In this document: positions 1 to 64,000 of the stretch, one piece after another
How positions within the stretch are numbered: the stretch's first letter is position 1
How the letters are laid out: every line of letters begins with the position of its first letter
Assembly: GCA_963769885.1 (NCBI GenBank)
Contig: CAVYNH010000001.1
Span: 13,234 to 77,233 of the forward strand
Reading direction: 5' to 3'
DNA from: Methanobacteriota archaeon
GTDB taxonomy: Archaea > Thermoplasmatota > E2 > DHVEG-1
Length of the DNA stretch: 64,000 bases
The notes under the pieces: model-generated
What the model saw: the letters and a program-made list of their open reading frames with translations, nothing else
What the model was told of the DNA's origin: nothing
Database searches by the model: none
Translations under genes and position numbers: made by a program

Positions 1-30
1 TGTAGTGGGAAATCAGTAGTGGGAAATTTA
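1..30 (+). repeat. Left terminal inverted repeat (2 x ~14-bp GTAGTGGGAAAT unit)
   Basis: Read directly; inverted match to 5322-5364. Confidence 0.85.
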
Positions 31-35
31 GATGG

Positions 36-545
36 TTATGTTATAACTGATATGATGAAAGGACAGACATCCTTAATTATCCAATGAACTGTTGTTATAA
101 TCATTAATGTTAACCAGATTATGGTAAATGTTAATGGTACAAAAAATGATACAATTAAACCAGAACTTATTTTTGTTAAGAATTTTCTACAACCTAAAGC
201 TTCATCAATTTCGTTATATGTTCCTTTCTTAAAATTTTTATTTGAAGTAAAACAACCATTACAATCTGTGAATATTTTAGTCTCTAATTTTCTTCCTTCA
301 TTTTCTGCTATAAGAATATGGGCATATTTTCTATGCAAAATAAAGAACCAGAAAATACTTATTATAAAACCAGTAAAACAAACTATTACTGCTGCAATAT
401 TTATTTTATTTATTATTTGAGAATAGCCTGCGAATAATAAGGATATGACAATAATATAAAAATGAAATGAGTCCCAATATCCTTTATCCCATCTTTCCCA
501 AATTGAAATAATTGAATTGTATTGTCTTATTTCTTTTTCACACAT
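36..545 (-). CDS. Small multi-pass membrane protein, RipA/Rip1-like
   Basis: 169 aa with 3 hydrophobic helices. The pattern Y...W..F..V.S.L / G.IIS..W......Y........R.LE..I resembles RipA-family octameric membrane proteins (recalled similarity, not searched). Confidence 0.55.
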   Translation of the reverse strand: MCEKEIRQYNSIISIWERWDKGYWDSFHFYIIVISLLFAGYSQIINKINIAAVIVCFTGFIISIFWFFILHRKYAHILIAENEGRKLETKIFTDCNGCFTSNKNFKKGTYNEIDEALGCRKFLTKISSGLIVSFFVPLTFTIIWLTLMIITTVHWIIKDVCPFIISVIT

Positions 546-742
546 AAATATGTCCTCTATCTCTATTCTTCTGAATGTATGTAATTTTTTATTTTTTAAA
601 TATTTTGTGTATTTTAGGTTTGCAAACTATTTTAAAAACAAATGACATTGATGTTCTTGCCATCCCTATCATTAAGCTCATATGTTTCGCCAAAAAACTT
701 ATGTAGTTTTTTCGATAGGGATGGTAAAAAATTTAATCTGTT

Positions 743-2042
743 TTAATCTCCATCAGTGTAGTAACCAAGAATTTCAATGAAATCTTTTTTGGAGGAGTTG
801 ATGAATTTATCCTGTATCCTGGCTATGCCGTTGTCATTTATTGCGTCCCTGACTTCTTTTACTTCTTGGCATCTACTGTAGAACAAATGTTCCTTACTCC
901 ATGCACTCCATAGATGCGGGTCTATCTTGTTAAAAAATGCGCCACCATATACTTCATTAATCTTTGAACATCGGGGCAACCGCATTTTAACGGTTTATTT
1001 TTAATCTTATTTGCTTTTACCAATTCCATTCGTTTTCTGTCATAATATGATCTGAATTTTGAAGATTTACCGCTACCGCCATAATCATTAATGTAACCAT
1101 TTAATGGTTCGATGAAACCGTCAAATCCAGTGGATATACATGGTATGGCATATGCATCCGCATCTATCAAGAAAGTAAATTTATTGTTAAATTCAGCCGC
1201 TTCCTGAATAGACTTGGAAATGTTCCGAGGTTTCTTCTTACATCGGTATCATTCAGAGGGAAGTATTTTATTTTGATGAAAATGATTTTTACGTTCTCAT
1301 ATTCTCCGTCTACGTCCATTAAGAAATCTGTGATTTTTTTAAGTTGATCTAAATTCCGTAATGCTGAATAATTGAGGTTAAAATAGAAAGATGGTTCAAG
1401 ACCAAAGGTATCCGCTATAGTGAAAGCGGATTTTTTATTTACATCAATTGCTATATCTATTAGAGGGGAGTTTTCACCCTCGATAAATGGTACGAATGGT
1501 ACTATTGCATCAGGTTGATATTTATTTTGTTCTCTTACATTCCAGTTGATGACTGTAGTAGTATCTCCTGAGTTATACAGTTGTTGCCACATCTTAGTAT
1601 AATTCGCATATGTTGATTTGGTTAAAAAATCAGAAATTTTTTGTGGGAGTGACGGCAGATTTTTATATTGCGTTCTTTTTTGCTTGTTGTTTAGATAAAC
1701 ATATTCCGTGTTTGGATCAATGAAAACAGGGAGGATGCCTTTTAAGGTTTTAAAATCATAGGAAATCATTGGGATTAAACGTGTTTGTTTAGGATTGAAT
1801 ATTGTTTTCTCTCTGTTCAATGATGATACATTTAATATATCAAAAAATATTCCTTGGAAATAGTCATTTATTTTCTTTTCATCAATAATTATGTCAAGTT
1901 CTTTTGATGTTCTTATCTTAGGGATATAACAGGGTGTTTTGATTGTTTTATTGTTTAAATTGATCGTTGTAATTCTTGCGTTGTTTACTTTCTTTTCAGG
2001 ATAGATCATCACTTGGGTTGATCTTTTTACTTTTTCTTTCAT
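743..2042 (-). pseudogene. TGT (queuine/archaeosine tRNA-ribosyltransferase, DpdA)-fold protein of ~433 aa, split by 2 frameshifts
   Basis: ORFs 1167-2042, 922-1170 and 743-985 join by adding one base near 1217 and one C in the C4 run near 975, restoring CGCPRC. N-terminal ARITTINLNNKTIKTPCYIP resembles the TGT start; the C-terminus has a CxCxxC...H zinc site. The frameshifts may be sequencing errors. Confidence 0.6.
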
Positions 2043-2529
2043 ATGCTATCGACCTCTTTTTTAATATTTTTTAAATGTAATATTAGTTCATCGAGTTGGT
2101 TTGCATTTAACATCAATCCTCCGACAATGGTAAAAATATTGTATTCATCTCTTGTTTTTTCTTGGATATACACAAATTTACCAAAAGGGTTTTCGATCAA
2201 TTGAAAGTTATAATATTTTTCACCTATTTTTACATCTTTTATTAAAGTTGGATGGGCTACTTTTCCATTAGGATAATAGAGGAAATTTCTTTGACTAAAC
2301 TGTCGCCTATACAACTCTCTGATCGCTGTAAGGTAATCTAAAGTTGAGATGCGGTTCTGCGATCAATCCCTGCAACATCAGATACTTGAGGTAAACTAAT
2401 TCCTTGTGGATTATCTTTAACAACTTTTAATATGATTGAACAAGCAAATCTTTTTCTATCTTCGGGAGACATTTTTTTTAATTCCTCTTTTGAAAATCCG
2501 ATTTGACTTCTATTTATTGCGTCATCCAT
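2039..2529 (-). pseudogene. Winged-helix protein fused to a PUR/PC4-like domain (~163 aa), one frameshift near 2343
   Basis: MDDAINR...GISLPQVSDVAGIDRRTASQ continues as LDYLTAIRELYRR... after a +1 correction. The C-terminal KYYNFQLIENPFGKFVYIQE...LMLNANQLDELI resembles a PUR repeat. The stop overlaps the next start (ATGA). Confidence 0.55.
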
Positions 2530-2688
2530 TGTTTTTCTCCTTGTAATTTTATATACAACATTAAGATGCACATACCTTGTGCATAGTTATGTTGTACAGT
2601 TGATGTTGCACATAAACGGTTATTATATATATAAAGATAACTGATAGCTTTATATACTGACAATGTATTATAAAACTTGGCGAAATAT

Positions 2689-3847
2689 ATGGGCAACAAA
2701 ATAGATATTAAAGAAATGGTTAACGCAGAAAAGCTAGAGGCATGACACTTTTAGAACAAGGAATAGAACCAACCGAGATTAATCCGCATACGTGGATAGT
2801 GCCAAGTCAGACAGGAAATGGAACATATCAAGTTGATGTCCAGATGCGGTATTGGCATTGTACATGTCCAGATTTTGAACTAAAAGTATTGTAAACACAT
2901 CAATGCGGTTAAGATATGGAAGAACCTGAAAGAGAAATTTGAACAAATACATCTCAAAGTGAAACAGAAAATTACGTTAACAGATATTGATGTTGATTGC
3001 TGTAAGTTTTGTCATTCAACAGAAGTGACAAAATATGGGATGAAAAATAGTAAACAAGTCTATTTCTGTAAGACCTGTAATCGAAGATTTGTCAATAATG
3101 TTGACTTCGAGAATATGAAATATAACCCTAAGATAATCGCATTAACGCTTGATCTGTATTTCAAAGGAATAAGTCTCAGGAAAATAAGCCAACATCTAAA
3201 ACAATTCTATGAACTGAATATAAGCCATAAATCAGTTTACAACTGGATAGAAAAATATGTAGGGATAATGAATGAATACGTCAATGAAATACAACCTGAT
3301 ATTGGGGAAGTATGGCATACTGACGAAATGATGATTAAAATAGATGGCTCATGGAGACCTCTGGAATGTCATGGACGAACGTACACGGTTTCAACTCGCT
3401 TCTGTGGTATCAAAAGAACGATATGTTAAAGATGCACGTATGGTATTTCAGAAGGCAAAAAAGAACTGCGGTGGACGCAAGCCGAAGTTCATGGTTACCG
3501 ATGGTCTACCCGCATATAGGGATGCGGTGAACAAGGAGTTTAAAACTAATACTGATGAAACAGAACACCTATGGAATGTGGGGTTACAGCACCATCCAAA
3601 TAACAACCACATTGAAAGATTACATGGGACAATACGGGATCGTGAAAAAACATTTAGAGGGTTAAAGATAGAAAGTACCCCTATTATTGATGGGAACAGG
3701 ATTTACTACAATTTCATAAAACCACATGAAAATCTTGATGGTAAAACTCCGAGTGAGGAATCGGGAATAATCATTGAAGGAAATAATAAATGGCTTACTC
3801 TTATGAAAAAATCAATTCAGTACCAAAAGGCTAAAAATCAGAATTGA
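2689..3847 (+). pseudogene. SWIM zinc finger + zinc ribbon + DDE (IS6/IS240-like) transposase, 3 frameshifts
   Basis: Reassembled reading: SWIM CTCPDF...CKH, CKFC..CKTC ribbon, HTH, WHTDE, VTDG, NNHIERLHGTIRDR, YYNFIKPH. Frameshifts near 2727, 2890 and 3358. Confidence 0.85.
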
Positions 3848-3878
3848 AAAGTTATATAATTCAAATGGAGATTTAAAA

Positions 3879-5321
3879 ATGGAAAACATGCAAATAAAAA
3901 CCGATACTATTTACTGCGGAGATTGCCTTGATGTATTGAGGCGATTTCCAGAAGGATTTGTAAATTTAATTTATCTTGATCCACCATTTTCAAGTGGCAG
4001 GATTTATAATATAGTGTTTGGCACTAATAGCGAAAAAAAAGCCTTTGATGATCGATGGAAAGGTGGTATTCATCATTATATTGAATATATGAGGGAAAGA
4101 CTCGAACTCTGCCATCGTGTTTTGGACAGTAAAGGGTCGATTTATTTACATTGCGATAGTCATGCAAGTCATTATCTCAAAATAGTGATGGATGATATTT
4201 TTGGTTATAATAATTTTAAGAATGAAATAATTTGGAAAAGAAAAGATGCTCAAAGTTTCACCAATAAATATGGAGCTATGCATGATACGATTTTATTTTA
4301 TACAAAATCAAATGAGTACACGTTTAACAAAGCATTAGAAGAGTACATTCCACTTAGCGAAGAAACCGCAGATACTTGGTATAAATATGAAGAAATTGCA
4401 TCGAAAAATATTATTAATCGTCTTGGGAAAAAAATTGAAAAAGGACATGTAAGACGATACAATAAAGGTGATATAAGCGCACCTGGGGATAGGCAAGGTA
4501 CGGCAGCGCATTATAAATGGAACGGAAAATATCCACCAAAGGGGAGACATTGGGAATATACGGTTGAGGTGATGGGGAGATTGGAAAGAGAAAAACGTCT
4601 TGCTTATTCTAAGAATGGAAGGGTTTATGAAAAGCGATATTTAGATGAAACAAAGGGGACACCTCCTCAAGACATTTGGACTGACATTTCTATGTTGCGT
4701 GGAATGGGTAAACATAGTGAAAAAAGTGAATGGATGGAATACCCAACTCAAAAACCAAAACGTTTACTTGAAAGAATAATACGGATTTCCTCAAATGAAA
4801 ATGACATTGTACTTGATCCTTTCTGTGGCTGTGGTACGACTATCGTTGCAGCACATTATTTGAGGAGAAAATGGATTGGTATTGATATTTCACCTACTGC
4901 ATGTAATGTCATAAAAAATCGTATGGGAAATGTAAAAAAAATGGGATTGTTTGTCGTGAAAAACATTCCTATAATTGGACTCCCAAAGACAGAAGATGAT
5001 CTTAGAAAATTGCATCCTTTCGAGTTTGAAAACTGGGTATGTGATGTTCTTTTCGCTATTCAGACGAAGAAAGCAAAAGACATGGGTATTGATGGATATA
5101 CTATTGATGGAACAGTTCTCCAAGCAAAACAAATGGATAAAGTAGGAAGACCCATAGTAGATAATTTTGAGGCATCAATGAAGCGAGCTAAAACCAATAA
5201 AGGCATAGTTATTGCTTTTAGTTTTACTAAAGATGCTTTTGAAGAGGTTGCAAGAATAAAAAGCGAGAATATAGATATTACATTAAGATCAGTAAAAGAA
5301 TTATTAGAAATGGGTTTCTAA
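3879..5321 (+). CDS. N6A/N4C DNA methyltransferase fused to a C-terminal Mrr-like endonuclease domain
   Basis: DPPF catalytic motif, YPTQKP, DPFCGCGTT SAM motif. C-terminus FEFENWV..DMGIDG..LQAKQ..VGRP..GIVIAFSFTKDA is Mrr-like. Confidence 0.9.
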   Translation: MENMQIKTDTIYCGDCLDVLRRFPEGFVNLIYLDPPFSSGRIYNIVFGTNSEKKAFDDRWKGGIHHYIEYMRERLELCHRVLDSKGSIYLHCDSHASHYLKIVMDDIFGYNNFKNEIIWKRKDAQSFTNKYGAMHDTILFYTKSNEYTFNKALEEYIPLSEETADTWYKYEEIASKNIINRLGKKIEKGHVRRYNKGDISAPGDRQGTAAHYKWNGKYPPKGRHWEYTVEVMGRLEREKRLAYSKNGRVYEKRYLDETKGTPPQDIWTDISMLRGMGKHSEKSEWMEYPTQKPKRLLERIIRISSNENDIVLDPFCGCGTTIVAAHYLRRKWIGIDISPTACNVIKNRMGNVKKMGLFVVKNIPIIGLPKTEDDLRKLHPFEFENWVCDVLFAIQTKKAKDMGIDGYTIDGTVLQAKQMDKVGRPIVDNFEASMKRAKTNKGIVIAFSFTKDAFEEVARIKSENIDITLRSVKELLEMGF

Positions 5322-5364
5322 TCTGATACCACTACAGATTTTCCACTACTAAATTTCCACTACA
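5322..5364 (-). repeat. Right terminal inverted repeat (3 x 14-bp unit)
   Basis: CCACTAC cores at 14-bp spacing, ending ...CCACTACA. Confidence 0.85.
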
Positions 5365-5389
5365 GTATTACACAGCACCCTGTTCAGAT

Positions 5390-5450
5390 AGGTTTATATA
5401 GAAGTGTCCATATGCTGGGAATGCTTTTAACCTACTTATAAAGGAGGCAT
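5390..5450 (+). promoter_or_regulatory. Putative TATA box and Shine-Dalgarno of the thermosome gene
   Basis: TTTATATA near 5393; AGGAGG shortly before the ATG at 5459. Confidence 0.45.
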
Positions 5451-5458
5451 AGAACAGT

Positions 5459-7114
5459 ATGATGGCTGGAGGACAGACACCCATAATCATCCTTAAAGAA
5501 GGCACGAAACGCGAAAAAGGCAAAGGCGCCCAACTCAACAACATCATGGCAGCCCGCGCAATCTCCGACGCCGTGAAATCCACGCTCGGACCCAAAGGCA
5601 TGGACAAGATGCTCGTCGACTCCATGGGCGACGTCGTCATCACCAACGACGGCGCCACCATCCTCAAAGAAATCGACGTCGAACACCCCGCCGCAAAAAT
5701 GATCGTCGAAGTCGCCAAAGCCCAAGACGAACAATGCGGCGACGGCACCACCACCGCCGTGATCCTCACCGGAGAACTCCTTCGCAACGCCGGCGAGCTC
5801 ATCGAACAGAACATCCATCCCACCGTCATCACGGGCGGATACCAGAAGGCGGCCATAAAGGCGGTCGAAATCCTCAACAAGATGGCGATCCCGATCAAGC
5901 CCAACGACAAAAAAACGCTGAAGAACATCGCCATGACCTCCATGGCCAGCAAGGGAGCCAGCTCCGCAAAAGCAATCCTCTCCGACGTCGTCGTCGACGC
6001 GGTCACCAGCGTCGCCGAGAAAATCGATGGACGCACCGAAGTCGACATGGACAACATCCAGATCCAGAAGAAACAGGGCGGTAGCATCAACGATACCAAG
6101 ATCATCAAGGGCATCATCCTCGACAAGGAACGCGTCCACGAAGGCATGCCCAAGCACGTCCACAACGCCAAGATCGCCTTGGTCAACGCCGCTTTAGAGA
6201 TTAAGAAGACCGAGGTCGACGCCCGCATCCAGATCCAGGACCCCAGCCAACTCCAGGCCTTCCTCGATGAGGAAGAGACCATGCTGAAGAAGATGGTTGA
6301 AAAAATCAAGAAGAGCGGGGCCAACGTCCTCGTCTGCCAGAAGGGCATCGATGACATCGCCCAGCACTTCCTCGCCAAAGATGGCATCTACGCGGTCCGG
6401 CGCGCCAAGAAATCCGACATGGACAAGCTCGCCAAGGCCACCGGCGCAAAGATCGTCGCCAACCTCGACAACCTCAGCGTCAAGGACCTCGGACAGGCTG
6501 GCGCCGTCGAAGAACAGAAGATCGGCGACGACCGCATGACCTTTGTTGTCGACTGCAAGAACCCCAAGGCCGTCAGCATCCTCATCCGCGGCAGCACCGA
6601 ACACATCGTCGACGAGCTTGACCGCGGCATGCACGACGCCCTCTTCGTCGTCAAAGTCGCCCTCGAGGACGGGAAGATGACCGCCGGCGGCGGCAGCGCA
6701 GCCACCGAGATCGCCATGCAGCTGCGCGAGTACGCCACCACTGTCGGCGGCCGCGAGCAGATGGCGATCGAGGCGTTCGCCAACGCGGTCGAAGTCGTCC
6801 CCAAGACCCTGGCGGAGAACGCGGGTCTTGACCCCATCGATATGATGATCAACGTCCGCCGCGCCCACAAGAAGGGCAACAAGTACGCTGGCATCGACGT
6901 CTTCAACGGCAAGATCACCGACATGATTGACAACAACGTCGTCGAGCCGCTGCGCGTCAGCGTCCAGGAAGTCACGGCATCCACCGAAGCCGCCAACATG
7001 ATCCTGCGCATCGACGACATCATCGCCTCCAAGAGCGGTGGCCCAGCGCCCGGCGGCCCCGGCGGCATGCCAGGCGGCCCCGGCGGTATGGGCGGTGACA
7101 TGGACGAGTACTAA
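5459..7114 (+). CDS. ths: Thermosome (group II chaperonin) subunit
   Basis: TLGPKGMDKML, ITNDGATIL, GDGTTT motifs; GGM-rich tail. Confidence 0.98.
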   Translation: MMAGGQTPIIILKEGTKREKGKGAQLNNIMAARAISDAVKSTLGPKGMDKMLVDSMGDVVITNDGATILKEIDVEHPAAKMIVEVAKAQDEQCGDGTTTAVILTGELLRNAGELIEQNIHPTVITGGYQKAAIKAVEILNKMAIPIKPNDKKTLKNIAMTSMASKGASSAKAILSDVVVDAVTSVAEKIDGRTEVDMDNIQIQKKQGGSINDTKIIKGIILDKERVHEGMPKHVHNAKIALVNAALEIKKTEVDARIQIQDPSQLQAFLDEEETMLKKMVEKIKKSGANVLVCQKGIDDIAQHFLAKDGIYAVRRAKKSDMDKLAKATGAKIVANLDNLSVKDLGQAGAVEEQKIGDDRMTFVVDCKNPKAVSILIRGSTEHIVDELDRGMHDALFVVKVALEDGKMTAGGGSAATEIAMQLREYATTVGGREQMAIEAFANAVEVVPKTLAENAGLDPIDMMINVRRAHKKGNKYAGIDVFNGKITDMIDNNVVEPLRVSVQEVTASTEAANMILRIDDIIASKSGGPAPGGPGGMPGGPGGMGGDMDEY

Positions 7115-7162
7115 ACCGTACTCTCCCCTCTTCTCTTTTTTCACATTTTATTTTTTCATCCT

Positions 7163-7669
7163 ATGCCCGCAAAAAAGTCTGCCACCAAGACCCACCCGGT
7201 GGAGCAAACCGATATAAAGGTAAAATCCTTAGAGCAGCAAATCCAGGGACTGCGACGAGAACTTGCCGACAAACAGGACAAACTCCTCCGGGCGTACGCG
7301 GATTACCAGAACTACCAGAAACGCATGGAAAAAGAGCTTGCCGCTCGCGAACTCGAGATCAGCAGGCGCTACCTCATAGAGATTCTCGATTTCTCCGATC
7401 TTCTCAAAAAAGCAGCAGACGATCCTCACCCCCAGGAAGGCCTCAAGTCGCTCATCGCCACCATCGATCATTTCCTGGCCAAAGAGGGCGTCACGTACCT
7501 CGATTGCAAGGGCAAACCCTTCGACTACAAGCTCCAACACGCACTCTCCACCCTTGAGCGGGAGGAATGCCCGGATGGCACCGTGCTTGAAGAGGTTAAA
7601 AAAGGCTGCCTCCTCGGCGATACCCTGCTCCGGCCTGCTCAAGTCATCGTCTCCAAAAAGAAAGACTAA
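7163..7669 (+). CDS. grpE: Nucleotide exchange factor GrpE
   Basis: [15 protein letters not shown]...[21 protein letters not shown]; directly upstream of dnaK. Confidence 0.93.
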
Positions 7670-7692
7670 CCCCTCATAGGAGGTATTCGATC

Positions 7693-9576
7693 ATGGCACA
7701 TATCATCGGAATCGACCTCGGGACAACGAACTCCGAGGCCGCATATATAGAAGCTGGAAAACCCGTCGTAATTAAAAGCGCGGAAGGACAACCCTACTTC
7801 CCCTCGGTCGTCGCCATCACCAAGACCGGGGAGATGCTCGTCGGTGAAGCCGCGAAACGCCAAGCCGTCACCAACCCCGAGGGAACCGTCCAACGCATCA
7901 AACGCAAGATGGGGACCAACGAGAAGATTACGCTGCACGGCAAGACCTATACTCCGCAGCAGATCTCGGCGTTCATCCTGCAGAAAATCAAGAAAGACGC
8001 CGAGGACTACCTTGGGGAGAAGGTCACGGACGCGGTCATCACCGTCCCCGCCTACTTCAACGACAACCAGCGCCAGGCGACCAAGGATGCCGGCGCCATC
8101 GCCGGCTTCAACGTCAAACGCATCATCAACGAGCCCACGGCCGCAGCCCTGGCCTACGGCCTGGACAAATCCGGGGACCAGCGGATCTGCGTCTACGACT
8201 ACGGCGGCGGCACCCTCGATGTCACCATCATGGAAGTCGGCGAAGGCGTCTTCGAGGTCCTCGCGACCAGCGGCGACACCCACCTCGGCGGCTCAGACAT
8301 GGACCAGGCGCTCGTCGACTACGTCGCCTCCGACTTCCAGAAGAAGAACCACATCGATCTCCGCAAAGACCCCAAGACCCACCAGCGGCTCCTCGAAGCC
8401 TGCGAGCAGGCGAAGATCGAGTCCAGCTCCACCCTCGAGACCGAGATCAACCTCCCCTACATCACCGTCGTCAACGACGAGCCCAAACACCTCGAAGTCA
8501 AACTGACCCGTGCGAAGGTCGAAGAGATCATCCGCCCCTTCGTCGACCGCAGCGTGCCGCCCTGCCGCCAGGCTCTAAAAGACGCCAAGCTCAACCCAGA
8601 TCAGATTGATCACATCATCCTCGTCGGTGGCACCACCCGCATCCCCATGGTCCAGCGCAAGGTCGAGGAGAACTTCCAGAAGAAGCCGAAACGCGAGGTC
8701 GACCCTATGGAATGCGTCGCGATCGGCGCCGCGATCCAAGCTGGCGTCCTGTCCGGCGAGATTGAAAAAGAGATCGTCCTGCTCGACGTGACGCCCCTGA
8801 CGCTCAGCGTCGAGACCCTCGGCGGCGTCGCCACCCTGATCATCGAGCGCAACACCACGGTGCCCACTAGAAAAGCACGCATCTTTTCCACCGCGGCCGA
8901 CAACCAGACCAGCGTCGAGATCAACATCCTGCAGGGAGAACGCCCCATGGCCGCGGACAACAAGAGCCTCGGCCGCTTCCACCTTGACGGCATCCTGCCC
9001 GCCCCGCGCGGCATCCCCCAGATCGAGGTCTCCTTCGACATCGACGCCAACGGCATCCTCAACGTCAGCGCCAAGGACCTCGGCACCGGCAAACAACAGT
9101 CCATCAGAGTCACCGGATCCACCCGATTATCCGAAACAGAGATTGAACGCATGCGCGCCGAAGCCAAACAACACGAGACCGAGGACAAGCAGCGCAAGGA
9201 ACGCGTCGAGATCCGCAACAACGCAGACACCCTCGTCACCCAGACTGAACGCACCCTTGCGGAGCTGAAAGACAAGTTCACCGAGCAAGACCGCATCGCC
9301 ATCGAGGCCGCCCTTAAGACTCTCCGTGAAAAACTCACCACCGACAACACCGATGAAATCAAGAAAGCCATGGACAACCTCACCGCGGCGCTCTCGAAAG
9401 CCTCGACCACGATCTACCAGCAGGCGGCCCAACAGCACCAGCAGGACCAACCCGGCGGCCCCGGCCCCGGCGGGCCCACGGAAGGCCAATGGCAGCCGCC
9501 CCCAGGGGGGCAGGGCTCGACCTACAACGCGGACTACGAGGTCAAAAACAAGAAGAAGCACCCCGACGAACACTAA
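7693..9576 (+). CDS. dnaK: Chaperone DnaK (Hsp70)
   Basis: [45 protein letters not shown]. Confidence 0.98.
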
Positions 9577-9583
9577 CGCCAGG

Positions 9584-10090
9584 TCATGGCCGTTGCGGCG
9601 GCTTCAGGCTCCGATGTGGCTCTAGTCGGAGGTCGTCCACCGACCACCGCTTCCCCTTCTCTTTAATGATCATTACCGCACAGGGAGCGTTCTTCAGCAC
9701 CTCCTCGGAGACGCTGCCGAGCAGGAACTTGTTGAACCCCTTCTTCCCTTGACTTGCCATCACCACTAGATCATCGTCATGGATGAACCTAACGATCTCC
9801 TTGGCGGGGTTGCCTTCCAGCATCACGGTCTTGCTCTCCACCCCGTGGTCCTTCGCGATCGCATTGACCTCGTCGAGGACTTCATGCTTCTTCCGCTCGA
9901 TCTTGTCCTCCAGGACCGTCGACAGCATGAACTGCTGGGTATCATTCACGGATAAAATCGACACCTCCACATGCAGCAGCTTCGCAAAAAACGCGCCCTG
10001 CTCCGCCGCAATACGGGACACATCCGACGTATCGACCGGGATCACCACACGCTTGATCCGATCAGGCTCCTCGCATCCCTCACGCCTCAT
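9584..10090 (-). CDS. Universal stress protein (UspA family)
   Basis: VVIPVDTS, GNPAKEIV, DLVVMASQG, LLGSVSEEVLKNAPCAVMII. Start set at the ATG at 10090, after a GGAGG. Confidence 0.92.
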   Translation of the reverse strand: MRREGCEEPDRIKRVVIPVDTSDVSRIAAEQGAFFAKLLHVEVSILSVNDTQQFMLSTVLEDKIERKKHEVLDEVNAIAKDHGVESKTVMLEGNPAKEIVRFIHDDDLVVMASQGKKGFNKFLLGSVSEEVLKNAPCAVMIIKEKGKRWSVDDLRLEPHRSLKPPQRP

Positions 10091-10222
10091 ACAAGAAACG
10101 AATCGCCTCCCGCCCAATAAAGGTTTGCCCCACATTGGATAACAACCGTCAACAACATCGGTACGACCTGTACAACAACGCCTTTTAAACCTCGCACACA
10201 CAACAAACCCTGAGGAATAACC

Positions 10223-10345
10223 ATGATGATGATCGTCGGGCAAGTCTCAAGCCAAGAAGAGGCCAACGAAATCGAGACCATCGCCAAACACTTCGTCGTC
10301 GGCAACCGCGCCCGGTCCCTCGCCCAACGACTCAAAGAACCCTGA
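10223..10345 (+). CDS. 40-aa small protein, paralog of 47918-48145
   Basis: GAGG RBS; MMMIVGQVSSQEEANEIETIAKHFVVGNRARSLAQRLKEP; below the ORF-track cutoff. Confidence 0.6.
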   Translation: MMMIVGQVSSQEEANEIETIAKHFVVGNRARSLAQRLKEP

Positions 10346-10373
10346 ACCACCACAACAAGGAGGACCCATCCCT

Positions 10374-10601
10374 ATGTCCAAGACCGCCGCCAAAATCTGG
10401 ATCTGGCTCGACGGCACCACCCTCATCAAAGCCGTCTACAACCCCCTCAACCGCACCCTCACCATCCTCGATGAAAACGACCGCCTCCTCCTCAAACGCA
10501 TCGGCATCACCGTCGAACAAGCCTACCAGCTCGCCGCCAAACTCGCCGTCATCGGCGCCAAACGCATGGACGGCAACCGCGAACCCTTCACCTACCTCTA
10601 A
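10374..10601 (+). CDS. Hypothetical protein (75 aa)
   Basis: AGGAGG RBS, host-like codon usage, followed by a T-tract. Confidence 0.7.
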   Translation: MSKTAAKIWIWLDGTTLIKAVYNPLNRTLTILDENDRLLLKRIGITVEQAYQLAAKLAVIGAKRMDGNREPFTYL

Positions 10602-10636
10602 GAAAACGCGCTCCCCAACCCCCTTTTTTTCTTACT

Positions 10637-11056
10637 TTAATCCCGCCACACCGGCTTCACCCACGAGTCGATGAACCGCTGCGACAAATCAGAGCCCGCC
10701 CGCGCGATATCCGTCACCGTCACAATCCCCACCACCCGGCCATCCACCACCACCGGCAGCTTCTTACAATGGCACTCCCGCATCACCCGCAACGCCACAT
10801 CCGTCGTCTCCAACGCATGCACCGTCTTCACATCAGGCGTCATAATCTCCCGCACCGTCGTCCTCACCGGATCCCGACCCAGACAAATCGTCCGCTCGAT
10901 CAAATCCCGCTCCGTCACAATCCCCACGCACTCCTCCCCAGAAACAACCACGAGACAGCCGACCTTCTTCTCCTTATACCTCATACACGCATCAAACACC
11001 GAGGCCCCGGCCTCAATCGACACCACCGACCGCGTCATGATCTCCTTGACCAGCAT
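10637..11056 (-). CDS. CBS domain protein
   Basis: VKEIMT, VGIVTERD, VREIMT, LPVV..GIVTVTDI. Confidence 0.93.
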   Translation of the reverse strand: MLVKEIMTRSVVSIEAGASVFDACMRYKEKKVGCLVVVSGEECVGIVTERDLIERTICLGRDPVRTTVREIMTPDVKTVHALETTDVALRVMRECHCKKLPVVVDGRVVGIVTVTDIARAGSDLSQRFIDSWVKPVWRD

Positions 11057-11141
11057 CCAGACCAACCCTCAGCCGCTACAGAATCAAGTACCAACGTTAT
11101 ATCCTTAGCCCCTCGCAAGCCAAAAAAAACAGGACTCCGTC

Positions 11142-12476
11142 CTACGGTTGACACGACGGGCCGCTCATATACAGAGGGATCTTTTCAACCGCAGCCGCAC
11201 GCTTCCGCTGGATATCCGCCAACAGCTGATCCAGCAGCTCCGCCGCCCGCTTCTTACATGCCCCGCACAACAACGTCCCCTTCTTGCAGGACTCATGCAG
11301 CGCCGCGAGCTCCGCATCGCTCTCCAGCAGATGATACAAGAACAACTCGTAGATGATGCACTCCTCTGGCTTCCCGCCAGTCCGCATCTGCTCCTCCTTC
11401 GTCGCCGCACCGCCCGTCTTCGCATTCAACAGCTTCTTGCGCGCCTCCGCCGGCGAGTCGGTCAGGAAAATCGAGCTCTCCGGCTTCGACGACGACATCT
11501 TCTCTCCAGTCAACCCCGTGATGAACCGATGGTACGTCGACGACGGCTGTAAAAACCCATACCCGCCGAACGCAGGCTCCGCCACCGCCAACCGAGCATC
11601 AATCCGACCCAGATCAGACTCAGAGGCATCCTCAATATAGATCGCCTTATACTCCGTAATACGCCGCAGACGACGAAACCCTAGCTCCTTCAACACCCGC
11701 TCCGCGACATCCAACAACTCAACGACACACTCATCGACCTTCACAAAGACGCCAATACGCTCATCCTTCGTCTTCATCACGTTAAACAACCGGAAATCCT
11801 GCGCGATATCACGACACAGCCGGATATGAGGATCCTGATCAACCCCAACCGGCACCAGCGTCGGCCGGATCCCGCCATACTGCGGCAACTGCACATGCAA
11901 AATATCCCCCGCTTGAACCAACGGAGAAAACACATGCGCCAGGTTCGTGCCACCATCAAACCCATACGTCGCCACCATTTGCGACCAGTTCACCTTCCGG
12001 CCCAAGAGATAGGCGAGGTCCTTGACATCCTCGTTCTTCGACTGGAAATAGATCCGGCAACGCTCCGGCTTCAACCCAAGCGCGATGTAGTTGATGATAT
12101 ACTCATTAATAGCCATGTCCTTCGTTTGGTCTAGCGTCATTCCCCGGGTAGCATAGGCTTCGATATCCGCGACCGCAATCGCAATATCGGCCCCGATGCT
12201 CTGATAATAGATGACTTCGTCGATGACCATCTTATGGCCGAGGTGCATCCGCCCCGACGGCATCAGCCCGGTGAGGATCGCCCAGGGCTTCTTGGCAAGG
12301 ATCGCTTCATGAATCTGATTGAACCCCCGCTGGCCGAAGACAACGCCACGGCGGAGCAGGCGGTGCGGCGACGGGAGGTCCTTCCAGCAGTCCTCAGTGA
12401 AGGCTTGAATACCGAATTCGTCACGCAACCGAGCATAGTCTTGATAGGAACGGGAACTCCACGGATCGATCTTCAT
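11142..12476 (-). CDS. trpS: Tryptophan--tRNA ligase
   Basis: PSGRMHLGH (HIGH), VGVDQDPH, KMSSS. Confidence 0.97.
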   Translation of the reverse strand: MKIDPWSSRSYQDYARLRDEFGIQAFTEDCWKDLPSPHRLLRRGVVFGQRGFNQIHEAILAKKPWAILTGLMPSGRMHLGHKMVIDEVIYYQSIGADIAIAVADIEAYATRGMTLDQTKDMAINEYIINYIALGLKPERCRIYFQSKNEDVKDLAYLLGRKVNWSQMVATYGFDGGTNLAHVFSPLVQAGDILHVQLPQYGGIRPTLVPVGVDQDPHIRLCRDIAQDFRLFNVMKTKDERIGVFVKVDECVVELLDVAERVLKELGFRRLRRITEYKAIYIEDASESDLGRIDARLAVAEPAFGGYGFLQPSSTYHRFITGLTGEKMSSSKPESSIFLTDSPAEARKKLLNAKTGGAATKEEQMRTGGKPEECIIYELFLYHLLESDAELAALHESCKKGTLLCGACKKRAAELLDQLLADIQRKRAAAVEKIPLYMSGPSCQP

Positions 12477-12544
12477 CTCCCCGGCTATCTCGTCAACGTG
12501 ATAAAAAACTTCCCCCTAAAAAAAGAGGAGAAGGCCGGGGGGAC

Positions 12545-15500
12545 TTAGCGCTTCCGCCGGCGAAGCACCACGGCGATGATGACGATGACGAGGACCGCGA
12601 TAATCCCGATGATCGCCAGCACCATCGTCTGGGAGAAGAACGAGGCCTGCTGCCGGACGTTGGGATGGTCCGATGCGCCGAATGGCGCGTGACCCGCGAC
12701 GGAAAACCCTTCTTGCGGCGCATAGATCAAGGGTTCGACGTCGCCTGGCTCCCAGTGATTCAGGGTGCTGAACGTGGTCCCGGGTACCCAGGTGCGCAGG
12801 TTGGGGTCGCCATAGAGGCAGACATTCTCCTCAAGGTCCCACCACCATACCGGCGGGTCGGAGATGTACTGGATGCCGACTTTCTTGATGCCCGCCTCGT
12901 AGATCTGGCCCATGGTCATGCCGAGGGCGATGCCGCGGGGCACGGAGTTCTGCCAGACGCCGGAATACCACGAGGTCGCCCAGGGATCCATGATTTGGAC
13001 CACCGACCCATGCCGCATAAGGGAGATGTGGAGGTATTTGCCGGCGGGTAGGCAAGCGACACTGCTGATGCTGACCGAGTGAATGTTTCCGAGCGAATCA
13101 TCAACATTACTTCCATTGTAATAGGCGGTTCCCATGCGGGTGGCAAGCAGTGAGATGACAATGCCATCGTAATAATCCTGGGTGTCTTGGAACCATTTTG
13201 GGGTGATGAGGCGTAGGATCGGCAGGCTGGCGATGTTACCCAGGATATCTCGGAGAGGGTGTTTGGCGAGCGCCAGATCCAAACCTGTTTTGATGAATCC
13301 GATGCGGGGATCCGGATTCCCAAGCATGGTGGCGATGAGGCCGTGGACCTGCATGGTCATGGTGTCCGGCTCCGTGGTGGATCCCATGAGCCATTCGTAG
13401 CCCCGCCAGGGGTTGACCTCCTTGGTTTCTGCAGCGAACGGGAACGTCTTTTTGGCGTCAGGGTTCTGACCGGTGGGGTCCCAGAACATGAGGACGCCGC
13501 CGTCGCGTGGTCCGCCGTGGGTGTTGATGAGCCAGAGGAGGATGCCTTGGTTGAGGTTGTTCATGTTGGCGTCGAAGTTGGTGGAGTAGACAGGGGAGTA
13601 CCCGCCCTGGTCGAGGTAAAAGGTCTGGACCTCGGCGGCGCTCATATCAGGCAGGTAAGCGCCGGTTTGTCCGTTGACCGCTAGCATGTCCCCGGAGTCG
13701 ATAGGGTTGAAGGATGCGGTCTGGCCAGGGATGTCCCCGTCGGCGCATTTGTACGTGAAGCCCCAGTAATTGCTCGCCCGGCTGTTGAATTTTTCTTCGT
13801 AGCAGATGAGGGTGTTCAGGGCGGGGTAGTGCAGGGTGACGTCCCCGGAGGGTCTGATGATTTTTAATCCGAGTTTTCCGCGCCAGGGGAACTGGCGTTT
13901 GCTGATGCTACCGTTGGTGAGGGTGACGCCGTCAGGGTTTTTAATACCAGGGTTTTGGAAGACGATCTGGGGGTAGAAGACGGTTTTTGCGAGCCAGACT
14001 GACAAGTCGGTTGGAGACCCGAAGAAGCGGCCGGGCTCGGCTTTGCCGACGAACATTCGGTCCCAGGAGAAGCCGATGTTGTATTGTCCGCCGACGGTGA
14101 TGAGGATTTCGTCGCCTTGTTTGTCATAGTCGAGTTGTTTGAGGTAGGAGTAGACGCGGGTTCCGGTGAGGTACATCTCGGCGACCGCGGGTTCTTTGCT
14201 GATGCCGTCGGAGTGACGTCGCCAGAGTTCGTTGTGGTAGATGACGGCGGAGGAGAACTGGGGGTGGTTTTCGACGATGAGGACGGGGCTGCCGTGTTGG
14301 GCGGCGATATAGGCGGCTGGTCCGACAGCGATTTCACCCTCTATGGGGGCTCCGGGGTGGAAGGTGGCGTTGTCCATGGTCCAGTAGTTCACGGTGGAGA
14401 AGATGACGTCGTTTTGGCCTGAGAGGGATCGGATGGTGGTGTTGATGTCGTTGAAGGTGGTGAGGTAGTGGGTGTCGGTGATGCCGTCGGTGAGGGTGGT
14501 CTTGGTGGTGCTCTTCATTGTGTTGTGGAGGTCGACGACGTAGAGGTGTGTCGTGCCGAGGGTGGCGAGGGTGCTGGTCGTGGTCTTCGGGGTGGATGCA
14601 GTGGAGGTGTAGAGGAGCGGGGCGTTGAGGAGGGAGGCGAGGACGGCGGCGTTGGCGGCGGAGTCGAGGCTGTCGCCGTAGCTGCGGGTCATGTTTTGCT
14701 TCCAGGAATAGTCGATGGTGAAGGGGGTGTCGCTGGTGAGGGGTGTTTCGGTGTAGACGCAGAGGCTGTAGTGTTCGCCGGGGAGGCATTCGCCGAGGCC
14801 GGTGAGGTGCATGTCGGTGCTGGTGCCGTCGGGGAGGGGGATGGCGCAGGCTCCCTCGGGTGTGGGGCAGGTGGTGGAGACGCCGGCTTCGCGGGTGGAG
14901 AGGATTTCTTCGCCGCTGGGGCCGATGAGGCTGAAGCCGAGGTCGACGCTGGGGTCGTTCCAGTGGAGGGTGATGGTGGCGTCTTGGCATCCGTAGGGGG
15001 GGAGGTCGGGGATGGTGAGGGTGGTGCCGGGGTACATGTTGACGTCGATTTGGTAGGTGACTTTGTGGAGGTTTTGGAGGACTTCGAGGAGTCTGCCGTA
15101 GCGGCCGAAGTGGAGGAAGAGGAGGTTGCGGGTTTTTTCGATGGGGGTGTTTTGGAAGTTGGTTGGGGTTTGGTCGGAGAGGGTCTTGGTGGGGGCGTCG
15201 GTGAGGGCGACGCTCCATTTGCCGGGGTTGTAGACGTAGGTGGAGACGTAGTCTTTGTCCATGCCTTCCATGGCGTTCCAGGCGGCGACGATGCCGGCCA
15301 TCATCCATTGGCCGTCTTTTTCGCAGTAGACTTGGAGGTCGCGGTCGCCGGCGGGGATGCTCATGTTGATGATGCCTTGGAAGCCGCCGCGTCCGATGTT
15401 GATGTAGACGCTGGGGTACCAGGAGCGGATGTAGAGCATTTTGTAGCCGTCGGGGACGGTGAATTCGTTGTAGATGGGGTAGATCTCGTTGGTCTGGGGG

Positions 15501-16138
15501 ACTTCGAAGTGTTGGGTGAGGGTGCCGCGTTGGGTGGTGACGGTGCCGTTGAGGGTGCCGTGGGTCTCGTTGCCGGTGGTGGGGAGGGTGGGGTCGATGG
15601 CGGCGACGACGGCGGTGTCGGCGTAGGCCCAGTCGGCGAGGGCGAGTTGGCTGGCGATGGTGGCGGGGTCGGTGCTGGTGATGGTGGTGAGGGTGTGGGT
15701 GTTCCAGTCGGGGTTGAGGCTGTCTTGTGGGACGTTGATGGCGGTGAGGGTGTCGAGTTGGCCGTCGCAGTAGGCCATCCAGTCTTGCATGAAGTAGTCG
15801 ATGCCTTGGCGGGTGTTGAGGAAGCGGTCGTCGAGGCTGGTGCCGGGGTGTGGGTCTTCGTAGAAGAGGAGGGGGTTGGTGTAGATGGTTTTGGTGGTTT
15901 TGTCGTAGAAGACGGCGGTGGGGACGGCGGCGAGGTAGGCGTAGTCGTCGATGAGGCTGTGTTCTTGTTGGGCGACGAAGGTGACTTTTTTAAGGGGGAC
16001 GTAGGGCTGCCAGGTGACGCCGCGGGTGGAGGGTTGGGTGGTGTTGGCGGCGGTGGTGAGGGGGGCGGCGGTGGTGAGGAGGCAGAGGATGGTGGTGATA
16101 AGGAGTAAACTGTGGGTGACGGGCTTGTGGTGTGGCAT
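12545..16138 (-). CDS. Large secreted, membrane-anchored protein with a C25 (gingipain)-like C-terminal domain
   Basis: Signal peptide; segments resembling cell-wall-binding repeat 2 (AAVLASLLNAPLLY); NTHG / SVACL / LYGDPNL; C-terminal TM + RRRKR. Confidence 0.7.
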   Translation of the reverse strand: MPHHKPVTHSLLLITTILCLLTTAAPLTTAANTTQPSTRGVTWQPYVPLKKVTFVAQQEHSLIDDYAYLAAVPTAVFYDKTTKTIYTNPLLFYEDPHPGTSLDDRFLNTRQGIDYFMQDWMAYCDGQLDTLTAINVPQDSLNPDWNTHTLTTITSTDPATIASQLALADWAYADTAVVAAIDPTLPTTGNETHGTLNGTVTTQRGTLTQHFEVPQTNEIYPIYNEFTVPDGYKMLYIRSWYPSVYINIGRGGFQGIINMSIPAGDRDLQVYCEKDGQWMMAGIVAAWNAMEGMDKDYVSTYVYNPGKWSVALTDAPTKTLSDQTPTNFQNTPIEKTRNLLFLHFGRYGRLLEVLQNLHKVTYQIDVNMYPGTTLTIPDLPPYGCQDATITLHWNDPSVDLGFSLIGPSGEEILSTREAGVSTTCPTPEGACAIPLPDGTSTDMHLTGLGECLPGEHYSLCVYTETPLTSDTPFTIDYSWKQNMTRSYGDSLDSAANAAVLASLLNAPLLYTSTASTPKTTTSTLATLGTTHLYVVDLHNTMKSTTKTTLTDGITDTHYLTTFNDINTTIRSLSGQNDVIFSTVNYWTMDNATFHPGAPIEGEIAVGPAAYIAAQHGSPVLIVENHPQFSSAVIYHNELWRRHSDGISKEPAVAEMYLTGTRVYSYLKQLDYDKQGDEILITVGGQYNIGFSWDRMFVGKAEPGRFFGSPTDLSVWLAKTVFYPQIVFQNPGIKNPDGVTLTNGSISKRQFPWRGKLGLKIIRPSGDVTLHYPALNTLICYEEKFNSRASNYWGFTYKCADGDIPGQTASFNPIDSGDMLAVNGQTGAYLPDMSAAEVQTFYLDQGGYSPVYSTNFDANMNNLNQGILLWLINTHGGPRDGGVLMFWDPTGQNPDAKKTFPFAAETKEVNPWRGYEWLMGSTTEPDTMTMQVHGLIATMLGNPDPRIGFIKTGLDLALAKHPLRDILGNIASLPILRLITPKWFQDTQDYYDGIVISLLATRMGTAYYNGSNVDDSLGNIHSVSISSVACLPAGKYLHISLMRHGSVVQIMDPWATSWYSGVWQNSVPRGIALGMTMGQIYEAGIKKVGIQYISDPPVWWWDLEENVCLYGDPNLRTWVPGTTFSTLNHWEPGDVEPLIYAPQEGFSVAGHAPFGASDHPNVRQQASFFSQTMVLAIIGIIAVLVIVIIAVVLRRRKR

Positions 16139-16373
16139 TTTCTCCCCCAGGGGTTCTTTAGGAGTATATGGGCGTAGGGGTTTATTAATATTTTTTTATA
16201 TGTATAAATGGATTGGGATTGGGGTGCCTCTGGGGGTGGTGGTGGTGTCCGGTTTTGGGTGTGGCTTGGCGGCTGTTGTGTTTCTCTTTTTTCTTTTTGG
16301 TGAAATGATATCTTTATATCCCCCGTGGGTATTCGTACCGGGTGTCTTTATGCGTGGGAGACATTGCACCCTT

Positions 16374-16505
16374 ATGACTGAGCATTGTGCGATTTGCGGG
16401 GGCGAGATTAGCTCTGTGGACGACCGGGGGATCTGCCATCTCTGCAAGCTGTCGATTATTTTCAACGAGGACACGTTTCCGGAGATCGAGGACTGCGCGT
16501 CCTGA
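16374..16505 (+). CDS. Small zinc-finger protein (43 aa)
   Basis: MTEHCAICGG...GICHLC; two CxxC. Confidence 0.55.
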   Translation: MTEHCAICGGEISSVDDRGICHLCKLSIIFNEDTFPEIEDCAS

Positions 16506-16571
16506 TTTTTCTTTCAGCGGGGAAACCCTCTTATAACGCGGTGCTTTTCTCTGGCGGGGTTCAGGAGTGGT

Positions 16572-17480
16572 ATGAATCCGGAGTTGCGTTCGCTGCTGGG
16601 TCGTCAGCATTACGCGGTGGTCGGCGGGCATTCCGCGGTGAAGCTGTGCCATTGGACGAAGGAGAGCATCCTGCGGGGGCGGTCGTGCTACAAGCAGGAT
16701 TTTTATGGGATTGCGTCGCATCGGTGTCTGCAGATGTCGCCGGCGGTGTCCGCGTGCACGCAGATGTGCCTGTTCTGCTGGCGGATCCAGACGTTCACCG
16801 AACAAGCGGTGGCGGCGCCGGATGACCCCGAGGCGATCCTGGAGGGGTCTCTCCGTGCGCAGCAGAAGCTGCTCACCGGGTACAAGGGGGATCCGCGGAC
16901 GGACCCGGAGAAGTTCGTGGAGGCGCAGCGGCCGACCATGGTCGCCTGCTCGCTTTCTGGGGAGCCGACGCTGTATCCAAGGCTGGGGGAGCTGTTCGAG
17001 GCGTGCCATCGCCGTGAGATGACCACGTTCTTGGTCACAAATGGGACGCAGCCGACGGTATTGGCGCGGCTTGATCCCTTGCCGAGGCAGCTGTATCTCT
17101 CCGTCGTGGCTCCGACTGAGGACGTATATAAGAAGTTATGCGCGCCGTTGATTCCAGATGGTTGGGCGCGGATCCAGGAGACGCTGGCGGTGCTGCCGTC
17201 GCTGGGGACGCGGACGGTGGTGCGACATACGCTGGTGAAAGGCTGGAACATGGATCCCGGGATGGTCCCAGCGTATGCCCGGATGATCGCTGCGGCGCAG
17301 CCGGAGTTCGTCGAGGCGAAGGGCTTCGTCTTCGTCGGGTCCTCCCGCGGGCGGATGCATTTTGACGCGATGCCGTCGCATGAGGACGTCCAGCGGTTCG
17401 CGGCGGCGCTCGCCGAGGCGACCGGCTACAAGGTGACGAAGGAGAAGCCTGACTCCCTCGTGGTTTTACTACAGAGGTAG
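16572..17480 (+). CDS. taw1: 4-demethylwyosine synthase TYW1 (radical SAM)
   Basis: HSAVKLCHW, CYKQDFYGIASHRC, CTQMCLFCWR, SLSGEPTLYP. Confidence 0.96.
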   Translation: MNPELRSLLGRQHYAVVGGHSAVKLCHWTKESILRGRSCYKQDFYGIASHRCLQMSPAVSACTQMCLFCWRIQTFTEQAVAAPDDPEAILEGSLRAQQKLLTGYKGDPRTDPEKFVEAQRPTMVACSLSGEPTLYPRLGELFEACHRREMTTFLVTNGTQPTVLARLDPLPRQLYLSVVAPTEDVYKKLCAPLIPDGWARIQETLAVLPSLGTRTVVRHTLVKGWNMDPGMVPAYARMIAAAQPEFVEAKGFVFVGSSRGRMHFDAMPSHEDVQRFAAALAEATGYKVTKEKPDSLVVLLQR

Positions 17481-17514
17481 AAGGAAAAGAGAAAAAAAGG
17501 GTGAAAGGCGGTGT

Positions 17515-17874
17515 TTATCCTTTCAGTTTGCGGCGTTCGACTTTCACGCCGGCAGGTGAGACGACCATGAGGTTCTGGCCGATGCCGGCGATGTCGCCGC
17601 CGATGTCGTCGGTGATCCGTTTCAGCTCGTTGGTGACGCGTTTCAGTAGCATCTCTTCATCGGCGATGGCGGTGAAGTCGAGGACGAGCACGTTGCCGCC
17701 GTAGACGTAGTCGGTGAGCTTGCGGAGGTCCTCGTACCGCAGGATCTCTCCGACGGCGACATACATCCGTGCCCCCTGGGCGGTACCCGTGGTGTCCATG
17801 TATTTCTCCAGGTCGATGTACCCTTCGGTTGTACCTGTTTTTTTCTCGCCAAAAATCTTACCTGTCAATCCCAT
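17515..17874 (-). CDS. sepF: Cell division protein SepF
   Basis: VYGGNVLVLDF, GGDIAGIG, VSPAGVKVER. Confidence 0.9.
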   Translation of the reverse strand: MGLTGKIFGEKKTGTTEGYIDLEKYMDTTGTAQGARMYVAVGEILRYEDLRKLTDYVYGGNVLVLDFTAIADEEMLLKRVTNELKRITDDIGGDIAGIGQNLMVVSPAGVKVERRKLKG

Positions 17875-18227
17875 AGTGCCATTCTCCTGTAATAAAGTCG
17901 GTATGCTAAAATAATTATCGCCTTATAAAGTCATCGCAACTGTTTGTTTATTAGAGATACCGACCCATCCACGAAATCTTATGAGCGCATGTCTGTTTAA
18001 CTATTTTTGCTCCGTGAATAATCATCCACCAGATTAGATGATAACTTATTTAACACCATTTATTGGGCTTCGACTGAGATGGTCTACTGCCCCCCCTCAA
18101 TTTTTGCAAATTTCTTTACATAAACTAATTTTTTTCGCTTCGGGTTTTTTTTTATGATTATTATCCCTTAAGATAGAAAAATTAAAATATCTATTCACTC
18201 TTTTACAAGTCAGAGAGGGAGAATAAG

Positions 18228-19184
18228 ATGAACAAGGAAACAAAATATCTAATATTAATCATAACTTTATCATGCTTGGTTCTCACTGCAGGACCGTGCA
18301 TCGCCGTCACAGGCTCGACCCAAAACGCAAGGATTCAAATGCCAGTACCAATAGTCCCAACATCGAAAACGTCTGGAAATGGTCTTGTCGATTACTGGAG
18401 CTTCGATGAGGGCTCCGGCAGCATCGCCCATGACTCAGTCGCAGGTAACGACGGCCAAATCCACTCGTGCAACTGGGTAGCCGGCCACTCGGGAACCGCC
18501 CTGGAATTTCCTTATACTGATAGTTGGGTTGTACTCCCGGGCAGTTTTGATAGCCAGATCACGACCTTCGTCTCTATCGACGCCTGGATTTATTGGTACG
18601 GCCATGGGACATTTCCCTACTCTCATATCATCTTCGACACTCGAAGAGGCGGGTTTACTGGCGGCTACGTATTCTTCATCTGGCCTGACGGCATTCTCCG
18701 GTTCTACAACGACTTCAAGCCTGAGCAACACATCAACAGCTCGGCACCGATACCAATCAACGTATGGACCCACGTCCGTATCGATTTCAATGATGCAACC
18801 GATACGATGCAGTTGTTTATCAACGATAAGCTTGATACGACCGCGACAACAACGTACCCCCTGTTAAGTAATGATTATGGGGCTCTGATTGGGAATAATG
18901 TCTACTATGAACCGGCACCGTTTAACGGCATCATCGATGAGGTGAAGATCTACAATTCGCGGCCAACCCCTCACAACCTGTTCCTGCTAGGCAGAATTAC
19001 GAACAAGACCTCGGACAACTCCACCGTCACTTTCAATGCGAAGTCGCTGATCGTCTGGGACAAGAACGAATCGATTATCATGAAGCTTAAATCAGGCGAG
19101 CAGATAGTCGTCCTGAAGGATTATCGGGGGTTTATCGGGAAACGGTTTGTCATCGGTAAGTTCATGGGTTACGTGAATTCCTAA
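18228..19184 (+). CDS. Secreted LamG/concanavalin-like domain protein
   Basis: Signal peptide; GLVDYWSFDEGSG, WTHV, FNGIIDEVKIYN. Confidence 0.88.
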   Translation: MNKETKYLILIITLSCLVLTAGPCIAVTGSTQNARIQMPVPIVPTSKTSGNGLVDYWSFDEGSGSIAHDSVAGNDGQIHSCNWVAGHSGTALEFPYTDSWVVLPGSFDSQITTFVSIDAWIYWYGHGTFPYSHIIFDTRRGGFTGGYVFFIWPDGILRFYNDFKPEQHINSSAPIPINVWTHVRIDFNDATDTMQLFINDKLDTTATTTYPLLSNDYGALIGNNVYYEPAPFNGIIDEVKIYNSRPTPHNLFLLGRITNKTSDNSTVTFNAKSLIVWDKNESIIMKLKSGEQIVVLKDYRGFIGKRFVIGKFMGYVNS

Positions 19185-19352
19185 AAATAACCCAAGATGA
19201 CCGGGGCGGTTCTTCGTATCCTCGATTAATCGCCTCGGCCTTTCATTTATCATTTTCTATACTATTTTGTTGATTGGAAATTTGGTCTTATAAACATTTG
19301 GAGCAGGTGCAGATGCGGCCTGCGCTGCCGACGAATTGGCATGGTTCTTCTT

Positions 19353-19845
19353 CTATTGATGCGTGAGCATCCAGAGGTGGTCGCCGACGTAATGCAGCGT
19401 CTTGATTGCTTTCCCGGCCTTTGAGGCGGTCATCGCCTCCCCGGAGACGAGCGCGATACCGACGGCGAGGGGCTTGCGGTGCATCTCGTCGCAGACCCAA
19501 ACCTCGTCCCCCTCCTGGATTTCAGGGTCCGCGGACACGATTCCCGGGGCCATGACGTCCGCGCCGTTGCTAATGAACCGGATGGCGCCCATGTCGACGG
19601 TCACACAACGCCCCGGCGGCTTGTACTTGTCAATGCCGACCAGGGTCATGACCTCACGGTCGTTCCAGCGGAAAAAGTCGACCTCGTCATAGACGAGGAT
19701 GACCGTGTATTCTTCAAGCGTCCCGGTGTCCACGGTCGCCGTCTCCGGGAACAGGTCGGTCTTGTACCTGCGCCCGCAGTCGAACAAGGAGATCCCGGAC
19801 TTCTTTCTGCTTCAGACGATGCTGGTTCTTGACGTTCCTCGCCAT
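19353..19845 (-). CDS. PUA-domain RNA-binding protein (DUF1947/MCT-1-like) with one frameshift near 19767
   Basis: VDMGAIRFISNGADVMAPGI, LHYVGD. The true N-terminus MARNVKNQHRLKQKEVR lies in another frame (one extra G), probably a sequencing error. Confidence 0.85.
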
Positions 19846-19955
19846 ACTCCTCTGTCGCTAACCCACCATGCATTTTTAAGACTTGCCGAAACCCTGAACA
19901 GGTGACCAAACTCTTATAAATCACACCTGTATTTCGTCCATCCTAGGTAATCCCC

Positions 19956-20174
19956 ATGGTGGAGAAACCGTTGAAACTGTTGCACGCCAGCCTCAACAAC
20001 CGCGTCATCGTCGAACTCCGAGGTGGCGTCCAGTACCAAGGCGTGCTCGACGGCTACGACGTCCCCCATATGAATCTGGTGCTGAAGAATGCGGACGAGC
20101 AGATAAAAGAGAAAAAGACCAAGCATGAGAGGGTCATCGTCCGGGGGGACAATATCATTTATATATCTCCATAG
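19956..20174 (+). CDS. Sm-like archaeal protein (Lsm/SmAP)
   Basis: Sm1 G.LDGYD.HMNLVL and Sm2 VIVRGDNI; adjacent to rpl37e. Confidence 0.95.
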   Translation: MVEKPLKLLHASLNNRVIVELRGGVQYQGVLDGYDVPHMNLVLKNADEQIKEKKTKHERVIVRGDNIIYISP

Positions 20175-20191
20175 GATAGGGGGTAGCCACT

Positions 20192-20356
20192 ATGACGAAG
20201 GGAACCACGTGCCGATCCGGGGGACACCGGTCGCATACGATCTGCCGCCGCTGCGGGCATCATTCTTTTCACCTGCAGAAGCGGCGCTGCGCGTTTTGCG
20301 GGTTCGGCGAGACCGCGAAGATCCGACGCTACAACTGGACGCGACGCAAAGTTTGA
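20192..20356 (+). CDS. rpl37e: 50S ribosomal protein L37e
   Basis: MTKGT...HTICRRCGHHSFH...CAFCGFG...RRYNW (54 aa, missing from the ORF track). Confidence 0.95.
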   Translation: MTKGTTCRSGGHRSHTICRRCGHHSFHLQKRRCAFCGFGETAKIRRYNWTRRKV

Positions 20357-20539
20357 ATCATCCGTCTTTTCTTGCTAGGAATAGGGCGTTGTCTCAAAAC
20401 TCAAAGGTTCCTCCTGAAGCCACTTCAAGACGAGAAAAACGATCTCGGGGGACGGCTGAATACTTTTGAGACAAAGCCGGGGAATAGTTTCACCCACCCC
20501 CTCTTGATGTTTTTAAAGCGGGAGCCTGTTCACATTGGT

Positions 20540-20668
20540 ATGGCAACCCGTGCATGCCCCCGCTGCGGCCAGGCCATTGACGTGCAATTCCCGATCCGCC
20601 ACTACATCTGTCGGGACTGCCGACGCTCTCTGTATCCGTGGCTCTCGACCCAGAAAACAGGATTATAA
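20540..20668 (+). CDS. Small zinc-finger protein (42 aa)
   Basis: CPRCG...YICRDC. Confidence 0.5.
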   Translation: MATRACPRCGQAIDVQFPIRHYICRDCRRSLYPWLSTQKTGL

Positions 20669-20697
20669 GGGGAGAACGATTTCACTGTCACTGTCGT

Positions 20698-21435
20698 ATG
20701 TGCTACAGTCTCGCAGTCCTCAGTCCGAAGGAGATGATCCGGGCGCGATTCAACGTCACTCTTCCCCCGGACGAGCCCCATCCGCAGTACTATTATGTTT
20801 CCGCGTTCGACTACCCGCGGCTGCCGGTCATCACCAGCGCGTCGCCGCAGACTCTGTCCTATTTTCAGTGGGGGCTGATTCCGTCCTGGGTGAAGACCAC
20901 GCAGGAGGCGGAGACCGTGCGGAAGAAGACGATGAACGCCCGTGCAGAGAGCATCTATGAGAAGCCCGCCTTCCGCCGGGCGGCCGCGTCGCAGCACTGC
21001 CTGGTTGTCGCGGACGGGTTCTTCGAGTGGCAGGAGGTCAATGGGCGCAAATACCCGTATTTCGTCCGGTTGAAGACCAAGGAGCCGTTCGCCCTGGCCG
21101 GCCTCTGGGATTCCTGGGCTGACCCATCGACACGCCAGCAGCTGTGTACGGTGAGCGTCGTGACGTGTCCGGCGAGCCCGTTGCTGGCGGTGATTCATAA
21201 CACGGCGAAGCGCATGCCGGTGCTGTTGCCCCCGGCGGTGGAGCGGCGGTGGATCGACCCGCGGCTGCCGATGTCGGAGGCCCAGGCGCTGCTCGTGCCG
21301 TGTACCGACGAGATCTTGGAGGCGTTCACGGTCGCGAAGATTCCGACTGGCAGCAGGGACGCGAACCGGCCGGAGACGATTGCGCCGCATCGCTACGCGG
21401 AGCTATCCTCGCGAGGTCAGTCCTCGCTGTTTTGA
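20698..21435 (+). CDS. SRAP family abasic-site processing protein (YedK/HMCES)
   Basis: N-terminal MC, WGLIPSW, NARAES, CLVVADGFFEW, IHN.AKRMPVLL. Confidence 0.93.
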   Translation: MCYSLAVLSPKEMIRARFNVTLPPDEPHPQYYYVSAFDYPRLPVITSASPQTLSYFQWGLIPSWVKTTQEAETVRKKTMNARAESIYEKPAFRRAAASQHCLVVADGFFEWQEVNGRKYPYFVRLKTKEPFALAGLWDSWADPSTRQQLCTVSVVTCPASPLLAVIHNTAKRMPVLLPPAVERRWIDPRLPMSEAQALLVPCTDEILEAFTVAKIPTGSRDANRPETIAPHRYAELSSRGQSSLF

Positions 21436-21521
21436 ACATCTTTGGTTAGCGAAACCCGTATATAGGTCGAGCTAATTAATGGGCCCCAACATAAAGCAGA
21501 AACCCCTTTGAGGTAGCAACG

Positions 21522-21839
21522 ATGGCATTCATAGACCGGATGGAAAAGAACATCGCGAAGCTGGAGAGACGCATCGAGCGCGAGCAAGGGCGGATCGCCA
21601 AGCTGGAAGAGAAATGCGAGGCCAAGAAGATCACCAGGGCTGACTACAACATCAAGCGCCGGGAAAGCGACGAGCGTACCCGGGGCTGGAACGCCCGGAT
21701 CCAGACGCTGAAGGGCGGCATCGTCCGCGAGAAGAAACACCTCGAGGAAAAACAAGAGGAAAAAGAGAAGAAGCGCGAGGAAAAAGAAAAGAAGAAGGAA
21801 CGCGCAGAGAAAAAGGAAGAGGCAAAAGAATCGCCCTAA
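21522..21839 (+). CDS. Charged coiled-coil hypothetical protein
   Basis: GAGG RBS; K/E-rich 105 aa. Confidence 0.75.
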   Translation: MAFIDRMEKNIAKLERRIEREQGRIAKLEEKCEAKKITRADYNIKRRESDERTRGWNARIQTLKGGIVREKKHLEEKQEEKEKKREEKEKKKERAEKKEEAKESP

Positions 21840-21863
21840 TCCTTTTTCATTATTTTTTCACTT

Positions 21864-22139
21864 TCATCGTCGGACCGCGAACGAGGGAAATGCCCCGGAG
21901 AAGTCCGCGAAGTTCACCGCCACATCCTCCACTTTTGCGAACGGCGGGCCTTTCCGGCACCATTTGATCATGTCCTCGACTCTGGTCCGGTCTCCTTCAA
22001 AGACCGCCTCGACGCAGCCGTCCTCGGTGTTGCGCACCCAGCCCTTCAACCCGAGTTCTTCTGCCTTGCGCTGGGTGCTCGACCGGAACCAGACGCCCTG
22101 CACCATCCCTGAGACTATCACGTGGGCATGCACCTTCAT
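21864..22139 (-). CDS. acyP: Acylphosphatase
   Basis: VSGMVQGVWFR, GWVRN, GPPFAKV. Confidence 0.95.
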   Translation of the reverse strand: MKVHAHVIVSGMVQGVWFRSSTQRKAEELGLKGWVRNTEDGCVEAVFEGDRTRVEDMIKWCRKGPPFAKVEDVAVNFADFSGAFPSFAVRR

Positions 22140-22163
22140 TGTCCTCACAACTCCTCCAAATTT

Positions 22164-23474
22164 CTATGGGCGGAACCGCAGCAGCGTGCGTGGGAACGGG
22201 ATCGTATCCTTGATGTTCTCCGAATGGCAGATCCACGCCACCGTCCGCTCGACGCCAAGGCCGTAGCCGGCGTGCGGCACCGAGCCGAACCGCCGCAAAT
22301 CAAAGTACCACTGATAGTTCTCGACCTTCTCCCCCATCTTCCGCAGCCGCTCAGACATGTACGCGATGTCGGTGCTGCGCTGCGAGCCGCCGATGAGCTC
22401 CCCGTACCCATCCGGCGCCAGCATATCGAAACACAACGCGGTCTTCGGGTCCTTAGGGTCCGGCGACTTGTAAAACGCCATGATGTCCAACGGATAGTTC
22501 GTCACCACCACCGGCGTCTGAAAATGCTTCATGATGCTATCCTCCTCGATGGTGCGGAGGTCCTTGCCCCACTCGACCTCCATCCCCTCCTTCTTCCGCA
22601 AGACCTCTAATGCCTCCGTATAGGTAATAGTTGGATACGAGGCGGTGGCCAACCGCTGCAGGCGATGGGTATCGCACTCGAGGACTTTGAGGTCAGCGGC
22701 GTTCTTCTCCAACACCTGGCTGACGATGAAGCGGATCTCGTCCTTGGCGATCTCCGTGATGTCATGCAGGTCCATCCAGGCGGCCTCCATCTCCGCCATC
22801 CAGAACTCCGAGAGATGCCGCGACGTCTTCGACCGCTCCGCCCGGAACGTCGGCCCCACGTTATAGATCTTCTCCAACGCGAAGACACCGGCCTCCGCGT
22901 ACAGCTGCCAGGACTGCGACAGGTACGTCTTATCCTGGTAATACTTGACCTCAAACAGCGTCGAGCCGCCCTCACACTGGTTCGGCTGCAGCACCGGCGC
23001 ATCAAACTCATAGAACCCCCGGTCGCGGAAGAACTGATGGATCGCCCCGACCACCGTCGACCGGATCTTCATCGTCGCCGTTAATTTCCGGGACCGAAGC
23101 CACAGATGCCGCTGATCAAGCAGGAACTCCGGGCTCTGATCCTTCGTGATCGGGAACGGCTCCGCCGCATTCACCACCGTCACCGTACGGGCGAGAATCT
23201 CGTAGCCGCCCGGTGCCCGCGGATCCACCTTGACCTCACCACAGAGCTCCACCGACGACTCTATCAACGCGGCCTTCGCCGCCTCGAACTCCGCATCCAG
23301 CAGATTCCCCTTCTTCACCGTCACCTGGATCACGCCGGAGACGTCCCGCAGCGTCATGAACACGATGTTCCCGCTGCTCCGAGTCCGATAGATCCAGCCT
23401 CGGAGGCAGACCCGCTGCCCCGCCGGCATCCCAATAAGCACATCCTGGACTTGAGACCACGCTGTCGTCGCCAT
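22164..23474 (-). CDS. asnS: Asparagine--tRNA ligase
   Basis: OB fold, EGGSTLF, YLSQSWQLY, FRAERSKTSRHLSEFW, GYGLGVER, IPFPR. Confidence 0.92.
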   Translation of the reverse strand: MATTAWSQVQDVLIGMPAGQRVCLRGWIYRTRSSGNIVFMTLRDVSGVIQVTVKKGNLLDAEFEAAKAALIESSVELCGEVKVDPRAPGGYEILARTVTVVNAAEPFPITKDQSPEFLLDQRHLWLRSRKLTATMKIRSTVVGAIHQFFRDRGFYEFDAPVLQPNQCEGGSTLFEVKYYQDKTYLSQSWQLYAEAGVFALEKIYNVGPTFRAERSKTSRHLSEFWMAEMEAAWMDLHDITEIAKDEIRFIVSQVLEKNAADLKVLECDTHRLQRLATASYPTITYTEALEVLRKKEGMEVEWGKDLRTIEEDSIMKHFQTPVVVTNYPLDIMAFYKSPDPKDPKTALCFDMLAPDGYGELIGGSQRSTDIAYMSERLRKMGEKVENYQWYFDLRRFGSVPHAGYGLGVERTVAWICHSENIKDTIPFPRTLLRFRP

Positions 23475-23669
23475 ACTCAGACCAAGGGGATAAGTTAGCC
23501 AGATAAAGCAATTACGGTCAAACCAGCCACCAACCTCCCCTGAGTCGCGGCCGCCACTCTCAGATACCATGGACCAAATGCTTAAGTAGGGGTTTTTTTA
23601 TATTGGCAATACTTTCCCATCCTTATTCCGATGAGAATTCACATCTAATCCTACACTGGGGTATCAACC

Positions 23670-24299
23670 TTGCCAGAAGAAGAGAAACAACCAACCGAAG
23701 CCGGAGAGCAACCAACCGAAGCGCCACGCAAGGAGAAACAAGAGGCCGGTAAACAGCCCAAAAAAGAAAAGAAGCAAAAACCAGCCGGCGAAGAAGGCGC
23801 CAAGAAAAAGGTCGAACACGACGCGAACTTCAACTACATCGTCCGCATCGCCAACACCGACATCAACGGCGAACGCAACGTCGTCCAAGGCCTCACCAGC
23901 ATCAAGGGCATCGGCCGCCACATGGCCGCCTTCGTCGCAGACGCCTCAGGCGTCGACCGTAACCTCAAATTCGGCACCCTCAGCGAAACCCAGATCCAAC
24001 AAATCCAGACCGCGCTCCAGAACATCGAGACCACCGCCCCCGCCTGGATGATGAACCGCCGCAAAGACCTCTACACCGGCGAAAACCAGCACCTCATCAG
24101 CGTCGAAGTCGCCACTAGGCTTCGCGACGACATCAACCTCATGAAGATGATCCGCAGCTACAAAGGAGTCCGCCACGAGGCAGGACTCCCCGTCCGCGGC
24201 CAACGCACCCGCGCCAACGGCCGCTTCGGACTCGCGCTCGGCGTCTCCAAACGCCGCGAAGTCAAACCAGGCGGAGCAGGAGCAAAGAAAGAGGAGTAG
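23670..24299 (+). CDS. rps13: 30S ribosomal protein S13 with a charged N-terminal extension
   Basis: IVRIANTDI, IKGIG, GLPVRGQRT; TTG start. Confidence 0.96.
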   Translation: MPEEEKQPTEAGEQPTEAPRKEKQEAGKQPKKEKKQKPAGEEGAKKKVEHDANFNYIVRIANTDINGERNVVQGLTSIKGIGRHMAAFVADASGVDRNLKFGTLSETQIQQIQTALQNIETTAPAWMMNRRKDLYTGENQHLISVEVATRLRDDINLMKMIRSYKGVRHEAGLPVRGQRTRANGRFGLALGVSKRREVKPGGAGAKKEE

Positions 24300-24305
24300 T
24301 AACCC

Positions 24306-25091
24306 ATGAGCAGCCCAAAGTTCCCCAGCAAGAAATACGAGACTCCCCTGCACCCCTGGAAAGAGAGCCGGATCAAGGCTGAACGCGAAATCATCAAGAA
24401 ATATGGCTTGAAGAATCACGTCGAGGTCTGGAAGGCGAAGACATACCTGGGCAAGAACCGTCACCATGCCCGTGAGCTCCTCGCCAAGGTCGGCACCCCG
24501 ACCCCTCAGGTCAAGAAAGAGAGCGACCAGCTCCTCAACCACCTCACCCACATGGGCATCCTGCCCATGGGATCGTCCCTCGACGACGTCCTCGCGTTGG
24601 ACATCGACACCGTCTTGAACCGACGCCTGCAGACCCTCGTCTACCTGAAAGGCTTCTCCAGCACCCCGTTCCAGGCCCGCCAGCTGATCAGTCACGGGCA
24701 CATCGCCATCGGGCCGCAGAAAGTCACGGTCCCCGGTTACATGGTCCCCAAGGAACAGGAGACCCTCATCCAGTACACCATGAAATCCCCGCTGAACGAG
24801 CTGTCCCACCCGGCCCGACCGAAGATCGAAGGCCTCGCTCGCCCAGCCGCGCCATTGCCACGTGAGCCTGGAGCAGCACCCGCCCCTACCCCTACTCCTG
24901 CTCCTGCCCCTGCCGCTCCTCAACCCGGTGCAGCGACACCAGAGGCACCCCGTCCGGCCCCGGCGGCACAGCCCGCGCCGACGGCGCCCCCACGGCAAAC
25001 GGAGCCGCGCCCGAAGAAGGCCAAGAAACCGAGGAGAGAAGAGAAGAAGCCTGCTGAGACGGCGAAGGAGCCGACAAAGGAGGCTGCGTAA
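24306..25091 (+). CDS. rps4: 30S ribosomal protein S4 with a Pro/Ala/Lys-rich tail
   Basis: [23 protein letters not shown]. Confidence 0.96.
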
Positions 25092-25093
25092 GC

Positions 25094-25477
25094 ATGGCAC
25101 GAAAAGGCATCGCCCATATCTATTCTTCATTTAACAACATCATCATCACCATCACTGATTCGACGGGAGCTGAGACCGTCGCGAAATGCTCGGGAGGCAT
25201 GGTCACCAAATCCGCAAAGGATGAGGGATCCCCCTACGTCGCGATGCGCGTTGCTCAGGCCGCCGCTGAGGCTGCTTTGGAGAAGGGGTTTGACAACGTC
25301 AACGTCCTGATTCGCGGTAAGGGCGGCAAGAAGGGCGGTACTCCCGGCCGAGGTGCCCAGACGGCGATCCGCTCGCTGGTGCGGGCTGGCTTGAAGATCG
25401 GTACGATTGAAGATGTGACCCCGCATCCGCATGATGGCTGCAAGCCGAAGGGCGGGAAACGCGGCCGTCGGATCTAA
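25094..25477 (+). CDS. rps11: 30S ribosomal protein S11
   Basis: [27 protein letters not shown]. Confidence 0.97.
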
Positions 25478-25479
25478 GG

Positions 25480-26280
25480 GTGACCCTTATGATCGTGAAG
25501 TCGATGGAGTTTAAAGGGAATAAGGCTGAGGTTCGGCTTGAGGACACGGATCTGTATTTTGTCAACTCGCTGCGCCGGGTGATGCTGGCGGAGCTGCCGA
25601 AGCTGGCCATCGACGACGTCATCATCTACGACAACACCAGCCCGCTGTTCGATGAGATCATCGCGCATCGGCTCTCGCTCATCCCTATCCCCACGGACCT
25701 GGAGCTGCTGACGTATCGGAGTCAGTGCAAATGCGAAGGCAAAGGCTGTCCGAGCTGCACCGTGCGCTACACGCTGAGCAAGGAGGGCGCCGGGGTCGTC
25801 TACTCTGGTGACCTGCAGCCGGAGCATCCCAGTTTTGCGATTAAGGAGACCCGGATTCCGATCGTGGAGTTGTCCAAGGACCAGCGGGTGATCCTCGAGG
25901 TCGAGGCCGTGCTGGGCAAAGGCCGGGAGCATGCCAAGTGGCAGCCGGTGATCGCCCCGCGGTACAGCATGGAGCCGGTCATCGAGATGGACAAGAAGCA
26001 TCTCACCGAGGCCAAGGCGTTCCTGTCTGAGCTGCCTGCGGGGCTGGTCGAGGTCAAGGGGACGACGGTCGTGCTGAAGGACCGGTCCCGCCTGCCGGAG
26101 CTGGAGCAGTACCTGGAGCGCGGCAAGGAGGGCAGCGTCACCCTGCGGCGGGATCCGACGCGGATCACGTTCACGTTTGAGACCGACGGGTCGCTGAGTC
26201 CCAAGGACGCCTTGAAGGAGTCGGTGGCGATACTTTTGCGGAAGTACGAGGAGTTCGCTACGCGCCTCAAGAAGCTCTGA
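25480..26280 (+). CDS. rpoD: DNA-directed RNA polymerase subunit D (Rpo3)
   Basis: NSLRRVML, DEIIAHRLSLIP, CKC..GCPSC, HAKWQP, FETDGSL. Confidence 0.96.
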   Translation: MTLMIVKSMEFKGNKAEVRLEDTDLYFVNSLRRVMLAELPKLAIDDVIIYDNTSPLFDEIIAHRLSLIPIPTDLELLTYRSQCKCEGKGCPSCTVRYTLSKEGAGVVYSGDLQPEHPSFAIKETRIPIVELSKDQRVILEVEAVLGKGREHAKWQPVIAPRYSMEPVIEMDKKHLTEAKAFLSELPAGLVEVKGTTVVLKDRSRLPELEQYLERGKEGSVTLRRDPTRITFTFETDGSLSPKDALKESVAILLRKYEEFATRLKKL

Positions 26281-26462
26281 GTTGATTGTTCTCATACCTT
26301 CCCGATGAGTCAACTATTTTATCTGAATGGTCAAGTTACTTGTTAATTATTTTACTAATTGTTTCCCTTGATAAACACCGTTTTCAGTTGGTTCCGTGTT
26401 GCTGGTGCGTCTAAGGTTTTATTAAGGACGCGATGATTTTTATTCGTAATAGAGGAAGGAAA

Positions 26463-28940
26463 ATGGCTAGAAAACTACTCGCTATTCTTGCATGCCTGCT
26501 CATGATGGGCAGCGTGTTCGTAGGCATCTCTTCCAGTGGAACACCAAAAACCGGCACCCTGACCGTCACCATCCCCGTCGGCCCCTACACCATCGAGCAC
26601 ACCCCGCAGGGCGACGTTATCTCCGTCGAAGGATACGGCCGCCTCCTCACCCCGGGCAAGCCGAGTCTGCCATCCCGCATCTTCTCCATCGCCATCCCAC
26701 CAGGCGCAACGGTCGTAGACGTCAACGCTGATTCGACGGAAACCCCGATCGTAGGAGTCTATACTATACCGCCGGCGACGCTGCCGCGCGTTATCGGGGA
26801 AGAAGACCCCAGCGTCTACGCGCAGGAGCTGCAGACCTACCAGTCCAACTACGCCAGCGTCTACTTCACCAACGCCCCGTACCCATCCACCGTCGCACAA
26901 CTCGTCGGCGCCGGCGGTTACCGGAAATACAACCTCGTCGACATCCGTATCAACCCCATCGCCTACAACCCTATCGAAAGCACCTTGACTCTCCGTTCCT
27001 CGATCTCGGTCACACTCTCGTACACGATTCCTGATGGCGTCCAATTAATGAATGACAACCTTCCAAGCACTGAGCGAACAGCCCAGGACATCATCCTTAA
27101 CTATGCGCAGGCACAATCCTGGTATCCCCCCTCTGCCTCAGCGAGGGGGCTGTATGAATATGTCATCATCACTACGGATGCCCTTGCGTCCTCGGTGAGC
27201 GCCCTCTCCTCGTGGGAAAGCACGAAGGGGAAGAGCGTCAACGTGGTGACAACCTCCTGGATCGACAGCCATTACACCGGTTACAACCTCTCTGCGAAAA
27301 TGCGAGCCTTCCTCCGCGAGAAGTATCCCTCCTCGCAGTGGGGCATCGAGGACGTCTGCCTCATCGGCAGCTACGCGGATGTCCCCATGCGGTCCACTGC
27401 GCAGGATGTCGGCTACGGCGCTACCAAGACCGACTACTACTATGCGGAGCTCTCCCTCCCCGACAGCCAATCCTGGGATATTGACGGGGACCACCGATAC
27501 GGCGAGGACTCCGACCCCATTGATTTCCAGGCAGAGGTCAACGTCGGCCGCATCCCCTGGAACACCCCAAGCGTTGTGGCCGGCATCTGCGAAAAATCGG
27601 TCGCCTATGAGCAGAACACGGAGGAATCCTACAAGAAGAACATCCTCCTGCTCGGCTCCTTCTTCTGGGCGGACACCGACAACGCCGTCCTCATGGAGGC
27701 AAAGGTCAACCAGCCGTGGATGTCGGACTGGACGATGACCCGCTTATACGAGGACGCGCAATCTTCCCACCCCTGTAATTATGACCTGACGTACGCCAAC
27801 GTCGAGTCCGTCTGGTCCCAGGGGACGTACGCCTTCGTCGACTGGGCCGGACACGGCTCAGAGGACGCGGCCTATGAGCTGTATCCCCAGCAGCCGTTCG
27901 TTGACGAGGACACGTTGTTGTCTCTCGATGACGGCTATTCAGCGATCGTCTTCGCCGACGCCTGCAGCAACGCGGATTCTGACTACCTCAACATCGCGCA
28001 GGCGACGCTGAAACAGGGCGGCGTCGGGTTCGTCGGCTCCAACAAGGTCGCCCTCGGATGCCCGGGATGGACCGGGCCCATGAGTGGTTCCAGCCAGTCT
28101 CTCGACTACTTCTTCACCACCTGCTGCACCTCCTGTAACTATACCCAGGGTGCAGCGCTGCAGTACGCCCTCCGCCAGATGTACCAGAACAACCTCTGGG
28201 ACTATCTGCGCTACGAGATGTTCGAATGGGGGGACCTGTACGGGAACCCTGATCTCTCCATGGGACCTGCCATTACGAGCAATCCGCCGAGCACCCCCAC
28301 GCTCGTCGGCCCGGCCCACGGTCTCGTGAACTTCACCTACCAATACTCGAGCTCCTCGTCTGACCCGGACGGCGACCAGATTTATTTCTTGTTCGACTGG
28401 GGCGACGGGTTGAACAGCGGCTGGCTCGGGCCTAAGGCCTCGGGATCGACGGCCACGGCGAATCACACCTGGTCTGCGTTAGGCAACTATACCGTGAGAG
28501 TCAAGGCTAAGGATGTCAACGGGGCAGTGAGCGAATGGTCGGCTCCGATTGCCCTGACTATCGCGAAGAATAGCGCGCCTGAGCGTCCTCTGGTCCATGG
28601 GCCGACGTCCGGTGCACCGCGCAAGCCCTGTTCGTACACCATCCAGACCACTGATATCGACGGGGATAACGTCTCCTATTACGTCGACTGGGGCGATGGC
28701 AGGACAACCGACTGGATCGGGCCCTACGCGTCAGGTGAGCAGATCATCCAGAACCATACCTGGCTGATCCGCGGGCTCTATAACGTGAAGGTGAAGGCCC
28801 GAGACGGCCTGGGCTTTGAGAGCGGCTGGGGGACCGTGCAGGTGCACATGCCGTACTATCCGCCGTTGCTGGCCTTGCTGCACCGGCTGTTCGACCGGTT
28901 CCCGAACGCGTTCCCGGTCCTGCGGCATCTCTTCGGTTAG
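26463..28940 (+). CDS. Secreted gingipain-like C25 cysteine peptidase with propeptide and PKD-like domains
   Basis: PGKPSLP propeptide, YVIIT, VGRIP, AGHG / DACS dyad, LYGNP, DWGDG domains, amphipathic C-terminal tail. Confidence 0.9.
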   Translation: MARKLLAILACLLMMGSVFVGISSSGTPKTGTLTVTIPVGPYTIEHTPQGDVISVEGYGRLLTPGKPSLPSRIFSIAIPPGATVVDVNADSTETPIVGVYTIPPATLPRVIGEEDPSVYAQELQTYQSNYASVYFTNAPYPSTVAQLVGAGGYRKYNLVDIRINPIAYNPIESTLTLRSSISVTLSYTIPDGVQLMNDNLPSTERTAQDIILNYAQAQSWYPPSASARGLYEYVIITTDALASSVSALSSWESTKGKSVNVVTTSWIDSHYTGYNLSAKMRAFLREKYPSSQWGIEDVCLIGSYADVPMRSTAQDVGYGATKTDYYYAELSLPDSQSWDIDGDHRYGEDSDPIDFQAEVNVGRIPWNTPSVVAGICEKSVAYEQNTEESYKKNILLLGSFFWADTDNAVLMEAKVNQPWMSDWTMTRLYEDAQSSHPCNYDLTYANVESVWSQGTYAFVDWAGHGSEDAAYELYPQQPFVDEDTLLSLDDGYSAIVFADACSNADSDYLNIAQATLKQGGVGFVGSNKVALGCPGWTGPMSGSSQSLDYFFTTCCTSCNYTQGAALQYALRQMYQNNLWDYLRYEMFEWGDLYGNPDLSMGPAITSNPPSTPTLVGPAHGLVNFTYQYSSSSSDPDGDQIYFLFDWGDGLNSGWLGPKASGSTATANHTWSALGNYTVRVKAKDVNGAVSEWSAPIALTIAKNSAPERPLVHGPTSGAPRKPCSYTIQTTDIDGDNVSYYVDWGDGRTTDWIGPYASGEQIIQNHTWLIRGLYNVKVKARDGLGFESGWGTVQVHMPYYPPLLALLHRLFDRFPNAFPVLRHLFG

Positions 28941-29065
28941 ACGACGTGAGAGGGGATTCCCTCCTCTTTCTTTTTCTTTTTGTCTTTCACCTGGAATTTG
29001 GGAAGAGCTTTTCGGACGGTGAGGCAAATCTAATAACCTGATGCTTTATTACGAGACTTCGCCGC

Positions 29066-29138
29066 GGGCCTGTGGGGTAGCTTGGTATCCTTGTGGCTTC
29101 GGGAGCCATCGACATGCGTTCAAATCGCATCAGGCCCA
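29066..29138 (+). tRNA. tRNA-Pro(CGG)
   Basis: Acceptor GGGCCTG/CAGGCCC+A, D arm, anticodon arm GTGGC-TTCGGGA-GCCAT, T arm ATGCG-TTCAAAT-CGCAT; CCA not encoded. Confidence 0.95.
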
Positions 29139-29362
29139 TTATCTTCTACAGGAGAAAAGTCTGGTAACAGACCCAAATTTGGCGTTCTGTTGGTTTTTTC
29201 CTTGCCTCGCTTTCCTGCTGATAGTTGTGTTGGTTTTTTGTATATAATTAAAGGGCTTGATTCATAATTCCCTGATGGAGGAAAAGAAGAAGGGATATCG
29301 CATCCTAATCGACATGAAATATGATAAATTGAAAAAAGGAAAAAAAGAGGAGAGGTAGGTAA

Positions 29363-30751
29363 TCATTGACCGCAAGTTCTGCAGCTCAGGTGGGGTACGA
29401 GCTGCACGTCATTAATTGAAAATAAAAACAATTTTGCTGTTGCGATAAATGGTGGGCAATCATCGATAACAATAGTCATTGTGATTTTACCTATCCCAAG
29501 AACAAAACCATTTATACTTTCGGTTGCGTACGGTAAAAAGTTGGGTATCATGCCACTCTTATGTGCTCCAAGAAGTATAAGTCCACCAGTTATTGTGACA
29601 CTCCACGGTACGTTAGTTAAAGTTTTATTGCAAATGTTATAGAAATAAATATGATACCCGGGGCCTCCTGTTATGTTGACATAGAAACAGCATTCGCCGC
29701 AGACAGGAGTGTCTTCTATGATGGGCGCTGAAGAATTCTCATCGCTCGTTGCAAATGCCATATTATGGATTATGGTTCCATTCGCGGTTTCTGGACGGAC
29801 AAGAACTAGCAGCCAGACGCATTTGGTTGAGTTCGCTATGATTGTACCGATATCCCAACGGACCGTACGGCTGCTAATGTTATAGCCTGGCGAGGCGTCT
29901 ATGAAACCCGTTTCATTCGGGAGCTGATCGGTGATAATAACATTATGTTGGGTAGATGCATGTGCGGATGTGCAAATTGTGTAATTAATGTACTCGCACT
30001 GCCATACGCAATCGGTTTCGTTGAGGTTGTCAGTCTTTGTAATTATTAAGTGTGAGCCGCAATCGATGTATGCTTCGATTAGCCAGTTGCGATCCCAAAG
30101 ACTACCGTAACTCTGTAATTCAATCCAGCCTGAGCCTGAACCGTCATTATACCAGTCGCCCTTCCCATCCACGGCCGGTCCTGAATCGAACCCTATTGGG
30201 ATTTCATCGGGATCCTGGACCATCTCCACTGATATCCATAAGTCTTCCGTGCAGTTAAATGGTACCGGCGTCGAAAGGGTTACTACAAACCAGCCTGAAT
30301 CATTAACGAAATAGGGCTGTGAACAGAGGAGCTGGCCTGGTGTAGTAGGAGTTCCCTGCCTATATATTTTGATGTTTCCATGAAGATAATTTGCATCCCA
30401 GTGATAGAACTGAACAGCGGTGAGCCGACAGCCGCAATACGGCGCGAGTTCAGTAGGGGTTAACCGTATCGCTGCTTCCCATGTAGCCCCGCCTGATATT
30501 TTAAATCCAACCCATTTGTTTGTATAGTAGTAATAGAGCCATCCTCCATTACAAATCGCGCAGGGTGTGCCTACTTCATGGTTTGTCTGTTGATGTGTAG
30601 CATCGTGAGTGTTTGTATCGAGTAGAAATGGCGCTGTATTTTCTGACTTTTTAATATCTGCCGTCACCATAAGTGATGATAAGATCAGGAGCAACGCAAT
30701 CATTACAATACCAGCATCTTTCAAAATAGTTTTTCCACCAATAGATTTCAT
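29363..30751 (-). CDS. Secreted Cys-rich beta-sandwich protein (DUF11-like domain plus shared C-terminal domain)
   Basis: Signal peptide; ITKTD..INYTI..NVIITDQLP..WDIGTI. Confidence 0.8.
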   Translation of the reverse strand: MKSIGGKTILKDAGIVMIALLLILSSLMVTADIKKSENTAPFLLDTNTHDATHQQTNHEVGTPCAICNGGWLYYYYTNKWVGFKISGGATWEAAIRLTPTELAPYCGCRLTAVQFYHWDANYLHGNIKIYRQGTPTTPGQLLCSQPYFVNDSGWFVVTLSTPVPFNCTEDLWISVEMVQDPDEIPIGFDSGPAVDGKGDWYNDGSGSGWIELQSYGSLWDRNWLIEAYIDCGSHLIITKTDNLNETDCVWQCEYINYTICTSAHASTQHNVIITDQLPNETGFIDASPGYNISSRTVRWDIGTIIANSTKCVWLLVLVRPETANGTIIHNMAFATSDENSSAPIIEDTPVCGECCFYVNITGGPGYHIYFYNICNKTLTNVPWSVTITGGLILLGAHKSGMIPNFLPYATESINGFVLGIGKITMTIVIDDCPPFIATAKLFLFSINDVQLVPHLSCRTCGQ

Positions 30752-31093
30752 CGTTTTCCTCCTTCCCCAAAACTCAGGTTATGAAAAGAAAATCTCTCGA
30801 GGGTATTTATATTTTTTTGTCTGAAATCTTATGAAATAGAAATGGTAAAAAAACCGATGTCGCGCTTCATTTGGCGTTCTCATGAATTTCCTTTCTTTTA
30901 ATAAAGATACTTTTGGAACCTTGTTTAAAACTCTATTTACCCACAATTGATGCTGGGACGCCGTGGTCATTTTAGATTTTGCGATCTATTCCTGCTTTTT
31001 CTATCCTATTCTTGATTGACGTATTTCCTAGGTTGTTTGGGCTTTATGGGAGCCTTTCTAAAAATATGTGTGAGTTAAGTATGGGAAAACATG

Positions 31094-31280
31094 AGAAAAA
31101 AAAGAAAGAGAGAGTCGGATTCAACCGTCCTTAAAACCGACAGGCCTAACAACCGCGTTCTGTCGCCGAGAATTCCTCCTGTTGACCAGATGCAGGTCGC
31201 ATCAGGCCCATCATCTTTTCCAGGAGAAAAGTCCGGCGACAGAGCCAAAAACGGCGTTCTGTTAGTTTTTCGGCCTCGCA
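31094..31280. repeat. Composite att-like site (upstream arm + tRNA 3' core + downstream arm)
   Basis: Upstream arm matches ~32869-32974; downstream arm matches ~29139-29210; 23-bp inverted repeat 31159-31181 / 31221-31243 (18/23). Confidence 0.85.
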
Positions 31281-31381
31281 GGCGGATATTTGCCCGCGTT
31301 CTTTTATTTTCTGAAAACATTTAAATAAATCCATGGGATAGCTCTTCTTTGCTGTTTTGGAAAGAAGGAGGAATAGAGAAT

Positions 31382-31867
31382 ATGAGGGAAAAAATAATTG
31401 GAATATTTGCAATAGTTCTGTTGATAGCACCTGTAATGCCAGTTTCAGGGGCATCCGAAAAAAATAGTAGTATTTCACCAGTCCCTTCTAATAGTGTTAT
31501 TAAAAATGGAAATAGAGATTTAGTTTTTAATGGTGTTATTAAAAATTGTGAATTAGATATAACCTTTGACAGATGGGTTTTAAATTTGCCTATCGGAATA
31601 CCTAACAAAATATTTGCGGTTTTATTTTATTTTTATGCTCAGGATGCTGGTACAACCGCGGAACCTTCGAATACGCATTTAAAAATCACAGGTGGAACTA
31701 AAGTATCTGGTGACGGTGATATACCTATTGATGTCACCTGTTCCTGGTGTACATTTGCTTTGTATGGATTCTTTGGAACGAGTTCTGTCACCCCCCTAAT
31801 TTCCCTTGGTGGTGAAATTAAGGGTGTTGCAAAGAGAGCAAGATTTGACTGTGGTTATCCAACATAA
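31382..31867 (+). CDS. Small secreted protein
   Basis: AGGAGG RBS; signal peptide MREKIIGIFAIVLLIAPVMPVSGA. Confidence 0.8.
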   Translation: MREKIIGIFAIVLLIAPVMPVSGASEKNSSISPVPSNSVIKNGNRDLVFNGVIKNCELDITFDRWVLNLPIGIPNKIFAVLFYFYAQDAGTTAEPSNTHLKITGGTKVSGDGDIPIDVTCSWCTFALYGFFGTSSVTPLISLGGEIKGVAKRARFDCGYPT

Positions 31868-31889
31868 AAATAATGTCAATTAATGTCTT

Positions 31890-32496
31890 CTAAGCGAGAA
31901 ATCCCCATGCTTTAGCGTGGGGATGAATCGCGTCATTTTTCTTCAAAAATTCGTTACCACGTACTGGGTGGACGCGCCCGCAGTCGCGGGCGCTCTGAAG
32001 CACCTGCCCAGGACATCTTGTATGGAACTTATTAGCAGTAGCCATAGCGTAGGCCAGAATATATACCATTTGGAATGGTGCCCGAAATACCGCTACCACA
32101 TGATGCGACGGGAGGAAATCCAAAAACTAATCGAGAATGTGGTGCGTGATGTAGCAGCACGGCATCACATCACCGTCATCGAACTCAGTGTGATGCCGGA
32201 CCACATCCACCTGGTTGCCGGCCTCCCGGCGACCATGAGCGTCTCCTCCGCCCTCCACCTCCTCAAAGGAGCCTCCTCCCATGAGATCTTCCTACGGATT
32301 CCCGCCTTCCGAATGCGGTACCCCCGGGGAGCCTTCTGGAGCCCCGGGAAATTCTTCCGCACCATTGGCGACGCCAATACAGAAACCGTGATCAACTACG
32401 TCAGAAACCATCGATTCCAACAAGCCACCCTTGACGGGTTTCCGGGGACAGCCTAACCCCCGGAAGCCCCGGCATTTATGCCGGGGAGGATGTCAC
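31890..32496 (+). mobile_element. IS200/IS605-family element, tnpA only
   Basis: Subterminal hairpins ATCCCCATGC-TTTA-GCGTGGGGAT (left) and CCCCGGCAT-TT-ATGCCGGGG followed by AGGATGTCAC (right); exact ends approximate. Confidence 0.85.
32022..32456 (+). CDS. tnpA: Y1 HUH transposase TnpA
   Basis: YHLEWCPKYR, DHIHL (HUH), LKGASS, FWSPG, VINYV. Confidence 0.95.
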   Translation: MELISSSHSVGQNIYHLEWCPKYRYHMMRREEIQKLIENVVRDVAARHHITVIELSVMPDHIHLVAGLPATMSVSSALHLLKGASSHEIFLRIPAFRMRYPRGAFWSPGKFFRTIGDANTETVINYVRNHRFQQATLDGFPGTA

Positions 32497-32557
32497 ATTC
32501 AATTTTTTTTTTATCATCGATTAGCATAAAACATGAGTCAAAACCGTGTCACTGCTT

Positions 32558-32704
32558 CTAAGGAACCTTTCTTATTCGTAGTTCACCAGCACCGATGGGT
32601 TCAATGCTCAACCGGTCTCCTGCTTTGAGGTTGTAGAGATCACAGACTCGCTTCGGCAGGGTGAGAATCATACTGTCGTTGATCTCACGAATTGTTCGTT
32701 CCAT
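32558..32704 (-). CDS. AbrB/MazE/SpoVT-type DNA-binding protein
   Basis: SMILTLPKRVCDLYNLKAGDRLSIE; start uncertain. Confidence 0.75.
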   Translation of the reverse strand: MERTIREINDSMILTLPKRVCDLYNLKAGDRLSIEPIGAGELRIRKVP

Positions 32705-32868
32705 ACGGAAAACGATATAGTTTTTTAATGTTAAATCGTTTGGGATTTCCATACGAATCAGGATTCGAAGGCACTGGTTTTTTTGGTACCGGTCTACAGA
32801 TTCAGATAAGCATATTCTACCGGTATTTCAGTATTCGAATCCCGATGTGGGCGTGTAAACGTGCAATA

Positions 32869-33018
32869 AGAAAAAAGAAAAGAAAGAGAGAGTCGGATTC
32901 AACCGTCATTAAAACCGATAGGCCTAAAAACCGCGTTCTGTCCCCGAGAATAACTCCTAGTGACCAGATGCAAGTCGCATCAGGCCCATTAACGTCTACA
33001 GGAGAAAAGTCGGGCGAC
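32869..33018. repeat. Distal att-like site (attR) with tRNA-Pro 3' core
   Basis: Near-identical to 31094-31240. Confidence 0.85.
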
Positions 33019-33265
33019 GATGTTGGTGTCAGGGCGAGGCTCTTGGTCTGACTTCTTCGTTAAAATAGGGGATTCTGCAGATATGTTTTTAAAGAAGTAA
33101 AACCAGGTTCTGAATCCCTTCTGTCATGTATTTTTATCTTTTACAGACATTTATATCAAGCTACAGGATAACAAATGGCAAGGAGGAACAGGTTCTTATA
33201 CAGAATAGCTGGTTAAAGTAAATCCTGTTTTGGTAATTTTAGAAAATAGAAGGAGGAAAAAAGAA

Positions 33266-34453
33266 ATGAAAACGAAAATCATAGGAATATGTGTAGGTAT
33301 GCTGATGTTCGCCACTGTTCTTTCAGTGGCAGCGCCGATAAATAAAAATGTCACGGAAGTTACACCCGTTACGTCTCCGTTCGCTGGAAACACAGGAGCT
33401 CCTTCGGTGTCACCGCTTTCTCAGATAAGTACGTTACTTGGGAAAACTGTGTACGGATCCAAGGTATACCCTCCTTATCCATGTAAGGAGCTTGTTTCGT
33501 TCACCTTGGATAACCCTGGCACCATCAACAATATTACTAATGCGACCTCGAAATATTTCCTTTCTGGTGGCTGTTGGGCGAATGGCGTCTGGTGGGGCTG
33601 CGAATATTCAGGGTGGTCAGATAATAACTCTAAGATATGGAAGATCAACCCCACAACTGGGAAAATGACTCTAGTCGGTCCCTCTAATACCCACGATGAT
33701 GAGAGTCTGCAAGGGCTAGCGTATGATGACACAACTGGCACCATGTATGCTTGTAGTCCCATTAACCTCTATACTATCGATATGCTCACAGGTAACGCAA
33801 CACGGGTGGGTTCCTATCTGGGACATGTTATGATAGGTATTGCATGTGATTCCAAAGGGAACCTGTATGGGGAAGAAGTAGGGAACCCGGGGTCTCTCTA
33901 TGCTATCAACAAAACGACTGCACATATCAGTTTAATTGGTCATTTCGGCTTCTATCTCAACCATTGTCAAGATATGGCATTTGATAAAGATAATGATAAA
34001 TTATACCTCGCAGCTTTAACTCAGAATGGAACAGAAAATGAAGGTGCGTTGTACTACTGTGATCAAAACACGGCAGCATGCACAAAGATCGGTATTTTTG
34101 GAACCAACCTCACTGAGATTGACGGGTTTGCTATACCCTATACATCTGATGTTGAAATAAATGGATTGAAAGGTGGAATCGGCGTACACGCGACCATAAA
34201 GAATACTGGTACGGTCAATCTCAGTAGCGTGAAATGGAGTATTGTCTTAGAAAAAGGTCTCATCATTCTGGGCAAGAAAAGTAACGGGACAATACCCTCC
34301 CTCTCTGTTGGTCAATCCGTAGATATCAAAACAGGCTTAATCCTTGGATTCGGAATGCCGAGGGTTATGATTAAGGTCGAAACTCCTGATCATTTTATAG
34401 AGAAAACTGCGAAAGCGACGGTATTGTCATTCTTCGTCCTTGGGGTAAAGTAA
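33266..34453 (+). CDS. Secreted beta-propeller-like protein with shared C-terminal domain
   Basis: AGGAGG RBS, signal peptide, repeated blades (LAYD..G.MY, LY.ID..TG, MAFD..LY). Confidence 0.8.
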   Translation: MKTKIIGICVGMLMFATVLSVAAPINKNVTEVTPVTSPFAGNTGAPSVSPLSQISTLLGKTVYGSKVYPPYPCKELVSFTLDNPGTINNITNATSKYFLSGGCWANGVWWGCEYSGWSDNNSKIWKINPTTGKMTLVGPSNTHDDESLQGLAYDDTTGTMYACSPINLYTIDMLTGNATRVGSYLGHVMIGIACDSKGNLYGEEVGNPGSLYAINKTTAHISLIGHFGFYLNHCQDMAFDKDNDKLYLAALTQNGTENEGALYYCDQNTAACTKIGIFGTNLTEIDGFAIPYTSDVEINGLKGGIGVHATIKNTGTVNLSSVKWSIVLEKGLIILGKKSNGTIPSLSVGQSVDIKTGLILGFGMPRVMIKVETPDHFIEKTAKATVLSFFVLGVK

Positions 34454-34738
34454 CCCTCCTCTTTTTTTCTTTTTTTTCTTTTGTCTTTGATTCGCACAAA
34501 AACCCATGTGTTTTAAACCTGTCACTGCGTGACCGCTCATAGGAGATGAAGTAATATGTCTTTGTTTTCTGCGTGCGTCCAGGCGTGCTGAGCGCGGTTT
34601 TTTTTACGCAAACAGCGCGTCGTCGGGTTGCTTCCGTAGGCGGTGCGTCGGTTTCCTCTGGGCCATGGTTTTATTTTTATCGTGAATTTTACTCCTCTTT
34701 CATGGTAACTGTTATATAATAGAAGAGGTGTACCGAGT

Positions 34739-35059
34739 ATGGGGGCCTACGGCCTCTTTATTGCGGGGGAAAAGAATATTTTCAACAATCGGCGGTCAGA
34801 AATCGATATTATGCAGGAGATTTTGACGCTGACGCAGAACAGTGCCCGAAAGACGCAGATCCTTTACCAGGTGAACCTGAGCTACACACTACTGAAGAAT
34901 TATCTCATGTTCCTTATAAGCAATGACTTCATCCGTGAGGTGACGGTCGATAACGATCATAATCCCTATTCGGCCTACCAGCTAACTGAAAAGGGTCATC
35001 TTTTTATGAAGGATATTAAAAAAGTGCAGTCTCATTTGAACGGAAAATTTTTTTGGTAA
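34739..35059 (+). CDS. Archaeal winged-helix transcription regulator
   Basis: RRSEIDIMQEIL..ARKTQILYQVNLSY..YL..YQLTEKG. Confidence 0.88.
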   Translation: MGAYGLFIAGEKNIFNNRRSEIDIMQEILTLTQNSARKTQILYQVNLSYTLLKNYLMFLISNDFIREVTVDNDHNPYSAYQLTEKGHLFMKDIKKVQSHLNGKFFW

Positions 35060-35099
35060 CTTTTTTCTCACACCCGCAAAAACAACGGGAGAGATAGAA

Positions 35100-35117
35100 C
35101 ATTGTTCTAGAACAATG
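35100..35117. promoter_or_regulatory. Perfect 18-bp palindrome, candidate operator
   Basis: CATTGTTCTAGAACAATG between the regulator and the first TasA-like gene. Confidence 0.5.
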
Positions 35118-35285
35118 CTTCTGCTCTTCTTATAACCCCGAGGGTATTTATTTTTTGTAGGCGAATGATAGCAGGAACGTGGTGTTCCGTTTTCGTTCGT
35201 ATATCTGGGGGAGACACTCGGCTTTGCACTCCGCCTTGCATAAGAAATCAAAGCAGAAGTAACTGAAAAGGAGGAAAAGGTAACC

Positions 35286-36485
35286 TTGAAAAAGAACAAG
35301 ATCGGCGTAATGTTTCTAGTGTCAGTCCTAGCGCTATCTGGGATCGGGATCTCTTATGCGGCATTCACAGACACCATCACCGTCCACGGTACAGTCCAGT
35401 GCGCATCCGTGCAATTCAACATACAAGACTTTTCGGGCACCTGGGTCTACAAGGTCTACGGCGGGACAAGCCCACCGCAGCATGAGATCTATGTGGACTA
35501 TGAGCACCTGACTTCGGCGGAGCTTGCCACGATGTTTCCGGGCAGTACGATAGTGTTGGTGTCGTCAGCGACCGGAGCCGCCGGGCCGAGCCCCTACGAT
35601 GCGACGTTCACCTTCGACAAGCTGTTCCCCTGCATCCAATTCAAAGCAGATGTGAAAACGACGATTGGGACGATTCCGGTGAAGATCCAGGCCATCACCC
35701 TGACGCCGCTCAACGGCGCTGAATGGATACGGCCGTTGATCAGCAACAACGAGATTAGGGTAGAGCTGAAGATGTTGCGGAATGGCCAGTGGAGTACAGT
35801 CGGCGTCGGCGCGCAGGTACACCCAACCGATATCATCGAGATCATCGTATGGGTGCATATCCCCCAGAACAACGCGTACCAGGGGTTAACGGGCTCGCTG
35901 CAGGTCACCGTCAGCGTCCAGCAGTGGAACGACCTGTGCGGTCAGACCACCGGACCAAAAGAGTTGAATCTCCCGACGGGGACAATAAACGCAGTCTACT
36001 ACCATTACGGACCCTCTAGCTACTGGCAGACGGTCCTCAGCAACGTCGGGACCGGGTATACCGTCCATGATGGGTCCTACATCGGCTGGTGCAACGACGA
36101 AGACACGTACATCGTCCCAGGCAACTTGTACAACGTAAGGCTGTTTTCAAGCTATGACCAATCGTTCTTCTTGGCTCATCCCAACTGGAACGGGAATTAT
36201 TGGTATAGCTGGCCATGCGTCAACTACCTCATAAACCACAAGATACCAGTGACGAGTCAGCTGCAGAAGGATCAGATCCAGTTCGCGATCTGGTATTTCA
36301 TCGACCACGGCTACACCGGCACTGATCCTATCGTCTGGGGCATGATCAACGCTGCGCTCGCCAACGGGAAGTACTTCGTCCCGCAGACCGGTCAAAATAT
36401 GGCCGTGCTCGTCGTTGGATATCCCTTCGATGGAGTGCAGCATGGATACGTAGTTCAGCACACCTTCATCGAAGTCGACCCATAA
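35286..36485 (+). CDS. SipW-class signal peptide TasA/CalY-like protein with a putative C-terminal thioester domain
   Basis: GISYA/AFTDT; N-terminal half paralogous to 36612-37283; C-terminal GWC(269)ND, IQ(332)FAIW, VQ(391)HTFIE. Confidence 0.75.
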   Translation: MKKNKIGVMFLVSVLALSGIGISYAAFTDTITVHGTVQCASVQFNIQDFSGTWVYKVYGGTSPPQHEIYVDYEHLTSAELATMFPGSTIVLVSSATGAAGPSPYDATFTFDKLFPCIQFKADVKTTIGTIPVKIQAITLTPLNGAEWIRPLISNNEIRVELKMLRNGQWSTVGVGAQVHPTDIIEIIVWVHIPQNNAYQGLTGSLQVTVSVQQWNDLCGQTTGPKELNLPTGTINAVYYHYGPSSYWQTVLSNVGTGYTVHDGSYIGWCNDEDTYIVPGNLYNVRLFSSYDQSFFLAHPNWNGNYWYSWPCVNYLINHKIPVTSQLQKDQIQFAIWYFIDHGYTGTDPIVWGMINAALANGKYFVPQTGQNMAVLVVGYPFDGVQHGYVVQHTFIEVDP

Positions 36486-36611
36486 ATAAATAAGAATACC
36501 TGAGTCCGGGGGTCCCGGACTTGGCAGTTCAAACGGCGGAGACGCTCAGCCTTGAACTCCGCCTGAAAAAAGAAATCAGGGCAGAGAAACCATAAAGGAG
36601 GAAAAAAAGAC

Positions 36612-37283
36612 ATGAAAAACAAACTCGGCGTGATATTCGCCGTATCTGTAATGGCGCTAGCTGGTATCGGCATTAGCTACGCAGGGTTCACGGACACCAT
36701 AACCGTGCATGGAAGCGTAACGACCGCGACTGTGACCCATACTATTGGTTCCACCTTCTCTGGGACATGGGTCTACAAAGTCTATGGAACGGGAGCACCC
36801 ACCCATGAAATCTACGTTGACCACACAGGCCTTGGGATAACAGAAGTTCAGCGACTTTATCCTACTGCCATTGTTCTAGGCCCGATTGCGAGTGCGACAG
36901 CCGCACCCGGGACAGGCTATGATGTTGAACTCACATGGACCAACATCTTCCCCTGCATCGACTTCTGCTGTGACTTCGACTTCACGTACACCGGAACCAT
37001 ACCCGTGAAAGTAAACAGCATGACGATGACCTATGACCCTAACCCCGGTGGAACGCCATCTGGCTGGATCGATCAGTACCTGACCTATACATTAACTACG
37101 GGTACTGGCACAACACCGGTTCCGATAGGTCTTGGCTCCCAGCTCCATCCTGGTGATGTAGTGCACTGTGTATTCTGCATCCACTTGCCGCAACTCGACA
37201 GTTTGCAGGGCAAGTGCGCCGTTGGACATGCATCACTGCAACTAGTCCAGTGGAACGAGTTCCCATACACGCCAATACCATAA
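36612..37283 (+). CDS. SipW-class signal peptide TasA/CalY-like filament subunit
   Basis: GISYA/GFTDT cleavage motif, NIFPC, YTGTIPVKV, QLHPGD, LVQWN. Confidence 0.78.
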   Translation: MKNKLGVIFAVSVMALAGIGISYAGFTDTITVHGSVTTATVTHTIGSTFSGTWVYKVYGTGAPTHEIYVDHTGLGITEVQRLYPTAIVLGPIASATAAPGTGYDVELTWTNIFPCIDFCCDFDFTYTGTIPVKVNSMTMTYDPNPGGTPSGWIDQYLTYTLTTGTGTTPVPIGLGSQLHPGDVVHCVFCIHLPQLDSLQGKCAVGHASLQLVQWNEFPYTPIP

Positions 37284-37474
37284 ATAAGTGATAGAACCGA
37301 CCACAAACCCCTAACCACATGAGCTGGATTGGGAGAAACCAACCCCCCAATTCATCTCTCATTTCTTTTTTTATATTCAACTATTTCAAGACCGCGTTTC
37401 ATGGCGTTCTTCCATAATGCCATATTTCATACCAACAGTTATAAGCATTTATATAAAACATATAAGATAACGAG

Positions 37475-40400
37475 ATGGAAGGAGTCATAGTGAGACGATG
37501 GACTAACAAGGGAAGTGGTACACAGAAAACGACATCCAGCCTTCTGCATACCATCCCGGTCATCCTCCTCCTTCTCAGTACCACCGCGGCTCCTGCGATA
37601 GCCGGACCTTCCCACACGACCGGCTCAGGCGCATCGCTGAGCTACACCTTCTCCTTCAGGACCCCGACCCTCACCGAAATCCAGCTCGACAACCGGACGT
37701 TCACCAAAATCGAGATGGACGAATGCCTCGCCTCATCGCAGCCCGGCCTCCCGGCGCTGCCGGTCTTCCCCGCCCACCTGCTCCTCCCCCCGGGAGCAAC
37801 CGTCACGAGCATCCATACCCCAACACAGGGCACCATCGACCTTCACCTGGACACCCCGGTCCTCCCAGCGCAAGAACTCGTCCACCCCGGTACAGACGAG
37901 ATCCCCGCCTTCGTCATGAACACGAGCGCCTACGCCTCACCAACCCCGGTATCCGACACCATCTATGAAAACCAGGGAATCGGCTACTGCCGCGGATACA
38001 CCATCCTCACCCTCACCATTCATCCCGTCCGGTACATCCCGAAAACCGGCTCCTTATCCTACTACCCAGAACTCACCCTCACCATAGACCTCCAGCAGCC
38101 CGACGCTACACGGCTCGGGAAAGCCACCACGTTCCTCCGAGACAACACGGCAGACCAAGCAGCGATCCGCGGCCTGGTCGACAACCCCTCACTCCTGACA
38201 GCCTACAACCCGACCATCGACGCCCCCCTCGGGGATGACCCGCTACGGACCGACGGCCTGTGCAGCGCCTCCGGACACTACCCCTACGTCATCATCACCA
38301 GCAACAGCCTCAAGAGCACGACCGGCTACCCCTACAACTGGACCAGCCTCATCACCCACCGCGAGACCCACGACGGCCTCAACGGCACCATCGTCACCGT
38401 CCAAGACATCGACGCCTGCCACGCCTACTGGAACACCACCGCACTCTACAACGACAGCCAAGCCCACATCAGGGAATTCTGCAAAGACGCCTACCAGAAC
38501 TGGGAGACCGACTACATCCTCCTCGGCGGCGACTGGGACAGCGCCCCCAGCGACCAGATCGTCCCCTACCGACTCTTCACCGACCGCTATCTCCCTGGTG
38601 ACCTCTATCAAACCATGGCCTGCGACATGTACTACAGCCACCTCGACGGTACCTGGTGGGACGCCACAGACAACGTCTGGGGCGGCAGCGCAGGAAGCGG
38701 CGCCAACAACCTCTACGCAGAACTGTACATCGGCCGCATCGCCGCCTACAACGCCTCCATGGTCTCCAACGCGGTCCAAAAGATCATCTGGTATGATCTG
38801 AGCGCCTCCGGCGACTGGCTCCATCAAGCAGTCTTCGCCGGCGGCAACCTCGGCTGGAGCGCCACCTCCAAACAATACATGGAGGAACTCAGGCTCGGCA
38901 CCGACACCTACCGCACCTTCACGGGCTTCCAAGAATGGAACACCGCCCACCCAGCCTCCACCATTGACTTCGAAACATACTATCATGCCGACCTCGGAAG
39001 TAACTACCCAGAGTATTTCTCAGACTCCATCGAGGACGACAACGCCTCGATCATCAACCACCTTGACCACAGCGACTGGAACAGCCCCTTCGGCCTCACC
39101 TGGTGGTCCGACCGCATCAACGCCAAACCCTTCTTCGGCTACTCCCAAGGATGCCTCGCCGGCCGCTTCCACGAAGGCTACGCCGGCTCCGAACAACTGC
39201 AGTGCCGCTTCGCCGGACGCAACGCCTTCGCCCTCATCCTCAACACCGGCTACGGCTACGGTAGCTACTACGACACGGACGGCGCAAGCCAAGCCCTCGA
39301 GTGCTACTTCTGGGACTACTTCTTCAACAACCAATCCGCTCACACCGAAAACTGGCAGCTCGGCAGAGCCCAGGCCTACTCCGAGGACAAGATGAGCACG
39401 TACATCGACAGCTACAGCCACGCCTGGTGTTACGCCTGGTACAGTAGCCACCTCTTCGGCGACCCAGCTCAGACCCTCCGGCTCTCAGACACGCCACAAG
39501 AAAACATCCACCTCGCCAGCGAATCCCCGACCAATGGATCCACCACAGTCCCGATTACAACAACATCGCTCAGCGTCCAGATCACGCATGCACTCGGACA
39601 CACGTTCAACTATACAATTCAGACAAGCCCCAACATCGGAAGCGCCTCAGGAACAGGCGTCCACAACGGGACCAAATCCTGCACGATCACTGGCCTGAGT
39701 TACGCAACAACCTACCAATGGACCGTCAGGGTCACTGACGGAGAATCATGGGTGAACGAGACGTACACCTTTACCACCCAGAACGCGCCAATCAATCATC
39801 CCCCCACGTTGACTAGCCCCAGTCCTACCAATGGCGCGACCGGCGTCTCGATCAGCACCTCGTCCCTGAGCATCACCATCCAAGACCAGGATGGAGACCA
39901 TTTCAACTGGACCATCACGACAGCACCCAACATCGGCAGCAGCGCGGGAACCTCATCGACGAATGGAACCAAGACATGCGCAGTATCAGGCCTGGCCTAC
40001 TCAACCGCGTACACCTGGACCGTGCGGGCGAACGATGGGCATCAATGGACGAACACCTCGTACACCTTCACCACGCAAAGCGCGCCAGTCAACAACCCGC
40101 CAGCCCTATCCAACCCCAGCCCAGGGAACGGCTCCACAAGCATCCCGATTAGCACCACCTCGCTGAGCATCACGATCGGAGACCCTGAAGGGGATCCATT
40201 CAATTGGACCATCACCACGACACCAAATATCGGGAGCGGCTCAGGAACCCTTGCAGGCAACGAGAGCAAGTCTTGCAGCGTCTCCGGCTTGGCTTATTCA
40301 ACCCTCTATACATGGACCGCGAGAGCCTATGACGGGCATCACTGGACGAACGCAACCTACACCTTCACGACACAGAGCGCACCGATCAACAACCCCCCCA

Positions 40401-42037
40401 CCTTGACCAATCCCAGCCCAGCGAATGCTTCTACGACCGTACCAATAACCACCACGACTCTCAGCATCAAAATCCAAGACCCCGAGGGAGACTCGTTCAA
40501 CTGGACCATGACAACGACGCCGGACATCGGCAGCAGCTCAGGTACATCCGCAAGCAACGGCACCAAATCCTGCAGCGTCTCCGGCTTGACGTATTCAACC
40601 ACGTATAATTGGACCGCCAAGGCCTACGACGGGCATCACTGGACGAACGCAACCTACACCTTCACGACACAGAACGCGCCCGTCAACAATCCACCCACCC
40701 TCACCAGCCCAACACCCGCCAACGGCTCAACCACCGTATCAGTCTCGACAGCATCCCTCACCATCCTCATCCGGGACCCCGAGGCAGACCCGTTCAACTG
40801 GACCATGACAACGACGCCGAACATCGGCAGCAGCTCTGGAACCTCCGCAAGCAACGGCACCAAAACCTGTCCGATTTCCGGCCTCGCCTACTCTACTGTC
40901 TATTCATGGACCGCGCACGCCTACGACGGCCACCACTGGACCAACGCGACTTACACCTTCACGACTCAAAACGTGACCGTCAATTCCCCTCCCGTCGTCT
41001 CCAGCCCCAGCCCTGCAAACGGATCCAGCGATCTGTCCACCCAATCGACGACGCTGCACATCACGATCCGAGACCAGGAAGGAGACGACTTCAACTGGAC
41101 GATCACCACCATTCCTAACATCGGCAGCAGCTCAGGCACCGCCTCCGTAAACGGCACCAAGAACTGCACCGTCACACACCTTGCCTTTTCGACCACCTAC
41201 ACCTGGGTTGTCCGAGCCACTGACGGACACGGGTGGACCAACAAGACGTACCACTTCTCCACCCAGGCTCAGCAAGGCGGCGGCAACCCCCCGCAAGGCG
41301 GGGAGCCTCCAGGCAACGGTGGCGCGACAGAGAACCATCCCCCGCAGACACCCGCGCGACCCCGCGGCACAGTCCTCCTTGAGATCGGCGTCGGCTCCAC
41401 GTTCACCAGCTCAGTAGTCGACCAGGACGGCGACAGCCTCCGCTACCGCTTCGACTGGGGAGACGGGACGATCAGTGACTGGAGCGCATGGCAAGCGCCG
41501 AACACCACGATCTCCATGGAACATCACTGGACGACGAACGGCACTTACCTGGTCCGAGTCCTCGCGCAAGACGAACCTGGAGAGAACAGCAGCTGGTCCC
41601 CCACCCTCACCGTGACGGTCACCGCAGCCGCTGAGACAGTTTCCCACCCCGAAGGGCAGATCGAGATCCCCTCGGTCATCCCAGCAAACAAAGGCGTCGT
41701 CTTCAACGCCTCAGGATGGACGAACCTCACCGGGGATGCCCTCACCTACACCTGGGACTTCGGGGATGGAACCACCGGCACCGGGATGACCATCACCCAT
41801 GTCTACGCGAAGCCCGGGAACTACACCGTCACCCTCACCGTCACGAACAGCAGCGGCCACCGCCAGACCAAGACCGTCGCCATCACGGTCACCAGCTCCA
41901 CCACCGCCCTCGCTCAAACCTCCCGAGCACCCCTCCTCAGCCCCCTCCCACTCCTCCTGATAGTAGTCACCATACTCCTCTTCGTCGCCATCGTCATCTG
42001 GCTCGTGAAACGATATCTAAAACCTCGGAAAACCTAA
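37475..42037 (+). CDS. 1520-aa gingipain-like C25 peptidase with six Ig/FnIII-like repeats, PKD domains and a C-terminal TM anchor
   Basis: PGLPALP propeptide, YVIIT, YILLGGD, IGRI, NHLDHS / SQGC dyad, LFGDP, WDFGDG, TM + basic tail. Confidence 0.9.
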   Translation: MEGVIVRRWTNKGSGTQKTTSSLLHTIPVILLLLSTTAAPAIAGPSHTTGSGASLSYTFSFRTPTLTEIQLDNRTFTKIEMDECLASSQPGLPALPVFPAHLLLPPGATVTSIHTPTQGTIDLHLDTPVLPAQELVHPGTDEIPAFVMNTSAYASPTPVSDTIYENQGIGYCRGYTILTLTIHPVRYIPKTGSLSYYPELTLTIDLQQPDATRLGKATTFLRDNTADQAAIRGLVDNPSLLTAYNPTIDAPLGDDPLRTDGLCSASGHYPYVIITSNSLKSTTGYPYNWTSLITHRETHDGLNGTIVTVQDIDACHAYWNTTALYNDSQAHIREFCKDAYQNWETDYILLGGDWDSAPSDQIVPYRLFTDRYLPGDLYQTMACDMYYSHLDGTWWDATDNVWGGSAGSGANNLYAELYIGRIAAYNASMVSNAVQKIIWYDLSASGDWLHQAVFAGGNLGWSATSKQYMEELRLGTDTYRTFTGFQEWNTAHPASTIDFETYYHADLGSNYPEYFSDSIEDDNASIINHLDHSDWNSPFGLTWWSDRINAKPFFGYSQGCLAGRFHEGYAGSEQLQCRFAGRNAFALILNTGYGYGSYYDTDGASQALECYFWDYFFNNQSAHTENWQLGRAQAYSEDKMSTYIDSYSHAWCYAWYSSHLFGDPAQTLRLSDTPQENIHLASESPTNGSTTVPITTTSLSVQITHALGHTFNYTIQTSPNIGSASGTGVHNGTKSCTITGLSYATTYQWTVRVTDGESWVNETYTFTTQNAPINHPPTLTSPSPTNGATGVSISTSSLSITIQDQDGDHFNWTITTAPNIGSSAGTSSTNGTKTCAVSGLAYSTAYTWTVRANDGHQWTNTSYTFTTQSAPVNNPPALSNPSPGNGSTSIPISTTSLSITIGDPEGDPFNWTITTTPNIGSGSGTLAGNESKSCSVSGLAYSTLYTWTARAYDGHHWTNATYTFTTQSAPINNPPTLTNPSPANASTTVPITTTTLSIKIQDPEGDSFNWTMTTTPDIGSSSGTSASNGTKSCSVSGLTYSTTYNWTAKAYDGHHWTNATYTFTTQNAPVNNPPTLTSPTPANGSTTVSVSTASLTILIRDPEADPFNWTMTTTPNIGSSSGTSASNGTKTCPISGLAYSTVYSWTAHAYDGHHWTNATYTFTTQNVTVNSPPVVSSPSPANGSSDLSTQSTTLHITIRDQEGDDFNWTITTIPNIGSSSGTASVNGTKNCTVTHLAFSTTYTWVVRATDGHGWTNKTYHFSTQAQQGGGNPPQGGEPPGNGGATENHPPQTPARPRGTVLLEIGVGSTFTSSVVDQDGDSLRYRFDWGDGTISDWSAWQAPNTTISMEHHWTTNGTYLVRVLAQDEPGENSSWSPTLTVTVTAAAETVSHPEGQIEIPSVIPANKGVVFNASGWTNLTGDALTYTWDFGDGTTGTGMTITHVYAKPGNYTVTLTVTNSSGHRQTKTVAITVTSSTTALAQTSRAPLLSPLPLLLIVVTILLFVAIVIWLVKRYLKPRKT
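39497..41270 (+). repeat. Six ~297-bp (99-aa) intragenic tandem repeats
   Basis: N.PP units at 39794, 40091, 40388, 40685 and 40982, plus a diverged first copy. Confidence 0.9.
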
Positions 42038-42190
42038 GAAAAACGCCTCCTTTTATTAAGATTAATAAATAAAAAACAGGAGACCACGCCTTTCTCTCGA
42101 AGGAATCGGAGAAAAAAACAGGTGAAAACGACGCCACCCTCCCAAAGATAATTTTTTATATACAAGAATCATAGTAACAGACTTGAAGCT

Positions 42191-43375
42191 ATGTGGTACC
42201 TCATCCTTGGACTTCTCGGGCTCCTCTACCTGGCATCCAACACCATCCTCCCTAGCCAAGGCACCATCGGCACCTACCTCCTCCAACCCCTCCTCTGGAT
42301 AGGCCTCGCCATCCTCACCTTACTCGTCGCCAAAAACGAAGACCTCAACATCCTCAAGTTCAAACGTGTCTCCCACTGGTACTTCGGCAACTCACCCCTC
42401 CAGGCCGGCCTCCTCATCGGCGGCCTCCAAGTCACCCTCCTCATCCTCGTCGGCGTCTTCACCGGCTTCGGAAAAAGCCCCAACAGCTTCACCCCCACCC
42501 CCCTCATCCTCAACCTCGTCTTCGTCGCCTCCCTCCTCACCGGCACCGAGATCACCCGCGCCTACCTCATAAAACGCGGCACGCAAACCCGCAGGCACAC
42601 CACCCTCGTCCTCATCGCCGCCACCGTCATCTACGCCGCCTTCCAACTCACCATCACCCAGATCCTCACCCTCACCACAAACACCCCCATCATCCTCCTC
42701 GAATTCCTCGGAAAAACCGTCATCACCGCCATCGCCATCAACCTCCTCGCCTCCTACCTCTCCTACATGGGCGGCGCCACCGCCTCCCTCAGCTACATCG
42801 GCATCCTCACCGCCTTCGACTGGTTCTCCCCAATCCTCCCCAACCCCCACTGGACCATCCTCGCCCTCATCGGCACCATCATCCCCGCCATCGGCTACTC
42901 CCTCATCCAAAACTCCATCCGAGAACCAGGCATCAAAAAACACCGGAAACCACACCGAACCACCGCCGACGGCTATGGCTGGACCGCCGTCACCGTCTTC
43001 AGCGTCCTCATCGTCTTCTTCTCCTTCGGATACCTCGGCGTCAAACCCACCGTCATCTACAGCGGCAGCATGCAACCAGAACTCCAAGTCGGCGACCTCG
43101 CCATCATCCAAAAAACCGACCCCGCCACCCTCAAAAATGGAGACATCATCCAATTCAACAACGACAACATGACCCTTATCCACCGCGTCATCAACATCAC
43201 CTCACAACAAGGCCAGACACTTTATACCACCAAAGGCGATGCCAATAAAGACCCCGACATCCCCCCCATTAAAGAAGACCAAATCATCGGCAAATCCATC
43301 TTCACCATCCCCAAGATAGGATGGATACAAATCCTCGTCAAAGACCTCGCCAGAAAAGCAGGCATCAAAGTCTAA
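42191..43375 (+). CDS. sipW: Signal peptidase I of SipW type fused to a multi-pass membrane domain
   Basis: SGSMQP..GDL, IHRV, TKGDAN..PD, IPKIGW; ~7 N-terminal TM helices. Confidence 0.88.
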   Translation: MWYLILGLLGLLYLASNTILPSQGTIGTYLLQPLLWIGLAILTLLVAKNEDLNILKFKRVSHWYFGNSPLQAGLLIGGLQVTLLILVGVFTGFGKSPNSFTPTPLILNLVFVASLLTGTEITRAYLIKRGTQTRRHTTLVLIAATVIYAAFQLTITQILTLTTNTPIILLEFLGKTVITAIAINLLASYLSYMGGATASLSYIGILTAFDWFSPILPNPHWTILALIGTIIPAIGYSLIQNSIREPGIKKHRKPHRTTADGYGWTAVTVFSVLIVFFSFGYLGVKPTVIYSGSMQPELQVGDLAIIQKTDPATLKNGDIIQFNNDNMTLIHRVINITSQQGQTLYTTKGDANKDPDIPPIKEDQIIGKSIFTIPKIGWIQILVKDLARKAGIKV

Positions 43376-43392
43376 AAAAAAGAGAATGCACC

Positions 43393-44643
43393 ATGAGTAG
43401 AGCCAAAAACAGAAAAGCCAGGACCCTCCCCAGAAAAACCATCCCACGGACACCGCGGTACATCATCATTGCCGTAATCAGTGTCATCCTCATCTACGCC
43501 CTCACCAGCACCTACCTCGCCTACCAAACACCCACGACACAACGACAGACCCAAACCATCGTCCATTACTCAAACAACGGCCGCTTCACCTACCTCATCT
43601 ACCTCCACAACAACACTATCTACAATAAAACCGTCCTCTACCCAGAAGAAGGCATCATCTTCACCCAACTCCTGGACCACATCAACGCCACGTTCACCTA
43701 CACCTACGAAATCAACACCACCTCATCCATCAGCGGCAACTGCAGCATCCTAGGCATCATCCAAACCAACCTGTGGAGCAAAACCTTTTCCCTCCGCCCC
43801 CAAACCCCCTTCAGCGCCATGGGACAGTACGCCACCGCGACCGTGGACTTCCCCATCGACTACGCGTACTTCGAACAAGTCTTAGAAGAAATCAATACAG
43901 AGACCGGCGTCCCGGCCCAAAACCCCGTCCTCATCATCCAAAGCCATGTGACTATCACCGCGCATACAAACCAAGGGGCCGTCTTCACATCCTTCTTCCC
44001 CGCCTTCAACCTGACCCTCGGACAGCGAACCATCGATGTTTCAAAGAATCTGATCTCCAGCGACCCGGGATCATTAACAAAAACAATAACGATAGAGACC
44101 CCTAATATCCAATCCCAGAGAAACAACTGGTCCATCATCAGCATTATCACCCTCCTCGGGCTGGCCTCAGTTGTACTATTCACCGCGAGTCCTGTCGAAA
44201 CAAAAACAAATACAGTGACCGAGGTCAAAAAAATCAAGAAGAAATATAACGAGTGGATTGTCGAAGCAGACGAACATCCGGATGCTGCGGAAGCCCGCAT
44301 CGTTTCCATTAAGTCAATCCAGGATCTCGCTAAAATCGGAGAGGAACTCGGGAAGCCCATCATCCATTATTCCCCAAAAAACGAGAACGACAAGAACAAT
44401 ACCTTCTATGTCATCGATGAAACAGTCTTTTATGAATACGTGCTCAAGCCAGCGGAGAGCAGCAAAAAAAGCACCACCTGCCCACAATGTGGGGCAACCA
44501 TCGACTATGAGGAAAATGCAGGACGAAAAGTAACCTTACGATGCCCGAACTGTGGAAGTAAGGCAGTCGCTGACGTATCTGAGGAAAAACCCTGGTCAAA
44601 TCTGTTAGCTCGAATAAAAAAACGAAGACTCAATGGCAAATAA
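43393..44643 (+). CDS. DUF5305-like membrane protein with a C-terminal zinc ribbon
   Basis: Two TMs, KYNEWIVE..SIQDLAKIGEELGKPIIH..FYVID..YEY, CPQC..CPNC; follows sipW. Confidence 0.7.
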   Translation: MSRAKNRKARTLPRKTIPRTPRYIIIAVISVILIYALTSTYLAYQTPTTQRQTQTIVHYSNNGRFTYLIYLHNNTIYNKTVLYPEEGIIFTQLLDHINATFTYTYEINTTSSISGNCSILGIIQTNLWSKTFSLRPQTPFSAMGQYATATVDFPIDYAYFEQVLEEINTETGVPAQNPVLIIQSHVTITAHTNQGAVFTSFFPAFNLTLGQRTIDVSKNLISSDPGSLTKTITIETPNIQSQRNNWSIISIITLLGLASVVLFTASPVETKTNTVTEVKKIKKKYNEWIVEADEHPDAAEARIVSIKSIQDLAKIGEELGKPIIHYSPKNENDKNNTFYVIDETVFYEYVLKPAESSKKSTTCPQCGATIDYEENAGRKVTLRCPNCGSKAVADVSEEKPWSNLLARIKKRRLNGK

Positions 44644-44758
44644 CCAAAGAATCTAAGGAAATTTTACTGTTTTCTCCCTGTCTATAATCTAGACTAGTAT
44701 CTGCTTTGACTTCGATGGAACCAATGGCGATGTTTCAACAGCTTGTGTTGTAGGTAGG

Positions 44759-45142
44759 TTAGGCGATAAGGGAGGCGATGAGGTAGCCGAGGACGACGAG
44801 GAAGGCGCCGGTGAAGTATATCAGGAGGGATGAGACGGATGTGTGGCGCCATTTTTTGATGTTTTGGTGGAGGATGAAGTTGGCGCTGATGACGAAGACG
44901 CCGAAGATGCTGATGATGGGGACCAGCTTAATGATGAGTTTTGAGAGTTCGGCGATGACAGGGGTGAGGAGGCCGAGGATGCCCATGCTGCCGATGTAGA
45001 TGACGACGGCTTCGTGTTTTTGGCGGTATCTGCCGCCGCTTTTGAAGCCGTGGGCGGTGGTGGTGTAGAGGAAGCCGGTGATGAAGGTGATGATCATCCC
45101 GGTGAGGATGAGGGTTCCCTCCTCGGTCAGGAAGTCTGCCAT
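44759..45142 (-). CDS. Four-TM membrane protein
   Basis: Hydrophobic 127 aa. Confidence 0.75.
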   Translation of the reverse strand: MADFLTEEGTLILTGMIITFITGFLYTTTAHGFKSGGRYRQKHEAVVIYIGSMGILGLLTPVIAELSKLIIKLVPIISIFGVFVISANFILHQNIKKWRHTSVSSLLIYFTGAFLVVLGYLIASLIA

Positions 45143-45209
45143 GCGGTGCTCGCCATCCCAAGTGTATTGAGTGCGAATCTCCCATCCCTTTTTAAACCTG
45201 ATTTTTTTG

Positions 45210-45350
45210 TTAAAATTCTCGGTTGACTTTGGTGTCGATGATCCGTTGTGGTTCGAAGAACTCCTGTTGGCAGTTGGGGCAGTGGATGGGGTTCTCCCGC
45301 GATTCGCAGATCCACCGATGCCCGCAAAAGGGGCACATCTCTCGTTTCAT
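45210..45350 (-). CDS. Small zinc-finger protein (46 aa)
   Basis: CPFCGHRW...CPNC. Confidence 0.6.
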   Translation of the reverse strand: MKREMCPFCGHRWICESRENPIHCPNCQQEFFEPQRIIDTKVNREF

Positions 45351-45391
45351 GACACTGTGCTTCCCAAGTTGCATGTCCATGAGTTGTTTTT

Positions 45392-46651
45392 TTATGGGGT
45401 GTTTACGATGAGGAGGAACCCGAGGAGGAGGCCGGTGGTGGTGACGGTCTGTTTGCCGGCGTTCTTCGCGGTGGTGTGGACTTGGATTTGGACTTTGCCA
45501 AGGGCGAGGAGCGGGATCCGCTGCGTCTCGGCCTGTCCTGGCGTCAGGGTGTCGATGGTGTCGGAGAAGCTGAGGTTGATGTCGTTTTTCCGGCCGCCGG
45601 TGATCGTGATCGTCCATTTCAGCTGCGTCAGGTTCGTTGTGGCTGGGTTGTAGAGTCGGACGCGTAGGCCGAGGGGTCCGCCGTGGATTTCGATGCCGGT
45701 TTTCGGGGGGTAGACGACGTAGGCGGCGGCATAGCCGACCTTGCAGCAGCCGTATTCGATGTACATGAAGCCGTTCTCGCCCCAGTAGGGTCCCCAGGAG
45801 TTTTTCAGGATCCAGCAGCCGTGCTCGCCGAGGGTGTCGTCCCAGCCGACCAGGGTGACCGCATGGTTGATGTTCGCGGGGGAATTGTTGTTGAAGACTC
45901 CGCCGGTGTAGGCGCCGAAGGCTTCGTTGACGGCGACGCCGCTGGAGACGGGCCCGTAGGTGTAGATTGCGTTCTTTATTGCCTCGGTGCTGGGCACTCC
46001 TTGGTTGACGCCGACGTATTTCCATGAGTCGAGGTGGTACGGGTGATGGTAGGGGCCGTCGCAGGGTGCGTCCTCGGCGACGTACGGGAAGCCCTGTTCA
46101 AGGACCGCGCCTGAGCCGTCGAATGTGTCAGTACGCCATTGGTGGTAGTCGTGGGCGTACCAGCCGCCGTTGCATCCCCAGTGGTTCTGGTTGCAGCTGA
46201 CGAGCCATTGTTCGGAGAGGTCGACTTCGACGTGGTCGTGGATGAGGATCGCGCTTTCCATGGGTCCGACGGTGCCGAAGGCCCAGCAGCTGCCGCAGCC
46301 GTCTTGGTCCTTGACGCTGGAGACGCCGTTGTGGTCCCGCCAGTCCCATCGGTCCGGGAGGGTGGTGGTGGGCAGGCAGGGGTCGAAGCTGGCGTTGACC
46401 CACCAGTCTGCTGGCTCGACGAGTCCGCAGAGCTGTGAGAATGGGCGCTGGGTCGCGGGGTTCTCTCCGACCGTGAACGTCCAGCCGTTTTCTGTTGCGT
46501 GTTGCTGCATGGTGGCGATGTCTGCGGGGGTCAGCCAGGGCGTGGTGCCGGTCGTCGTGAGGGAGTCAAGCGTGCATCCGCAGGAGCCGAGGACGGTTGG
46601 TGTGATGAGGGTAAGGAGGCATAACAGGCAGGGTATCCAGGGGGTTTTCAT
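45392..46651 (-). CDS. Secreted papain-family (C1A) cysteine peptidase
   Basis: QDGCGSCWAF, NHAV, WILKNSWG..WGENG; shared C-terminal domain. Confidence 0.95.
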   Translation of the reverse strand: MKTPWIPCLLCLLTLITPTVLGSCGCTLDSLTTTGTTPWLTPADIATMQQHATENGWTFTVGENPATQRPFSQLCGLVEPADWWVNASFDPCLPTTTLPDRWDWRDHNGVSSVKDQDGCGSCWAFGTVGPMESAILIHDHVEVDLSEQWLVSCNQNHWGCNGGWYAHDYHQWRTDTFDGSGAVLEQGFPYVAEDAPCDGPYHHPYHLDSWKYVGVNQGVPSTEAIKNAIYTYGPVSSGVAVNEAFGAYTGGVFNNNSPANINHAVTLVGWDDTLGEHGCWILKNSWGPYWGENGFMYIEYGCCKVGYAAAYVVYPPKTGIEIHGGPLGLRVRLYNPATTNLTQLKWTITITGGRKNDINLSFSDTIDTLTPGQAETQRIPLLALGKVQIQVHTTAKNAGKQTVTTTGLLLGFLLIVNTP

Positions 46652-46854
46652 GAGGGATCCTCAGGGTGTTTTTATTCTTGATTTTACCTTAATTAATTCA
46701 GACTTATAAATATATCCTCCTGGGGTGGGGGGCGAGTCTGGTCCTGGCCGACGGTGGTGATGGGTTGGATGGTTTGCTACTGGCTTTTCCGGGGGAATAA
46801 TAACTAATTTATAGCAGGAGTGTGTTTCCTTGTGTGCACTCTAGGAGGAATGCG

Positions 46855-47490
46855 ATGCCTGCGTCGTCGTTTGAGCACATGCCAGTTGAGGCTTCTTGTG
46901 ATGACCGTCCCTCGTCCCCGATTGAGGTTCATCGGTTCCATTGTCTGCGGACGGTGTTTCTCGTCGGGTACGTCCTCGTCCTGATCGGGATGGTGCTGTC
47001 TGTCCGGTTCGTCTCCGCGGAGACGGATCTGGGCAAGGTGATCCTCGTGTTCGGCCTTTTGGTGGGACCGGCTGCGATGTTGTTGTTGCTCCTGCATGTG
47101 TACGAGACGTGGGGGCTGGTGCGGTTTGGCACACATGCCGTGCCGTTGACGCTTGATTTAACGTACTTCGGGTTCTTCGTCGTGTCCGCGGTCACCTTCG
47201 GTGGGTTCTGGTCTCTCTTTCTTTTCTATGAGATCAGCGCCCCGGCGCTCAGTCTGATGTGGTGGGGGCTGGTGGTGTTATTGGTCGGGGAGTTGCTGGG
47301 CTGCATGCTAGCCTCGCGGTTCATCGTGAGACGGTTGGTGTGTCCTCGGCTGCCGTCGTTCTTTGCGCACTCGGAGCACCATAATTTCCGTCACCCGCGG
47401 GACCGGCCGCGGCTGTTCCTTCACCGGAACATCCCGAATTGGGCGATCTGGGAGCAGGATGACTGCTTCATCCGGATGAAGCACGGGTAG
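46855..47490 (+). CDS. Membrane protein
   Basis: AGGAGG RBS; about four TM helices. Confidence 0.65.
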   Translation: MPASSFEHMPVEASCDDRPSSPIEVHRFHCLRTVFLVGYVLVLIGMVLSVRFVSAETDLGKVILVFGLLVGPAAMLLLLLHVYETWGLVRFGTHAVPLTLDLTYFGFFVVSAVTFGGFWSLFLFYEISAPALSLMWWGLVVLLVGELLGCMLASRFIVRRLVCPRLPSFFAHSEHHNFRHPRDRPRLFLHRNIPNWAIWEQDDCFIRMKHG

Positions 47491-47576
47491 TCCTTGGACT
47501 GGGGAAAAAGGAGAAAGGGGTCTCTCCCCGTCTTTTTTTTTGATTTGTGGTCGAGGAGAGAGGACGATTGCGGGTT

Positions 47577-47804
47577 TTAGAAGGAGCTGATGAGTTCGGC
47601 GATCCGTTTCCGCTTGTCTTCCTCGTCGGGGAGGGTGATGGAGGATTTCCATTTCTTCGTCCCGTCCGGGAGGTAGAACCCGCGGGAGACCGCGAGGAAT
47701 TCTTTTGAGAGTGCTTCACCGATGGCCTTCTTTCTGGCGACTTCGATGAAGTTGTTTTTTCCAAACTTCACTTCTTCGGCTTTCATTGTCTCGAATTCAA
47801 CCAT
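47577..47804 (-). CDS. Small protein, possibly PC4-like nucleic-acid-binding fold
   Basis: KEFLAVSRGFYLPDGTKKWKSSITLP plus a terminal helix. Confidence 0.7.
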   Translation of the reverse strand: MVEFETMKAEEVKFGKNNFIEVARKKAIGEALSKEFLAVSRGFYLPDGTKKWKSSITLPDEEDKRKRIAELISSF

Positions 47805-47917
47805 TGCAATCACTTTGGCGCCAGGGAAGTGCATAACTGGATTTAAATTTTTTCACTTGGTGGAAATGCAGCATTCTCGGTTGTTTGGGGTGAAAAAAAG
47901 AGGAGGAGGGGGGCACG

Positions 47918-48145
47918 TCAGCAGAACCCTTTGACGTACCCTGCGGCTGGTTTGGGGGTGACGAGAGGAGTATGGGCTGGTGGTCGGGGAAACGGTTTCT
48001 TGACGCTTGGCTGTGGACAGTGGAGTCTGAGTGGTGTGGTGAAGCTTTTCATCCGCTGTTCGTAGACAAAGACCTTGGCGATGTCTTCGATTTCCTCGAC
48101 CATCGCCTCGTCACTGGCCGCTCCAACGATTTTGATTCCCGCCAT
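47918..48145 (-). CDS. Small protein, paralog of 10223-10345
   Basis: GGAGGTG RBS; IVGAASDEAMVEEIEDIAKVFVYEQRMKS. Confidence 0.7.
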   Translation of the reverse strand: MAGIKIVGAASDEAMVEEIEDIAKVFVYEQRMKSFTTPLRLHCPQPSVKKPFPRPPAHTPLVTPKPAAGYVKGFC

Positions 48146-48361
48146 AAACACCTCCGCGCCTTTGCTAGTCTTTGACTAGCAATGTACTATTTGTCACTAC
48201 TTGCATATAAACTTTCTGAAAAAAACAAGGCTCTGGCGGCGTCCAGCGTCCGTCATGGAGAACCAGGCGGGCTACCCACTCAACCCGGGAGGGGTGGCTC
48301 GATAGGCGGCTGGAAAGTATTAAAAGCATGGAACAAATAATGGCCTTCAGGAAGGAAGGGC

Positions 48362-48847
48362 ATGGCTGCGGACGTCCCAGAAGGCGCAAGTATACGGCTC
48401 CGGGCGAAGTACCGGCGGATCACGCTGTGGTTGCTCATCGTCGCGATCATTTTCACGGTCTGGACCCTTTCCGTCCTCTTCGCGGTGTTCTCCCTGCAGT
48501 TGGGCGGACGGTGGACGATAATCTCGCCGACGTACTGGGTTGTGGCAGACGTCATCGTCGTCGCCCTGGTCCTGCTCATCGATGCCCTGATTTTCATGCG
48601 GTATCAGGGGAAGACCCGATCCACGCGACCCAAGGTCGTGAAGGAGAAGAAGGGGCGGAGAGCCAGGAAGGAGAAGGCTCCTGAGCCGGAGATGCTCAAG
48701 GGCAGACAGGTCTACACCGTGACGCTGCCGCACGGTGCTAAAGGCGGGATCTTCAGCAAGACCTTCGTCGCCATTGACGACCGCCGCGTGCTCCAGCTGC
48801 GCTACCAGATGATCCCTCCAGCGACGCTGTGGCCGCTGCAGCAATGA
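48362..48847 (+). CDS. Two-TM membrane protein
   Basis: Two hydrophobic helices followed by a basic region. Confidence 0.75.
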   Translation: MAADVPEGASIRLRAKYRRITLWLLIVAIIFTVWTLSVLFAVFSLQLGGRWTIISPTYWVVADVIVVALVLLIDALIFMRYQGKTRSTRPKVVKEKKGRRARKEKAPEPEMLKGRQVYTVTLPHGAKGGIFSKTFVAIDDRRVLQLRYQMIPPATLWPLQQ

Positions 48848-49320
48848 ACATACCAATGAAATACGTCAGCATTCTGCTTGCAACTTTCACATCGCAACTA
48901 TCCTCTTGACCTTACTGGAAATTTTTTGTTATCGGTCCCGGATGGATTGATCTACCTGGATACTCGCAATCAGTTTTCAGTTTTTTTATCGAAAGATAAG
49001 CTAAGCTATTAAGGATAAACATCAGATTCTGCCGGAACCATCACATTTTCGGATGCACGGTCTTCAGAGAAGGAGAAGGGGAGATAGATTGGATTTGTGC
49101 TGAATATAGGCCGTAAGCCTCTTTACTGCTCCTAAAAACAATCTTATTAGAAGTTCAAAAAATTGTAATTTCTCGAGAAGAAACCCTGATTATTAAAGAG
49201 ATTTTATTAGGAATAATCAATCAAGAAGTTGATGAATCTCCTAATCCCACGACAACTTAATTGAAAAAAGAAGGAAAGTATCAACTGACTTTTCTTCACA
49301 GAAGAAGAGAACGGCGTGCT

Positions 49321-49629
49321 TCACTTCTCTGTTGGAATTATCTTGATGCTATTTTTGTCTGGTATCAATGAGACTACATCGTTAGCTTTCAAATGGTATT
49401 TCGTGGCAAGTTCTTTTGGAATGCGAAACCCTAGACTTTGTCCCCATCTTGTGACCTTCGCGCGATATAACTTTATCGCCCTGTATCGGTCAGCAACATC
49501 ATGAAGCTGCTTCATATCAACGATCTCATCGCCGCACTTCGAACAAGCGTAATATTTATAGCTGATTCCCTCTGGAGTCAACGCCTCTTTCTCTTCCATC
49601 TGTTTTCCACACGTACCACATTTTTTCAT
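49321..49629 (-). CDS. Antitoxin-like protein: zinc ribbon + AbrB/MazE domain
   Basis: CGTC...CSKC; VTRWGQSLGFRIPKE. Confidence 0.85.
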   Translation of the reverse strand: MKKCGTCGKQMEEKEALTPEGISYKYYACSKCGDEIVDMKQLHDVADRYRAIKLYRAKVTRWGQSLGFRIPKELATKYHLKANDVVSLIPDKNSIKIIPTEK

Positions 49630-49630
49630 A

Positions 49631-49870
49631 TTACACCTTCTTTTCTATAGTTACAATTTTTATTCTGTTTCCAATGATTTCGTCAACGCAAATTACCGTG
49701 AAGTGTTTGTATTTTTTACTGAATTTCACGTTACTCTTACCATATCTTTTTATCGTTCCACCTTTGATGGTTGCTTCGATCATATCCGGTGTTATTCCTC
49801 GGTCCATGGCACGTATGAATGCGTGCCGTTTGATCTCTACTTCATATTGAGAGATATCCATTGATATCAT
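49631..49870 (-). CDS. DUF4258/RelE-like toxin
   Basis: HAFIRAMDRGIT..IE..I..G, KIVT; directly upstream of the antitoxin. Confidence 0.78.
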   Translation of the reverse strand: MISMDISQYEVEIKRHAFIRAMDRGITPDMIEATIKGGTIKRYGKSNVKFSKKYKHFTVICVDEIIGNRIKIVTIEKKV

Positions 49871-49933
49871 ATAGTATCCTTTAATATATAAAAGTATTGT
49901 CTGAAAATTGCTAAGTGGGGGCCGTAAGCCTCT

Positions 49934-51034
49934 TTATTTCTTCATCAGGCCCATTTCTACGAGCTTCTCCGGTAGGTACGTGTCTGTGACGTAGTCCAGC
50001 CCGTACTTCGCCAGCGCCTGCTGCTCGGACTTCTTCCCGATTTCCAGCTGCAGCTTGATCTCATGCTTCCAGAACTGGTCCTGGAACCGCGGGTCGTCCA
50101 ACTCGCTCTTCAACGCATGGATGTCCTCCGCAGTGAGCGTATCCGTCGGCAGCTTGTAGTTGACGATATCCGAGGGCGTCACCCCGAGGTACTGGGCCGC
50201 CGGCGTCGCGAGGTACTCCGAGATATGCGCGGTCTTGATCGCCCCGTACGCGACGCTGCCGTAGATCCGGAAGCTCCAGGGGTCGCAGTCCGTGAAGACC
50301 AGGACCGGCAGCCGTTTTTCCTCGTTGAGCCGCTTGATGAAACGCCGCGTCGACCGCGCCGGCTGCCCCTTAAGATGCACGAGGATCGCACGGGAGTCCG
50401 TGTCGAACCCGTTCTCCACCAGCCGGTCGAACATACCGCCGGTCTCGATCGCGACCACGAAGTCCGCGTCCACCTCCTTGAATGACAGCTTCTCCTTCTC
50501 GACATTGTAGGGGATGCCGTAGCCGGCGTCGCCGACATCGTCCTGGCAGTGGATCCGCTTCTTCTTGTTGTTCCTGGTCACCTCCTCGATGACGAGGTTG
50601 CCGATGACGCGCGCGCCGTCCTCCTCCGGACGCAGCTTGAAGTCCTCCCGCATGCAGCCGGTGATGACCTCAAGGTCCTCCGCGAGCAGGTCTGACTCAT
50701 CCTGCGTATGGAACTTCGCCAGGTTCCAGCCCTCAGAGATGTAATAGGTTTCTCTGAGCGTCGACGACTTCTTCTGGTTGATCATCTCCTTGATGAAGTC
50801 CACCATATACATCGTCCGCAGCAGCATGTACGCCCCATCCAGGGACATCGCGGACCGCTCCGTCGTCTGCTTCCCGTACTTCCAGACGTTCAGATTATCA
50901 TCGAACCGGATGTTCGCCTTCGTCCGAGTGGACAGGTTCAGATGCGGGATCTCCGCCTTCTGCAGGTCGGAGTACACCTTCTGCGCGATACTATCGATCT
51001 TGGAGATGACCTCCTTGTAGCTCTTCTCAACCAT
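49934..51034 (-). CDS. top6A: DNA topoisomerase VI subunit A
   Basis: [31 protein letters not shown]. Confidence 0.96.
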
Positions 51035-51036
51035 GG

Positions 51037-52980
51037 TTACTCGCCCTCCCATTGATCCGCACCGATCACGTACGTGGGATTAATCCCCTGAACGTACAGA
51101 TCATTCTCATCGAAGTCTCCCTTGTTCAGCCCCGCGAGCTCGAAGTACACGTCGACCTTGTTCGTCGGGTCGATACTGTCCAGGTTCCAGCGGATATAGT
51201 CCGGGGTGACCTTTACTGGCGCCGGCTTGACCGTGCCGACCACCGCGTCCTTCGGGATGAGTGCGTAGAGGCTGAACCGTTGCGGCTTGTTCTTGTAATT
51301 GACGATGAGGATGCTGCTCTTCGTGATCCACCCGCCATCGTCCTTCAACTGCGACAAGTCGGTGGAGAGCTTCGCCTGCATCGCCTTCCCCGGCGTCCGC
51401 TTGACTTTCTCGTATTCAATCGCATCCTCGATCCAGACGACATCCATGATCCTCGTGATGACTTTATCTAATGAGGGGATTGGTTTATCCAGCATCTTGG
51501 CCGACTTCTTCGCGATTTCCGGTAGGATCTTCGTGATCAAATCGAACTTCTCCCGGGTCTTCACCCGGCGAACCTTCTTATGGATATGATACTGCACCTT
51601 GCGCGCACACTCCCGAAACGCGAGGCGCACTTCGTTCTCGATCTCCTCGATATCCGCGATCGCCTCCTTGCTCTCCGAGGTGTACGGGATCTGCGTCGAA
51701 CACAGATGCGTCAGGAAGATTGCCGGCCCGGTCGGGACCCCGGAGCCGTTCGGCTGGTCGAACCCGTACCGCCGCCAATCCATGCTCGCGATCGCCGCGG
51801 TCGACGCACAATCCCCCTGCTGATACAGCAACGGGATGCGGTTGGCGAACCGCATGAGCCGCACCGGCTTGTCCTTCGGCAACGTCCCACCGTACACGAT
51901 CCCGACCTCGACCTGAAAGGGGTTGCCGGAGAAGACCGCAGGCGGCCGCGTGCCAGTCACGATGAACTCCGGCGAGATCTCCTGCGTCTCATTCTTCAAG
52001 CTGCGTTTGATGAGCATCTCCCCGATCGGCGAGAGGCACTCCGTCGGCGGTGCCATCATCTTCACGGTCTTGAACGCCTTGTGGAGCTGCGCGAGCTGCT
52101 CGCGGCTCATCTCCCGCGGGTTGAGGTTGCGGTCCAATTGAGCAGCCTGGCAGACCGCATCCGCGGTCCGGTCGCCCATGCTGCAGAACTCGGTCTTCAA
52201 AAACCCGGCGAGCTTGCGGTTCTTCGACTCCTTCGCCATCTTGATCAAGGTCCCGAGCTCGACGCCATAGGGATGCGGTTGAATCTCCACGGATTTCGGC
52301 GGCAGCGTGTCCGCCGTACGCTCGAACACCGTCGTCTGACCCTCGGCATCCTTGTACGTGATGCGGGCATGCGGGTTGACAATAGAGGTGCTTTGGAGGT
52401 AATCGTAGACGAAGCGTTTCCCGTTCTTGTAGTTCGCAATGATGGTGACCTCGATGCGGGTGCCGCTGGGCTTGTCCCAATGCTGGATCTCCTGCCCGAC
52501 GACCTCGCCGCGGTTCTTGGTCGTATCCATCGCAAGCGACGTCACGACCGCGGGACGGTCTGCCGCGATCTTCGACATGATGGTCGCATGCTTCCCCGTC
52601 GTCAACTGACCGTACAACACGACAGCGGAGATCCCGATGCCCTGCTGCCCGCGCGTCTGTCGAACGGCATGGAACCGCGAGCCATACAGGAGCCGGCCAA
52701 AGATATGCGGAATCTGCTGCTTGATGATGCCGGGCCCGTTGTCCTCGACGATGATCGTGCATTCATCGCCTTCGTGATTCCGGAGTTCCACGCAGAGGTC
52801 GGGGAGGATGCCGGCTTCCTCGCAGGCATCAAGCGCGTTGTCGACCGCCTCTTTCACACTGGTGACGAGCGCCCGAGTCGGGTTTCCGAGACCAAGGATA
52901 TGCTTATTCCGCTCAAAGAACTCCGCAACGGAAATCTCCTGTTGTTTCTCCGCAAGTTTGTAAGCTATGGGATCGGTCAA
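51037..52980 (-). CDS. top6B: DNA topoisomerase VI subunit B
   Basis: [39 protein letters not shown]; TTG start at 52980 after GGAGG preferred. Confidence 0.96.
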
Positions 52981-53164
52981 GAACTCATCCCTCCACAAGC
53001 CCACCATGGCCTGGGCATCCGACAACGTAATCTGTCAAGCTCATATAAAATTTATTCTGGTTTATTTTCAGCATCAGAAAATAATCCTACGACTCTTGCG
53101 ATGACAAAGTCGCAGATGGCATAGCTACCCGTCAATAAACATACCAGGATGTTAGTGTATACTG

Positions 53165-53317
53165 GGGCTTGGTTCATAATTCCCAACAGGAGAAATTGTT
53201 TACACGACCGCGGATTCTAGAATGCGAATAATTTGGAAGAAAAAAAGTAGGGATGCGTTAGACCTGGGAATTCTTCATGATGTATCCAACAGGAGAAACG
53301 AATTATGAACCAGGCCC
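53165..53317. mobile_element. 153-bp MITE
   Basis: 18-bp TIRs GGGCTTGGTTCATAATTC / GAATTATGAACCAGGCCC (17/18); 8-bp TSD GTATACTG at 53157-53164 and 53318-53325. Confidence 0.85.
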
Positions 53318-53493
53318 GTATACTGTTTAAATAGATGTTTCATAGAGGAGACTAGTTATTATTGATATACAAATCCCTCTTTCATATTATGCAAGATATA
53401 AATATATGATATAGATTATCATATCAAAAGTTGGAACGAAGTATGAAAGATAAATTCTTAGAGTTTATCATAGAGGCATTGCTGGTTGGGTAG

Positions 53494-54435
53494 ATGAAAG
53501 ATAGAGCGTTGAAAGTCATGGACTTATTATCGAGCAGCGATAGCTCTTTGGCAAAATTTCTAAGGATTCAAAGGAGTATCGCAGCCCTCCCGGGGATTGC
53601 TGTTTACCTTGTCGTCGGATCATATTTTACAGGGTTAAATTTTTTCCACTTGAAATTCTTACTTGGCGAGCTTGCTCTCTATCTGCTTTCAGTAGCTGTC
53701 AATGGTTATAATAATCTCTTTGACATCGAAGAGGATAAACTAGCTACATCCAGTGGAATCGTGAAGGCGAACTATTTACTGAAAGAGTTTACATGGAGGC
53801 AATTGAAATGGAATTTTATACTCACAAGCATCGCCCTTGCTTGCGTAGTGCTTCTTACTGGAAATCTAGAATTTATTGCCTTGTGCGCTTTTACATACGC
53901 CCTTGGAATTGTATACACCAAACCAATTAGACTGAAAAACAGGCCACTCATAGGTACTTTATCCAACACATATGGGTTCTCAATTTTTCCCGTACTGAGC
54001 GCCTTCTTTTTGCTCAATGGCACGCTTACAGTCGCGATTGCATTTAGCCTGTCTATTTTTCTACCCACATTCGCATCTTGCCTTATCGCCGAAATCGCGG
54101 ACCGGGAAATTGACGGGAAAATTGGAACAAGAACTACCGCCCGTTGGCTTGGTAAACGCGCCAAGACAGCTATCATGGCCGTTTTGATCTTTTCAGTTGC
54201 TTTTTATTTTGTCGCTATCTACATCCACTGGGCTGTGATTCTTGTAACTCCATTTGTGGCAGCAATTCTCTATGAAACCCGTAAGCTTTACATGGACTTC
54301 ACGGATAAGAAAGCTGATTCTGTACTTGTAAAAATAGGCGCGAATATCTCTAGAATTCTCATAATCTATGTAATAGCCGCGATAATCCTGCACGCGACAG
54401 CAGCTACTCTACTTGCAAATATTTTTAATGCCTGA
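53494..54435 (+). CDS. UbiA-family prenyltransferase
   Basis: YNNLFDIEED, YT.PIRLK.RP, EIADREID..G..T; multi-TM, low GC. Confidence 0.88.
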   Translation: MKDRALKVMDLLSSSDSSLAKFLRIQRSIAALPGIAVYLVVGSYFTGLNFFHLKFLLGELALYLLSVAVNGYNNLFDIEEDKLATSSGIVKANYLLKEFTWRQLKWNFILTSIALACVVLLTGNLEFIALCAFTYALGIVYTKPIRLKNRPLIGTLSNTYGFSIFPVLSAFFLLNGTLTVAIAFSLSIFLPTFASCLIAEIADREIDGKIGTRTTARWLGKRAKTAIMAVLIFSVAFYFVAIYIHWAVILVTPFVAAILYETRKLYMDFTDKKADSVLVKIGANISRILIIYVIAAIILHATAATLLANIFNA

Positions 54436-54514
54436 AAAAGGATTCTATGCTTCAAGTATTAGCACGACTTAAACCAACTTTTGTGCTAATCATTAACAAC
54501 CCTGGATAAAACAT

Positions 54515-54539
54515 CCAAGGGTTCAAATCCCTTCCCCTG
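54515..54539 (+). other. tRNA 3' fragment (T arm + acceptor half), att-like relic
   Basis: AAGGG-TTCAAAT-CCCTT-CCCCTG with no 5' half. Confidence 0.55.
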
Positions 54540-54547
54540 AATTGAAT

Positions 54548-54932
54548 TTTATATAATACGAGTTTTTATTTTAACACAACCACGAGCGTAGTTCTCTCGG
54601 TCAATGTATCAAATCAAGGTCCAGACTCCTGCAATAACTATTCCTGCGAAATAAAAATCTATGGCATTGTTGGTCATAGAGTTAATCTTATCAGAATGTG
54701 GTTGTACCCATGGTTTGCTGGAATAACGTATAACGGTTCAGCGATTGCACCTGGTGATTATGAGAAAAAAAATGTTACAATATGTAATCCAGGAAGGGGA
54801 TTGTGGATTGCACGATGTACTATCACTTCTTCTGGAGATACCAATCATAAGGATAACAAATGCCACTGCTTGATTTGGGTACCTGAATTGTATTTCCTCC
54901 ATAAATTCTTACCGAAAATATTTCCAAGATAA
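54548..54932 (+). pseudogene. 5'-truncated CARDB-like secreted protein remnant
   Basis: The open frame extends upstream of 54696 (VNVSNQGPD) to a stop with no start or signal peptide; amphipathic tail FLHKFLPKIFPR. Confidence 0.55.
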
Positions 54933-55128
54933 AACCGTGCCATCGCTTAATCGCCCAGGGAATCAGGCATAGAAAGCACGAACCCCTGATGAATACGGTC
55001 CTCCGACTATTGATTTGTATTCGTTTTTTTTCTTTTCAACGCAGAGTAGAAGCGTTTATAAACAAATATTTACTTGTGCACACCGAACTTTCTCCCTATA
55101 AAACATTCAACCAAAGGTACGACGCTCT

Positions 55129-57843
55129 ATGGCAGACTACGACCAAAAAGCCTTCGAAACCAAATGGCAGGCCCAATGGCCAAAGATGAACATCTACCAC
55201 TACGACCCCGCAAGCAAGAAGCCACCGTACAGCATCGACGTCCCACCCCGCTACGCCTCCGGACCCCTACACGCGGGCCACGCCGTCCACTACACCCACA
55301 TCGACTTCGCCGCCCGCTACAAACGCATGCGCGGCTACAACGTCTTCTTCCCCCTCTGCTTCGACGTCAACGGCATCCCCATCGAGGAACGCGTCGAACG
55401 CAAACTCGGCATCACCCGCAAGGACATCAACCGCCACGAATTCACCAAACTCTGCTCGGAGTTCGCCACCAAGAACATCCAGACCATGACCGACCAGTTC
55501 ACCAAACTGGGCGAAAGCATGGACCCCAGCATCTACTACCAGACCGACGCCGAGTACTACCGCCGCATCACCCAAATCTCGTTCATCGAACTCTACCATA
55601 AAGGCCACATTTACAAAGGCGAATTCCCCGTCAACTGGTGCCCTCGCTGCATGACCGCCATGGCCGACGCCGAGGTCGTCTACAACGACCGCACCACCAA
55701 ACTCAACACCATCAAATTCTACTTCACCACCCCACCCAGCGAAGAGCTCATGAAATACCGCAGCGTCGGACAAGACCACCACGGCACCTATCTGGAGATT
55801 GCCACCACACGCCCCGAGATGCTCCCCAGCTGCCAGATCGTCGCCGTCCACCCCACCGACGAACGCGCACCCTGGCTCTCCGGCCTCAAAGTCACCGTCC
55901 CAGTCTTTAATAAAGAAGTCACGGTCGTCGAAGACGAGGCGGTCGACCCCACCTTCGGCACCGGCATCGTCATGATCTGCACCGTCGGCGACAAAGAGGA
56001 CCTCAAATGGGTCTTCAAGTACAAGCTGCCCCTGGACATGAGTATCGACGAGGAGGGCAAGATGACCTCGCTGTGCGGCAAATACTGCGGCATGACCATC
56101 ATCGACGCCCGCACCCAGATCATCACCGACATGAAAGCCCAGGGCCTCCTCATCAAGCAAGAACCCCTGGACCAGAGCGTCGGCGTCTGCTGGCGCTGCA
56201 AGACCGCAGTCGAGTTCATCAACGCCAAACAATGGTTCCTCAAGACCATCCCCTTCAAAGACCTCGTCCTCAAAGAAAGCGACCGCATGCACTGGTACCC
56301 CGAGTTCATGAAGATCCGCCTCGAAGACTGGGTCCACTCACTGGAATGGGACTGGGTCATCAGCAGACAGCGCTACTTCGCCACCCCTATCCCCCTCTGG
56401 GAATGCGACAAATGCGGCCACGTCATCGTCGCCAGAGAAGAAGACTGCTACGTCGACCCAACCATCGACAAGCCACCCGTAGAGAAATGCCCGAAGTGCA
56501 GCGGCAGGCTCATCGGCTGCCCGGACGTCTTCGACACCTGGATGGACTCCTCCATCTCCCCCCTCTACAACACCTACTGGAAACGAGACGAAAAACAGTA
56601 CAAACACCTCTACCCGATGTCCCTGCGGGCCCAGTCCCACGACATCATCCGCACCTGGGCGTTCTACACCATCCTGCGCTGCACCCTCCTCACCGAGAAG
56701 CCGCCGTTCGAGAGCATCATGATGGGCGGCTTCATCCTCTCCGAGGACGGCACCCCCATGCACGCCAGCCTCGGCAACGTCATCGACCCCCTCAAGGTCA
56801 TCGACGAGTACGGCGCGGACGCCTTCCGCTGCTACGCCGCCAGCTGCGCCCTCGGCGAAGACAACCCGTACCGGAAAAAAGATGCCGTCCGCGGCCAAAA
56901 ACTCCTCCGCAAACTCTGGAACGTCCAACAGTTCATCCGCCAGGCCGTCCCCGAACCACCGCAGAAACCATCACACTTCACGGACGTGGACCTCTGGATC
57001 CTCTCCAAATACAGCCAGCTTGTGAAACGGTGCACCGACTGGATGGACGTCTTCGAGTACTCCCCAACTATGAAGGATGTCGAGTACTTCCTCTGGCACG
57101 AGGTCGCAGACCACTACCTCGAAATGGTCAAGGACTCCCTCTACAGCGGCCGGGATGTAGACAGCATCCGGTACACCCTCTACACGATCGGCTATGGGCT
57201 GCTGCGCCTCTTCGCCCCCTTCTTCCCGCACCTCACCGAGGAGGTCTACCAGGACTACTACCATCAGTTCGAAGCCCCGGTGAGCATCCATGTCGCCAGC
57301 TGGCCGGAGCCAATCCTCGTCGATATGGAGAAACTTGCGGCAGGCGAGACCGTGAAGAACTACATCGCCCGGATGCGATCATGGAAGAGCGAGCAGGGGC
57401 TAGCCCTCAACGCACCCATAAACGCCATCGCAACATACGCCCCTGAGGCACAAGCCAAACAGTTGCAGAAAAACGCGTCAATCATCGTCTCCACCCTAAA
57501 GTACCCGACGACCCATGAGTTCAAGGTAGGAAAACCCCAAGTCCATGAGGTCGTCACCACTGTAGAACCCGTCTATGCGAAACTAGGGCCGCAATTGAAA
57601 GCACAGAGCAAGACGATTACGGACTGGATCAAAGGACATCAGCAGGACCTCATCACTCTGCTTGAGAAGACAAGTGACATTACCTTCAAGGATCTGCCCG
57701 GCGTCCATGTCCCGAAGCCCAGCGAAAGCCTCATAAAGAATGGCTTCCTTACGCTGAAAAAAGAAATCCAAATCAAAGGGAAGAAAGGAAGCGCCATCCT
57801 CAATCTGCCGGATGGCGTCTATGTCGAAGTGAAGAAGGGGTGA
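55129..57843 (+). CDS. valS: Valine--tRNA ligase
   Basis: PPRYASGPLHAGH, WDWVISRQR, DVFDTWMDSS, HDIIRTW, PMHASLGN (KMSKS variant). Confidence 0.96.
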   Translation: MADYDQKAFETKWQAQWPKMNIYHYDPASKKPPYSIDVPPRYASGPLHAGHAVHYTHIDFAARYKRMRGYNVFFPLCFDVNGIPIEERVERKLGITRKDINRHEFTKLCSEFATKNIQTMTDQFTKLGESMDPSIYYQTDAEYYRRITQISFIELYHKGHIYKGEFPVNWCPRCMTAMADAEVVYNDRTTKLNTIKFYFTTPPSEELMKYRSVGQDHHGTYLEIATTRPEMLPSCQIVAVHPTDERAPWLSGLKVTVPVFNKEVTVVEDEAVDPTFGTGIVMICTVGDKEDLKWVFKYKLPLDMSIDEEGKMTSLCGKYCGMTIIDARTQIITDMKAQGLLIKQEPLDQSVGVCWRCKTAVEFINAKQWFLKTIPFKDLVLKESDRMHWYPEFMKIRLEDWVHSLEWDWVISRQRYFATPIPLWECDKCGHVIVAREEDCYVDPTIDKPPVEKCPKCSGRLIGCPDVFDTWMDSSISPLYNTYWKRDEKQYKHLYPMSLRAQSHDIIRTWAFYTILRCTLLTEKPPFESIMMGGFILSEDGTPMHASLGNVIDPLKVIDEYGADAFRCYAASCALGEDNPYRKKDAVRGQKLLRKLWNVQQFIRQAVPEPPQKPSHFTDVDLWILSKYSQLVKRCTDWMDVFEYSPTMKDVEYFLWHEVADHYLEMVKDSLYSGRDVDSIRYTLYTIGYGLLRLFAPFFPHLTEEVYQDYYHQFEAPVSIHVASWPEPILVDMEKLAAGETVKNYIARMRSWKSEQGLALNAPINAIATYAPEAQAKQLQKNASIIVSTLKYPTTHEFKVGKPQVHEVVTTVEPVYAKLGPQLKAQSKTITDWIKGHQQDLITLLEKTSDITFKDLPGVHVPKPSESLIKNGFLTLKKEIQIKGKKGSAILNLPDGVYVEVKKG

Positions 57844-57852
57844 AGGAACCAA

Positions 57853-57954
57853 ATGGCGAAGCGCCGCAACTTCCGGTCCTTGTTCATAAAAATCGTCGCC
57901 GTCCTCGTCATCATTTTAATGGTCGTCGGCGGATTCATCGTTCTTTTCAAATAA
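57853..57954 (+). CDS. 33-aa single-TM small protein
   Basis: MAKRRNFRSLFIKIVAVLVIILMVVGGFIVLFK after an AAGGA RBS. Confidence 0.55.
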   Translation: MAKRRNFRSLFIKIVAVLVIILMVVGGFIVLFK

Positions 57955-57988
57955 CTTCAAAGAAAAAGAGACGGGAGGAATCTTCAAC

Positions 57989-58372
57989 ATGCCTCAGCAG
58001 CGATATACGACCGTGATCTCCTGCCGGGACGAAGGCCCGCAGGACCCAGTCGTGAAATGGATTAAAGGGAATTATCATGTCGATGCGGTAGATATGATCG
58101 CGGAGCCGCAAGCAATACATTCACTGGCCACAGACCCGGAAAGCCCGTGCGCAAAATCCATCCAGAAACGAACCGAGGAATCCCGCAGACGACACGGCTC
58201 GGACCTCGTTGCAGTCGTCGCCCACGAGGACTGCAAAGGAACAGTTGCGACAAAAGAAATCCAGATACATTACCTTAATGCCGCCTCAGACCTCATCTAC
58301 ACCTGGGGCTACCCTATCGACATCATCCGCCTTTACGTCAACACCCAAGGCACCGTCAGCCAGCTCCCCTAA
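57989..58372 (+). CDS. Beta-class carbonic anhydrase-like protein
   Basis: CxD (SCRDE) and HxxC (AHEDC) zinc ligands. Confidence 0.75.
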   Translation: MPQQRYTTVISCRDEGPQDPVVKWIKGNYHVDAVDMIAEPQAIHSLATDPESPCAKSIQKRTEESRRRHGSDLVAVVAHEDCKGTVATKEIQIHYLNAASDLIYTWGYPIDIIRLYVNTQGTVSQLP

Positions 58373-58476
58373 TATCATCCCGTGTCCTGAACAACCGCGG
58401 TTGTCCCATCGCCCCCATGTTTTTCTCGATAGATTATTAAGGGACGGCCGGATTCCCCCCACGGAGAGGAGTTTGT

Positions 58477-59073
58477 ATGAGTGAAAAGAGCATCTTCGCC
58501 AACCCAGCTCCCTTAGGACTCTTAGGCTTCGGAATGACCACCATCCTGCTGAACATCGCCAACACTGGCGCGTTCACCATCAGCGCCATGGTCCTGGCCA
58601 TGGGCATCTTCTACGGAGGTCTCGCCCAGATCCTCGCCGGCGTCATGGAATACAAGAACGGCAACACCTTCGGCACGACCGCGTTCACCTCGTACGGCCT
58701 CTTCTGGCTTTCCCTCGTCGCCCTCCTCCTGCTCCCGCACATCACCTTCCTCGGCGGCGCCGCAGCCTCAGCCGCTACAGACGCCCACTTCCTCGCCTGG
58801 TACTTCTTCTTCTGGGGACTGTTCACCATGATGATGTTCATCGCGACCCTCAAGAAAAATACGATGCTGCAGGTCGTCTTCGCCACCCTGTTCATCCTCT
58901 TCTACCTGCTCGCCTTGCGCGACTGGGGGTACATCACTGGCGATGCAGCGAACCTCATCGGCTACGAAGGCATCCTCTGCGGCCTCAGCGCCGTGTACCT
59001 CGCCTTAGCCGAGGTCATCAACGAAACCTATGGCAAAACCATCCTGCCGATCGGCAAACCCCTCATCAAATAG
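58477..59073 (+). CDS. satP: Acetate uptake transporter (GPR1/FUN34/YaaH)
   Basis: [28 protein letters not shown]. Confidence 0.93.
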
Positions 59074-59079
59074 AACAGG

Positions 59080-60084
59080 CTACAGCTCCACAAGGCGGTA
59101 GGAGGATGATCCCAACCCGATCTCCTCCCCATACTTTATCTGCTTCCGAGGATCGACCCGGTTCACCTTCTGGAACACCCCAGGCGCGACGCAATCAACC
59201 AGGTCAAGCGACGCCGCATCCACCGCCACCACATCCGCACCGAGCACGTACCCCACATCCGGCGCGATCACCGGGCCTGCACCCGGGTCGCAATCGCAGC
59301 CCCGCGACACCCGCTTGATCTCATTGAGAAACAACCCGCACTTACCGCCTAGACACGCCTTCGCCGAGCACGCCAACAGCAACTGCAAATCCGCATCCTG
59401 AAACGTCAACGCCTTCTGCGCACACGCATCGACACAGACCCCGCACCCAAAACACGCATCCCTATCCTGCGACCGCCCTCGCTTCCCCACGGTGATCGCC
59501 TCGAACGGGCACACCTCCGCGCACACCCCGCACAACGTACACCCCTCCCGATGGTACACCGGCCGGCTGCCCTCATGGATCGCGCTCTTCGACTCCGGCG
59601 TCACCCCGCCCATCCCGAAATTCTTGATCGCTCCGCCCATCCCCGTCTGAATATGCCCCTTCACATGCGACACCCCCACCACCGCCCGCGCCTCGCTCAA
59701 ATGTGTGGCAACCGTAAACAACCGCCCCTCCACCACCGTTGGTACCCCCGTATCATCAATGACCACGTCGCAGCCGACGTTTTCCACCGTAAATCCATGC
59801 TTCCGAGCTACCGATAAGTACCCCTCTCTCGTCCGCCGCGGACTCCGATACTTCACCGTCGTATCAGTCAAGAACGGCACCGCACCCACCCGCACCAGCT
59901 CCCGAACCACCGGCCGCACCAGACTCGGCTGCGGAAAAAACTTGTTCCCCGGCTCCCCCATATGCATCTTCACCGGCACCCGCTCTCCCTTAAACCCAGC
60001 TAACTCAAAAAAAGACAACGCCTTAGGCAGTTGAACCAGATTGCGGAAAAACACGACGAAGGTCAGCCGACTTTCTTCTCCCAT
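59080..60084 (-). CDS. DUF362 family 4Fe-4S protein
   Basis: KMHMGE, SHVKGH..GGAIKN.GMG, two CxxCxxCxxxC, CDC. Confidence 0.9.
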   Translation of the reverse strand: MGEESRLTFVVFFRNLVQLPKALSFFELAGFKGERVPVKMHMGEPGNKFFPQPSLVRPVVRELVRVGAVPFLTDTTVKYRSPRRTREGYLSVARKHGFTVENVGCDVVIDDTGVPTVVEGRLFTVATHLSEARAVVGVSHVKGHIQTGMGGAIKNFGMGGVTPESKSAIHEGSRPVYHREGCTLCGVCAEVCPFEAITVGKRGRSQDRDACFGCGVCVDACAQKALTFQDADLQLLLACSAKACLGGKCGLFLNEIKRVSRGCDCDPGAGPVIAPDVGYVLGADVVAVDAASLDLVDCVAPGVFQKVNRVDPRKQIKYGEEIGLGSSSYRLVEL

Positions 60085-61355
60085 TTCTTGACCTTCAACA
60101 CAGAACCCAACGACCCCCCACCCTTGATCTCCTCACGAGTCCGATTCTCCTGCTCCTTGACATCCAAGGCACGGTTTGCCGCCTCCTGGGCTTCCTCCTG
60201 AGGCACCACGACAACCCCGGAGTCGTCCCCCACGATCCAATCGCCGGTGCGGACGAGCTGCCCACCACAGGTGATTTCCCCGCCGATGTCGCCGAACCCC
60301 TTGGGCTCACCCGCGCTCGGGGCCGTGGACCGAGCAAAAACCGGCAGCCGAATCCCCGGCAGGTCGTCCACGTCCCGGACGGCACCATCAATCACGACAC
60401 CGGCAAGCCCTTTACCCTTCGCGCTCCAAGTAGCGAGTTCCCCCCAGACTGCGGTCCTCCCCCCATGGGCAGCGACCACCAACACCGTGCCTTGAGTGGC
60501 CTTGTCGATAGCTTCGATAGGCTTCGCCCAGTCGCCGTTCATTGTCTCCACGGTCAATGCAGGCCCGACCATACGGAGGCCAGGGATGATGCTATGGATA
60601 TCATGCATCGCCCCGTGCTTATGCATCGCATCTGAGAGGTTCGGGGTGGAGACTTGTTCAAACGCCTGCCGAAGCGCATGGGCATCATATTTCTTCTGAA
60701 TAGCGGTAGGAATAGGCTTCTTTGTCATGATCGCCTTCTTGATCGCCCGGGTCGCCGCAACGACATCCTTCGCCTTGGTGATGGCACCGCCAACGATGAT
60801 GATAGACGCCCCCCTTTTGACGAGTTCAGGGGCGGTCTCGCTGTTCACACCTCCAGCGACAGCGAGCGGAATCCGTGCTTTTAAGGAAAGCTGAGCGAGG
60901 AAGTCGAGGGGGCCGATGCCACGCATCTGCTGGTCGATGCCAACATGAATGCAGAGGTAGTCCACCCCCAGGTTTTCAACTGTCGATGCCCGCTTCAGGG
61001 GGTTGGGGACGTTAAGGAGGTCTACCATGATTTTGGCACCGTACTTGCGTGCGGCTTTGACGGACTCGCGAATTGTGCCGTCGTCGGCGGCGCCCAGGAT
61101 ACAGACGATGTCTGCGCCGGCTTTGGCCGCGATCTCAGTCTCAAGGGACCCGGTGTCCATGGTCTTCATATCGGCGACGATCAGATGGTGGGGGAATTCG
61201 TCTTTGAGTCGCCGGATGATGTCGAGGCCTTCGCTTTTGATGAGTGGTGTGCCGGCCTCCAGCCAGTCGGCGCCCGCGCTGACCGCTGCTTTCGCTATTT
61301 TGATGGCCCGGTCTGCATTAATAAAATCCAAGGCGATTTGCAGGTAGACGGTCAT
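60063..61355 (-). CDS. hxlA: 3-hexulose-6-phosphate synthase fused to an RraA/DlpA-like domain
   Basis: LQIALD, EAGTPLIK, ADMKTMD, HVGIDQQ; C-terminal WGEL, VIDGAVRD, GDDSGVV. Confidence 0.9.
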   Translation of the reverse strand: MTVYLQIALDFINADRAIKIAKAAVSAGADWLEAGTPLIKSEGLDIIRRLKDEFPHHLIVADMKTMDTGSLETEIAAKAGADIVCILGAADDGTIRESVKAARKYGAKIMVDLLNVPNPLKRASTVENLGVDYLCIHVGIDQQMRGIGPLDFLAQLSLKARIPLAVAGGVNSETAPELVKRGASIIIVGGAITKAKDVVAATRAIKKAIMTKKPIPTAIQKKYDAHALRQAFEQVSTPNLSDAMHKHGAMHDIHSIIPGLRMVGPALTVETMNGDWAKPIEAIDKATQGTVLVVAAHGGRTAVWGELATWSAKGKGLAGVVIDGAVRDVDDLPGIRLPVFARSTAPSAGEPKGFGDIGGEITCGGQLVRTGDWIVGDDSGVVVVPQEEAQEAANRALDVKEQENRTREEIKGGGSLGSVLKVKKWEKKVG

Positions 61356-61635
61356 GGCGGTCCGAAGATAGCATCCCCTAGATTTTAAAGATACCGTTCA
61401 GGCTGGATGTTCGGTGAATGCCCAACGTTTTCTGAGCCTATATAAGGGTTCAGGTACCATACTGTTCTTTGGTGGTTGAAACCTATGAACTCAGGAACCA
61501 AGCAATTCCTTTCACTTCTCATCCTAGTGTCGGTCTTAGTGATAGTGGCAAAGATCTATCTTAATGTATAAAGAGAGGTTTTGAAAAACATTAAATACGG
61601 GCCCGGAGCATAGGAGCCTGGGGGAAGCTTGATCC

Positions 61636-62793
61636 ATGGCCTCTCAGAATTCACGTCGACTTCATAGCCTCGTCTGTCTCGGTCTTCTGTTGATACTGTC
61701 GGTCCCGTTGTCGGTTTTCGGTCCCTCTGCGGTATCCCGTCCGTTGGCGCCGTATCATTATCATACCTATGCTGAGTTGACTGAGGAGCTTGAGGCACTG
61801 GCGACCAAGCATCCTGATATCATGTCCGTATCGTCGATTGGTCGGACATTTGAGGGTCGGGACATCTGGCTGGTGAAATTGTCTCGCAATGTCAGCGTGG
61901 AGGAGCAGGAGCCGAGCCTCCTGTTCATGGCTGCGCACCATGGCAATGAGAAGCCCGGCTACGAGGTCATCCTGTTTTTCATCAAGTACATGGTCGAGAA
62001 TTATTCGAGGCCGAACACGGATGATGATGGGGACGGGTTGCTTAATGAGGATCCGATCGATGGCGTGGACAATGACCATGATGGCCGTATTGACGAGGAT
62101 CCGAGCGAGGATCTGGTCCGTTCGACGTTGAACAGCACGCAGGTGTTCTTGATCGCGATGGTGAACCCCGATGGGGTGGAGGCGAATTCCCGCAAGAACT
62201 GCGTCCCGAACCATGGTCCTTTCGGCTACGCGAAGAACGTCACATCGTATGGGGTGAACCTGAATCGCAATTACGATGACCCGTGGGTCTTGTATTATCT
62301 CTTGCCGTCGCAGTACGGGTGTGTCTTCTGCATGGAGGATTCCAGTTTCAATTATCACGGGCCGTACCCGTTCTCTGAGAATGAGACGCGGGCGGTTAAG
62401 GCGTTCGCGGAGTCGCACAATCTCTCTGTGTCGATCTCCTATCATACCTATGGGGAGTTTATCTTCTATCCCTGGATGCATACATCGCGGCCGGTGCCGG
62501 ATGAGTCGACCTTCTTGTCCCTCGGGGAGAACATGTCTCGAATCACTGGGTATACGCTGGATGTCGGTGGGTCGTACCTCATCCCTCGGTACAGCGGGAC
62601 GTTGGGGACGTCAGAGAATTTCTTGTATCGAACGTGCGGGGTGTACGCATTCACAGTCGAGTTGTGTTCGCAGCGCGCGCCGACAGATCCCGCGGTGGTG
62701 TATCGGACGTGCCTGACGCAGACGGGGGTGCATTTGTACCTATGTCAGCGAGCGTTGTCGCTGCCGGTAGCGAAGATCCGTCACATGTCATAA
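61636..62793 (+). CDS. Secreted M14 zinc carboxypeptidase
   Basis: HHGNE, NPDG, RKN, GVNLNRNY, SENET, SYHTY, TVEL. Confidence 0.93.
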   Translation: MASQNSRRLHSLVCLGLLLILSVPLSVFGPSAVSRPLAPYHYHTYAELTEELEALATKHPDIMSVSSIGRTFEGRDIWLVKLSRNVSVEEQEPSLLFMAAHHGNEKPGYEVILFFIKYMVENYSRPNTDDDGDGLLNEDPIDGVDNDHDGRIDEDPSEDLVRSTLNSTQVFLIAMVNPDGVEANSRKNCVPNHGPFGYAKNVTSYGVNLNRNYDDPWVLYYLLPSQYGCVFCMEDSSFNYHGPYPFSENETRAVKAFAESHNLSVSISYHTYGEFIFYPWMHTSRPVPDESTFLSLGENMSRITGYTLDVGGSYLIPRYSGTLGTSENFLYRTCGVYAFTVELCSQRAPTDPAVVYRTCLTQTGVHLYLCQRALSLPVAKIRHMS

Positions 62794-62931
62794 GAGGACG
62801 AAAACTTTTGGAGAGAATGGGGACTAGTGAGGTGGTGAGGAGATGTGTGAAAAATATTTACTCCCCATTCTCTCTGGTACTGGCATTAGGAAGGTTTACT
62901 ATATAAATTTTTATATAAAATACTTATTAAG

Positions 62932-64000
62932 TTAATAAGAGCTGCCGTGGGGCTGGTCCCAGTATCGCTTCATTAGGGTAGGGGGTTTTTCGTTGTCGGT
63001 ATACTGTCCGCCCCAGGCATTATGGCCTGATTTTTCGTCGGCGTCGATGGCGTGTTGCAGCATAGTCAGCATTTTTTTGTCGGTGAATCCAAGCTCTTTC
63101 ATCTTCTTTGGCGTGGGGACGCCGTTTGGGGTCCAGCCGCGGCGGTAGTAGACCGCGTCCGCGAGTTTCTGGTACTGGTTCTGGCGGTAGTCGTAGAGGA
63201 GCTGGAGGCGTCTGTAGATGTCCATTTTTTCGAGGTCTGGTTTGGGGATGCCGAGTTTTTCGATGAGTTGGGTGTCGTAGCGGTCTTTGCGTGAGAGGTA
63301 TTCCATTTCGGTGACGGGTCCCATGGAGCGGTAGGGGATCCAGTCGTCTTTGCGGCGGCCGCGGCCCATCCAGACGTTCATGGCGCGCTGCCAGTTGTAG
63401 CAGCGTTCGCTTTGCAGGATGAGGTCGTCTTTGGCGGCATGCCCGCCGGTGACCGCGTTTTGGACGTCGACGTAGTTTTGGACGTGCTCCGGGACTTTGG
63501 GTGGTTCGCTGGTCTGCGCGTTGTCGGCGGGTTCGATGTCGTTCCAGGGGAGTTTGCAGAGGCCGTTGAGGCCGAACCAGGTGCGCCACATGGGGAAGTA
63601 GTGGAGGGCCTCAGCCTTGTCCTTGAAGGTAGGGATGGCGTTGTTGACCATGTCCATGAAGATGAGCCAGGCTTCGTCATGCTGCGGCCCTTTCAATGTG
63701 AGGCCGTAGCCGCCCTGCATGGCGAGGGATTCTTTGGTGACGTACTCGGAGTATTCGAGGCCTTTGCTTTCCATGCCGCAGTCTTCGACGAGCTGTCTGG
63801 GGCCCCAGCCGTTCTGTTCGATCCAATCTTTAACGCGGCGGATGCCTTTGCTGGCGACTTGGAGGAACGGGCCGGTGTCGCCGCGGGCTATGCGGTGCAT
63901 GAACTCCAGGACGGCTTCTGCGTTTCCGAAGCACAATTCGAGGCCGTCGCAGCGGTCCTTGGTGAGGATGCCGTATTCGTACATCTCCATGTAGAAGGCG
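62932..64000 (-). CDS. aor: Aldehyde:ferredoxin oxidoreductase family tungstoenzyme (5' part beyond the window)
   Basis: EMYEYG, KGLE, GLCKLP, YYRRGW.PNGVP...ELG. Confidence 0.9.
   Translation of the reverse strand, partial: AFYMEMYEYGILTKDRCDGLELCFGNAEAVLEFMHRIARGDTGPFLQVASKGIRRVKDWIEQNGWGPRQLVEDCGMESKGLEYSEYVTKESLAMQGGYGLTLKGPQHDEAWLIFMDMVNNAIPTFKDKAEALHYFPMWRTWFGLNGLCKLPWNDIEPADNAQTSEPPKVPEHVQNYVDVQNAVTGGHAAKDDLILQSERCYNWQRAMNVWMGRGRRKDDWIPYRSMGPVTEMEYLSRKDRYDTQLIEKLGIPKPDLEKMDIYRRLQLLYDYRQNQYQKLADAVYYRRGWTPNGVPTPKKMKELGFTDKKMLTMLQHAIDADEKSGHNAWGGQYTDNEKPPTLMKRYWDQPHGSSY

Follow-up and report, generated by a model that had tools for sequence, protein, structure and literature searches.

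The first 5.4 kb of the 64-kb window, the whole stretch of archaeal DNA analysed here (C1:13234-77233), are in all likelihood the body of a 5,394-bp IS6-related transposon that carries passenger genes, a 'transporter IS', and is driven by one transposase. The family to which it belongs does not insert at random: its members sit at one exact position before very active promoters. Two further members were found in the same genome (C4 and C6), with different cargo, intact transposases and 8-bp duplications of their own. Related Thermoplasmatota MAGs contained at least seven further elements for which both boundaries and a perfect 8-bp duplication could be identified. The three elements of the own genome measure 4.5-7.2 kb and those of the relatives 2.8-7.2 kb. 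An earlier note on this DNA had proposed a compact single-transposase transposon with passenger genes and had suggested looking for copies that share the ends and differ in cargo; that description holds, and related copies with ends of this kind and other cargo do exist.

Boundaries, terminal repeats and target duplication

The element extends from window position -14 to 5379, so that its left tip falls outside the window. The earlier note had considered both ends to be present, but the window opens inside the left end. On both sides the inverted repeat reaches 14 nt beyond the ends first proposed, up to a conserved tip box. The left tip box, GGTTCTGTGTAA (C1:13219-13230), is located before window base 1, and the right one, GGTGCTGTGTAA, at 5368-5379 on the minus strand. 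Both start with GG and contain a CTGT motif, as IS6 ends do. A perfect 8-bp duplication, CTGTTCAG, directly abuts both tips, with the left copy at C1:13211-13218 (tip box and duplication 14-22 nt before window base 1) and the right copy at 5380-5387. The GC content of the element region was 27-40%, against 55-65% in the adjoining DNA.

The inverted repeats are about 55 bp long and have two parts, the tip box and three subterminal units spaced 14 bp apart. The inner part of the left repeat (1-42, plus strand) consists of the spacer TAC/TGT, two exact 14-bp units (2-11 and 16-25) and a degenerate third unit at about 29-39. The right repeat (5323-5379, minus strand) contains units at 5354-5363, 5340-5349 and 5326-5335, the third being GTAGTGGTAT, followed by the spacer and the tip box. 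The iterated 14-bp units that had been noted at both ends, two exact ones at the left and three at the right, were thus confirmed, and arms 1-27 and 5338-5364 are 85% complementary. In the 64 kb of the window the motif GTAGTGGRAA was found four times, always within the two element ends (2-11 and 16-25 at the left, 5340-5349 and 5354-5363 on the minus strand at the right); in shuffled sequence the mean was 0.19 and four occurrences were reached in 0 of 100 shuffles.

The same organization appears throughout the family. All ten bounded elements (three in the own genome, seven in relatives) have 8-bp duplications flanking their GG tips, and the GG tip box is common to all ends. The duplications in the own genome are CTGTTCAG for C1, CACCCCAA for C4 and CCTATTGG for C6. 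The type of subterminal unit roughly tracks the transposase clades, with C6 as the exception. The tip box GGTTCTGTGTAA, kept across the family, is the likely cleavage site, and the subterminal units (here GTAGTGGRAA) are probable binding sites of the N-terminal zinc and HTH domains of the transposase; we infer this correspondence between domains and parts of the end. A single DDE transposase would then join the ends to a target whose strands are cut 8 bp apart, giving rise to the duplication CTGTTCAG. This course of transposition, be it replicative or cut-and-paste, we infer from the insertion footprints. IS6/IS26 elements move either replicatively, via cointegrates, or by the targeted conservative route.

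Transposase and passenger genes

The transposase gene (2677-3847, plus strand, TTG start) codes for an IS6-type protein with SWIM, zinc-ribbon, HTH and DDE domains. Using as query the intact sister copy L002:4816-5997, we found matches to the Pfam families DDE_Tnp_IS240 (9.1e-21, better than its curated cut-off) and SWIM (2.5e-7), and to the NCBIfam profile transpos_IS6 with 134.2 bits over a cut-off of 125 (E 4.8e-39). The proposal of an IS6-like transposase with an N-terminal SWIM finger is borne out by these matches. Identity between the window copy and this sister copy is about 80% in the C-terminal part and 63% in the N-terminal part. The C4 and C6 elements have intact transposases of 394 and 392 aa.

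The window element lies in one of the two arms of a 9.7-kb fold-back with which the contig begins, and different genes are broken in each arm; for these reasons the frameshifts of the window copy are doubtful. Compared with the other arm, the transposase in the window has a 5-nt gap at 2888 and a 2-nt gap at 3356; the other-arm gene is interrupted too, at different places. The window copy may be dead, or its consensus sequence may be wrong. We considered the inverted copy at C1:850-6217 as a second insertion that would form a composite transposon, and rejected it because the homology spans both flanks, over 9.65 kb, to the contig start.

As the earlier note had described, the genes diverge from a central intergenic region and the outermost stop codons (36-38 and 5319-5321) adjoin the repeats. 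This central divergent promoter region (2572-2676) contains the TATA box of the transposase, TTTATATA (2649-2656), and an opposed TATA-like box on the minus strand at about 2629-2636. In an alignment of 22 upstream regions, most relatives had back-to-back TATA boxes around a short palindrome upstream of the transposase. A small-RNA hairpin was looked for at this place and is absent from the window copy.

The window element carries four passenger genes. The first, on the minus strand at 36-545, codes for a 169-aa membrane protein (Pfam 8xMP, PF24838, E 5.5e-10). The second (743-2042, minus strand) codes for a protein with the tRNA-guanine transglycosylase (TGT) fold and is split into three frames in the window arm, by 1-nt differences at about 972 and 1217; the other arm has an intact 433-aa frame (L001:4174-5475). 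Its AlphaFold model (pLDDT 89) matched archaeosine TGT 1iq8 in Foldseek (E 2.4e-11, TM 0.64), and the profile of its family matched the same structure at 2.6e-11. Its Pfam and NCBIfam TGT scores were below the cut-offs, and a protein atlas search with the 433-aa protein returned only unnamed clusters. Within the family, conservation reaches at least 90% for D109, D308 and H386, and a CxCxxC motif is present in the consensus; by DpdA-type criteria, these are candidate counterparts of the catalytic Asp and zinc residues of TGT. The TGT-fold gene overlaps by 4 nt a passenger or regulator gene at 2039-2571 (minus strand) that matched no family significantly, the best Pfam E being 0.03; this gene is frameshifted at about 2342 in the window arm and intact, with 177 aa, in the other (L001:3644-4177). 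The same pair of genes, of about 165 and 430 aa, recurs on five of five other contigs. The fourth passenger (3879-5321, plus strand), intact in the window arm, codes for a 480-aa fusion protein that joins an N4/N6 DNA methyltransferase (PF01555, 7.7e-50) and, at the C-terminus, an Mrr-type nuclease domain (PF04471, 2.3e-8).

The cargo had been described as defence-type. PADLOC gave no match for the TGT-fold, 177-aa or membrane proteins, so that the methylase-Mrr fusion is the one passenger that speaks for this description; there is no recognisable restriction enzyme, and the large passenger has the TGT fold. In the case of C4, the cargo is an Eco57I/MmeI-type restriction-methylase together with a PIN protein.

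Insertion position relative to TATA boxes

In nine of the ten bounded elements, a TATA box begins exactly 5 nt past the duplication. In the window this is the TATA box of the thermosome gene, TTTATATA (5393-5400, plus strand), separated from the duplication by the 5 nt ATAGG. The thermosome ATG is at 5459, which leaves 80 bp between it and the true tip at 5379 instead of the roughly 95 bp reported before. The elements of the own genome face the promoters of the thermosome, the rpl3-rpl4-rpl23 operon and the 16S rRNA, three different promoters in one genome with identical 5-nt spacing; TTTAWAWA occurs in this genome at 1.4e-4 per position. In the remaining bounded element, L010, there is just a weak TATA-like box where one is expected. 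When 61 family genomes were scanned for tips only, 12 genuine tips could be evaluated; 8 of them faced such a TATA box, 6 of these 8 being at thermosome-type promoters. The docked examples are not fully independent, many of them being found at one orthologous promoter in related genomes. In some relatives the thermosome promoter has different elements at -14, the same position each time but in either orientation; in others it is empty, and the relatives with an empty promoter also lack the repeat.

Counted from the first T of the archaeal TATA box, the 8-bp target lies at -13 to -6, a placement that leaves the promoter intact. Later arrivals would land at the same spot, pushing older elements outward. 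We favour, with some reserve, that the promoter position is actively recognised, rather than being the outcome of homing to resident ends or of selection. As for how this is achieved, our suggestion is a tentative one, somewhat less likely to be right than wrong: the transposase might read the transcription-start machinery, be it the proteins or the DNA as TBP/TFB bend it, perhaps by means of its SWIM finger; this would fix the insertion at -13 to -6 of the busiest promoters. Our literature search on promoter or TATA targeting by archaeal transposons found nothing relevant.

Another explanation is that new elements home to the ends of resident members, as IS26 does, and that the link to promoters is a historical accident of the first insertion. 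In L009 and in the C1 and C4 elements, the left tip and the end of another member are indeed exactly 8 bp apart, and L008 is a stack of elements with one common 8-mer. In C1, a truncated older element ('Y', about 12600-13210) adjoins the left duplication of the window element. A second end of 'Y' and of its C4 counterpart, and a third copy of the 8-mer, were looked for and not found, and we consider both older elements as truncated because no second end was found. The Alba gene was examined as cargo of the older element and discarded, since in the relative L035 Alba and the thermosome are divergent neighbours, which is the ancestral arrangement. As the left duplication abuts another member's end in two of the three own-genome elements, homing could account for part of the site choice. 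However, the C6 element faces the 16S promoter on one side and has ordinary GC-rich host DNA on the opposite one, L005, L010, L012 and L018 have no family tip on the far side, and the same 5-nt spacing was found at three different promoters of one genome, all of which makes homing unlikely as the general explanation.

Random insertion followed by survival only just upstream of promoters, where nothing is disrupted, is far less probable still. Intergenic insertions would be expected to persist and gene-breaking ones to be purged, but many other harmless intergenic positions are available, and such survival cannot account for a base-exact spacing (8 + 5 nt) in nine of ten elements and at three unrelated promoters. 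Active recognition of the promoter position remains our preferred reading.

Relation to known elements and significance

The earlier note had seen here a distinct family, moved by an IS6-like enzyme but with TGT...ACA ends in the style of Tn7/Mu, made of iterated binding sites. There are indeed a TGT at 1-3 and an ACA at 5362-5364, immediately before the first unit, and in a relative an abutting end (L008:1-47) meets the shared 8-mer directly as TGTAGTGGGAAA, without tip box. Besides, the ends of Tn7 and Mu likewise contain several repeated subterminal sites, here putative transposase-binding sites, and Tn7 also docks at a fixed, harmless site (attTn7). However, inverted repeat and family-wide conservation continue past the TGT, which belongs to the spacer between tip box and first unit, as far as the GG tips. 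Tn7 and Mu have TG/CA termini, a 5-bp duplication and TnsABC(D/E) or MuA/MuB proteins, whereas the elements described here have GG...CC termini with the CTGT motif, 8-bp duplications in 10 of 10 bounded cases and one IS6-type protein, and no genes similar to TnsA/B/C or MuA/B were found in the open frames of the element. A Tn7/Mu-style nature of the ends is accordingly very hard to sustain, and the likeness appears to be an analogy limited to the repeated subterminal sites. With true termini GG...CC, the contrast that had been drawn with the GG-starting ends of IS6 falls away. That the low-GC block is an integrated plasmid or virus remnant with incidental repeats is the least credible reading: low GC does continue about 0.7 kb to the left of the element and the contig start is structurally odd (the fold-back), but no integrase, replication or virion gene was found, inverted repeats and a target duplication mark off the block sharply, and the sister elements have the same architecture.

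The element is IS6-type, given its GG tips, its 8-bp duplication and a transposase above the NCBI IS6 cut-off. With IS6/IS26 it shares the DDE core, the CTGT motif and the single transposase gene, and its zinc-binding N-terminal extension is also known from long IS6 clades (the ISCpe7 and ISTet2 groups). The consensus of the IS6 family includes GG-starting terminal repeats with an internal cTGTt motif, and ISDsp3 is the only member reported with a passenger gene (Varani et al., 2021, PMC7986276). Harmer and Hall (2019, PMC6807381) question the IS6 membership of the long and archaeal groups. Within IS6 the element is atypical. IS6/IS26 elements have 0.7-1.7 kb, only the transposase gene and simple inverted repeats of 15-20 bp, whereas the window element has 5,394 bp, four passengers and two-part ends of about 55 bp with three units, and the family has a SWIM and zinc-ribbon transposase of 394 aa. 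The SWIM finger and the fixed target position relative to TATA boxes are further differences. We found no paper describing this family and nothing relevant on SWIM-bearing IS6 transposases. According to a survey of thaumarchaeal mobile elements (2019, PMC6563490), no passenger-carrying DNA transposons had until then been detected in archaea.

The arrangement of new elements beside older ones, with passenger genes gathering at one locus, resembles IS26 targeted insertion and integron-like accretion; unlike these, the neighbours are different elements at the same 8-bp target, with no shared IS copy or site-specific recombinase. Yeast Ty3 and Ty1 and fission-yeast Tf1 also insert at fixed positions beside promoters to which the basal transcription machinery binds, and the host gene keeps working. 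Unlike the archaeal DNA transposon described here, these are retroelements that use integrases and are tethered through protein contacts already known.

The corrected boundaries matter for annotation, as scans for TGT/ACA would miss the true ends. An enzyme that places several kilobases at a predictable, harmless promoter-proximal site could also become a tool for archaeal genetics. The family represents compact single-enzyme cargo transposons in archaea that move restriction-modification and other DNA-modification genes. Their fixed landing before TATA boxes offers a clean example, open to testing, of a target choice linked to the archaeal promoter, and it explains the accumulation of accessory genes upstream of the housekeeping genes of these genomes. 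If the transposase does read the transcription-start machinery, archaea would have a DNA-transposon equivalent of Ty3/Ty1 targeting, and the chaperonin, ribosomal-protein and rRNA promoters would be landing pads at which passenger genes are stacked, including those for DNA modification and defence.

Ends and class of the element

The assembly (2.09 Mb in 7 contigs) belongs, judging by its nearest relatives, to an uncultured Thermoplasmatota archaeon. The window corresponds to C1:13234-77233; 13.2 kb of contig C1 precede window base 1, and therefore the window begins within the element. The earlier note had placed the boundaries at the TGT and ACA trinucleotides of window 1-5364, wrongly: in the contig sequence beyond the window the inverted repeat continues outward, and the element occupies C1:13219-18612 (window -14 to 5379; 5,394 bp), with 45 matching positions over the first 60 nt of its two ends and 85% complementary arms at window 1-27 and 5338-5364. 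From outside to inside the left end reads ...CTGTTCAG / GGTTCTGTGTAATAC / TGTAGTGGG..., and the right end, in reverse complement, ...CTGAACAG / GGTGCTGTGTAATAC / TGTAGTGGA... The repeats reported at both ends are real. All 4 copies of GTAGTGGRAA in the 64-kb window lie in the two element ends (shuffle mean 0.19), as do 12 of the 16 genome-wide in element ends; the units are 14 bp apart, the third being GTAGTGGTAT on the right and degenerate on the left. The gene layout was also seen as described, with divergence from a central spacer and outer stop codons abutting the repeats. The GC content of the block was 27-40%, against 55-65% in the chaperone genes downstream.

The outermost 12 nt of the ends, the tip box GGTTCTGTGTAA, are common to this element and two other low-GC elements of the genome (C4:264436-271650 and C6:779104-783583), and a perfect 8-bp direct repeat surrounds all three (CTGTTCAG, CACCCCAA and CCTATTGG). 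The published hallmarks of IS6 are GG tips, a CTGT motif and an 8-bp duplication (PMC7986276). The window element agrees in all of these, and for this reason the reading of its ends as Tn7/Mu-like fails. Gaps of 5 nt at 2888 and 2 nt at 3356 interrupt the transposase copy in the window. The C4 sister copy is intact (394 aa, L002:4816-6000) and matched Pfam DDE_Tnp_IS240 (9e-21) and SWIM (2.5e-7); with NCBIfam transpos_IS6 it reached 134 bits (cut-off 125), and it has a zinc ribbon of the IS1/IS1595 type at residues 114-145. Since the archaeal ISC774-type model gave only 19.5 bits, the enzyme is nearer to the IS6 groups that Harmer & Hall (PMC6807381) describe as bacterial-type and long zinc-finger than to the ISC774 type.

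The feature is a genuine mobile element belonging to an IS6-related family of cargo transposons, and its description as a single-transposase cargo transposon was right. Reviews of IS6 give elements of 0.7-1.7 kb with repeats of 15-20 bp and a single passenger-carrying member, ISDsp3 (PMC7986276, PMC6807381), and a 2019 survey of thaumarchaeal mobile elements reported passenger-carrying DNA transposons as undetected in archaea (PMC6563490). Our literature search, with most subscription journals outside its coverage, found nothing relevant on SWIM-bearing IS6 transposases or TATA-directed transposition in archaea.

Fold-back and passenger genes

The beginning of the contig is a fold-back, C1:1-9649 being an inverted copy of C1:9800-19446 with 98.9% identity and 15 gaps. 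It spans G000:C1:1-19446 (window -13233 to 6213), and its centre, at about C1:9725, falls at the 5' end of an SBBP/PKD surface-protein gene. The structure either arose in assembly or is a true palindrome. A second, independent insertion at C1:850-6217 was rejected because this segment is part of the inverted copy.

Small indels hit different genes in the two arms. In the window arm the transposase, a 177-aa gene and its neighbor with a tRNA-guanine transglycosylase (TGT) fold, not to be confused with the terminal trinucleotide, are broken and the methylase is intact; in the other arm (L001) the methylase is broken, the transposase is broken elsewhere and the two-gene module is intact. Most of the ~150 differing alignment columns are in the transposase segment (window 2726-3800), and the 9% difference found there is confined to it. 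As these substitutions favored third codon positions (22, 12 and 44 at positions 1, 2 and 3), they do not resemble random error and look like either a pair of genuine alleles or a consensus mixed from several copies of one gene. No reliance should be placed on the window genes being broken.

The passengers are a 169-aa membrane protein of the 8xMP family, a 480-aa N4/N6 DNA methyltransferase fused to an Mrr-type nuclease domain, and the pair coding for 177 and 433 aa (window 743-2571; intact version at L001:3644-5475). The family of the 433-aa protein is rare: a search of 1.8 billion proteins gave 83 representatives. Its model (pLDDT 89) has, with high confidence, the TGT fold; Foldseek matched it to 1iq8 at E 2.4e-11 and the family profile did so at 2.6e-11. 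D109, D308 and H386 are at least 90% conserved in the family and the consensus contains a CxCxxC motif, features that we take, from the residues rather than from a superposition, to resemble the catalytic and zinc pattern of TGT. The DNA-acting relatives of TGT, known as DpdA, put 7-deazaguanines into DNA (PMC6884629, PMC10164549). Scores of the 433-aa protein with the Pfam and NCBIfam TGT families were under the cut-off, so a DpdA-like role is a lead and not a result. An overlapping gene of ~165 aa precedes the TGT-fold gene on 5 of 5 other contigs (loci noted for the module include L085-L088), and in the one long contig no methylase was found near the pair, which is therefore a module of its own. 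The small protein (~165-177 aa) had no family match, its partner (~430 aa) having the TGT fold. The two genes could be an undescribed base-exchange (DpdA-like) system.

Sister elements and relatives

Copies with the same kind of ends and other cargo, which the earlier note had proposed to look for, are present in the same genome. The C4 element carries a 941-aa Eco57I/MmeI-type restriction-methylase, a PIN protein and several unknowns, and the C6 element a 303-aa unknown and a small membrane protein. Related transposases were found at 20 loci of Thermoplasmatota MAGs (66-80% identical) and at one more of a Nitrosopumilaceae archaeon (36%). These loci yielded seven bounded elements of 2.8-7.2 kb, all with perfect 8-bp duplications. 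The tip box is conserved in the family and the subterminal unit varies (GTAGTGG, GTTGGG, GTKTGGG, GTGGTG or GTGTGGC). Apart from one exception, unit types correspond roughly to the branches of the transposase tree, and because of this agreement the units would fit enzyme-specific binding sites.

At several loci (L004, L006-L008, L010, L011, L015-L017 and L019) two back-to-back TATA boxes, with a short palindrome such as GTGGCACCAC in their midst, separate the transposase from a small divergent gene that is conserved. The arrangement resembles the operator of a small regulator. Upstream of its own transposase the window element differs in sequence. L012 (CAZQSR010000113.1), binned as an Ignavibacteriaceae bacterium, has a family element at an archaeal thermosome-type promoter, and the label is probably a binning error and not a transfer to bacteria.

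Docking at promoters

Of the 10 bounded elements, 9 have a TATA box (TTTATATA or TTTAAATA) that starts exactly 5 nt past the duplication on one side, the exception being the unclear case of L010; TTTAWAWA occurs at 1.4e-4 of positions in the studied genome. The targets in this genome are the promoters of the thermosome for the window element (TATA at window 5393, ATG at 5459), of the rpl3-rpl4-rpl23 operon for the C4 element and of the 16S rRNA (identified by Rfam) for the C6 element. The latter (L053, C6:779104-785477; 4.5 kb, intact 392-aa transposase) is 13 nt upstream of a TATA box located ~400 nt before the 16S gene, at which the contig ends. The transposase points toward the promoter in 7 cases and away in 3. 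A scan of 61 family genomes with the tip box only gave 59 matches versus 26 with the reversed control. Twelve tips with genuine subterminal units could be evaluated, and 8 of them had a TATA-like box at the same spacing, 6 of these accounted for by the conserved thermosome promoter TTTATATAGAAGTG.

The thermosome gene adjoins the element at 6 of 21 related loci, and its promoter is itself conserved across 40 relatives. A family tip lies 13 nt upstream of the thermosome TATA in G000 (the studied genome), G001, G008, G014, G017 and G023. G001, of the same genus, has no copy of the window element and carries there a different, decayed one with the 8-mer TGAGTCAG. The site is empty in G004, G007, G012 and G024, where a host gene ends ~55 nt upstream; the repeat is missing from these unoccupied promoters, as the insertion proposed by the earlier note predicted. 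In five relatives lacking the family tip there, a conserved 17-mer, ACTTTCGGAACTACTGC, sits right against the 8-mer, likewise at -14 from the thermosome TATA (L026:3222, L027:423, L028:1414, L033:1406 and L035:3225); it is also found at L012:39-55 and in the flanks of the L004 element, and in L028 the open frame that follows codes for a DDE_Tnp_1 transposase. This 17-mer may mark the terminus of a second family of transposons that inserts at this position, or it may act as a regulatory site.

On its outer side, the left duplication of the window element directly adjoins the end of another family member, ...ACACAGAACC, which inward reads GGTTCTGTGTAACCGTGGTTTGGGCAG...; such abutting ends were also seen in C4 and L009. 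This older element measures at most ~0.7 kb, and a search for its second end found none. Beyond it lies the Alba gene, the ancestral neighbor of the thermosome. The stack at L008 has two complete elements and a third end, with the same 8-mer between all of them, beside a TATA box. Its outermost end (L008:1-55, at a contig end; locus shared with G017:C17) meets the 8-mer directly via TGTAGTGGGAAATTTAGG..., without GG tip box and spacer; it is the sole case seen with a TGT terminal and may either have been truncated or represent a variant terminus. The simplest account of the stacks is repeated insertion into one promoter-defined target, in which every newcomer would duplicate the 8-mer. This base-exact docking before strong promoters, absent from the earlier note, is the most interesting property of the family.

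Follow-up and report, generated by a model that had tools for sequence, protein, structure and literature searches.

A mobile archaeal gene pair encoding a winged-helix/PUR-like protein and a predicted TGT-fold protein that lacks the transglycosylase nucleophile

Two overlapping genes on an IS6-family element

The window, by which we mean the whole 64,000-nucleotide stretch of archaeal DNA analysed here, carries near its left end five ORF pieces on the minus strand (743-2529). Repair of three single-base frameshifts turns them into two genes, which lie within a transposon together with the following features.

1..27, plus strand: left terminal inverted repeat, inner part; the repeat itself begins outside the window, 15 bases to its left, preceded by the 8-bp duplication CTGTTCAG
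36..545, minus strand: 8xMP-family membrane protein; variable cargo, not in the sister element L004
743..2042, minus strand: predicted TGT-fold, zinc-binding protein, 433 aa when intact; in this arm, 1-base deletions at ~1218 and ~977
2039..2042, minus strand: ATGA stop/start overlap of the 163-aa and 433-aa genes, pointing to translational coupling
2039..2529, minus strand: winged-helix plus PUR-like repeat protein, 163 aa when intact; in this arm, 1-base deletion at ~2343
2551-2561: weaker third operator site
2589..2613, no strand: tandem palindromic operator ATGT-N3-ACAT over the inferred transcription start (2603-2613 exact, 2589-2599 with one mismatch)
2628..2635, minus strand: sequence-inferred TATA-like box for the two-gene operon
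2649..2656, plus strand: sequence-inferred TATA-like box for the divergent transposase gene
2677..3847, plus strand: DDE transposase of the IS6 family, pointing away from the pair; frameshifted in the window arm
3879..5321, plus strand: fusion of an N6/N4 methyltransferase with an Mrr nuclease, part of the element's variable cargo
5338..5387, minus strand: terminal inverted repeat of the right end, up to 5379, followed by the 8-bp target duplication CTGTTCAG at 5380-5387

The original prediction had assembled the five pieces into two ATGA-overlapping genes, and a second copy of the locus bears this reconstruction out. The first 9.7 kb of the contig (C1) mirror the next 9.7 kb with 98.9% identity (C1:1-19450; window 1-6200 lies in one arm). 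The mirror arm has unbroken 163-aa and 433-aa frames with the ATGA overlap, from which the window arm differs by the single-base deletions at ~2343, ~1218 and ~977 and a few substitutions. Since unbroken 433-aa homologues also occur in independent assemblies (P0002, 95-96% identical, and L061), the three frameshifts are most likely long-read sequence errors. Both genes are under purifying selection, with dN/dS values of 0.07-0.10. A pseudogene reading was considered and is ruled out by the unbroken mirror arm, the unbroken independent assemblies and a dN/dS below 0.1. The mirror arm begins in the middle of a thermosome gene, suggesting that the mirrored end of C1 is probably a fold-back artefact of assembly or reading. 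The two arms diverge heavily only within the transposase gene (about 90 positions), which suggests that other strains or IS copies were mixed in during polishing.

The element that holds the pair measures 5.4 kb; its terminal inverted repeats begin GG(T)TCTGTGTAA, and the 8-bp duplication CTGTTCAG flanks it. The DDE_Tnp_IS240 transposase, the GG-starting repeats and the 8-bp target duplication place the element in the IS6 family; a close homologue of the transposase, in L004, has a SWIM domain. Repeat-bounded elements carrying the pair are also found in L004, L049 and L067, in agreement with its earlier description as mobile cargo. This cargo is optional, because two further IS6 elements of the same genome, on contigs C4 and C6, have intact ends and target duplications and no pair; the same elements rule out the idea that the pair is needed for transposition. 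Downstream of the pair and co-oriented with it, the 8xMP gene is a possible extra effector cargo of the element. The sister element lies on a 52.8-kb contig (L004) with a BglII-type RM system instead of the methyltransferase-Mrr fusion and many small unknown genes around; PHROGs matched only two of ten, and the contig is possibly a virus or plasmid. All three IS6-family composite elements of the genome have their 8-bp duplications 4-5 bases upstream of a TATA-like box (window 5380-5400, thermosome gene; G000 C4:271651-271671, ribosomal protein L3 operon; G000 C6, L051:13585-13606, third gene), a hint that these elements choose promoter-upstream targets. Just left of the window (C1:13202-13218), another end resembling a repeat (TTACACAGAACC) lies directly against the target duplication and suggests a tandem or remnant element next door.

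The neighbours of the pair vary by locus and include IS6, BREX, Dnd, OLD, GAPS4-type nuclease, RM, dCTP deaminase, Nre and integrase genes. It is from this neighbourhood only that an antiviral role may be suggested, and some pairs, such as that of L044, have no obvious defence or mobile target nearby. The absence of preQ0 synthesis and dpdBC genes near the pair, already remarked upon in the original prediction, holds across loci: neither QueC/D/E nor DpdB/C is among the best 25 of 93 families listed for 123 neighbouring proteins. Elsewhere, the host genome encodes QueC and its own arcTGT. A four-gene set recurs divergently from the pair (L071:5157-7835, L090:2470-5128, L066:1042-3717), in which a 140-aa and a 200-aa gene (probably accounting for three dCTP deaminase matches) face genes for a 400-aa HExxH protein and a 135-aa helical protein. 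The 400-aa HExxH proteins have no Pfam match, and the set is a candidate for an undescribed defence system.

Fold and residues of the 433-aa protein

A profile search retrieved 123 clusters of homologues of the 433-aa protein, mostly of 410-460 aa. We modelled the protein from a 99-sequence alignment (pLDDT 92), setting aside an earlier, poor model from 6 sequences (pLDDT 50). The closest structural matches are archaeosine TGT (1iq8, Z 27.6) and bacterial TGT (3unt, Z 27.1), followed by QTRT2 (6fv5, 22.0), Cap10 (9ntn, 18.9) and DpdA (7ui4, 16.5), whereas other TIM barrels reach Z 13 at most; the top five VIA matches all belong to the TGT family. Foldseek matched the model to archaeosine TGT with an E-value of 1e-10, and the family profile retrieves arcTGT by sequence with an E-value of 1e-12. 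The TGT-type TIM barrel first claimed from the letters alone is thus upheld by predicted structure and fold search, and the model has the barrel, the TGT-specific N-terminal hairpin and the C-terminal zinc subdomain of a TGT fold. The ESM Atlas (rows 2 and 4) adds Bacillota proteins of 665-683 aa with a fused Ser/Thr kinase domain, which match the TGT-like model at TM 0.70-0.71. No fusion proteins of the family itself were found among lengths of up to 816 aa, and PADLOC gave one weak match among 99 members. The deep family alignment is too divergent for pattern search; a pattern scan of genome contigs with the 291-aa piece found nothing.

The motifs previously read from the sequence, AR..KTPCYIP, FIDPNT, GFDGFIE and CxCxxC...H, are present in the protein. 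The last provides the zinc ligands C354, C356, C359 and H386, which are missing from some homologues. We mapped the remaining residues on TGT by sequence profiles rather than superposed coordinates. As had been proposed, FIDP falls on the DSG motif of archaeosine TGTs and GFDGFIE on GxDxFD. D109 thereby corresponds to arcTGT D95, the general acid/base Asp of the DSG motif after strand 3, and is kept in 103/117 homologues (compared at <70% identity). The other two acidic residues of the active site are replaced. The base-reading Asp after strand 4 (DpdA D130) aligns, in a lower-confidence part of the alignment, to the Pro of a PPxP motif, and the nucleophile Asp of GxDxFD (arcTGT D249, DpdA D256) is I311. 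Position 311 is acidic in none of the 117 homologues; E312, one residue off the nucleophile position, occurs in about half of the family, leaving 59/117 with no acidic residue at either 311 or 312.

These three active-site Asp are reported to be invariant in both TGT and DpdA (PMC10164549), and Cap10 keeps its D73, D122 and D248 (10.1101/2025.04.06.647259). Because the nucleophile and the base-reading Asp, invariant in TGT and DpdA and kept in Cap10, are both missing, the protein fails, on sequence, as an active transglycosylase despite its fold; the base exchange that was first offered as one of three functions is contradicted. Most members nevertheless keep D109, E113, N202, Y220, K257 and a WNxxRRxH helix, which counts against a pure sensor switch, since an enzyme could also explain it, and 82 of the 117 have the complete D-E-K set (D109, E113, K257). 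K257 maps to the glycine-rich loop in the profile alignment to arcTGTs and is replaced by Arg in about nine of the 117 homologues. In one clade, unbroken and still paired, D109, K257, D308 and the zinc ligands are all gone, and none of the pocket residues is shared by all 117 homologues. The second function offered, a glycosylase, is accordingly disfavoured, no catalytic residue being universally kept; a Schiff-base mechanism through the Lys, which we also considered, is weakened by the natural K257R change and by the residue loss in this clade. The third, a sensor, fits best.

The protein therefore has to be set against each known use of the fold. Archaeosine and bacterial TGTs share its TIM barrel, N-terminal beta-hairpin, CxCxxC...H zinc site and D95-equivalent Asp, at 12-14% identity; it differs from them by the replacement of the nucleophile Asp with Ser, Val, Ile, Thr or Cys, the Pro in place of the base-reading Asp, the Lys at the glycine-rich loop and the lack of C-terminal PUA domains, as well as by being mobile and paired with a regulator in a host that retains its own arcTGT. 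QTRT2 resembles it as a non-catalytic TGT-fold subunit working via a protein partner, but the partner of QTRT2 is an active TGT, whereas here it is a predicted DNA-binding protein. DpdA has a TGT-derived fold and defence-island settings in common with it; unlike the pair, DpdA has all three invariant Asp and works with DpdB and DpdC, and no DpdA model in PADLOC or Pfam matches any of the 99 members. Cap10, of type IV CBASS, is a TGT fold remodelled for a protein partner in defence, which binds a deazaguanylated CD-NTase made by the QueC homologue Cap9 (10.1101/2025.04.06.647259); neither QueC nor a CD-NTase was seen beside the pair. TIM-B (PF14350, the P4 beta protein) is a TGT-related barrel for which a regulatory role within two-gene conflict modules has been proposed (10.64898/2026.10.19.760177), but the partner in our pair is a transcription factor by prediction and not a toxin or nuclease effector, and the nucleophile is missing. 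PF14350 (Beta_protein) is not among the best 25 of 31 families listed for the 99 members at an E-value of 0.1, the others matching at most one member each. By the tests run, the protein has a TGT fold and yet lies outside TGT, DpdA, Cap10 and, as judged by profile, TIM-B.

Partner, operator and distribution

Residues ~25-88 of the 163-aa protein match winged-helix families and structures, in support of the winged helix proposed for it. The PUR/PC4-like domain claimed for its other half fares less clearly: residues 90-163 match only PUR structures in the PDB (7/7), but with E-values of 0.015-0.32, so that the C-terminal half is marginally assigned as a PUR-like repeat. Repeats of the PUR/PC4 family are beta-rich with a C-terminal helix, and they dimerise and bind single strands. 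Compared with PUR-alpha and the Borrelia PUR repeat, the archaeal protein would have one repeat only, joined to a winged helix, with nucleic-acid binding as a prediction. The protein has no effector domain, and a pattern scan of viral contigs with it found nothing.

We then analysed the DNA upstream of the operon. The palindrome ATGT-N3-ACAT recurs there across distant archaea, often double at 13-bp spacing and just after the TATA box. The 34 upstream regions analysed hold 26 exact sites, where shuffled sequence predicts 0.25, and 14 of these regions hold at least two, against 0.56 expected; the remainder of the loci has 0.0008 sites per equal length. The operator tracks the RxT(I/V)xKHL recognition helix, accompanying 16/21 proteins with this helix and 1/10 without (hand-scored, and with relatives that are not independent). 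The conservation of the operator, a feature that the original prediction missed, marks the 163-aa protein as an autoregulatory transcription factor by predicted binding. Many paired loci have no exact site. Genome-wide, tandem sites in AT-rich, promoter-like placement are found only at the pair locus and its mirror, apart from two weaker pairs in which each site has one mismatch; hence the sequence gives no sign of a wide regulon. In viral contigs the tandem pattern occurs in 23 stretches, none carrying either gene, so that by itself it is no predictor of the genes in such contigs.

A model of the 433-aa protein with two copies of the 163-aa protein scored 0.62, while the best of three controls scored 0.00. 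This mark is reached by 58/80 solved complexes and 2/110 mismatched pairs, a calibration that is only roughly valid here; contact agreement between runs is at least 0%, one of the three runs having given no result, and the pLDDT of the partner is at least 80. The predicted interface places repressor residues 10-41 against barrel residues 158-176 and 200-215, which lie in outer helices; it names none of the pocket residues. The model supports direct docking of the N-terminal helices of the 163-aa protein on the TGT-fold protein, away from the pocket. In one clade of stand-alone repressors, the N-terminal segment is cut to 23-29 residues, against ~35-50 in paired copies.

That the two genes co-occur, as the original prediction required, is seen from either side, with exceptions. 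Distant TGT-fold homologues whose contig was examined have the partner directly upstream in all cases except P0005 (the gene upstream of P0006 is unscored). Conversely, the TGT-fold gene comes next, mostly overlapping, in 32/32 partner clusters with enough downstream DNA, a set largely retrieved with paired queries. The exceptional P0005 (L002:10001-11308) is an unbroken TGT-fold gene with all conserved residues, present on 5 contigs, which has no partner or operator on its contig and adjoins peptidase C25/PKD genes. The named hosts include Micrarchaeota and Woesearchaeota MAGs, and a clear pair is found in 6/401 genomes of the host's own phylum. The phylum of a Woesearchaeota MAG (Nanobdellota) was sampled evenly at 401 genomes, 11 of which have the partner: five are paired, six hold seven stand-alone copies and one copy is ended by the contig edge. 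The copies that stand alone fall into two clades, nested among paired copies; five of the genomes holding the lone copies, which are incomplete, have no full-length TGT-fold match. L163, L175, L176, L177, L178 and L179 are such stand-alone winged-helix/PUR-like regulators of DPANN, one clade having a tandem duplicate. Obligate pairing is ruled out by these copies; judged from gene order, the coupling is tight rather than obligate. We regard the pair as a real, uncharacterised module, no description of which was found in the literature searched, whose coverage is incomplete.

Candidate functions of the pair

We give about even credence to the reading that the pair is an autorepressor with a non-catalytic TGT-fold (pseudo-TGT) co-regulator or sensor, like CapH/CapP or CapK/CapS. 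The 163-aa protein would dimerise through its single PUR-like repeat, and its winged helices would bind ATGT-N3-ACAT over their own transcription start, repressing the operon. The 433-aa pseudo-transglycosylase would dock by its outer barrel helices on the N-terminal helices of the repressor, leaving the remodelled pocket and a basic zinc helix free. In the weakest step, it would bind, as its signal, a nucleotide or nucleic acid (a piece of tRNA, or DNA in single-stranded, damaged or modified form) and thereby alter the grip of the repressor. The altered grip may then tune the operon and probably also neighbouring, often divergent, transposase or defence genes; this control of neighbours is among the weakest steps as well, because a divergent upstream gene is present in only 15/21 loci (related loci included) and the sites at the transposase promoter, with two mismatches, are at chance level. 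That the dead TGT fold reads a nucleic-acid signal, for instance invader DNA carrying damage or modified bases, and through the winged-helix/PUR repressor switches on adjacent defence systems and transposases, is a tentative proposal which may well be wrong; if true, it would make the pair a new class of immune or mobility regulator in archaea. The likeness to CapH/CapP, CapK/CapS and CapW/BrxR is functional only: those are compact repressors with a sensor beside varied defence operons and with palindromes at their own promoter (PMC13373217), and enrichment of the operator suggests that the archaeal pair has such palindromic sites too. The neighbours of CapH/P and CapK/S likewise change from locus to locus (PMC13373217). 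The pair, by contrast, is archaeal and shares no domain with these systems, as no family match was found to peptidase, kinase, STAS or WYL domains.

The best surviving alternative, which we consider rather unlikely, is a toxin-antitoxin or abortive-infection pair. The TGT-fold protein would then be an effector with novel chemistry, perhaps a glycosylase or lyase that acts on tRNA or DNA by means of D109, E113 and K257, and the winged-helix protein an antitoxin that binds it and autorepresses the operon. Regulator-first order, the ATGA overlap, the operator and the predicted direct binding are all typical of such operons, the module is carried on transposons, and the D-E-K set is widely kept. 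Against this reading, P0005 stands unbroken and complete in its conserved residues on 5 contigs, with neither partner nor operator there; the predicted docking site leaves the pocket uncovered; and a catalytic Lys or Asp can hardly be essential when K257 is naturally Arg in some members and one paired clade lacks the entire set.

A lone TGT-fold gene would do no harm if the protein were a negative regulator like TIM-B, a reading that we find improbable. A preprint puts TIM-B (PF14350, phage P4 beta) in the deazaguanine-transglycosylase fold, as negative regulator of linked effectors (10.64898/2026.10.19.760177), and the place of the TGT-fold gene after the repressor in all 32 clusters of the first set would suit such a role. 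Against it, PF14350 is not among the families listed for the 99 members, TIM-B keeps active-site-equivalent residues (10.64898/2026.10.19.760177) where the family described here has no nucleophile, the 163-aa protein lacks an effector domain, and repressors stand alone in several (incomplete) Nanobdellota genomes with no full-length TGT-fold match.

Still less probable is an element-specific controller, that is, a dedicated transposition factor or RM controller of the IS6 element. The pair does occur in repeat-bounded elements (window, L004, L049, L067) and is divergent from a transposase in six loci, and a small regulator with tandem operators before an overlapping gene recalls C-protein operons, which have this layout. 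However, the C4 and C6 elements have intact ends and target duplications and yet no pair, and many pairs have no transposase or methyltransferase nearby. Finally, a DpdA-like exchange that would put host-made preQ0 or archaeosine into DNA is very improbable: the fold, the equivalence of D109 to D95 of both arcTGT and DpdA, the QueC and arcTGT of the host, the frequent RM neighbours and an E312 one residue from the nucleophile position are outweighed by the two missing Asp, by a weaker structural match to DpdA (Z 16.5) than to the tRNA enzymes (Z 27), and by the lack of a DpdA model match among the 99 members and of DpdB/C or Que among the listed neighbour families.

The switching of defence islands and transposons in archaea is barely known, and the tested sensor-repressor pairs (CapH/P, CapK/S, CapW/BrxR) are bacterial. 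The pair offers a candidate regulator whose operator is defined to 11 bp, whose repressor is small and whose docking surface is predicted, and it cautions against labelling such TGT-fold genes DpdA. Were the toxin reading true, it would bring new base chemistry on a TGT scaffold. If the regulatory reading is true, a non-catalytic regulator would be a new use of the TGT fold, after the tRNA enzyme, the DNA insertase, Cap10 and TIM-B.

Follow-up and report, generated by a model that had tools for sequence, protein, structure and literature searches.

Probable remnants of small integrative elements stacked at a tRNA-Pro gene of an uncultured Thermoplasmata archaeon

CIMEs and their tandem accretion at tRNA genes have been described in streptococci (Pavlovic 2004; Bellanger 2011; summarised in PMC5704250). 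In Prochlorococcus, genomic islands are built at tRNA genes by tycheposons (bioRxiv 10.1101/2020.12.28.424599), and the integrated elements of archaea include those with an SSV-type (suicidal) integrase, associated with 'gene capture', and those with a classical integrase of the pNOB8/SNJ2 type (PMC8371274). Of the known kinds, the one closest to the archaeal locus reported here is the CIME stacked by tandem accretion in streptococci, and not the integron. As CIMEs are outlined in PMC5704250, the likeness lies in the loss of the integration and mobility genes with attL and attR kept, in the tandem stacking into a regenerated target, and in the derivation by decay of autonomous relatives. Within what the same summary covers, the locus differs in that its host is an archaeon, in that its presumed parents are plasmid-like elements of 8–10 kb with Rep and Int instead of ICEs or IMEs, and in that its units are much smaller (approx. 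1–2 kb) and known here from sequence alone. With the tycheposon islands it has in common repeated integration at one tRNA gene, with the older elements lying outward and their cargo kept, as well as fragmented integrases and partial tRNAs strewn through the island; however, the host belongs to another domain of life, the element family is unrelated, and the remnants retain long recognisable P and P' arms.

The locus was found in an uncultured, protein-degrading sediment archaeon of the Thermoplasmata with a genome of 2.09 Mb, within a stretch of 64,000 nucleotides that was analysed as a whole (the window). The region from 29 to 35 kb is a low-GC island, with approx. 43% GC versus approx. 58% in its surroundings. 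It contains a tRNA-Pro(CGG) gene and three exact copies of a 15-bp core, TCGCATCAGGCCCAT, at 29125, 31197 and 32975, the three positions given by an earlier sequence-only reading; there is no other match at up to two mismatches, and in shuffled sequence the mean was 0.19 matches, with none of 100 shuffles reaching three. Core copy 1 (29125–29139) corresponds to the last 14 nt of the tRNA gene plus the next base. The features of the locus are the following.

29066..29138, plus strand: tRNA-Pro(CGG), the integration target (attB); ARAGORN, and Rfam tRNA with 54 bits
29123..29236, minus strand: P' arm 1, last 51 or so integrase codons, ending at the TGA in the tRNA T-loop; alignment of integrase C-termini
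29363..30751, minus strand: unit 1 cargo, secreted modular surface protein of 462 aa; DUF11/CLIPPER and a lineage-wide C-terminal domain
31088..31196, plus strand: P arm of unit 1; 145-nt repeat and cross-genome P-arm alignment
31197..31211, plus strand: core copy 2, hybrid P-O-P' site; core search
31212..31284, minus strand: P' arm 2, last 27 or so integrase codons, with its R' site at 31237–31265; repeat and integrase-tail alignment
31382..31867, plus strand: unit 2 cargo, small secreted protein of approx. 161 aa from no known family; also a 161-aa gene call on a Logan contig
31880..32496, plus strand: IS200/IS605-type IS with TnpA only (Y1 transposase); PF01797, E = 7.5e-28
32558..32752, minus strand: unit 2 cargo, putative AbrB/MazE-like antitoxin of 64 aa, beside the P arm; PF04014, E = 1e-4, below the family cut-off
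32866..32974, plus strand: P arm of unit 2, slightly decayed; repeat and cross-genome P-arm alignment
32975..32989, plus strand: core copy 3; core search
32990..33018, minus strand: P' arm 3, cut within the R' site, approx. 10 integrase-tail codons; repeat and integrase-tail comparison
33230..34453, plus strand: secreted protein of 407 aa in residual low-GC DNA past site 3; gene call, domain search and GC

The three core copies are embedded in longer repeats. Sites 2 and 3 have a stretch of 145 nt in common (31096–31240 versus 32874–33018, 89% identity), which contains the upstream arm of about 100 bp that the sequence-only reading had assigned to them; likewise, the downstream arm of about 70 bp that it saw at sites 1 and 2 was recovered as 74 nt with 85% identity, of which site 3 keeps approx. 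30 nt beyond the core. The sites are thus of the types B-O-P' at the tRNA gene, P-O-P' between the units and P-O-x at the distal end. The cores are spaced 2,072 bp apart in unit 1 and 1,778 bp in unit 2, and the latter measures 1,161 bp once the 617-bp IS is subtracted, in agreement with the tiny units (2.07 kb, and about 1.2 kb without the IS) claimed before. P' arm 1 carries CAGGAG and a palindromic R' site (AACAG..CTGTT), and its minus-strand translation, which ends in GKRGKEKTNRTPNLGLLPDFSPVEDNGPDAI and a stop, aligns to integrase C-termini. The P arm of unit 1 shows a purine run, which on the minus strand reads as a T-run terminator, a palindromic R site at 31138–31165, and CTCCTGTTG at 31176–31184, in whose place the P arm of unit 2 has CTCCTAGTG. 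The R palindromes and the CTCCTG/CAGGAG motifs may be binding sites of the integrase or of an accessory protein. Beyond P' arm 2 there is no similarity to integrase genes, and P' arm 3 would be the oldest remnant. None of these arms occurs elsewhere in the 2.09-Mb genome, so that they are confined to the tRNA-Pro locus.

Tandem direct repeats whose palindromes could fold might also be produced without any mobile element, if the 3' region of the tRNA gene underwent a local segmental duplication or an unequal crossing-over, or might represent a structured RNA or a regulatory repeat. This explanation is hardly credible, given that nothing comparable to the P arm precedes the real tRNA gene, that the DNA between the repeats is of low GC and holds unrelated cargo, and that in other genera the arms are found on integrase-bearing elements and with other tRNA cores; the homology across genomes to bounded elements of this type already contradicts it. 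The idea that sites 2 and 3 might be pseudo-tRNAs or structured RNAs was discarded, since the Rfam search gave the tRNA only and no match at these sites at E ≤ 0.1.

The identity of the arms was revealed by related genomes. In G040 and G088, a PF00589 integrase ORF converges with tRNA-Pro(TGG/GGG), runs through a homologous P' arm and has the TGA of the T-loop as its stop; its C-terminal tails, EKTNRTRFSGLLTKFSPVGADGPARI and EKINRTPFSALSNRFSPVRDNGPAEI, compare with EKTNRTPNLGLLPDFSPVEDNGPDAI in the window, each directly followed by the stop. The same layout is present at tRNA-Pro(CGG) in L059, G131:C100 and G124:C40, so that five relatives (G040, G088, L059, G124 and G131) have the P' arm with an integrase gene at tRNA-Pro. 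The P' arm of the G124 element is 85% identical at the DNA level to that of site 1, and the next 58 nt or so past it are 55–60% identical. One element in G088 could be bounded: its core repeat (20/20) recurs at a distance of 8.3 kb, each arm has an R repeat, the integrase gene lies beside the tRNA, and its genes encode a Rep (PF23343), two secreted NosD/beta-helix proteins and Int. Three more integrase-bearing elements (L129, L132 and G088:C37) span 9.6–10.1 kb from a tRNA-Arg to the P arm. A viral origin was rejected, as the G088 element has no virion hallmark and IMG/VR holds no viral relatives by protein or by pattern.

From these comparisons, the arms in the window are the two attP halves of a family of small elements (approx. 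8–10 kb) that encode Rep and a tyrosine integrase and target tRNA genes of this archaeal family. The P' arm is the 3' end of the integrase coding sequence, and in the intact elements this gene reads antisense into the tRNA. The proposal of successive site-specific integrations in a B-O-P'/P-O-P'/P-O-x pattern is thus supported: beside the tRNA-Pro genes of relatives, integrase-bearing elements have att arms to which those of the window are homologous. A tyrosine recombinase beside the same arms, which had been suggested as a check, was found in part: nearly identical P' arms accompany one at tRNA-Pro in the relatives, but no integrase bearing the arms of the window was found in this genome. 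In the relatives, the PF00589 domain stops approx. 66 aa before the end of the integrase, and since this post-catalytic C-terminal tail alone overlaps attP, the integrase stays whole on integration. The locus resembles other archaeal integrated elements (PMC8371274) in the tRNA targets, in an attP that overlaps the integrase ORF, and in the presence of trapped, integrase-defective elements in the chromosome. In contrast to the SSV type, in which integration divides the gene, leaving an int(N) part and an int(C) part that is catalytic, with PF16795, the relatives' integrases are whole beside the tRNA, their domain is PF00589, and the loss in the window would be due to deletion and not to partition. 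Classical tRNA-targeting elements of the kind known from lambda and pNOB8, with a PF00589 integrase gene beside attL, the 3' end of the tRNA restored and a distal repeat of the core, are present in G088, L129, L132 and G088:C37; the window has no such integrase.

What remains of the integrase in the window is a nested series of C-terminal stubs, 51 aa at site 1, approx. 27 aa at site 2 and approx. 10 codons at site 3, which become shorter as the distance from the tRNA gene grows. No fragment of the catalytic domain was detected at these sites by tblastn with 11 integrases, and searches of all ORFs against Pfam and PHROGs revealed neither an integrase nor any further mobility gene in the units beyond the stubs and the IS. 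The contig that carries the window (C1) has no PF00589 match, the eight matches of the genome being on C4, C6 and C7; the earlier statement that the units lack a recombinase was therefore correct. The integrase resident at tRNA-Pro(TGG) on C7 was considered as the cognate enzyme and judged unlikely, as it shares just 34% identity with the integrase fragment of G040 and has a different P' palindrome. A longer stub, of approx. 70–79 aa and reaching up to a degenerate catalytic-Tyr motif, is present in a metagenomic relative (L143). No deletion intermediate of the window's own units was found, and a query with an 81-aa ORF gave no longer protein with the P'-O-P tail.

Since the P' arms are integrase tails and nested stubs of them remain, the units are best understood as deletion derivatives of integrase-bearing elements with the same att sites. 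The claim that they are dedicated integrase-less cassettes accordingly fell, by the very condition its author had set: they are remnants of larger elements with Rep and Int. The explanation that we favour, and consider probable, is that the locus is an accretion stack of related, plasmid-like integrative elements at tRNA-Pro(CGG), each of them later reduced by deletion, and that the remains come from two or three such small elements. Besides a few accessory genes, the parent would have carried those for a Rep of the rolling-circle type and a tyrosine integrase of the classical kind, with an attP made of a P arm, a tRNA core of 15–20 nt and a P' arm. Successive elements would insert into the 3' end of the tRNA gene, each integration regenerating the tRNA and displacing the older elements outward, so as to leave tRNA-O-P' at the gene, P-O-P' hybrids where two elements meet and P-O-x as the outermost site; later deletions would remove Rep and the body of the integrase, and one or two accessory genes with short att arms would survive. 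In this order of events the newest element would adjoin the tRNA, and at present the units would be unable to move in this genome without the arrival of a cognate element.

The cargo of the units is varied. In unit 1, the gene of the 462-aa protein is oriented as the integrase; its domains are common to hundreds of proteins of the archaeal family, and no nearly identical copy of the protein is present in 108 family genomes. The IS in unit 2 is a recent insertion, with a copy that is 100% identical over the 617 bp at C6:39348–39964 of the same genome. The AbrB/MazE-like gene lacks a toxin partner and has one paralogue in the genome with 36% identity, and no record of it was found elsewhere. The description of unrelated cargo centred on one secreted-protein gene in either orientation holds for the 462-aa (minus) and approx. 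161-aa (plus) proteins; however, it left out the AbrB/MazE-like gene. The third secreted-protein gene that had been noticed past the last site is the one for 407 aa, probably a relic of an older unit whose distal att site is gone. A TasA-like fibre cluster begins at 34739, past this gene. A plus-strand ORF across site 2 (31091–31324, 77 aa) was rejected as a gene, as stops interrupt it in 4 of 7 homologous copies; its apparently synonymous pattern arises because its third-codon positions coincide with the minus-strand frame of the integrase tail, and in G040 and G088 this minus-strand frame is proven to belong to an integrase ORF.

The array had been called integron-like. In a true system of that kind, a dedicated recombinase encoded elsewhere would capture single-gene cassettes that lack promoters, and the primary site would lie in the tRNA gene. 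The resemblance to integrons and CALINs is superficial and consists of an array of small units, a recombination site repeated between them and no recombinase inside. Nevertheless, neither an IntI-type gene nor an attC-like site was found, and attI and Pc are also missing from the window; the boundaries are instead the tRNA 3' core with P and P' arms homologous to the attP of autonomous Rep and Int elements, from which the units descend, and P' is integrase coding sequence. The cargo genes, moreover, occur in both orientations and have their own upstream regions of 120–340 nt, unlike co-oriented promoterless cassettes. The homology to integrase tails already contradicts an integron, which we therefore regard as very unlikely.

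Variation in the number and content of units at tRNA-Pro, which the earlier reading had proposed looking for in relatives, does exist: G001, G114 and G119 have one unit each and G014 has three, and the cargo in relatives includes genes for AbiEii, Fic/DOC, PIN and CcdA-like proteins, adhesins and membrane proteins. As most of these units carry toxin-antitoxin or abortive-infection genes, the theme of a diversified secreted and surface proteome, valid for the units of the window, is only partly general. Two apparent correspondences were discarded: the antitoxin of the G114 PIN unit is unrelated to the AbrB-like gene of the window, and the nucleotidyltransferase unit of L143 has no relation to the AbiEii unit of G014. 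For the right end of unit Y in L143, eight contigs were searched and gave no P arm over 1.15 kb. The P arm of the window aligns with eight further copies in six other genomes, and a model of it detects the arm in 33 of the 108 genomes of the family, representing 16 of 40 genera, at other tRNA cores too.

It could be argued that the integrase-less units are still functional, non-autonomous cassettes. The integrase of a related resident or incoming element would excise them, close them into circles and re-insert them in trans, or would move them in cis after accretion, and tRNA-Pro would serve as a platform on which surface and defence genes are exchanged. The original model survives here in a weaker, CIME/MITE-like form. 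Both arms are still there in units 1 and 2, the R/R' palindromes and the cores being apparently intact, small integrase-less units recur across several genera and tRNAs, and related incoming integrases have been proposed to rescue or excise trapped archaeal elements (PMC8371274). Contigs of genus g18 with 99.98% identity over 5.8 kb part from each other precisely at a homologous core, where one version continues into a unit with an integrase stub only; such remnants may therefore still recombine. The MAG contigs of this genus also end directly after tRNA-Pro(CGG), as strain-variable DNA would. However, the g18 polymorphism could also stem from homologous recombination between repeats of approx. 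120 nt or from independent integrations. This genome has the arms at a single locus and no integrase to go with them, no identical unit was found in two contexts, and the cargo of unit 1 has no close copy among the family genomes. The end-points of the stubs differ between sites and P' is gone at site 3 and at the G014 sites, which indicates that a functional attP is not maintained. Likewise, a contig from a second sample (Logan, ERR10755944), the one other contig found for comparison within this population, has an identical arrangement with 99.97% identity. We consider this explanation unlikely.

Besides the g18 contigs and the missing deletion intermediate, two observations count against decay alone. 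In the sampled genomes there are at least 11 integrase-less units versus approx. eight integrase-bearing copies, and these units are strikingly small (0.9–2 kb). In addition, every retained P' stub except the oldest has a whole R' site, which fits selection for a minimal functional attP but could also result from survivorship bias in the detection of arms. The broader proposal that follows, which is rather doubtful, is a family-wide population of integrase-less 'mini-integrative elements' of 1–2 kb with a minimal attP, moved in trans by a few Rep and Int helpers. If true, these elements would be the counterpart in archaea, as regards function, of integron cassettes or MITEs, though based on tRNA att sites, and tRNA genes would serve as platforms for the exchange of toxin-antitoxin, defence and surface-protein genes.

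The building of islands by tandem integration is already known, whereas the archaeal element family described here is unstudied. It is an undescribed family of the Thermoplasmata, defined by a Rep, a tyrosine integrase whose ORF tail enters the tRNA, and an attP of approx. 175 bp whose two arms each contain a palindromic repeat. The substrates with which the mobilisation of remnants by related integrases can be tested are now defined. Under the accretion and decay that we favour, strain-specific surface-protein and toxin-antitoxin genes would be gained through the repeated integration of small elements at tRNA-Pro, and decay after integration would keep those genes that are useful or addictive.

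The array of two small units behind tRNA-Pro(CGG) is real, and its origin is successive site-specific integration, as the sequence-only reading had proposed. The core search and the repeat comparison confirmed the factual parts of that reading, i.e., the core copies, the arms, the units and the lack of a recombinase in them; an integrase is likewise absent from the whole contig. The 15-nt core occurs in three exact copies in the window (sites 1, 2 and 3, at 29125, 31197 and 32975), with core-to-core spacings of 2,072 and 1,778 bp; no fourth copy was detected in the window with up to two mismatches allowed, and three copies were reached in 0 of 100 shuffles. Sites 2 and 3 have a common block of 145 nt with 89% identity, and the stretch common to sites 1 and 2 is 74 nt long (85% identity); site 3 retains ~30 nt of it. 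The array includes a tRNA gene and an insertion sequence:

29066-29138: tRNA-Pro(CGG), the 3' end of which is core copy 1
31880-32496: IS200/IS605 element with TnpA only, 617 bp, within unit 2, 100% identical to 39348-39964 of contig C6 of the same genome

The complete identity of the IS copies at two loci points to recent transposition. Over the 3' end of this element (32388-32509) there is a sub-threshold match to Rfam HgcC, with 28 bits against a cut-off of 50 bits. The GC content is ~43% from 29 to ~35 kb versus ~58% for the genome; other low-GC patches (0.29-0.47) are located at 1-5000, 17929-19357, 44000-45000, 49000-50000 and 53000-55000, and the one at 17.9-19.4 kb is missing in the syntenic region of G001, a genome of the same genus. 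The C-terminal ~100 residues (~355-450) of the unit 1 protein (29363-30751) recur on hundreds of otherwise differing secreted proteins family-wide, several of these matches with one in-frame stop just inside, and this domain may serve in sorting or anchoring.

The arms that flank the core (P upstream, P' downstream) were found at no other place in the 2.09-Mb genome, and recur in related genomes with differing unit content. In two of these, G040 (tRNA-Pro TGG) and G088 (tRNA-Pro GGG), a tyrosine integrase gene (PF00589) is convergent with the tRNA, and its ORF reads through a P' arm homologous to that of the window, to a TGA stop in the antisense T-loop. Translated from the minus strand, the P' arms of the window give the same tail:

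Site 1 of the window, minus strand: integrase tail EKTNRTPNLGLLPDFSPVEDNGPDAI, then stop
G040: integrase tail EKTNRTRFSGLLTKFSPVGADGPARI, then stop
G088: integrase tail EKINRTPFSALSNRFSPVRDNGPAEI, then stop

tRNA-Pro(CGG) itself also has integrases with this tail beside it, an intact one of 424 aa in L059 and others in G131:C100 and G124:C40, the P' arm of G124 being 85% identical to that of site 1; the tyrosine recombinase that was to be sought beside the same arms exists in relatives. The integrase family comprises 33 archaeal loci, almost all of them in convergent orientation to a tRNA gene (Pro, Ala, Ile, Arg, Met or Glu), into which the ORF usually reads. Since the catalytic domain ends ~66 aa short of the stop, the enzyme stays whole on integration; it is of the classical type, unlike the suicidal SSV-type (PMC8371274).

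In this family, integrase ORFs commonly cross the 3' part of the target tRNA antisense, as does that at C7:200081-201600 of the window's genome, beside tRNA-Pro(TGG); their final 5-25 residues are therefore dictated by the tRNA sequence, e.g., ...NGPDAI for Pro and ...CSCRDSNPSRSLERAS for Glu, each before the stop. The same genome has a 450-aa integrase of this family adjoining tRNA-Arg(CCG) (C4:132041-133396) and a weak P-arm-like match (C6:590121-590223, E ~5e-4) 9.6 kb from tRNA-Met (~C6:599795-599870) with no integrase between; these two loci probably represent additional integrated elements or what remains of such elements.

When 11 integrases were compared with all arrays by tblastn, C-terminal tails were the only matches. 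At site 1, DNA similarity to integrase-bearing copies extends ~58 nt past the arm at 55-60% (background ~30-35%). The stubs are as follows:

29123-29236, site 1: last 51 aa of the integrase, E = 1e-4
Site 2: last ~27 aa
Site 3: cut within the palindromic repeat R' of the P' arm, ~10 codons remaining

Stub length falls with distance from the tRNA, as would be expected if the outer units are older. In the metagenome contig L143, a P-O-P' site (O being the core) is followed by a 70-79-aa stub with ...PVDWISLALKP... and a degenerate catalytic-Tyr region, past which a toxin-antitoxin-like pair stands in place of the integrase; in the related genome G014, no recognisable P' was found at its three P-O sites or at the tRNA. 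If integrase-bearing elements decay, deletion end-points within the integrase gene should vary in this way. The proposal of cassettes that lack an integrase by nature is not supported, given these C-terminal integrase stubs. L143 and L151 also encode an identical 207-aa DUF6036/DUF2204 nucleotidyltransferase-like protein, preceded on most contigs by a 312-aa wHTH gene and on one by a 97-aa gene, the latter because of an internal deletion in the partner gene (BLAST pieces 100% identical).

The complete element of G088 lies between two core copies that agree at 20/20 positions and are 8.3 kb apart, and it has a palindromic repeat R (~30 nt) in both arms. It encodes a rolling-circle-type Rep (PF23343) adjoining the P arm, two NosD/beta-helix secreted proteins, a beta-propeller fragment and an integrase with one in-frame stop; no virion hallmark was found in it. 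Three further integrase-bearing elements of 9.6-10.1 kb each span from a tRNA-Arg to a P arm. The attP anatomy of the window agrees with this layout:

Outer end of the P arm, minus strand: T-run
31138-31165: R palindrome
31176-31184: CTCCTGTTG motif
31197-31211: core copy 2
31221-31226: CAGGAG
31237-31265: R' palindrome

The R half-sites co-vary across element subfamilies (ACAG..CTGT, ATAG..CTAT, GAGTTT..AAACTC), which fits palindromes that would be bound by a protein.

To the left of the locus lies a C25 peptidase gene, and a TasA-like fibre cluster begins at 34739. Related loci belong to uncultured Thermoplasmata/Thermoplasmatota MAGs, some of which were obtained from sediment samples of the Guaymas Basin and the White Oak River; isolate SM1-50 is a member of Marine Benthic Group D. 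Synteny with G001 extends through the tRNA and the adjoining P' arm; G001 has one unit only, of 2.15 kb and with genes unlike those of the window. Its degenerate P-O site (L017, G001:C22, reverse complement, ~14120-14310) is joined directly to a truncated DUF5305 gene of which the 3' part remains (window 44326), revealing that ~11 kb beside the att site are missing; in comparison with window 33.0-44.3 kb, the entire cluster of TasA-like fibre, C25 peptidase and signal-peptidase genes is absent. The cargo of the units varies between genomes:

G001: MBL-fold membrane protein
G014: adhesin with EarA and UppS; AbiEii pair; Fic/DOC
G114: PIN
G119: CcdA-like gene

With a sequence model built for it, the P arm was detected in 33 of the 108 genomes of the family (16 of 40 genera), often attached to other tRNA cores. 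In three of the four genomes of g18, another genus, contigs stop 0-650 bp past tRNA-Pro(CGG), which fits repeats or strain heterogeneity at a hot spot; among the ends of G124:C40, G117:C90 and G130:C144 (L137, L138, L140), one falls within the tRNA and one within an integrase. Two g18 metagenome contigs are 99.98% identical for 5,844 bp and split 25 nt beyond a homologous core, one continuing into a stub-bearing unit (Y) and the other into a flank (F) that a third contig carries behind a different left-hand unit. Recent recombination, whether site-specific or homologous, or independent integration has therefore taken place at cores of this kind, in a genus other than that of the window. L142, L143 and L144 (Ga0307446_1000470, Ga0307446_1001709, Ga0315536_1001394) are three haplotypes, two of the contigs from one sample, with near-identical segments (99.5-99.98%) exchanged exactly at a P-O core. 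From the window's own population, one additional contig was found, and the arrangement in it is unchanged. It seems rather unlikely that a related integrase could still move the remnant units.

The locus is not an integron, and the resemblance suggested from the sequence gives way to the finding that the P' arm is the tail of an integrase gene and the units are decayed integrase-bearing elements. The nearest known concept is a cis-mobilisable element with tandem accretion (PMC5704250), together with island building of the tycheposon type. The units are integrase- and Rep-deleted derivatives of small integrative elements of Thermoplasmata, which constitute a previously undescribed family.

Follow-up and report, generated by a model that had tools for sequence, protein, structure and literature searches.

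Thioester domains (TEDs) were stated in 2015, in the study that defined them, to occur exclusively in Gram-positive bacteria, and as late as April 2026 descriptions of TED adhesins still confined them to Gram-positive organisms and to host tissue as their target (PMC4450167; bioRxiv 10.64898/2026.02.05.703941). The TED fold combines a beta-barrel with a helical subdomain. In the defining study only the Cys and the Gln were invariant, and all twelve TEDs tested showed a 17-Da loss. A physiological target is known for only two TEDs, so any function assigned by analogy rests on a thin basis. By fold, the closest described relatives of the domain reported here are the class I TEDs (Pfam PF08341; CpTIE 5a0g, Cpa 4c0z/2xi9, SfbI 5a0l, PnTIE 5a0n, FNE 5dcq; PMC4450167, PMC6194298). 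In TIE proteins, which are sortase-anchored TED adhesins, the TED is N-terminal and is followed by an isopeptide/ester stalk and a C-terminal LPXTG.

The closest fibre system is the AbpX-type locus (Pyrodictium abyssi AbpX, 9sj2/9rhp; bioRxiv 10.64898/2026.01.04.697558), a branch of the TasA superfamily for which a ten-helix peptidase, a DUF5305 protein, and minor and tip subunits have been described. Further comparison is offered by the tapA-sipW-tasA system of Bacillus subtilis (TasA 5of1/8aur) and by the archaeal AbpA bundling pili (PMC9245690), which share with the present locus the type of signal peptide and donor-strand assembly, the latter as predicted here; the presence of TasA homologues in Thermoplasmatota had been noted previously. 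No covalent adhesin has been described on TasA or AbpA fibres. The best functional analogy is the pilus-tip adhesin Cpa of Streptococcus pyogenes, where an accessory fibre subunit likewise displays a TED. Cpa, however, is attached to an unrelated pilus through isopeptide bonds made by sortase, whereas the fibre proposed here is a non-covalent donor-strand polymer. Finally, thioesters of another kind had already been predicted in archaea, namely those of alpha-2-macroglobulin/TEP homologues with a CxEQ motif (PMC8416519). Like the protein described below, these are secreted archaeal proteins with a predicted Cys-Gln thioester, but in an unrelated all-helical domain where the Cys and the Gln lie three residues apart.

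Here we describe a gene encoding an AbpX/TasA-superfamily fibre domain fused to a putative TED in a 64,000-nucleotide stretch of DNA (the window) from an uncultured Thermoplasmata archaeon of the DHVEG-1 lineage.

Architecture of the fusion protein

The gene encodes 399 residues, starts with TTG and is preceded by a GGAGG site (Table 1). Its signal peptide, inferred from sequence alone, is assigned by likeness to TasA/AbpX, and the SipW-signal model TIGR04088 scores 15.7 bits against it, below the cut-off of 19. An earlier note, made without database searches, had proposed a TasA-like minor fibre subunit bearing an extra C-terminal thioester domain. The extra domain is confirmed by comparison with the downstream paralog, which lacks it, and the three motifs that the note had singled out (G267-W-C269-N-D, I331-Q332-F-A-I-W336-Y-F and V390-Q391-H-T-F-I-E) all lie exactly where it had placed them in the open reading frame. 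Its domain start at 35967 was slightly late: 35967-36485 comprises the final 173 codons of the frame, while the TED begins around residue 225, 9 nucleotides earlier. The fusion protein has no stalk, anchor or LPXTG, and no sortase was found; contrary to the arrangement in TIE proteins, the TED is C-terminal and ends the protein.

The host is taken to be an archaeon because RNA polymerase subunit D is encoded in the window. One contig from an independent wetland sequencing run covers the entire fusion gene, with 390 of 399 residues identical and the four key residues kept; since this contig spans the whole gene with a near-identical protein, the fusion is not an assembly artefact. The organism is free-living judging from its read sources, wetland and freshwater sediment.

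Table 1. Features of the fusion gene and its locus, with positions in the window
Feature	Position	Strand	Description and basis
Winged-helix protein (PF14947, Sso10a family)	34739..35059	+	Likely regulator; same position in L034 and L036
Conserved leader, ~75 nt	35206..35285	+	Directly upstream of the fusion gene
Fusion gene	35286..36485	+	399 aa; signal peptide, AbpX/TasA-superfamily fibre domain and putative thioester domain
Signal peptide, residues 1-25	35286..35360	+	Predicted cleavage after S-Y-A motif; conserved in alignment
Predicted N-terminal donor strand, residues 26-43	35361..35414	+	Model and motif conservation
AbpX/TasA-superfamily beta-sandwich domain, residues 26-217	35361..35936	+	Profile matches, model and Foldseek
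Predicted class-I-like thioester domain (TED), residues 225-399, ~20.0 kDa	35958..36482	+	Model, fold searches and weak HMM matches of relatives
Cys269, predicted thioester cysteine	36090-36092 (codon)	+	Conservation; register with CpTIE Cys138
Gln332-x-x-Ile-Trp336, central-helix TQxxPhiW-type motif	36279..36293	+	Ile/Val replacing Thr; codons Gln332 36279-36281 and Trp336 36291-36293
Gln391, predicted thioester glutamine	36456..36458	+	Conservation; register with three solved TEDs
Second leader copy	36532..36611	+	Upstream of the solo subunit
Solo fibre subunit, 223 aa	36612..37283	+	Paralog of residues 1-217, 44% identical
Gingipain-like C25 peptidase, 1520 aa	37475..42037	+	Fn3/PKD stalk and C-terminal membrane helix
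Multi-membrane signal peptidase I, archaeal/SipW-like	42191..43375	+	TIGR02228 above cut-off
DUF5305 protein	43321..44643	+	Proposed signal peptidase accessory in AbpX loci; PF17231 above cut-off

TEDs are the only clear matches of the C-terminal domain among solved structures

The C-terminal domain was modelled by AlphaFold2 with a pLDDT of 96.5 and a pTM of 0.92, and a Foldseek search of the PDB with this model returned TED-bearing chains at all of ranks 1-30 (best E 5.9e-5, TM up to 0.54). Comparison by VIA-align, an independent aligner, with 48,161 solved chains gave only eight matches at Z>=8, all of them bacterial TEDs (Z 8.2-11.2, the next match reaching 2.8), the best being 5a0g (Z 11.2, rmsd 3.4, 146 aligned). 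Among predicted structures, the nearest neighbours are clusters from Bathyarchaeota (TM 0.82-0.83), a cluster from Bacteroidota (0.77) and a PEP-CTERM cluster (0.67), and Bacillota TEDs, SfbI included, match at TM 0.65-0.69. TEDs are the only clear matches, with identity to the solved examples of only 8-16% and a TM of about 0.5. It is therefore very likely that the domain has the TED fold, as predicted by the model. The fold is predicted to be class-I-like, because 122 residues separate the Cys from the Gln (129-153 in class I TEDs) and there is no sandwich insert. Shared with class I TEDs are the fold itself, the order and register of the Cys strand, the QxxxW helix and the late Gln strand, and the lack of the class II beta-sandwich insert; the archaeal host, the low identity, scores below the TED HMM cut-offs and a W-C in place of [YFL]-C set the domain apart.

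Single-sequence searches with the domain gave no match in Pfam, NCBIfam or PDB sequences, the cut-offs of PF08341, TIGR03934 and NF012162 were not reached, and an HMM search of the genome for PF08341 gave no match. When 146 relatives were scanned singly, three separate TED HMMs led their weak matches (PF08341 in 21, TIGR03934 in 11 and NF012162 in 6; best E 0.001). The relatives themselves are numerous, with 681 at E<=1e-3 among 50%-identity representatives, and come from Thermoplasmatota, Bathyarchaeota and diderm bacteria, where more than one kind of display scaffold carries them; none was found among viral contigs. We regard the domain as belonging to a homologous subfamily outside current HMMs, a large family below the Pfam threshold rather than a Pfam member. 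A feature-based search returned clusters with 11-13% TED members; recognition was low, and the result serves as a lead only. A profile-search match to UL130 in PDB sequences (E 0.12, chance level) received no support from the fold search and was set aside, and an alpha-2-macroglobulin-type thioester was excluded, the CxEQ motif being absent and the fold different.

Conservation and predicted pairing of Cys269 and Gln391

Of the 178 domains in the alignment, 176 (99%) have Cys269, 173 (97%) Gln391, 172 Gln332 and 171 Trp336, and both Cys and Gln are present in 171 of the 174 domains with letters at both columns. The motifs are not chance occurrences, given the 681 relatives and the conservation of the key residues. 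The residue preceding the Cys is Trp in 172 of 178, the family reading W-C-V-D and the query W-C-N-D against a published motif of [YFL]-C-hydrophobic-polar; of the likeness to a [YF]C motif drawn in the earlier note, an aromatic residue before the Cys is kept, but as Trp and not Tyr, Phe or Leu, and the exact motif is not. The central-helix motif, located in helix H101-115 of the model, reads [IV]QxAIW in the family, with the Thr of TQxxPhiW replaced. These deviations speak against the assignment, if not strongly, the defining study having found only the Cys and the Gln to be invariant.

As for register, residues 8..175 of the model were matched to 101..275 of CpTIE, where Cys138 and Gln267 form the bond, and in both the Cys lies 37 residues after the aligned start and the Gln 8 before the aligned end. 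The corresponding distance of the Gln is 8 in Cpa and PnTIE and 9 in SfbI, and Gln391 is in register with Gln267, Gln575 (Cpa) and Gln247 of three solved TEDs. This comparison is of range ends and not a residue alignment, and is supportive only. Co-variation was computed over 211 sequences (effective 189) and 12,561 pairs, with five column shuffles as reference; shuffling also removes relatedness. Pair 270-394 ranks 4 of 12,561 (z 7.0, shuffles reaching at most 6.4); lower down come 270-392 at rank 33, 271-392 at rank 77 and 272-389, and together these pairs fit an antiparallel arrangement of the Cys and Gln strands. The proximity of Cys269 and Gln391 is an indirect inference from the range-end register and from the co-variation of neighbouring positions.

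A thioester probably forms between the two residues, the bond being inferred from characterised TEDs without mass or amine-reactivity data. A disulphide role for Cys269 was considered and rejected for want of a conserved partner; C311, the domain's other cysteine, recurs in 18 of 178. A rival explanation is that the TED fold carries no stable reactive thioester and that the protein is a non-covalent adhesin or glycan binder, in which the Cys and the Gln would be kept for structure or for other chemistry. In its favour are the low identity, the changed surroundings of the motifs, insertions rich in aromatic residues close to the Gln strand (with a co-variation coupling 301-392), and one relative with Ser in place of the Cys. 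Against it, no functional pair is better conserved than Cys and Gln, which is true of all TEDs, every one of the twelve TEDs of the defining study lost 17 Da, and no second conserved Cys is available for a disulphide. We consider this alternative unlikely.

The N-terminal domain resembles AbpX/TasA fibre subunits

A profile built from 74 relatives of the N-terminal domain matched AbpX first (9sj2, E 8.4e-6; 9rhp, E 4e-4) and TasA next (E 0.16-0.24), while PF12389 matched neither the query nor any of the 74 relatives. The domain is modelled as a beta-sandwich (pLDDT 90.8) whose first 18 mature residues are free in the monomer; the top Foldseek hit is the TasA fibre 8aur, which is weak (E 4.9e-3), and a VIA fold search gave no match at Z>=8, a result not decisive alone. 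The putative donor strand has an aromatic residue at mature position 2 and an acidic one at position 4, as in AbpX. In a model of the complex between the fusion and the solo subunit, these 18 N-terminal residues insert between two strands of the partner, with a score of 0.80 against 0.00 for the best control, agreement of at least 95% of contacts between runs and a partner pLDDT of at least 87. Such a mark is reached by 58 of 80 solved pairs and by 2 of 110 mismatched pairs; the pass may reflect memory of solved TasA/AbpX fibres, so the prediction shows likeness and not binding.

Fusions conserve the residues of the donor strand and of the groove to the same degree as solo subunits do. Because both are kept, fusions may lie along the shaft: a position there or at an end is possible, as inferred from the kept groove. 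An obligate tip position is not supported, the acceptor groove residues being kept. We think it probable that the fusion is built into a fibre, on prediction and without assembly data. The TasA-like nature of the subunit proposed in the earlier note is thus upheld by the AbpX profile match, the TasA Foldseek match and the complex model, but its status as a minor subunit remains an inference without stoichiometry data. SipW dependence held only in part, the closest system being an AbpX-type locus and TIGR04088 falling below its cut-off.

Genomic context

With AbpX loci the present locus shares the profile match, the aromatic-2/acidic-4 donor strand, a TIGR02228 peptidase, DUF5305, a regulator and accessory subunits, and it differs by a cargo fused to a subunit and a C25 peptidase inside the locus. 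AbpX subunits, whose assembly depends on calcium, have about 15% Asp/Glu and a pI of about 4, whereas the fibre domain of the fusion has 7.8% and a pI of 5.2 and the solo subunit a pI of 4.85; as strong acidity is not met, we classify the locus as AbpX-like and not AbpX. Unlike tapA-sipW-tasA, it shows no PF12389 match, a sub-cut-off TIGR04088 score, no TapA, and a peptidase with many membrane helices (8 hydrophobic segments in a crude scan by simple hydropathy). The text and supplement of the AbpX preprint contain no mention of a thioester and no Thermoplasmatota locus (0 occurrences). Gene order is kept in two related loci (L034 and L036) and rearranged in a third (L032), all three of which also contain the C25 peptidase gene. 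No dedicated anchor subunit is evident.

The fusion and solo genes are each preceded by a conserved leader that ends in the ribosome site, and these two copies are the only ones in the 2.09-Mb genome. Elsewhere the leader occurs in L028, L032 (3 copies), L034 and L036 (3 copies), before fibre-subunit genes. A 6-pair stem is predicted in it, without compensatory change, and a comparison with Rfam gave no match; it may be a regulator-binding or RNA-processing element. A scan for promoters and terminators, using a bacterial consensus, remained at chance level. The solo subunit is inferred to be the major subunit, which seems likely. In a close strain it is identical at only 154 of 223 residues, against 390 of 399 for the fusion. 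Blocks 36772-36919 and 37023-37230 of the solo gene are replaced there by diverged sequence between flanks ~97% identical. It could be a hypervariable, perhaps recombining, major pilin; such variability would be expected of an exposed major pilin.

Several secreted protease-like genes lie near the locus, including a second gingipain-like frame recognised by eye (26433-28940) and a papain-family C1 peptidase (45392-46651) in addition to the C25 peptidase. The DHVEG-1/MBG-D lineage is known for extracellular gingipain- and papain-like proteases, in keeping with the number of such genes that the window contains. The reverse strand at 29363-30751 encodes a secreted protein that contains a DUF11/CLIPPER domain; members of this family form isopeptide bonds within the molecule. 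Upstream of the locus, a lower-GC stretch contains a frame reading by eye like an IS200/IS605 TnpA transposase (31917-32456), and window positions 1-6000 have a GC content of 30-41% against ~55% in the genome, possibly marking foreign DNA.

Distribution of the TED and its scaffolds

Fusions of the TED to an AbpX-like domain number about 35 distinct proteins. Most often the TED heads a repeat stalk, and it also occurs on type IV pilin, PEP-CTERM proteins, lipoproteins and PF12389 subunits, while the fibre domain carries vWA-CLIPPER, PKD and lamin-tail as cargo besides the TED. The TED behaves as an adhesive head found on varied scaffolds, and the fibre domain as one with varied cargo. In a class survey of 197 genomes, the TED was found in 41, the fibre domain in 18 and the fusion in 5, so that the fusion is optional, only 5 of the 18 genomes with the fibre domain carrying it; in a phylum sample, 35 of 401 genomes have the TED. 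A tree of 211 domains places most AbpX-like fusions in two well-supported clades, with others scattered, and requires 12 changes against at least 31 in shuffles; being midpoint-rooted and based on about 160 columns, it does not tell where the fusions arose or which way any transfer went.

Individual cases illustrate this range. The present genome has a second TED of this family (contig C6, ~486900-490400, reverse strand) at the N-terminus of a ~1160-residue protein, where it is combined with 11 InlB B-repeats and an Ig domain; such a layout, here in an archaeon, is the classic one of fibrillar adhesins. A TED ends a bacterial type IV pilin with N-methyl motif and Ig domain in a pilus cluster (L038:8001-9398). 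At L039:3980-11731, four PF12389 (TasA/camelysin-type) genes form an operon with a signal peptidase, and one subunit ends in a TED, which we regard as an independent TasA-TED fusion. At L032:3978-14406, six fibre-domain genes stand in a row (cargo none, vWA-CLIPPER, TED twice, PKD) next to a C25 peptidase and a signal peptidase, forming a modular display locus.

Two further proteins, one at L042:8001-8711 (P0029) and P0027, consist of a signal peptide, a donor strand and a TED without a fibre body and are encoded away from any peptidase operon. They are possible pure cap adhesins acting in trans, and without a fibre body could only cap an end. A tight clade of fusions (P0022-26, P0028, P0058), including L037:10001-11077 and L040:10001-11149, lies outside peptidase operons, beside glycan/phosphonate genes, thymidylate synthase, dUTPase, a Cas4-like gene and a resolvase, or beside a Zot-like ATPase, TnpB and a resolvase. 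These contexts probably represent mobile elements or viruses, though none of the genes was confirmed as a virion hallmark.

Two rivals can be weighed here. In the first, the TED is reactive but the fusion lies outside any fibre, as a secreted or surface monomer or dimer whose N-terminal domain is an export or docking module. For it speak the absence so far of an observed fibre in the lineage, the close fusions in mobile-looking contexts outside peptidase operons (L037, L040) and the weak fold search of the N-terminal domain. Against it speak the conservation of donor strand and groove in fusions to the degree seen in solo subunits, the predicted strand exchange with the neighbouring solo subunit (with the caveat of memory of solved fibres), the relatives reduced to donor strand and TED (P0027, P0029), which make sense only as fibre caps, and the leader common to the fusion and solo genes. 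In the second rival the thioester is real but cross-links the organism's own matrix (fibre to fibre, S-layer or same-species neighbour) rather than a foreign target. This would suit the role of TasA/AbpX fibres as biofilm matrix proteins, the lack of an evident dedicated anchor subunit in the locus, the free-living habit indicated by the wetland and freshwater sediment reads, and the action of a TED adhesin in cell-to-cell contact during Bacillus conjugation (PMC8092201). However, the same TED tops long repeat stalks, is displayed by type IV pilins, lipoproteins and PEP-CTERM proteins, and on the fibre domain its place can be taken by other adhesin-type modules (vWA-CLIPPER, PKD, lamin-tail), which fits outward binding. 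Both rivals appear unlikely to us.

Discussion

The explanation that, taken as a whole, we hold to be more likely than not is that the fusion serves a surface fibre of the AbpX/TasA type as an accessory subunit carrying a reactive TED. After export of the fusion, the signal peptidase encoded in the locus would remove its signal peptide, an inferred step, and donor-strand exchange is then predicted to bring the freed N-terminal strand into the solo subunit's groove, making the fusion part of the fibre. The TED would fold, and Cys269 and Gln391 would join as a thioester with loss of ammonia, as inferred from characterised TEDs; a lysine or other amine of the target would then attack the thioester and become bonded to Gln391, tethering fibre and cell covalently. 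By analogy with SfbI and Cpa, this tethering would probably be reversible. The target itself has not been identified; an environmental or microbial protein is favoured because no animal host is in evidence. Covalent attachment is the likely task of the TED, by analogy and without reactivity data. The covalent-adhesin interpretation offered in the earlier note is thus supported by fold, conservation, strand pairing and the link to a fibre, with the bond and its reactivity inferred.

A bolder reading, which we consider unlikely, is that of a capture-and-digest apparatus in protein-eating sediment archaea, in which TEDs would bond detrital protein and hold it near the stalked, membrane-anchored gingipain-like protease of the same conserved locus. 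If it were true, covalent adhesion would be the feeding device of a free-living cell and not a host-binding trait.

In the literature searched, mostly open-access, we found no report of the TED fold in archaea or on TasA-family fibres. The earlier note had held such a combination to be undescribed in archaea, which stands for this TED fold, macroglobulin-type archaeal thioesters having already been predicted. Both parts, TED and TasA-superfamily fibre, are known; their union and the archaeal host are new as far as this literature goes. If the favoured explanation is true, no thioester cargo on a fibre of the TasA superfamily, and no reactive archaeal adhesin with this fold, would to our knowledge have preceded it. 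A self-assembling fibre with a built-in amine-reactive head would be of interest as a material, and the 20-kDa domain should be easy to express. More broadly, TEDs away from animals raise the question of what their binding partners are there, and with a divergent, compact TED subfamily that Pfam does not recognise, present in archaea and in diderm bacteria from the environment, covalent adhesion would become a strategy that crosses domains of life.
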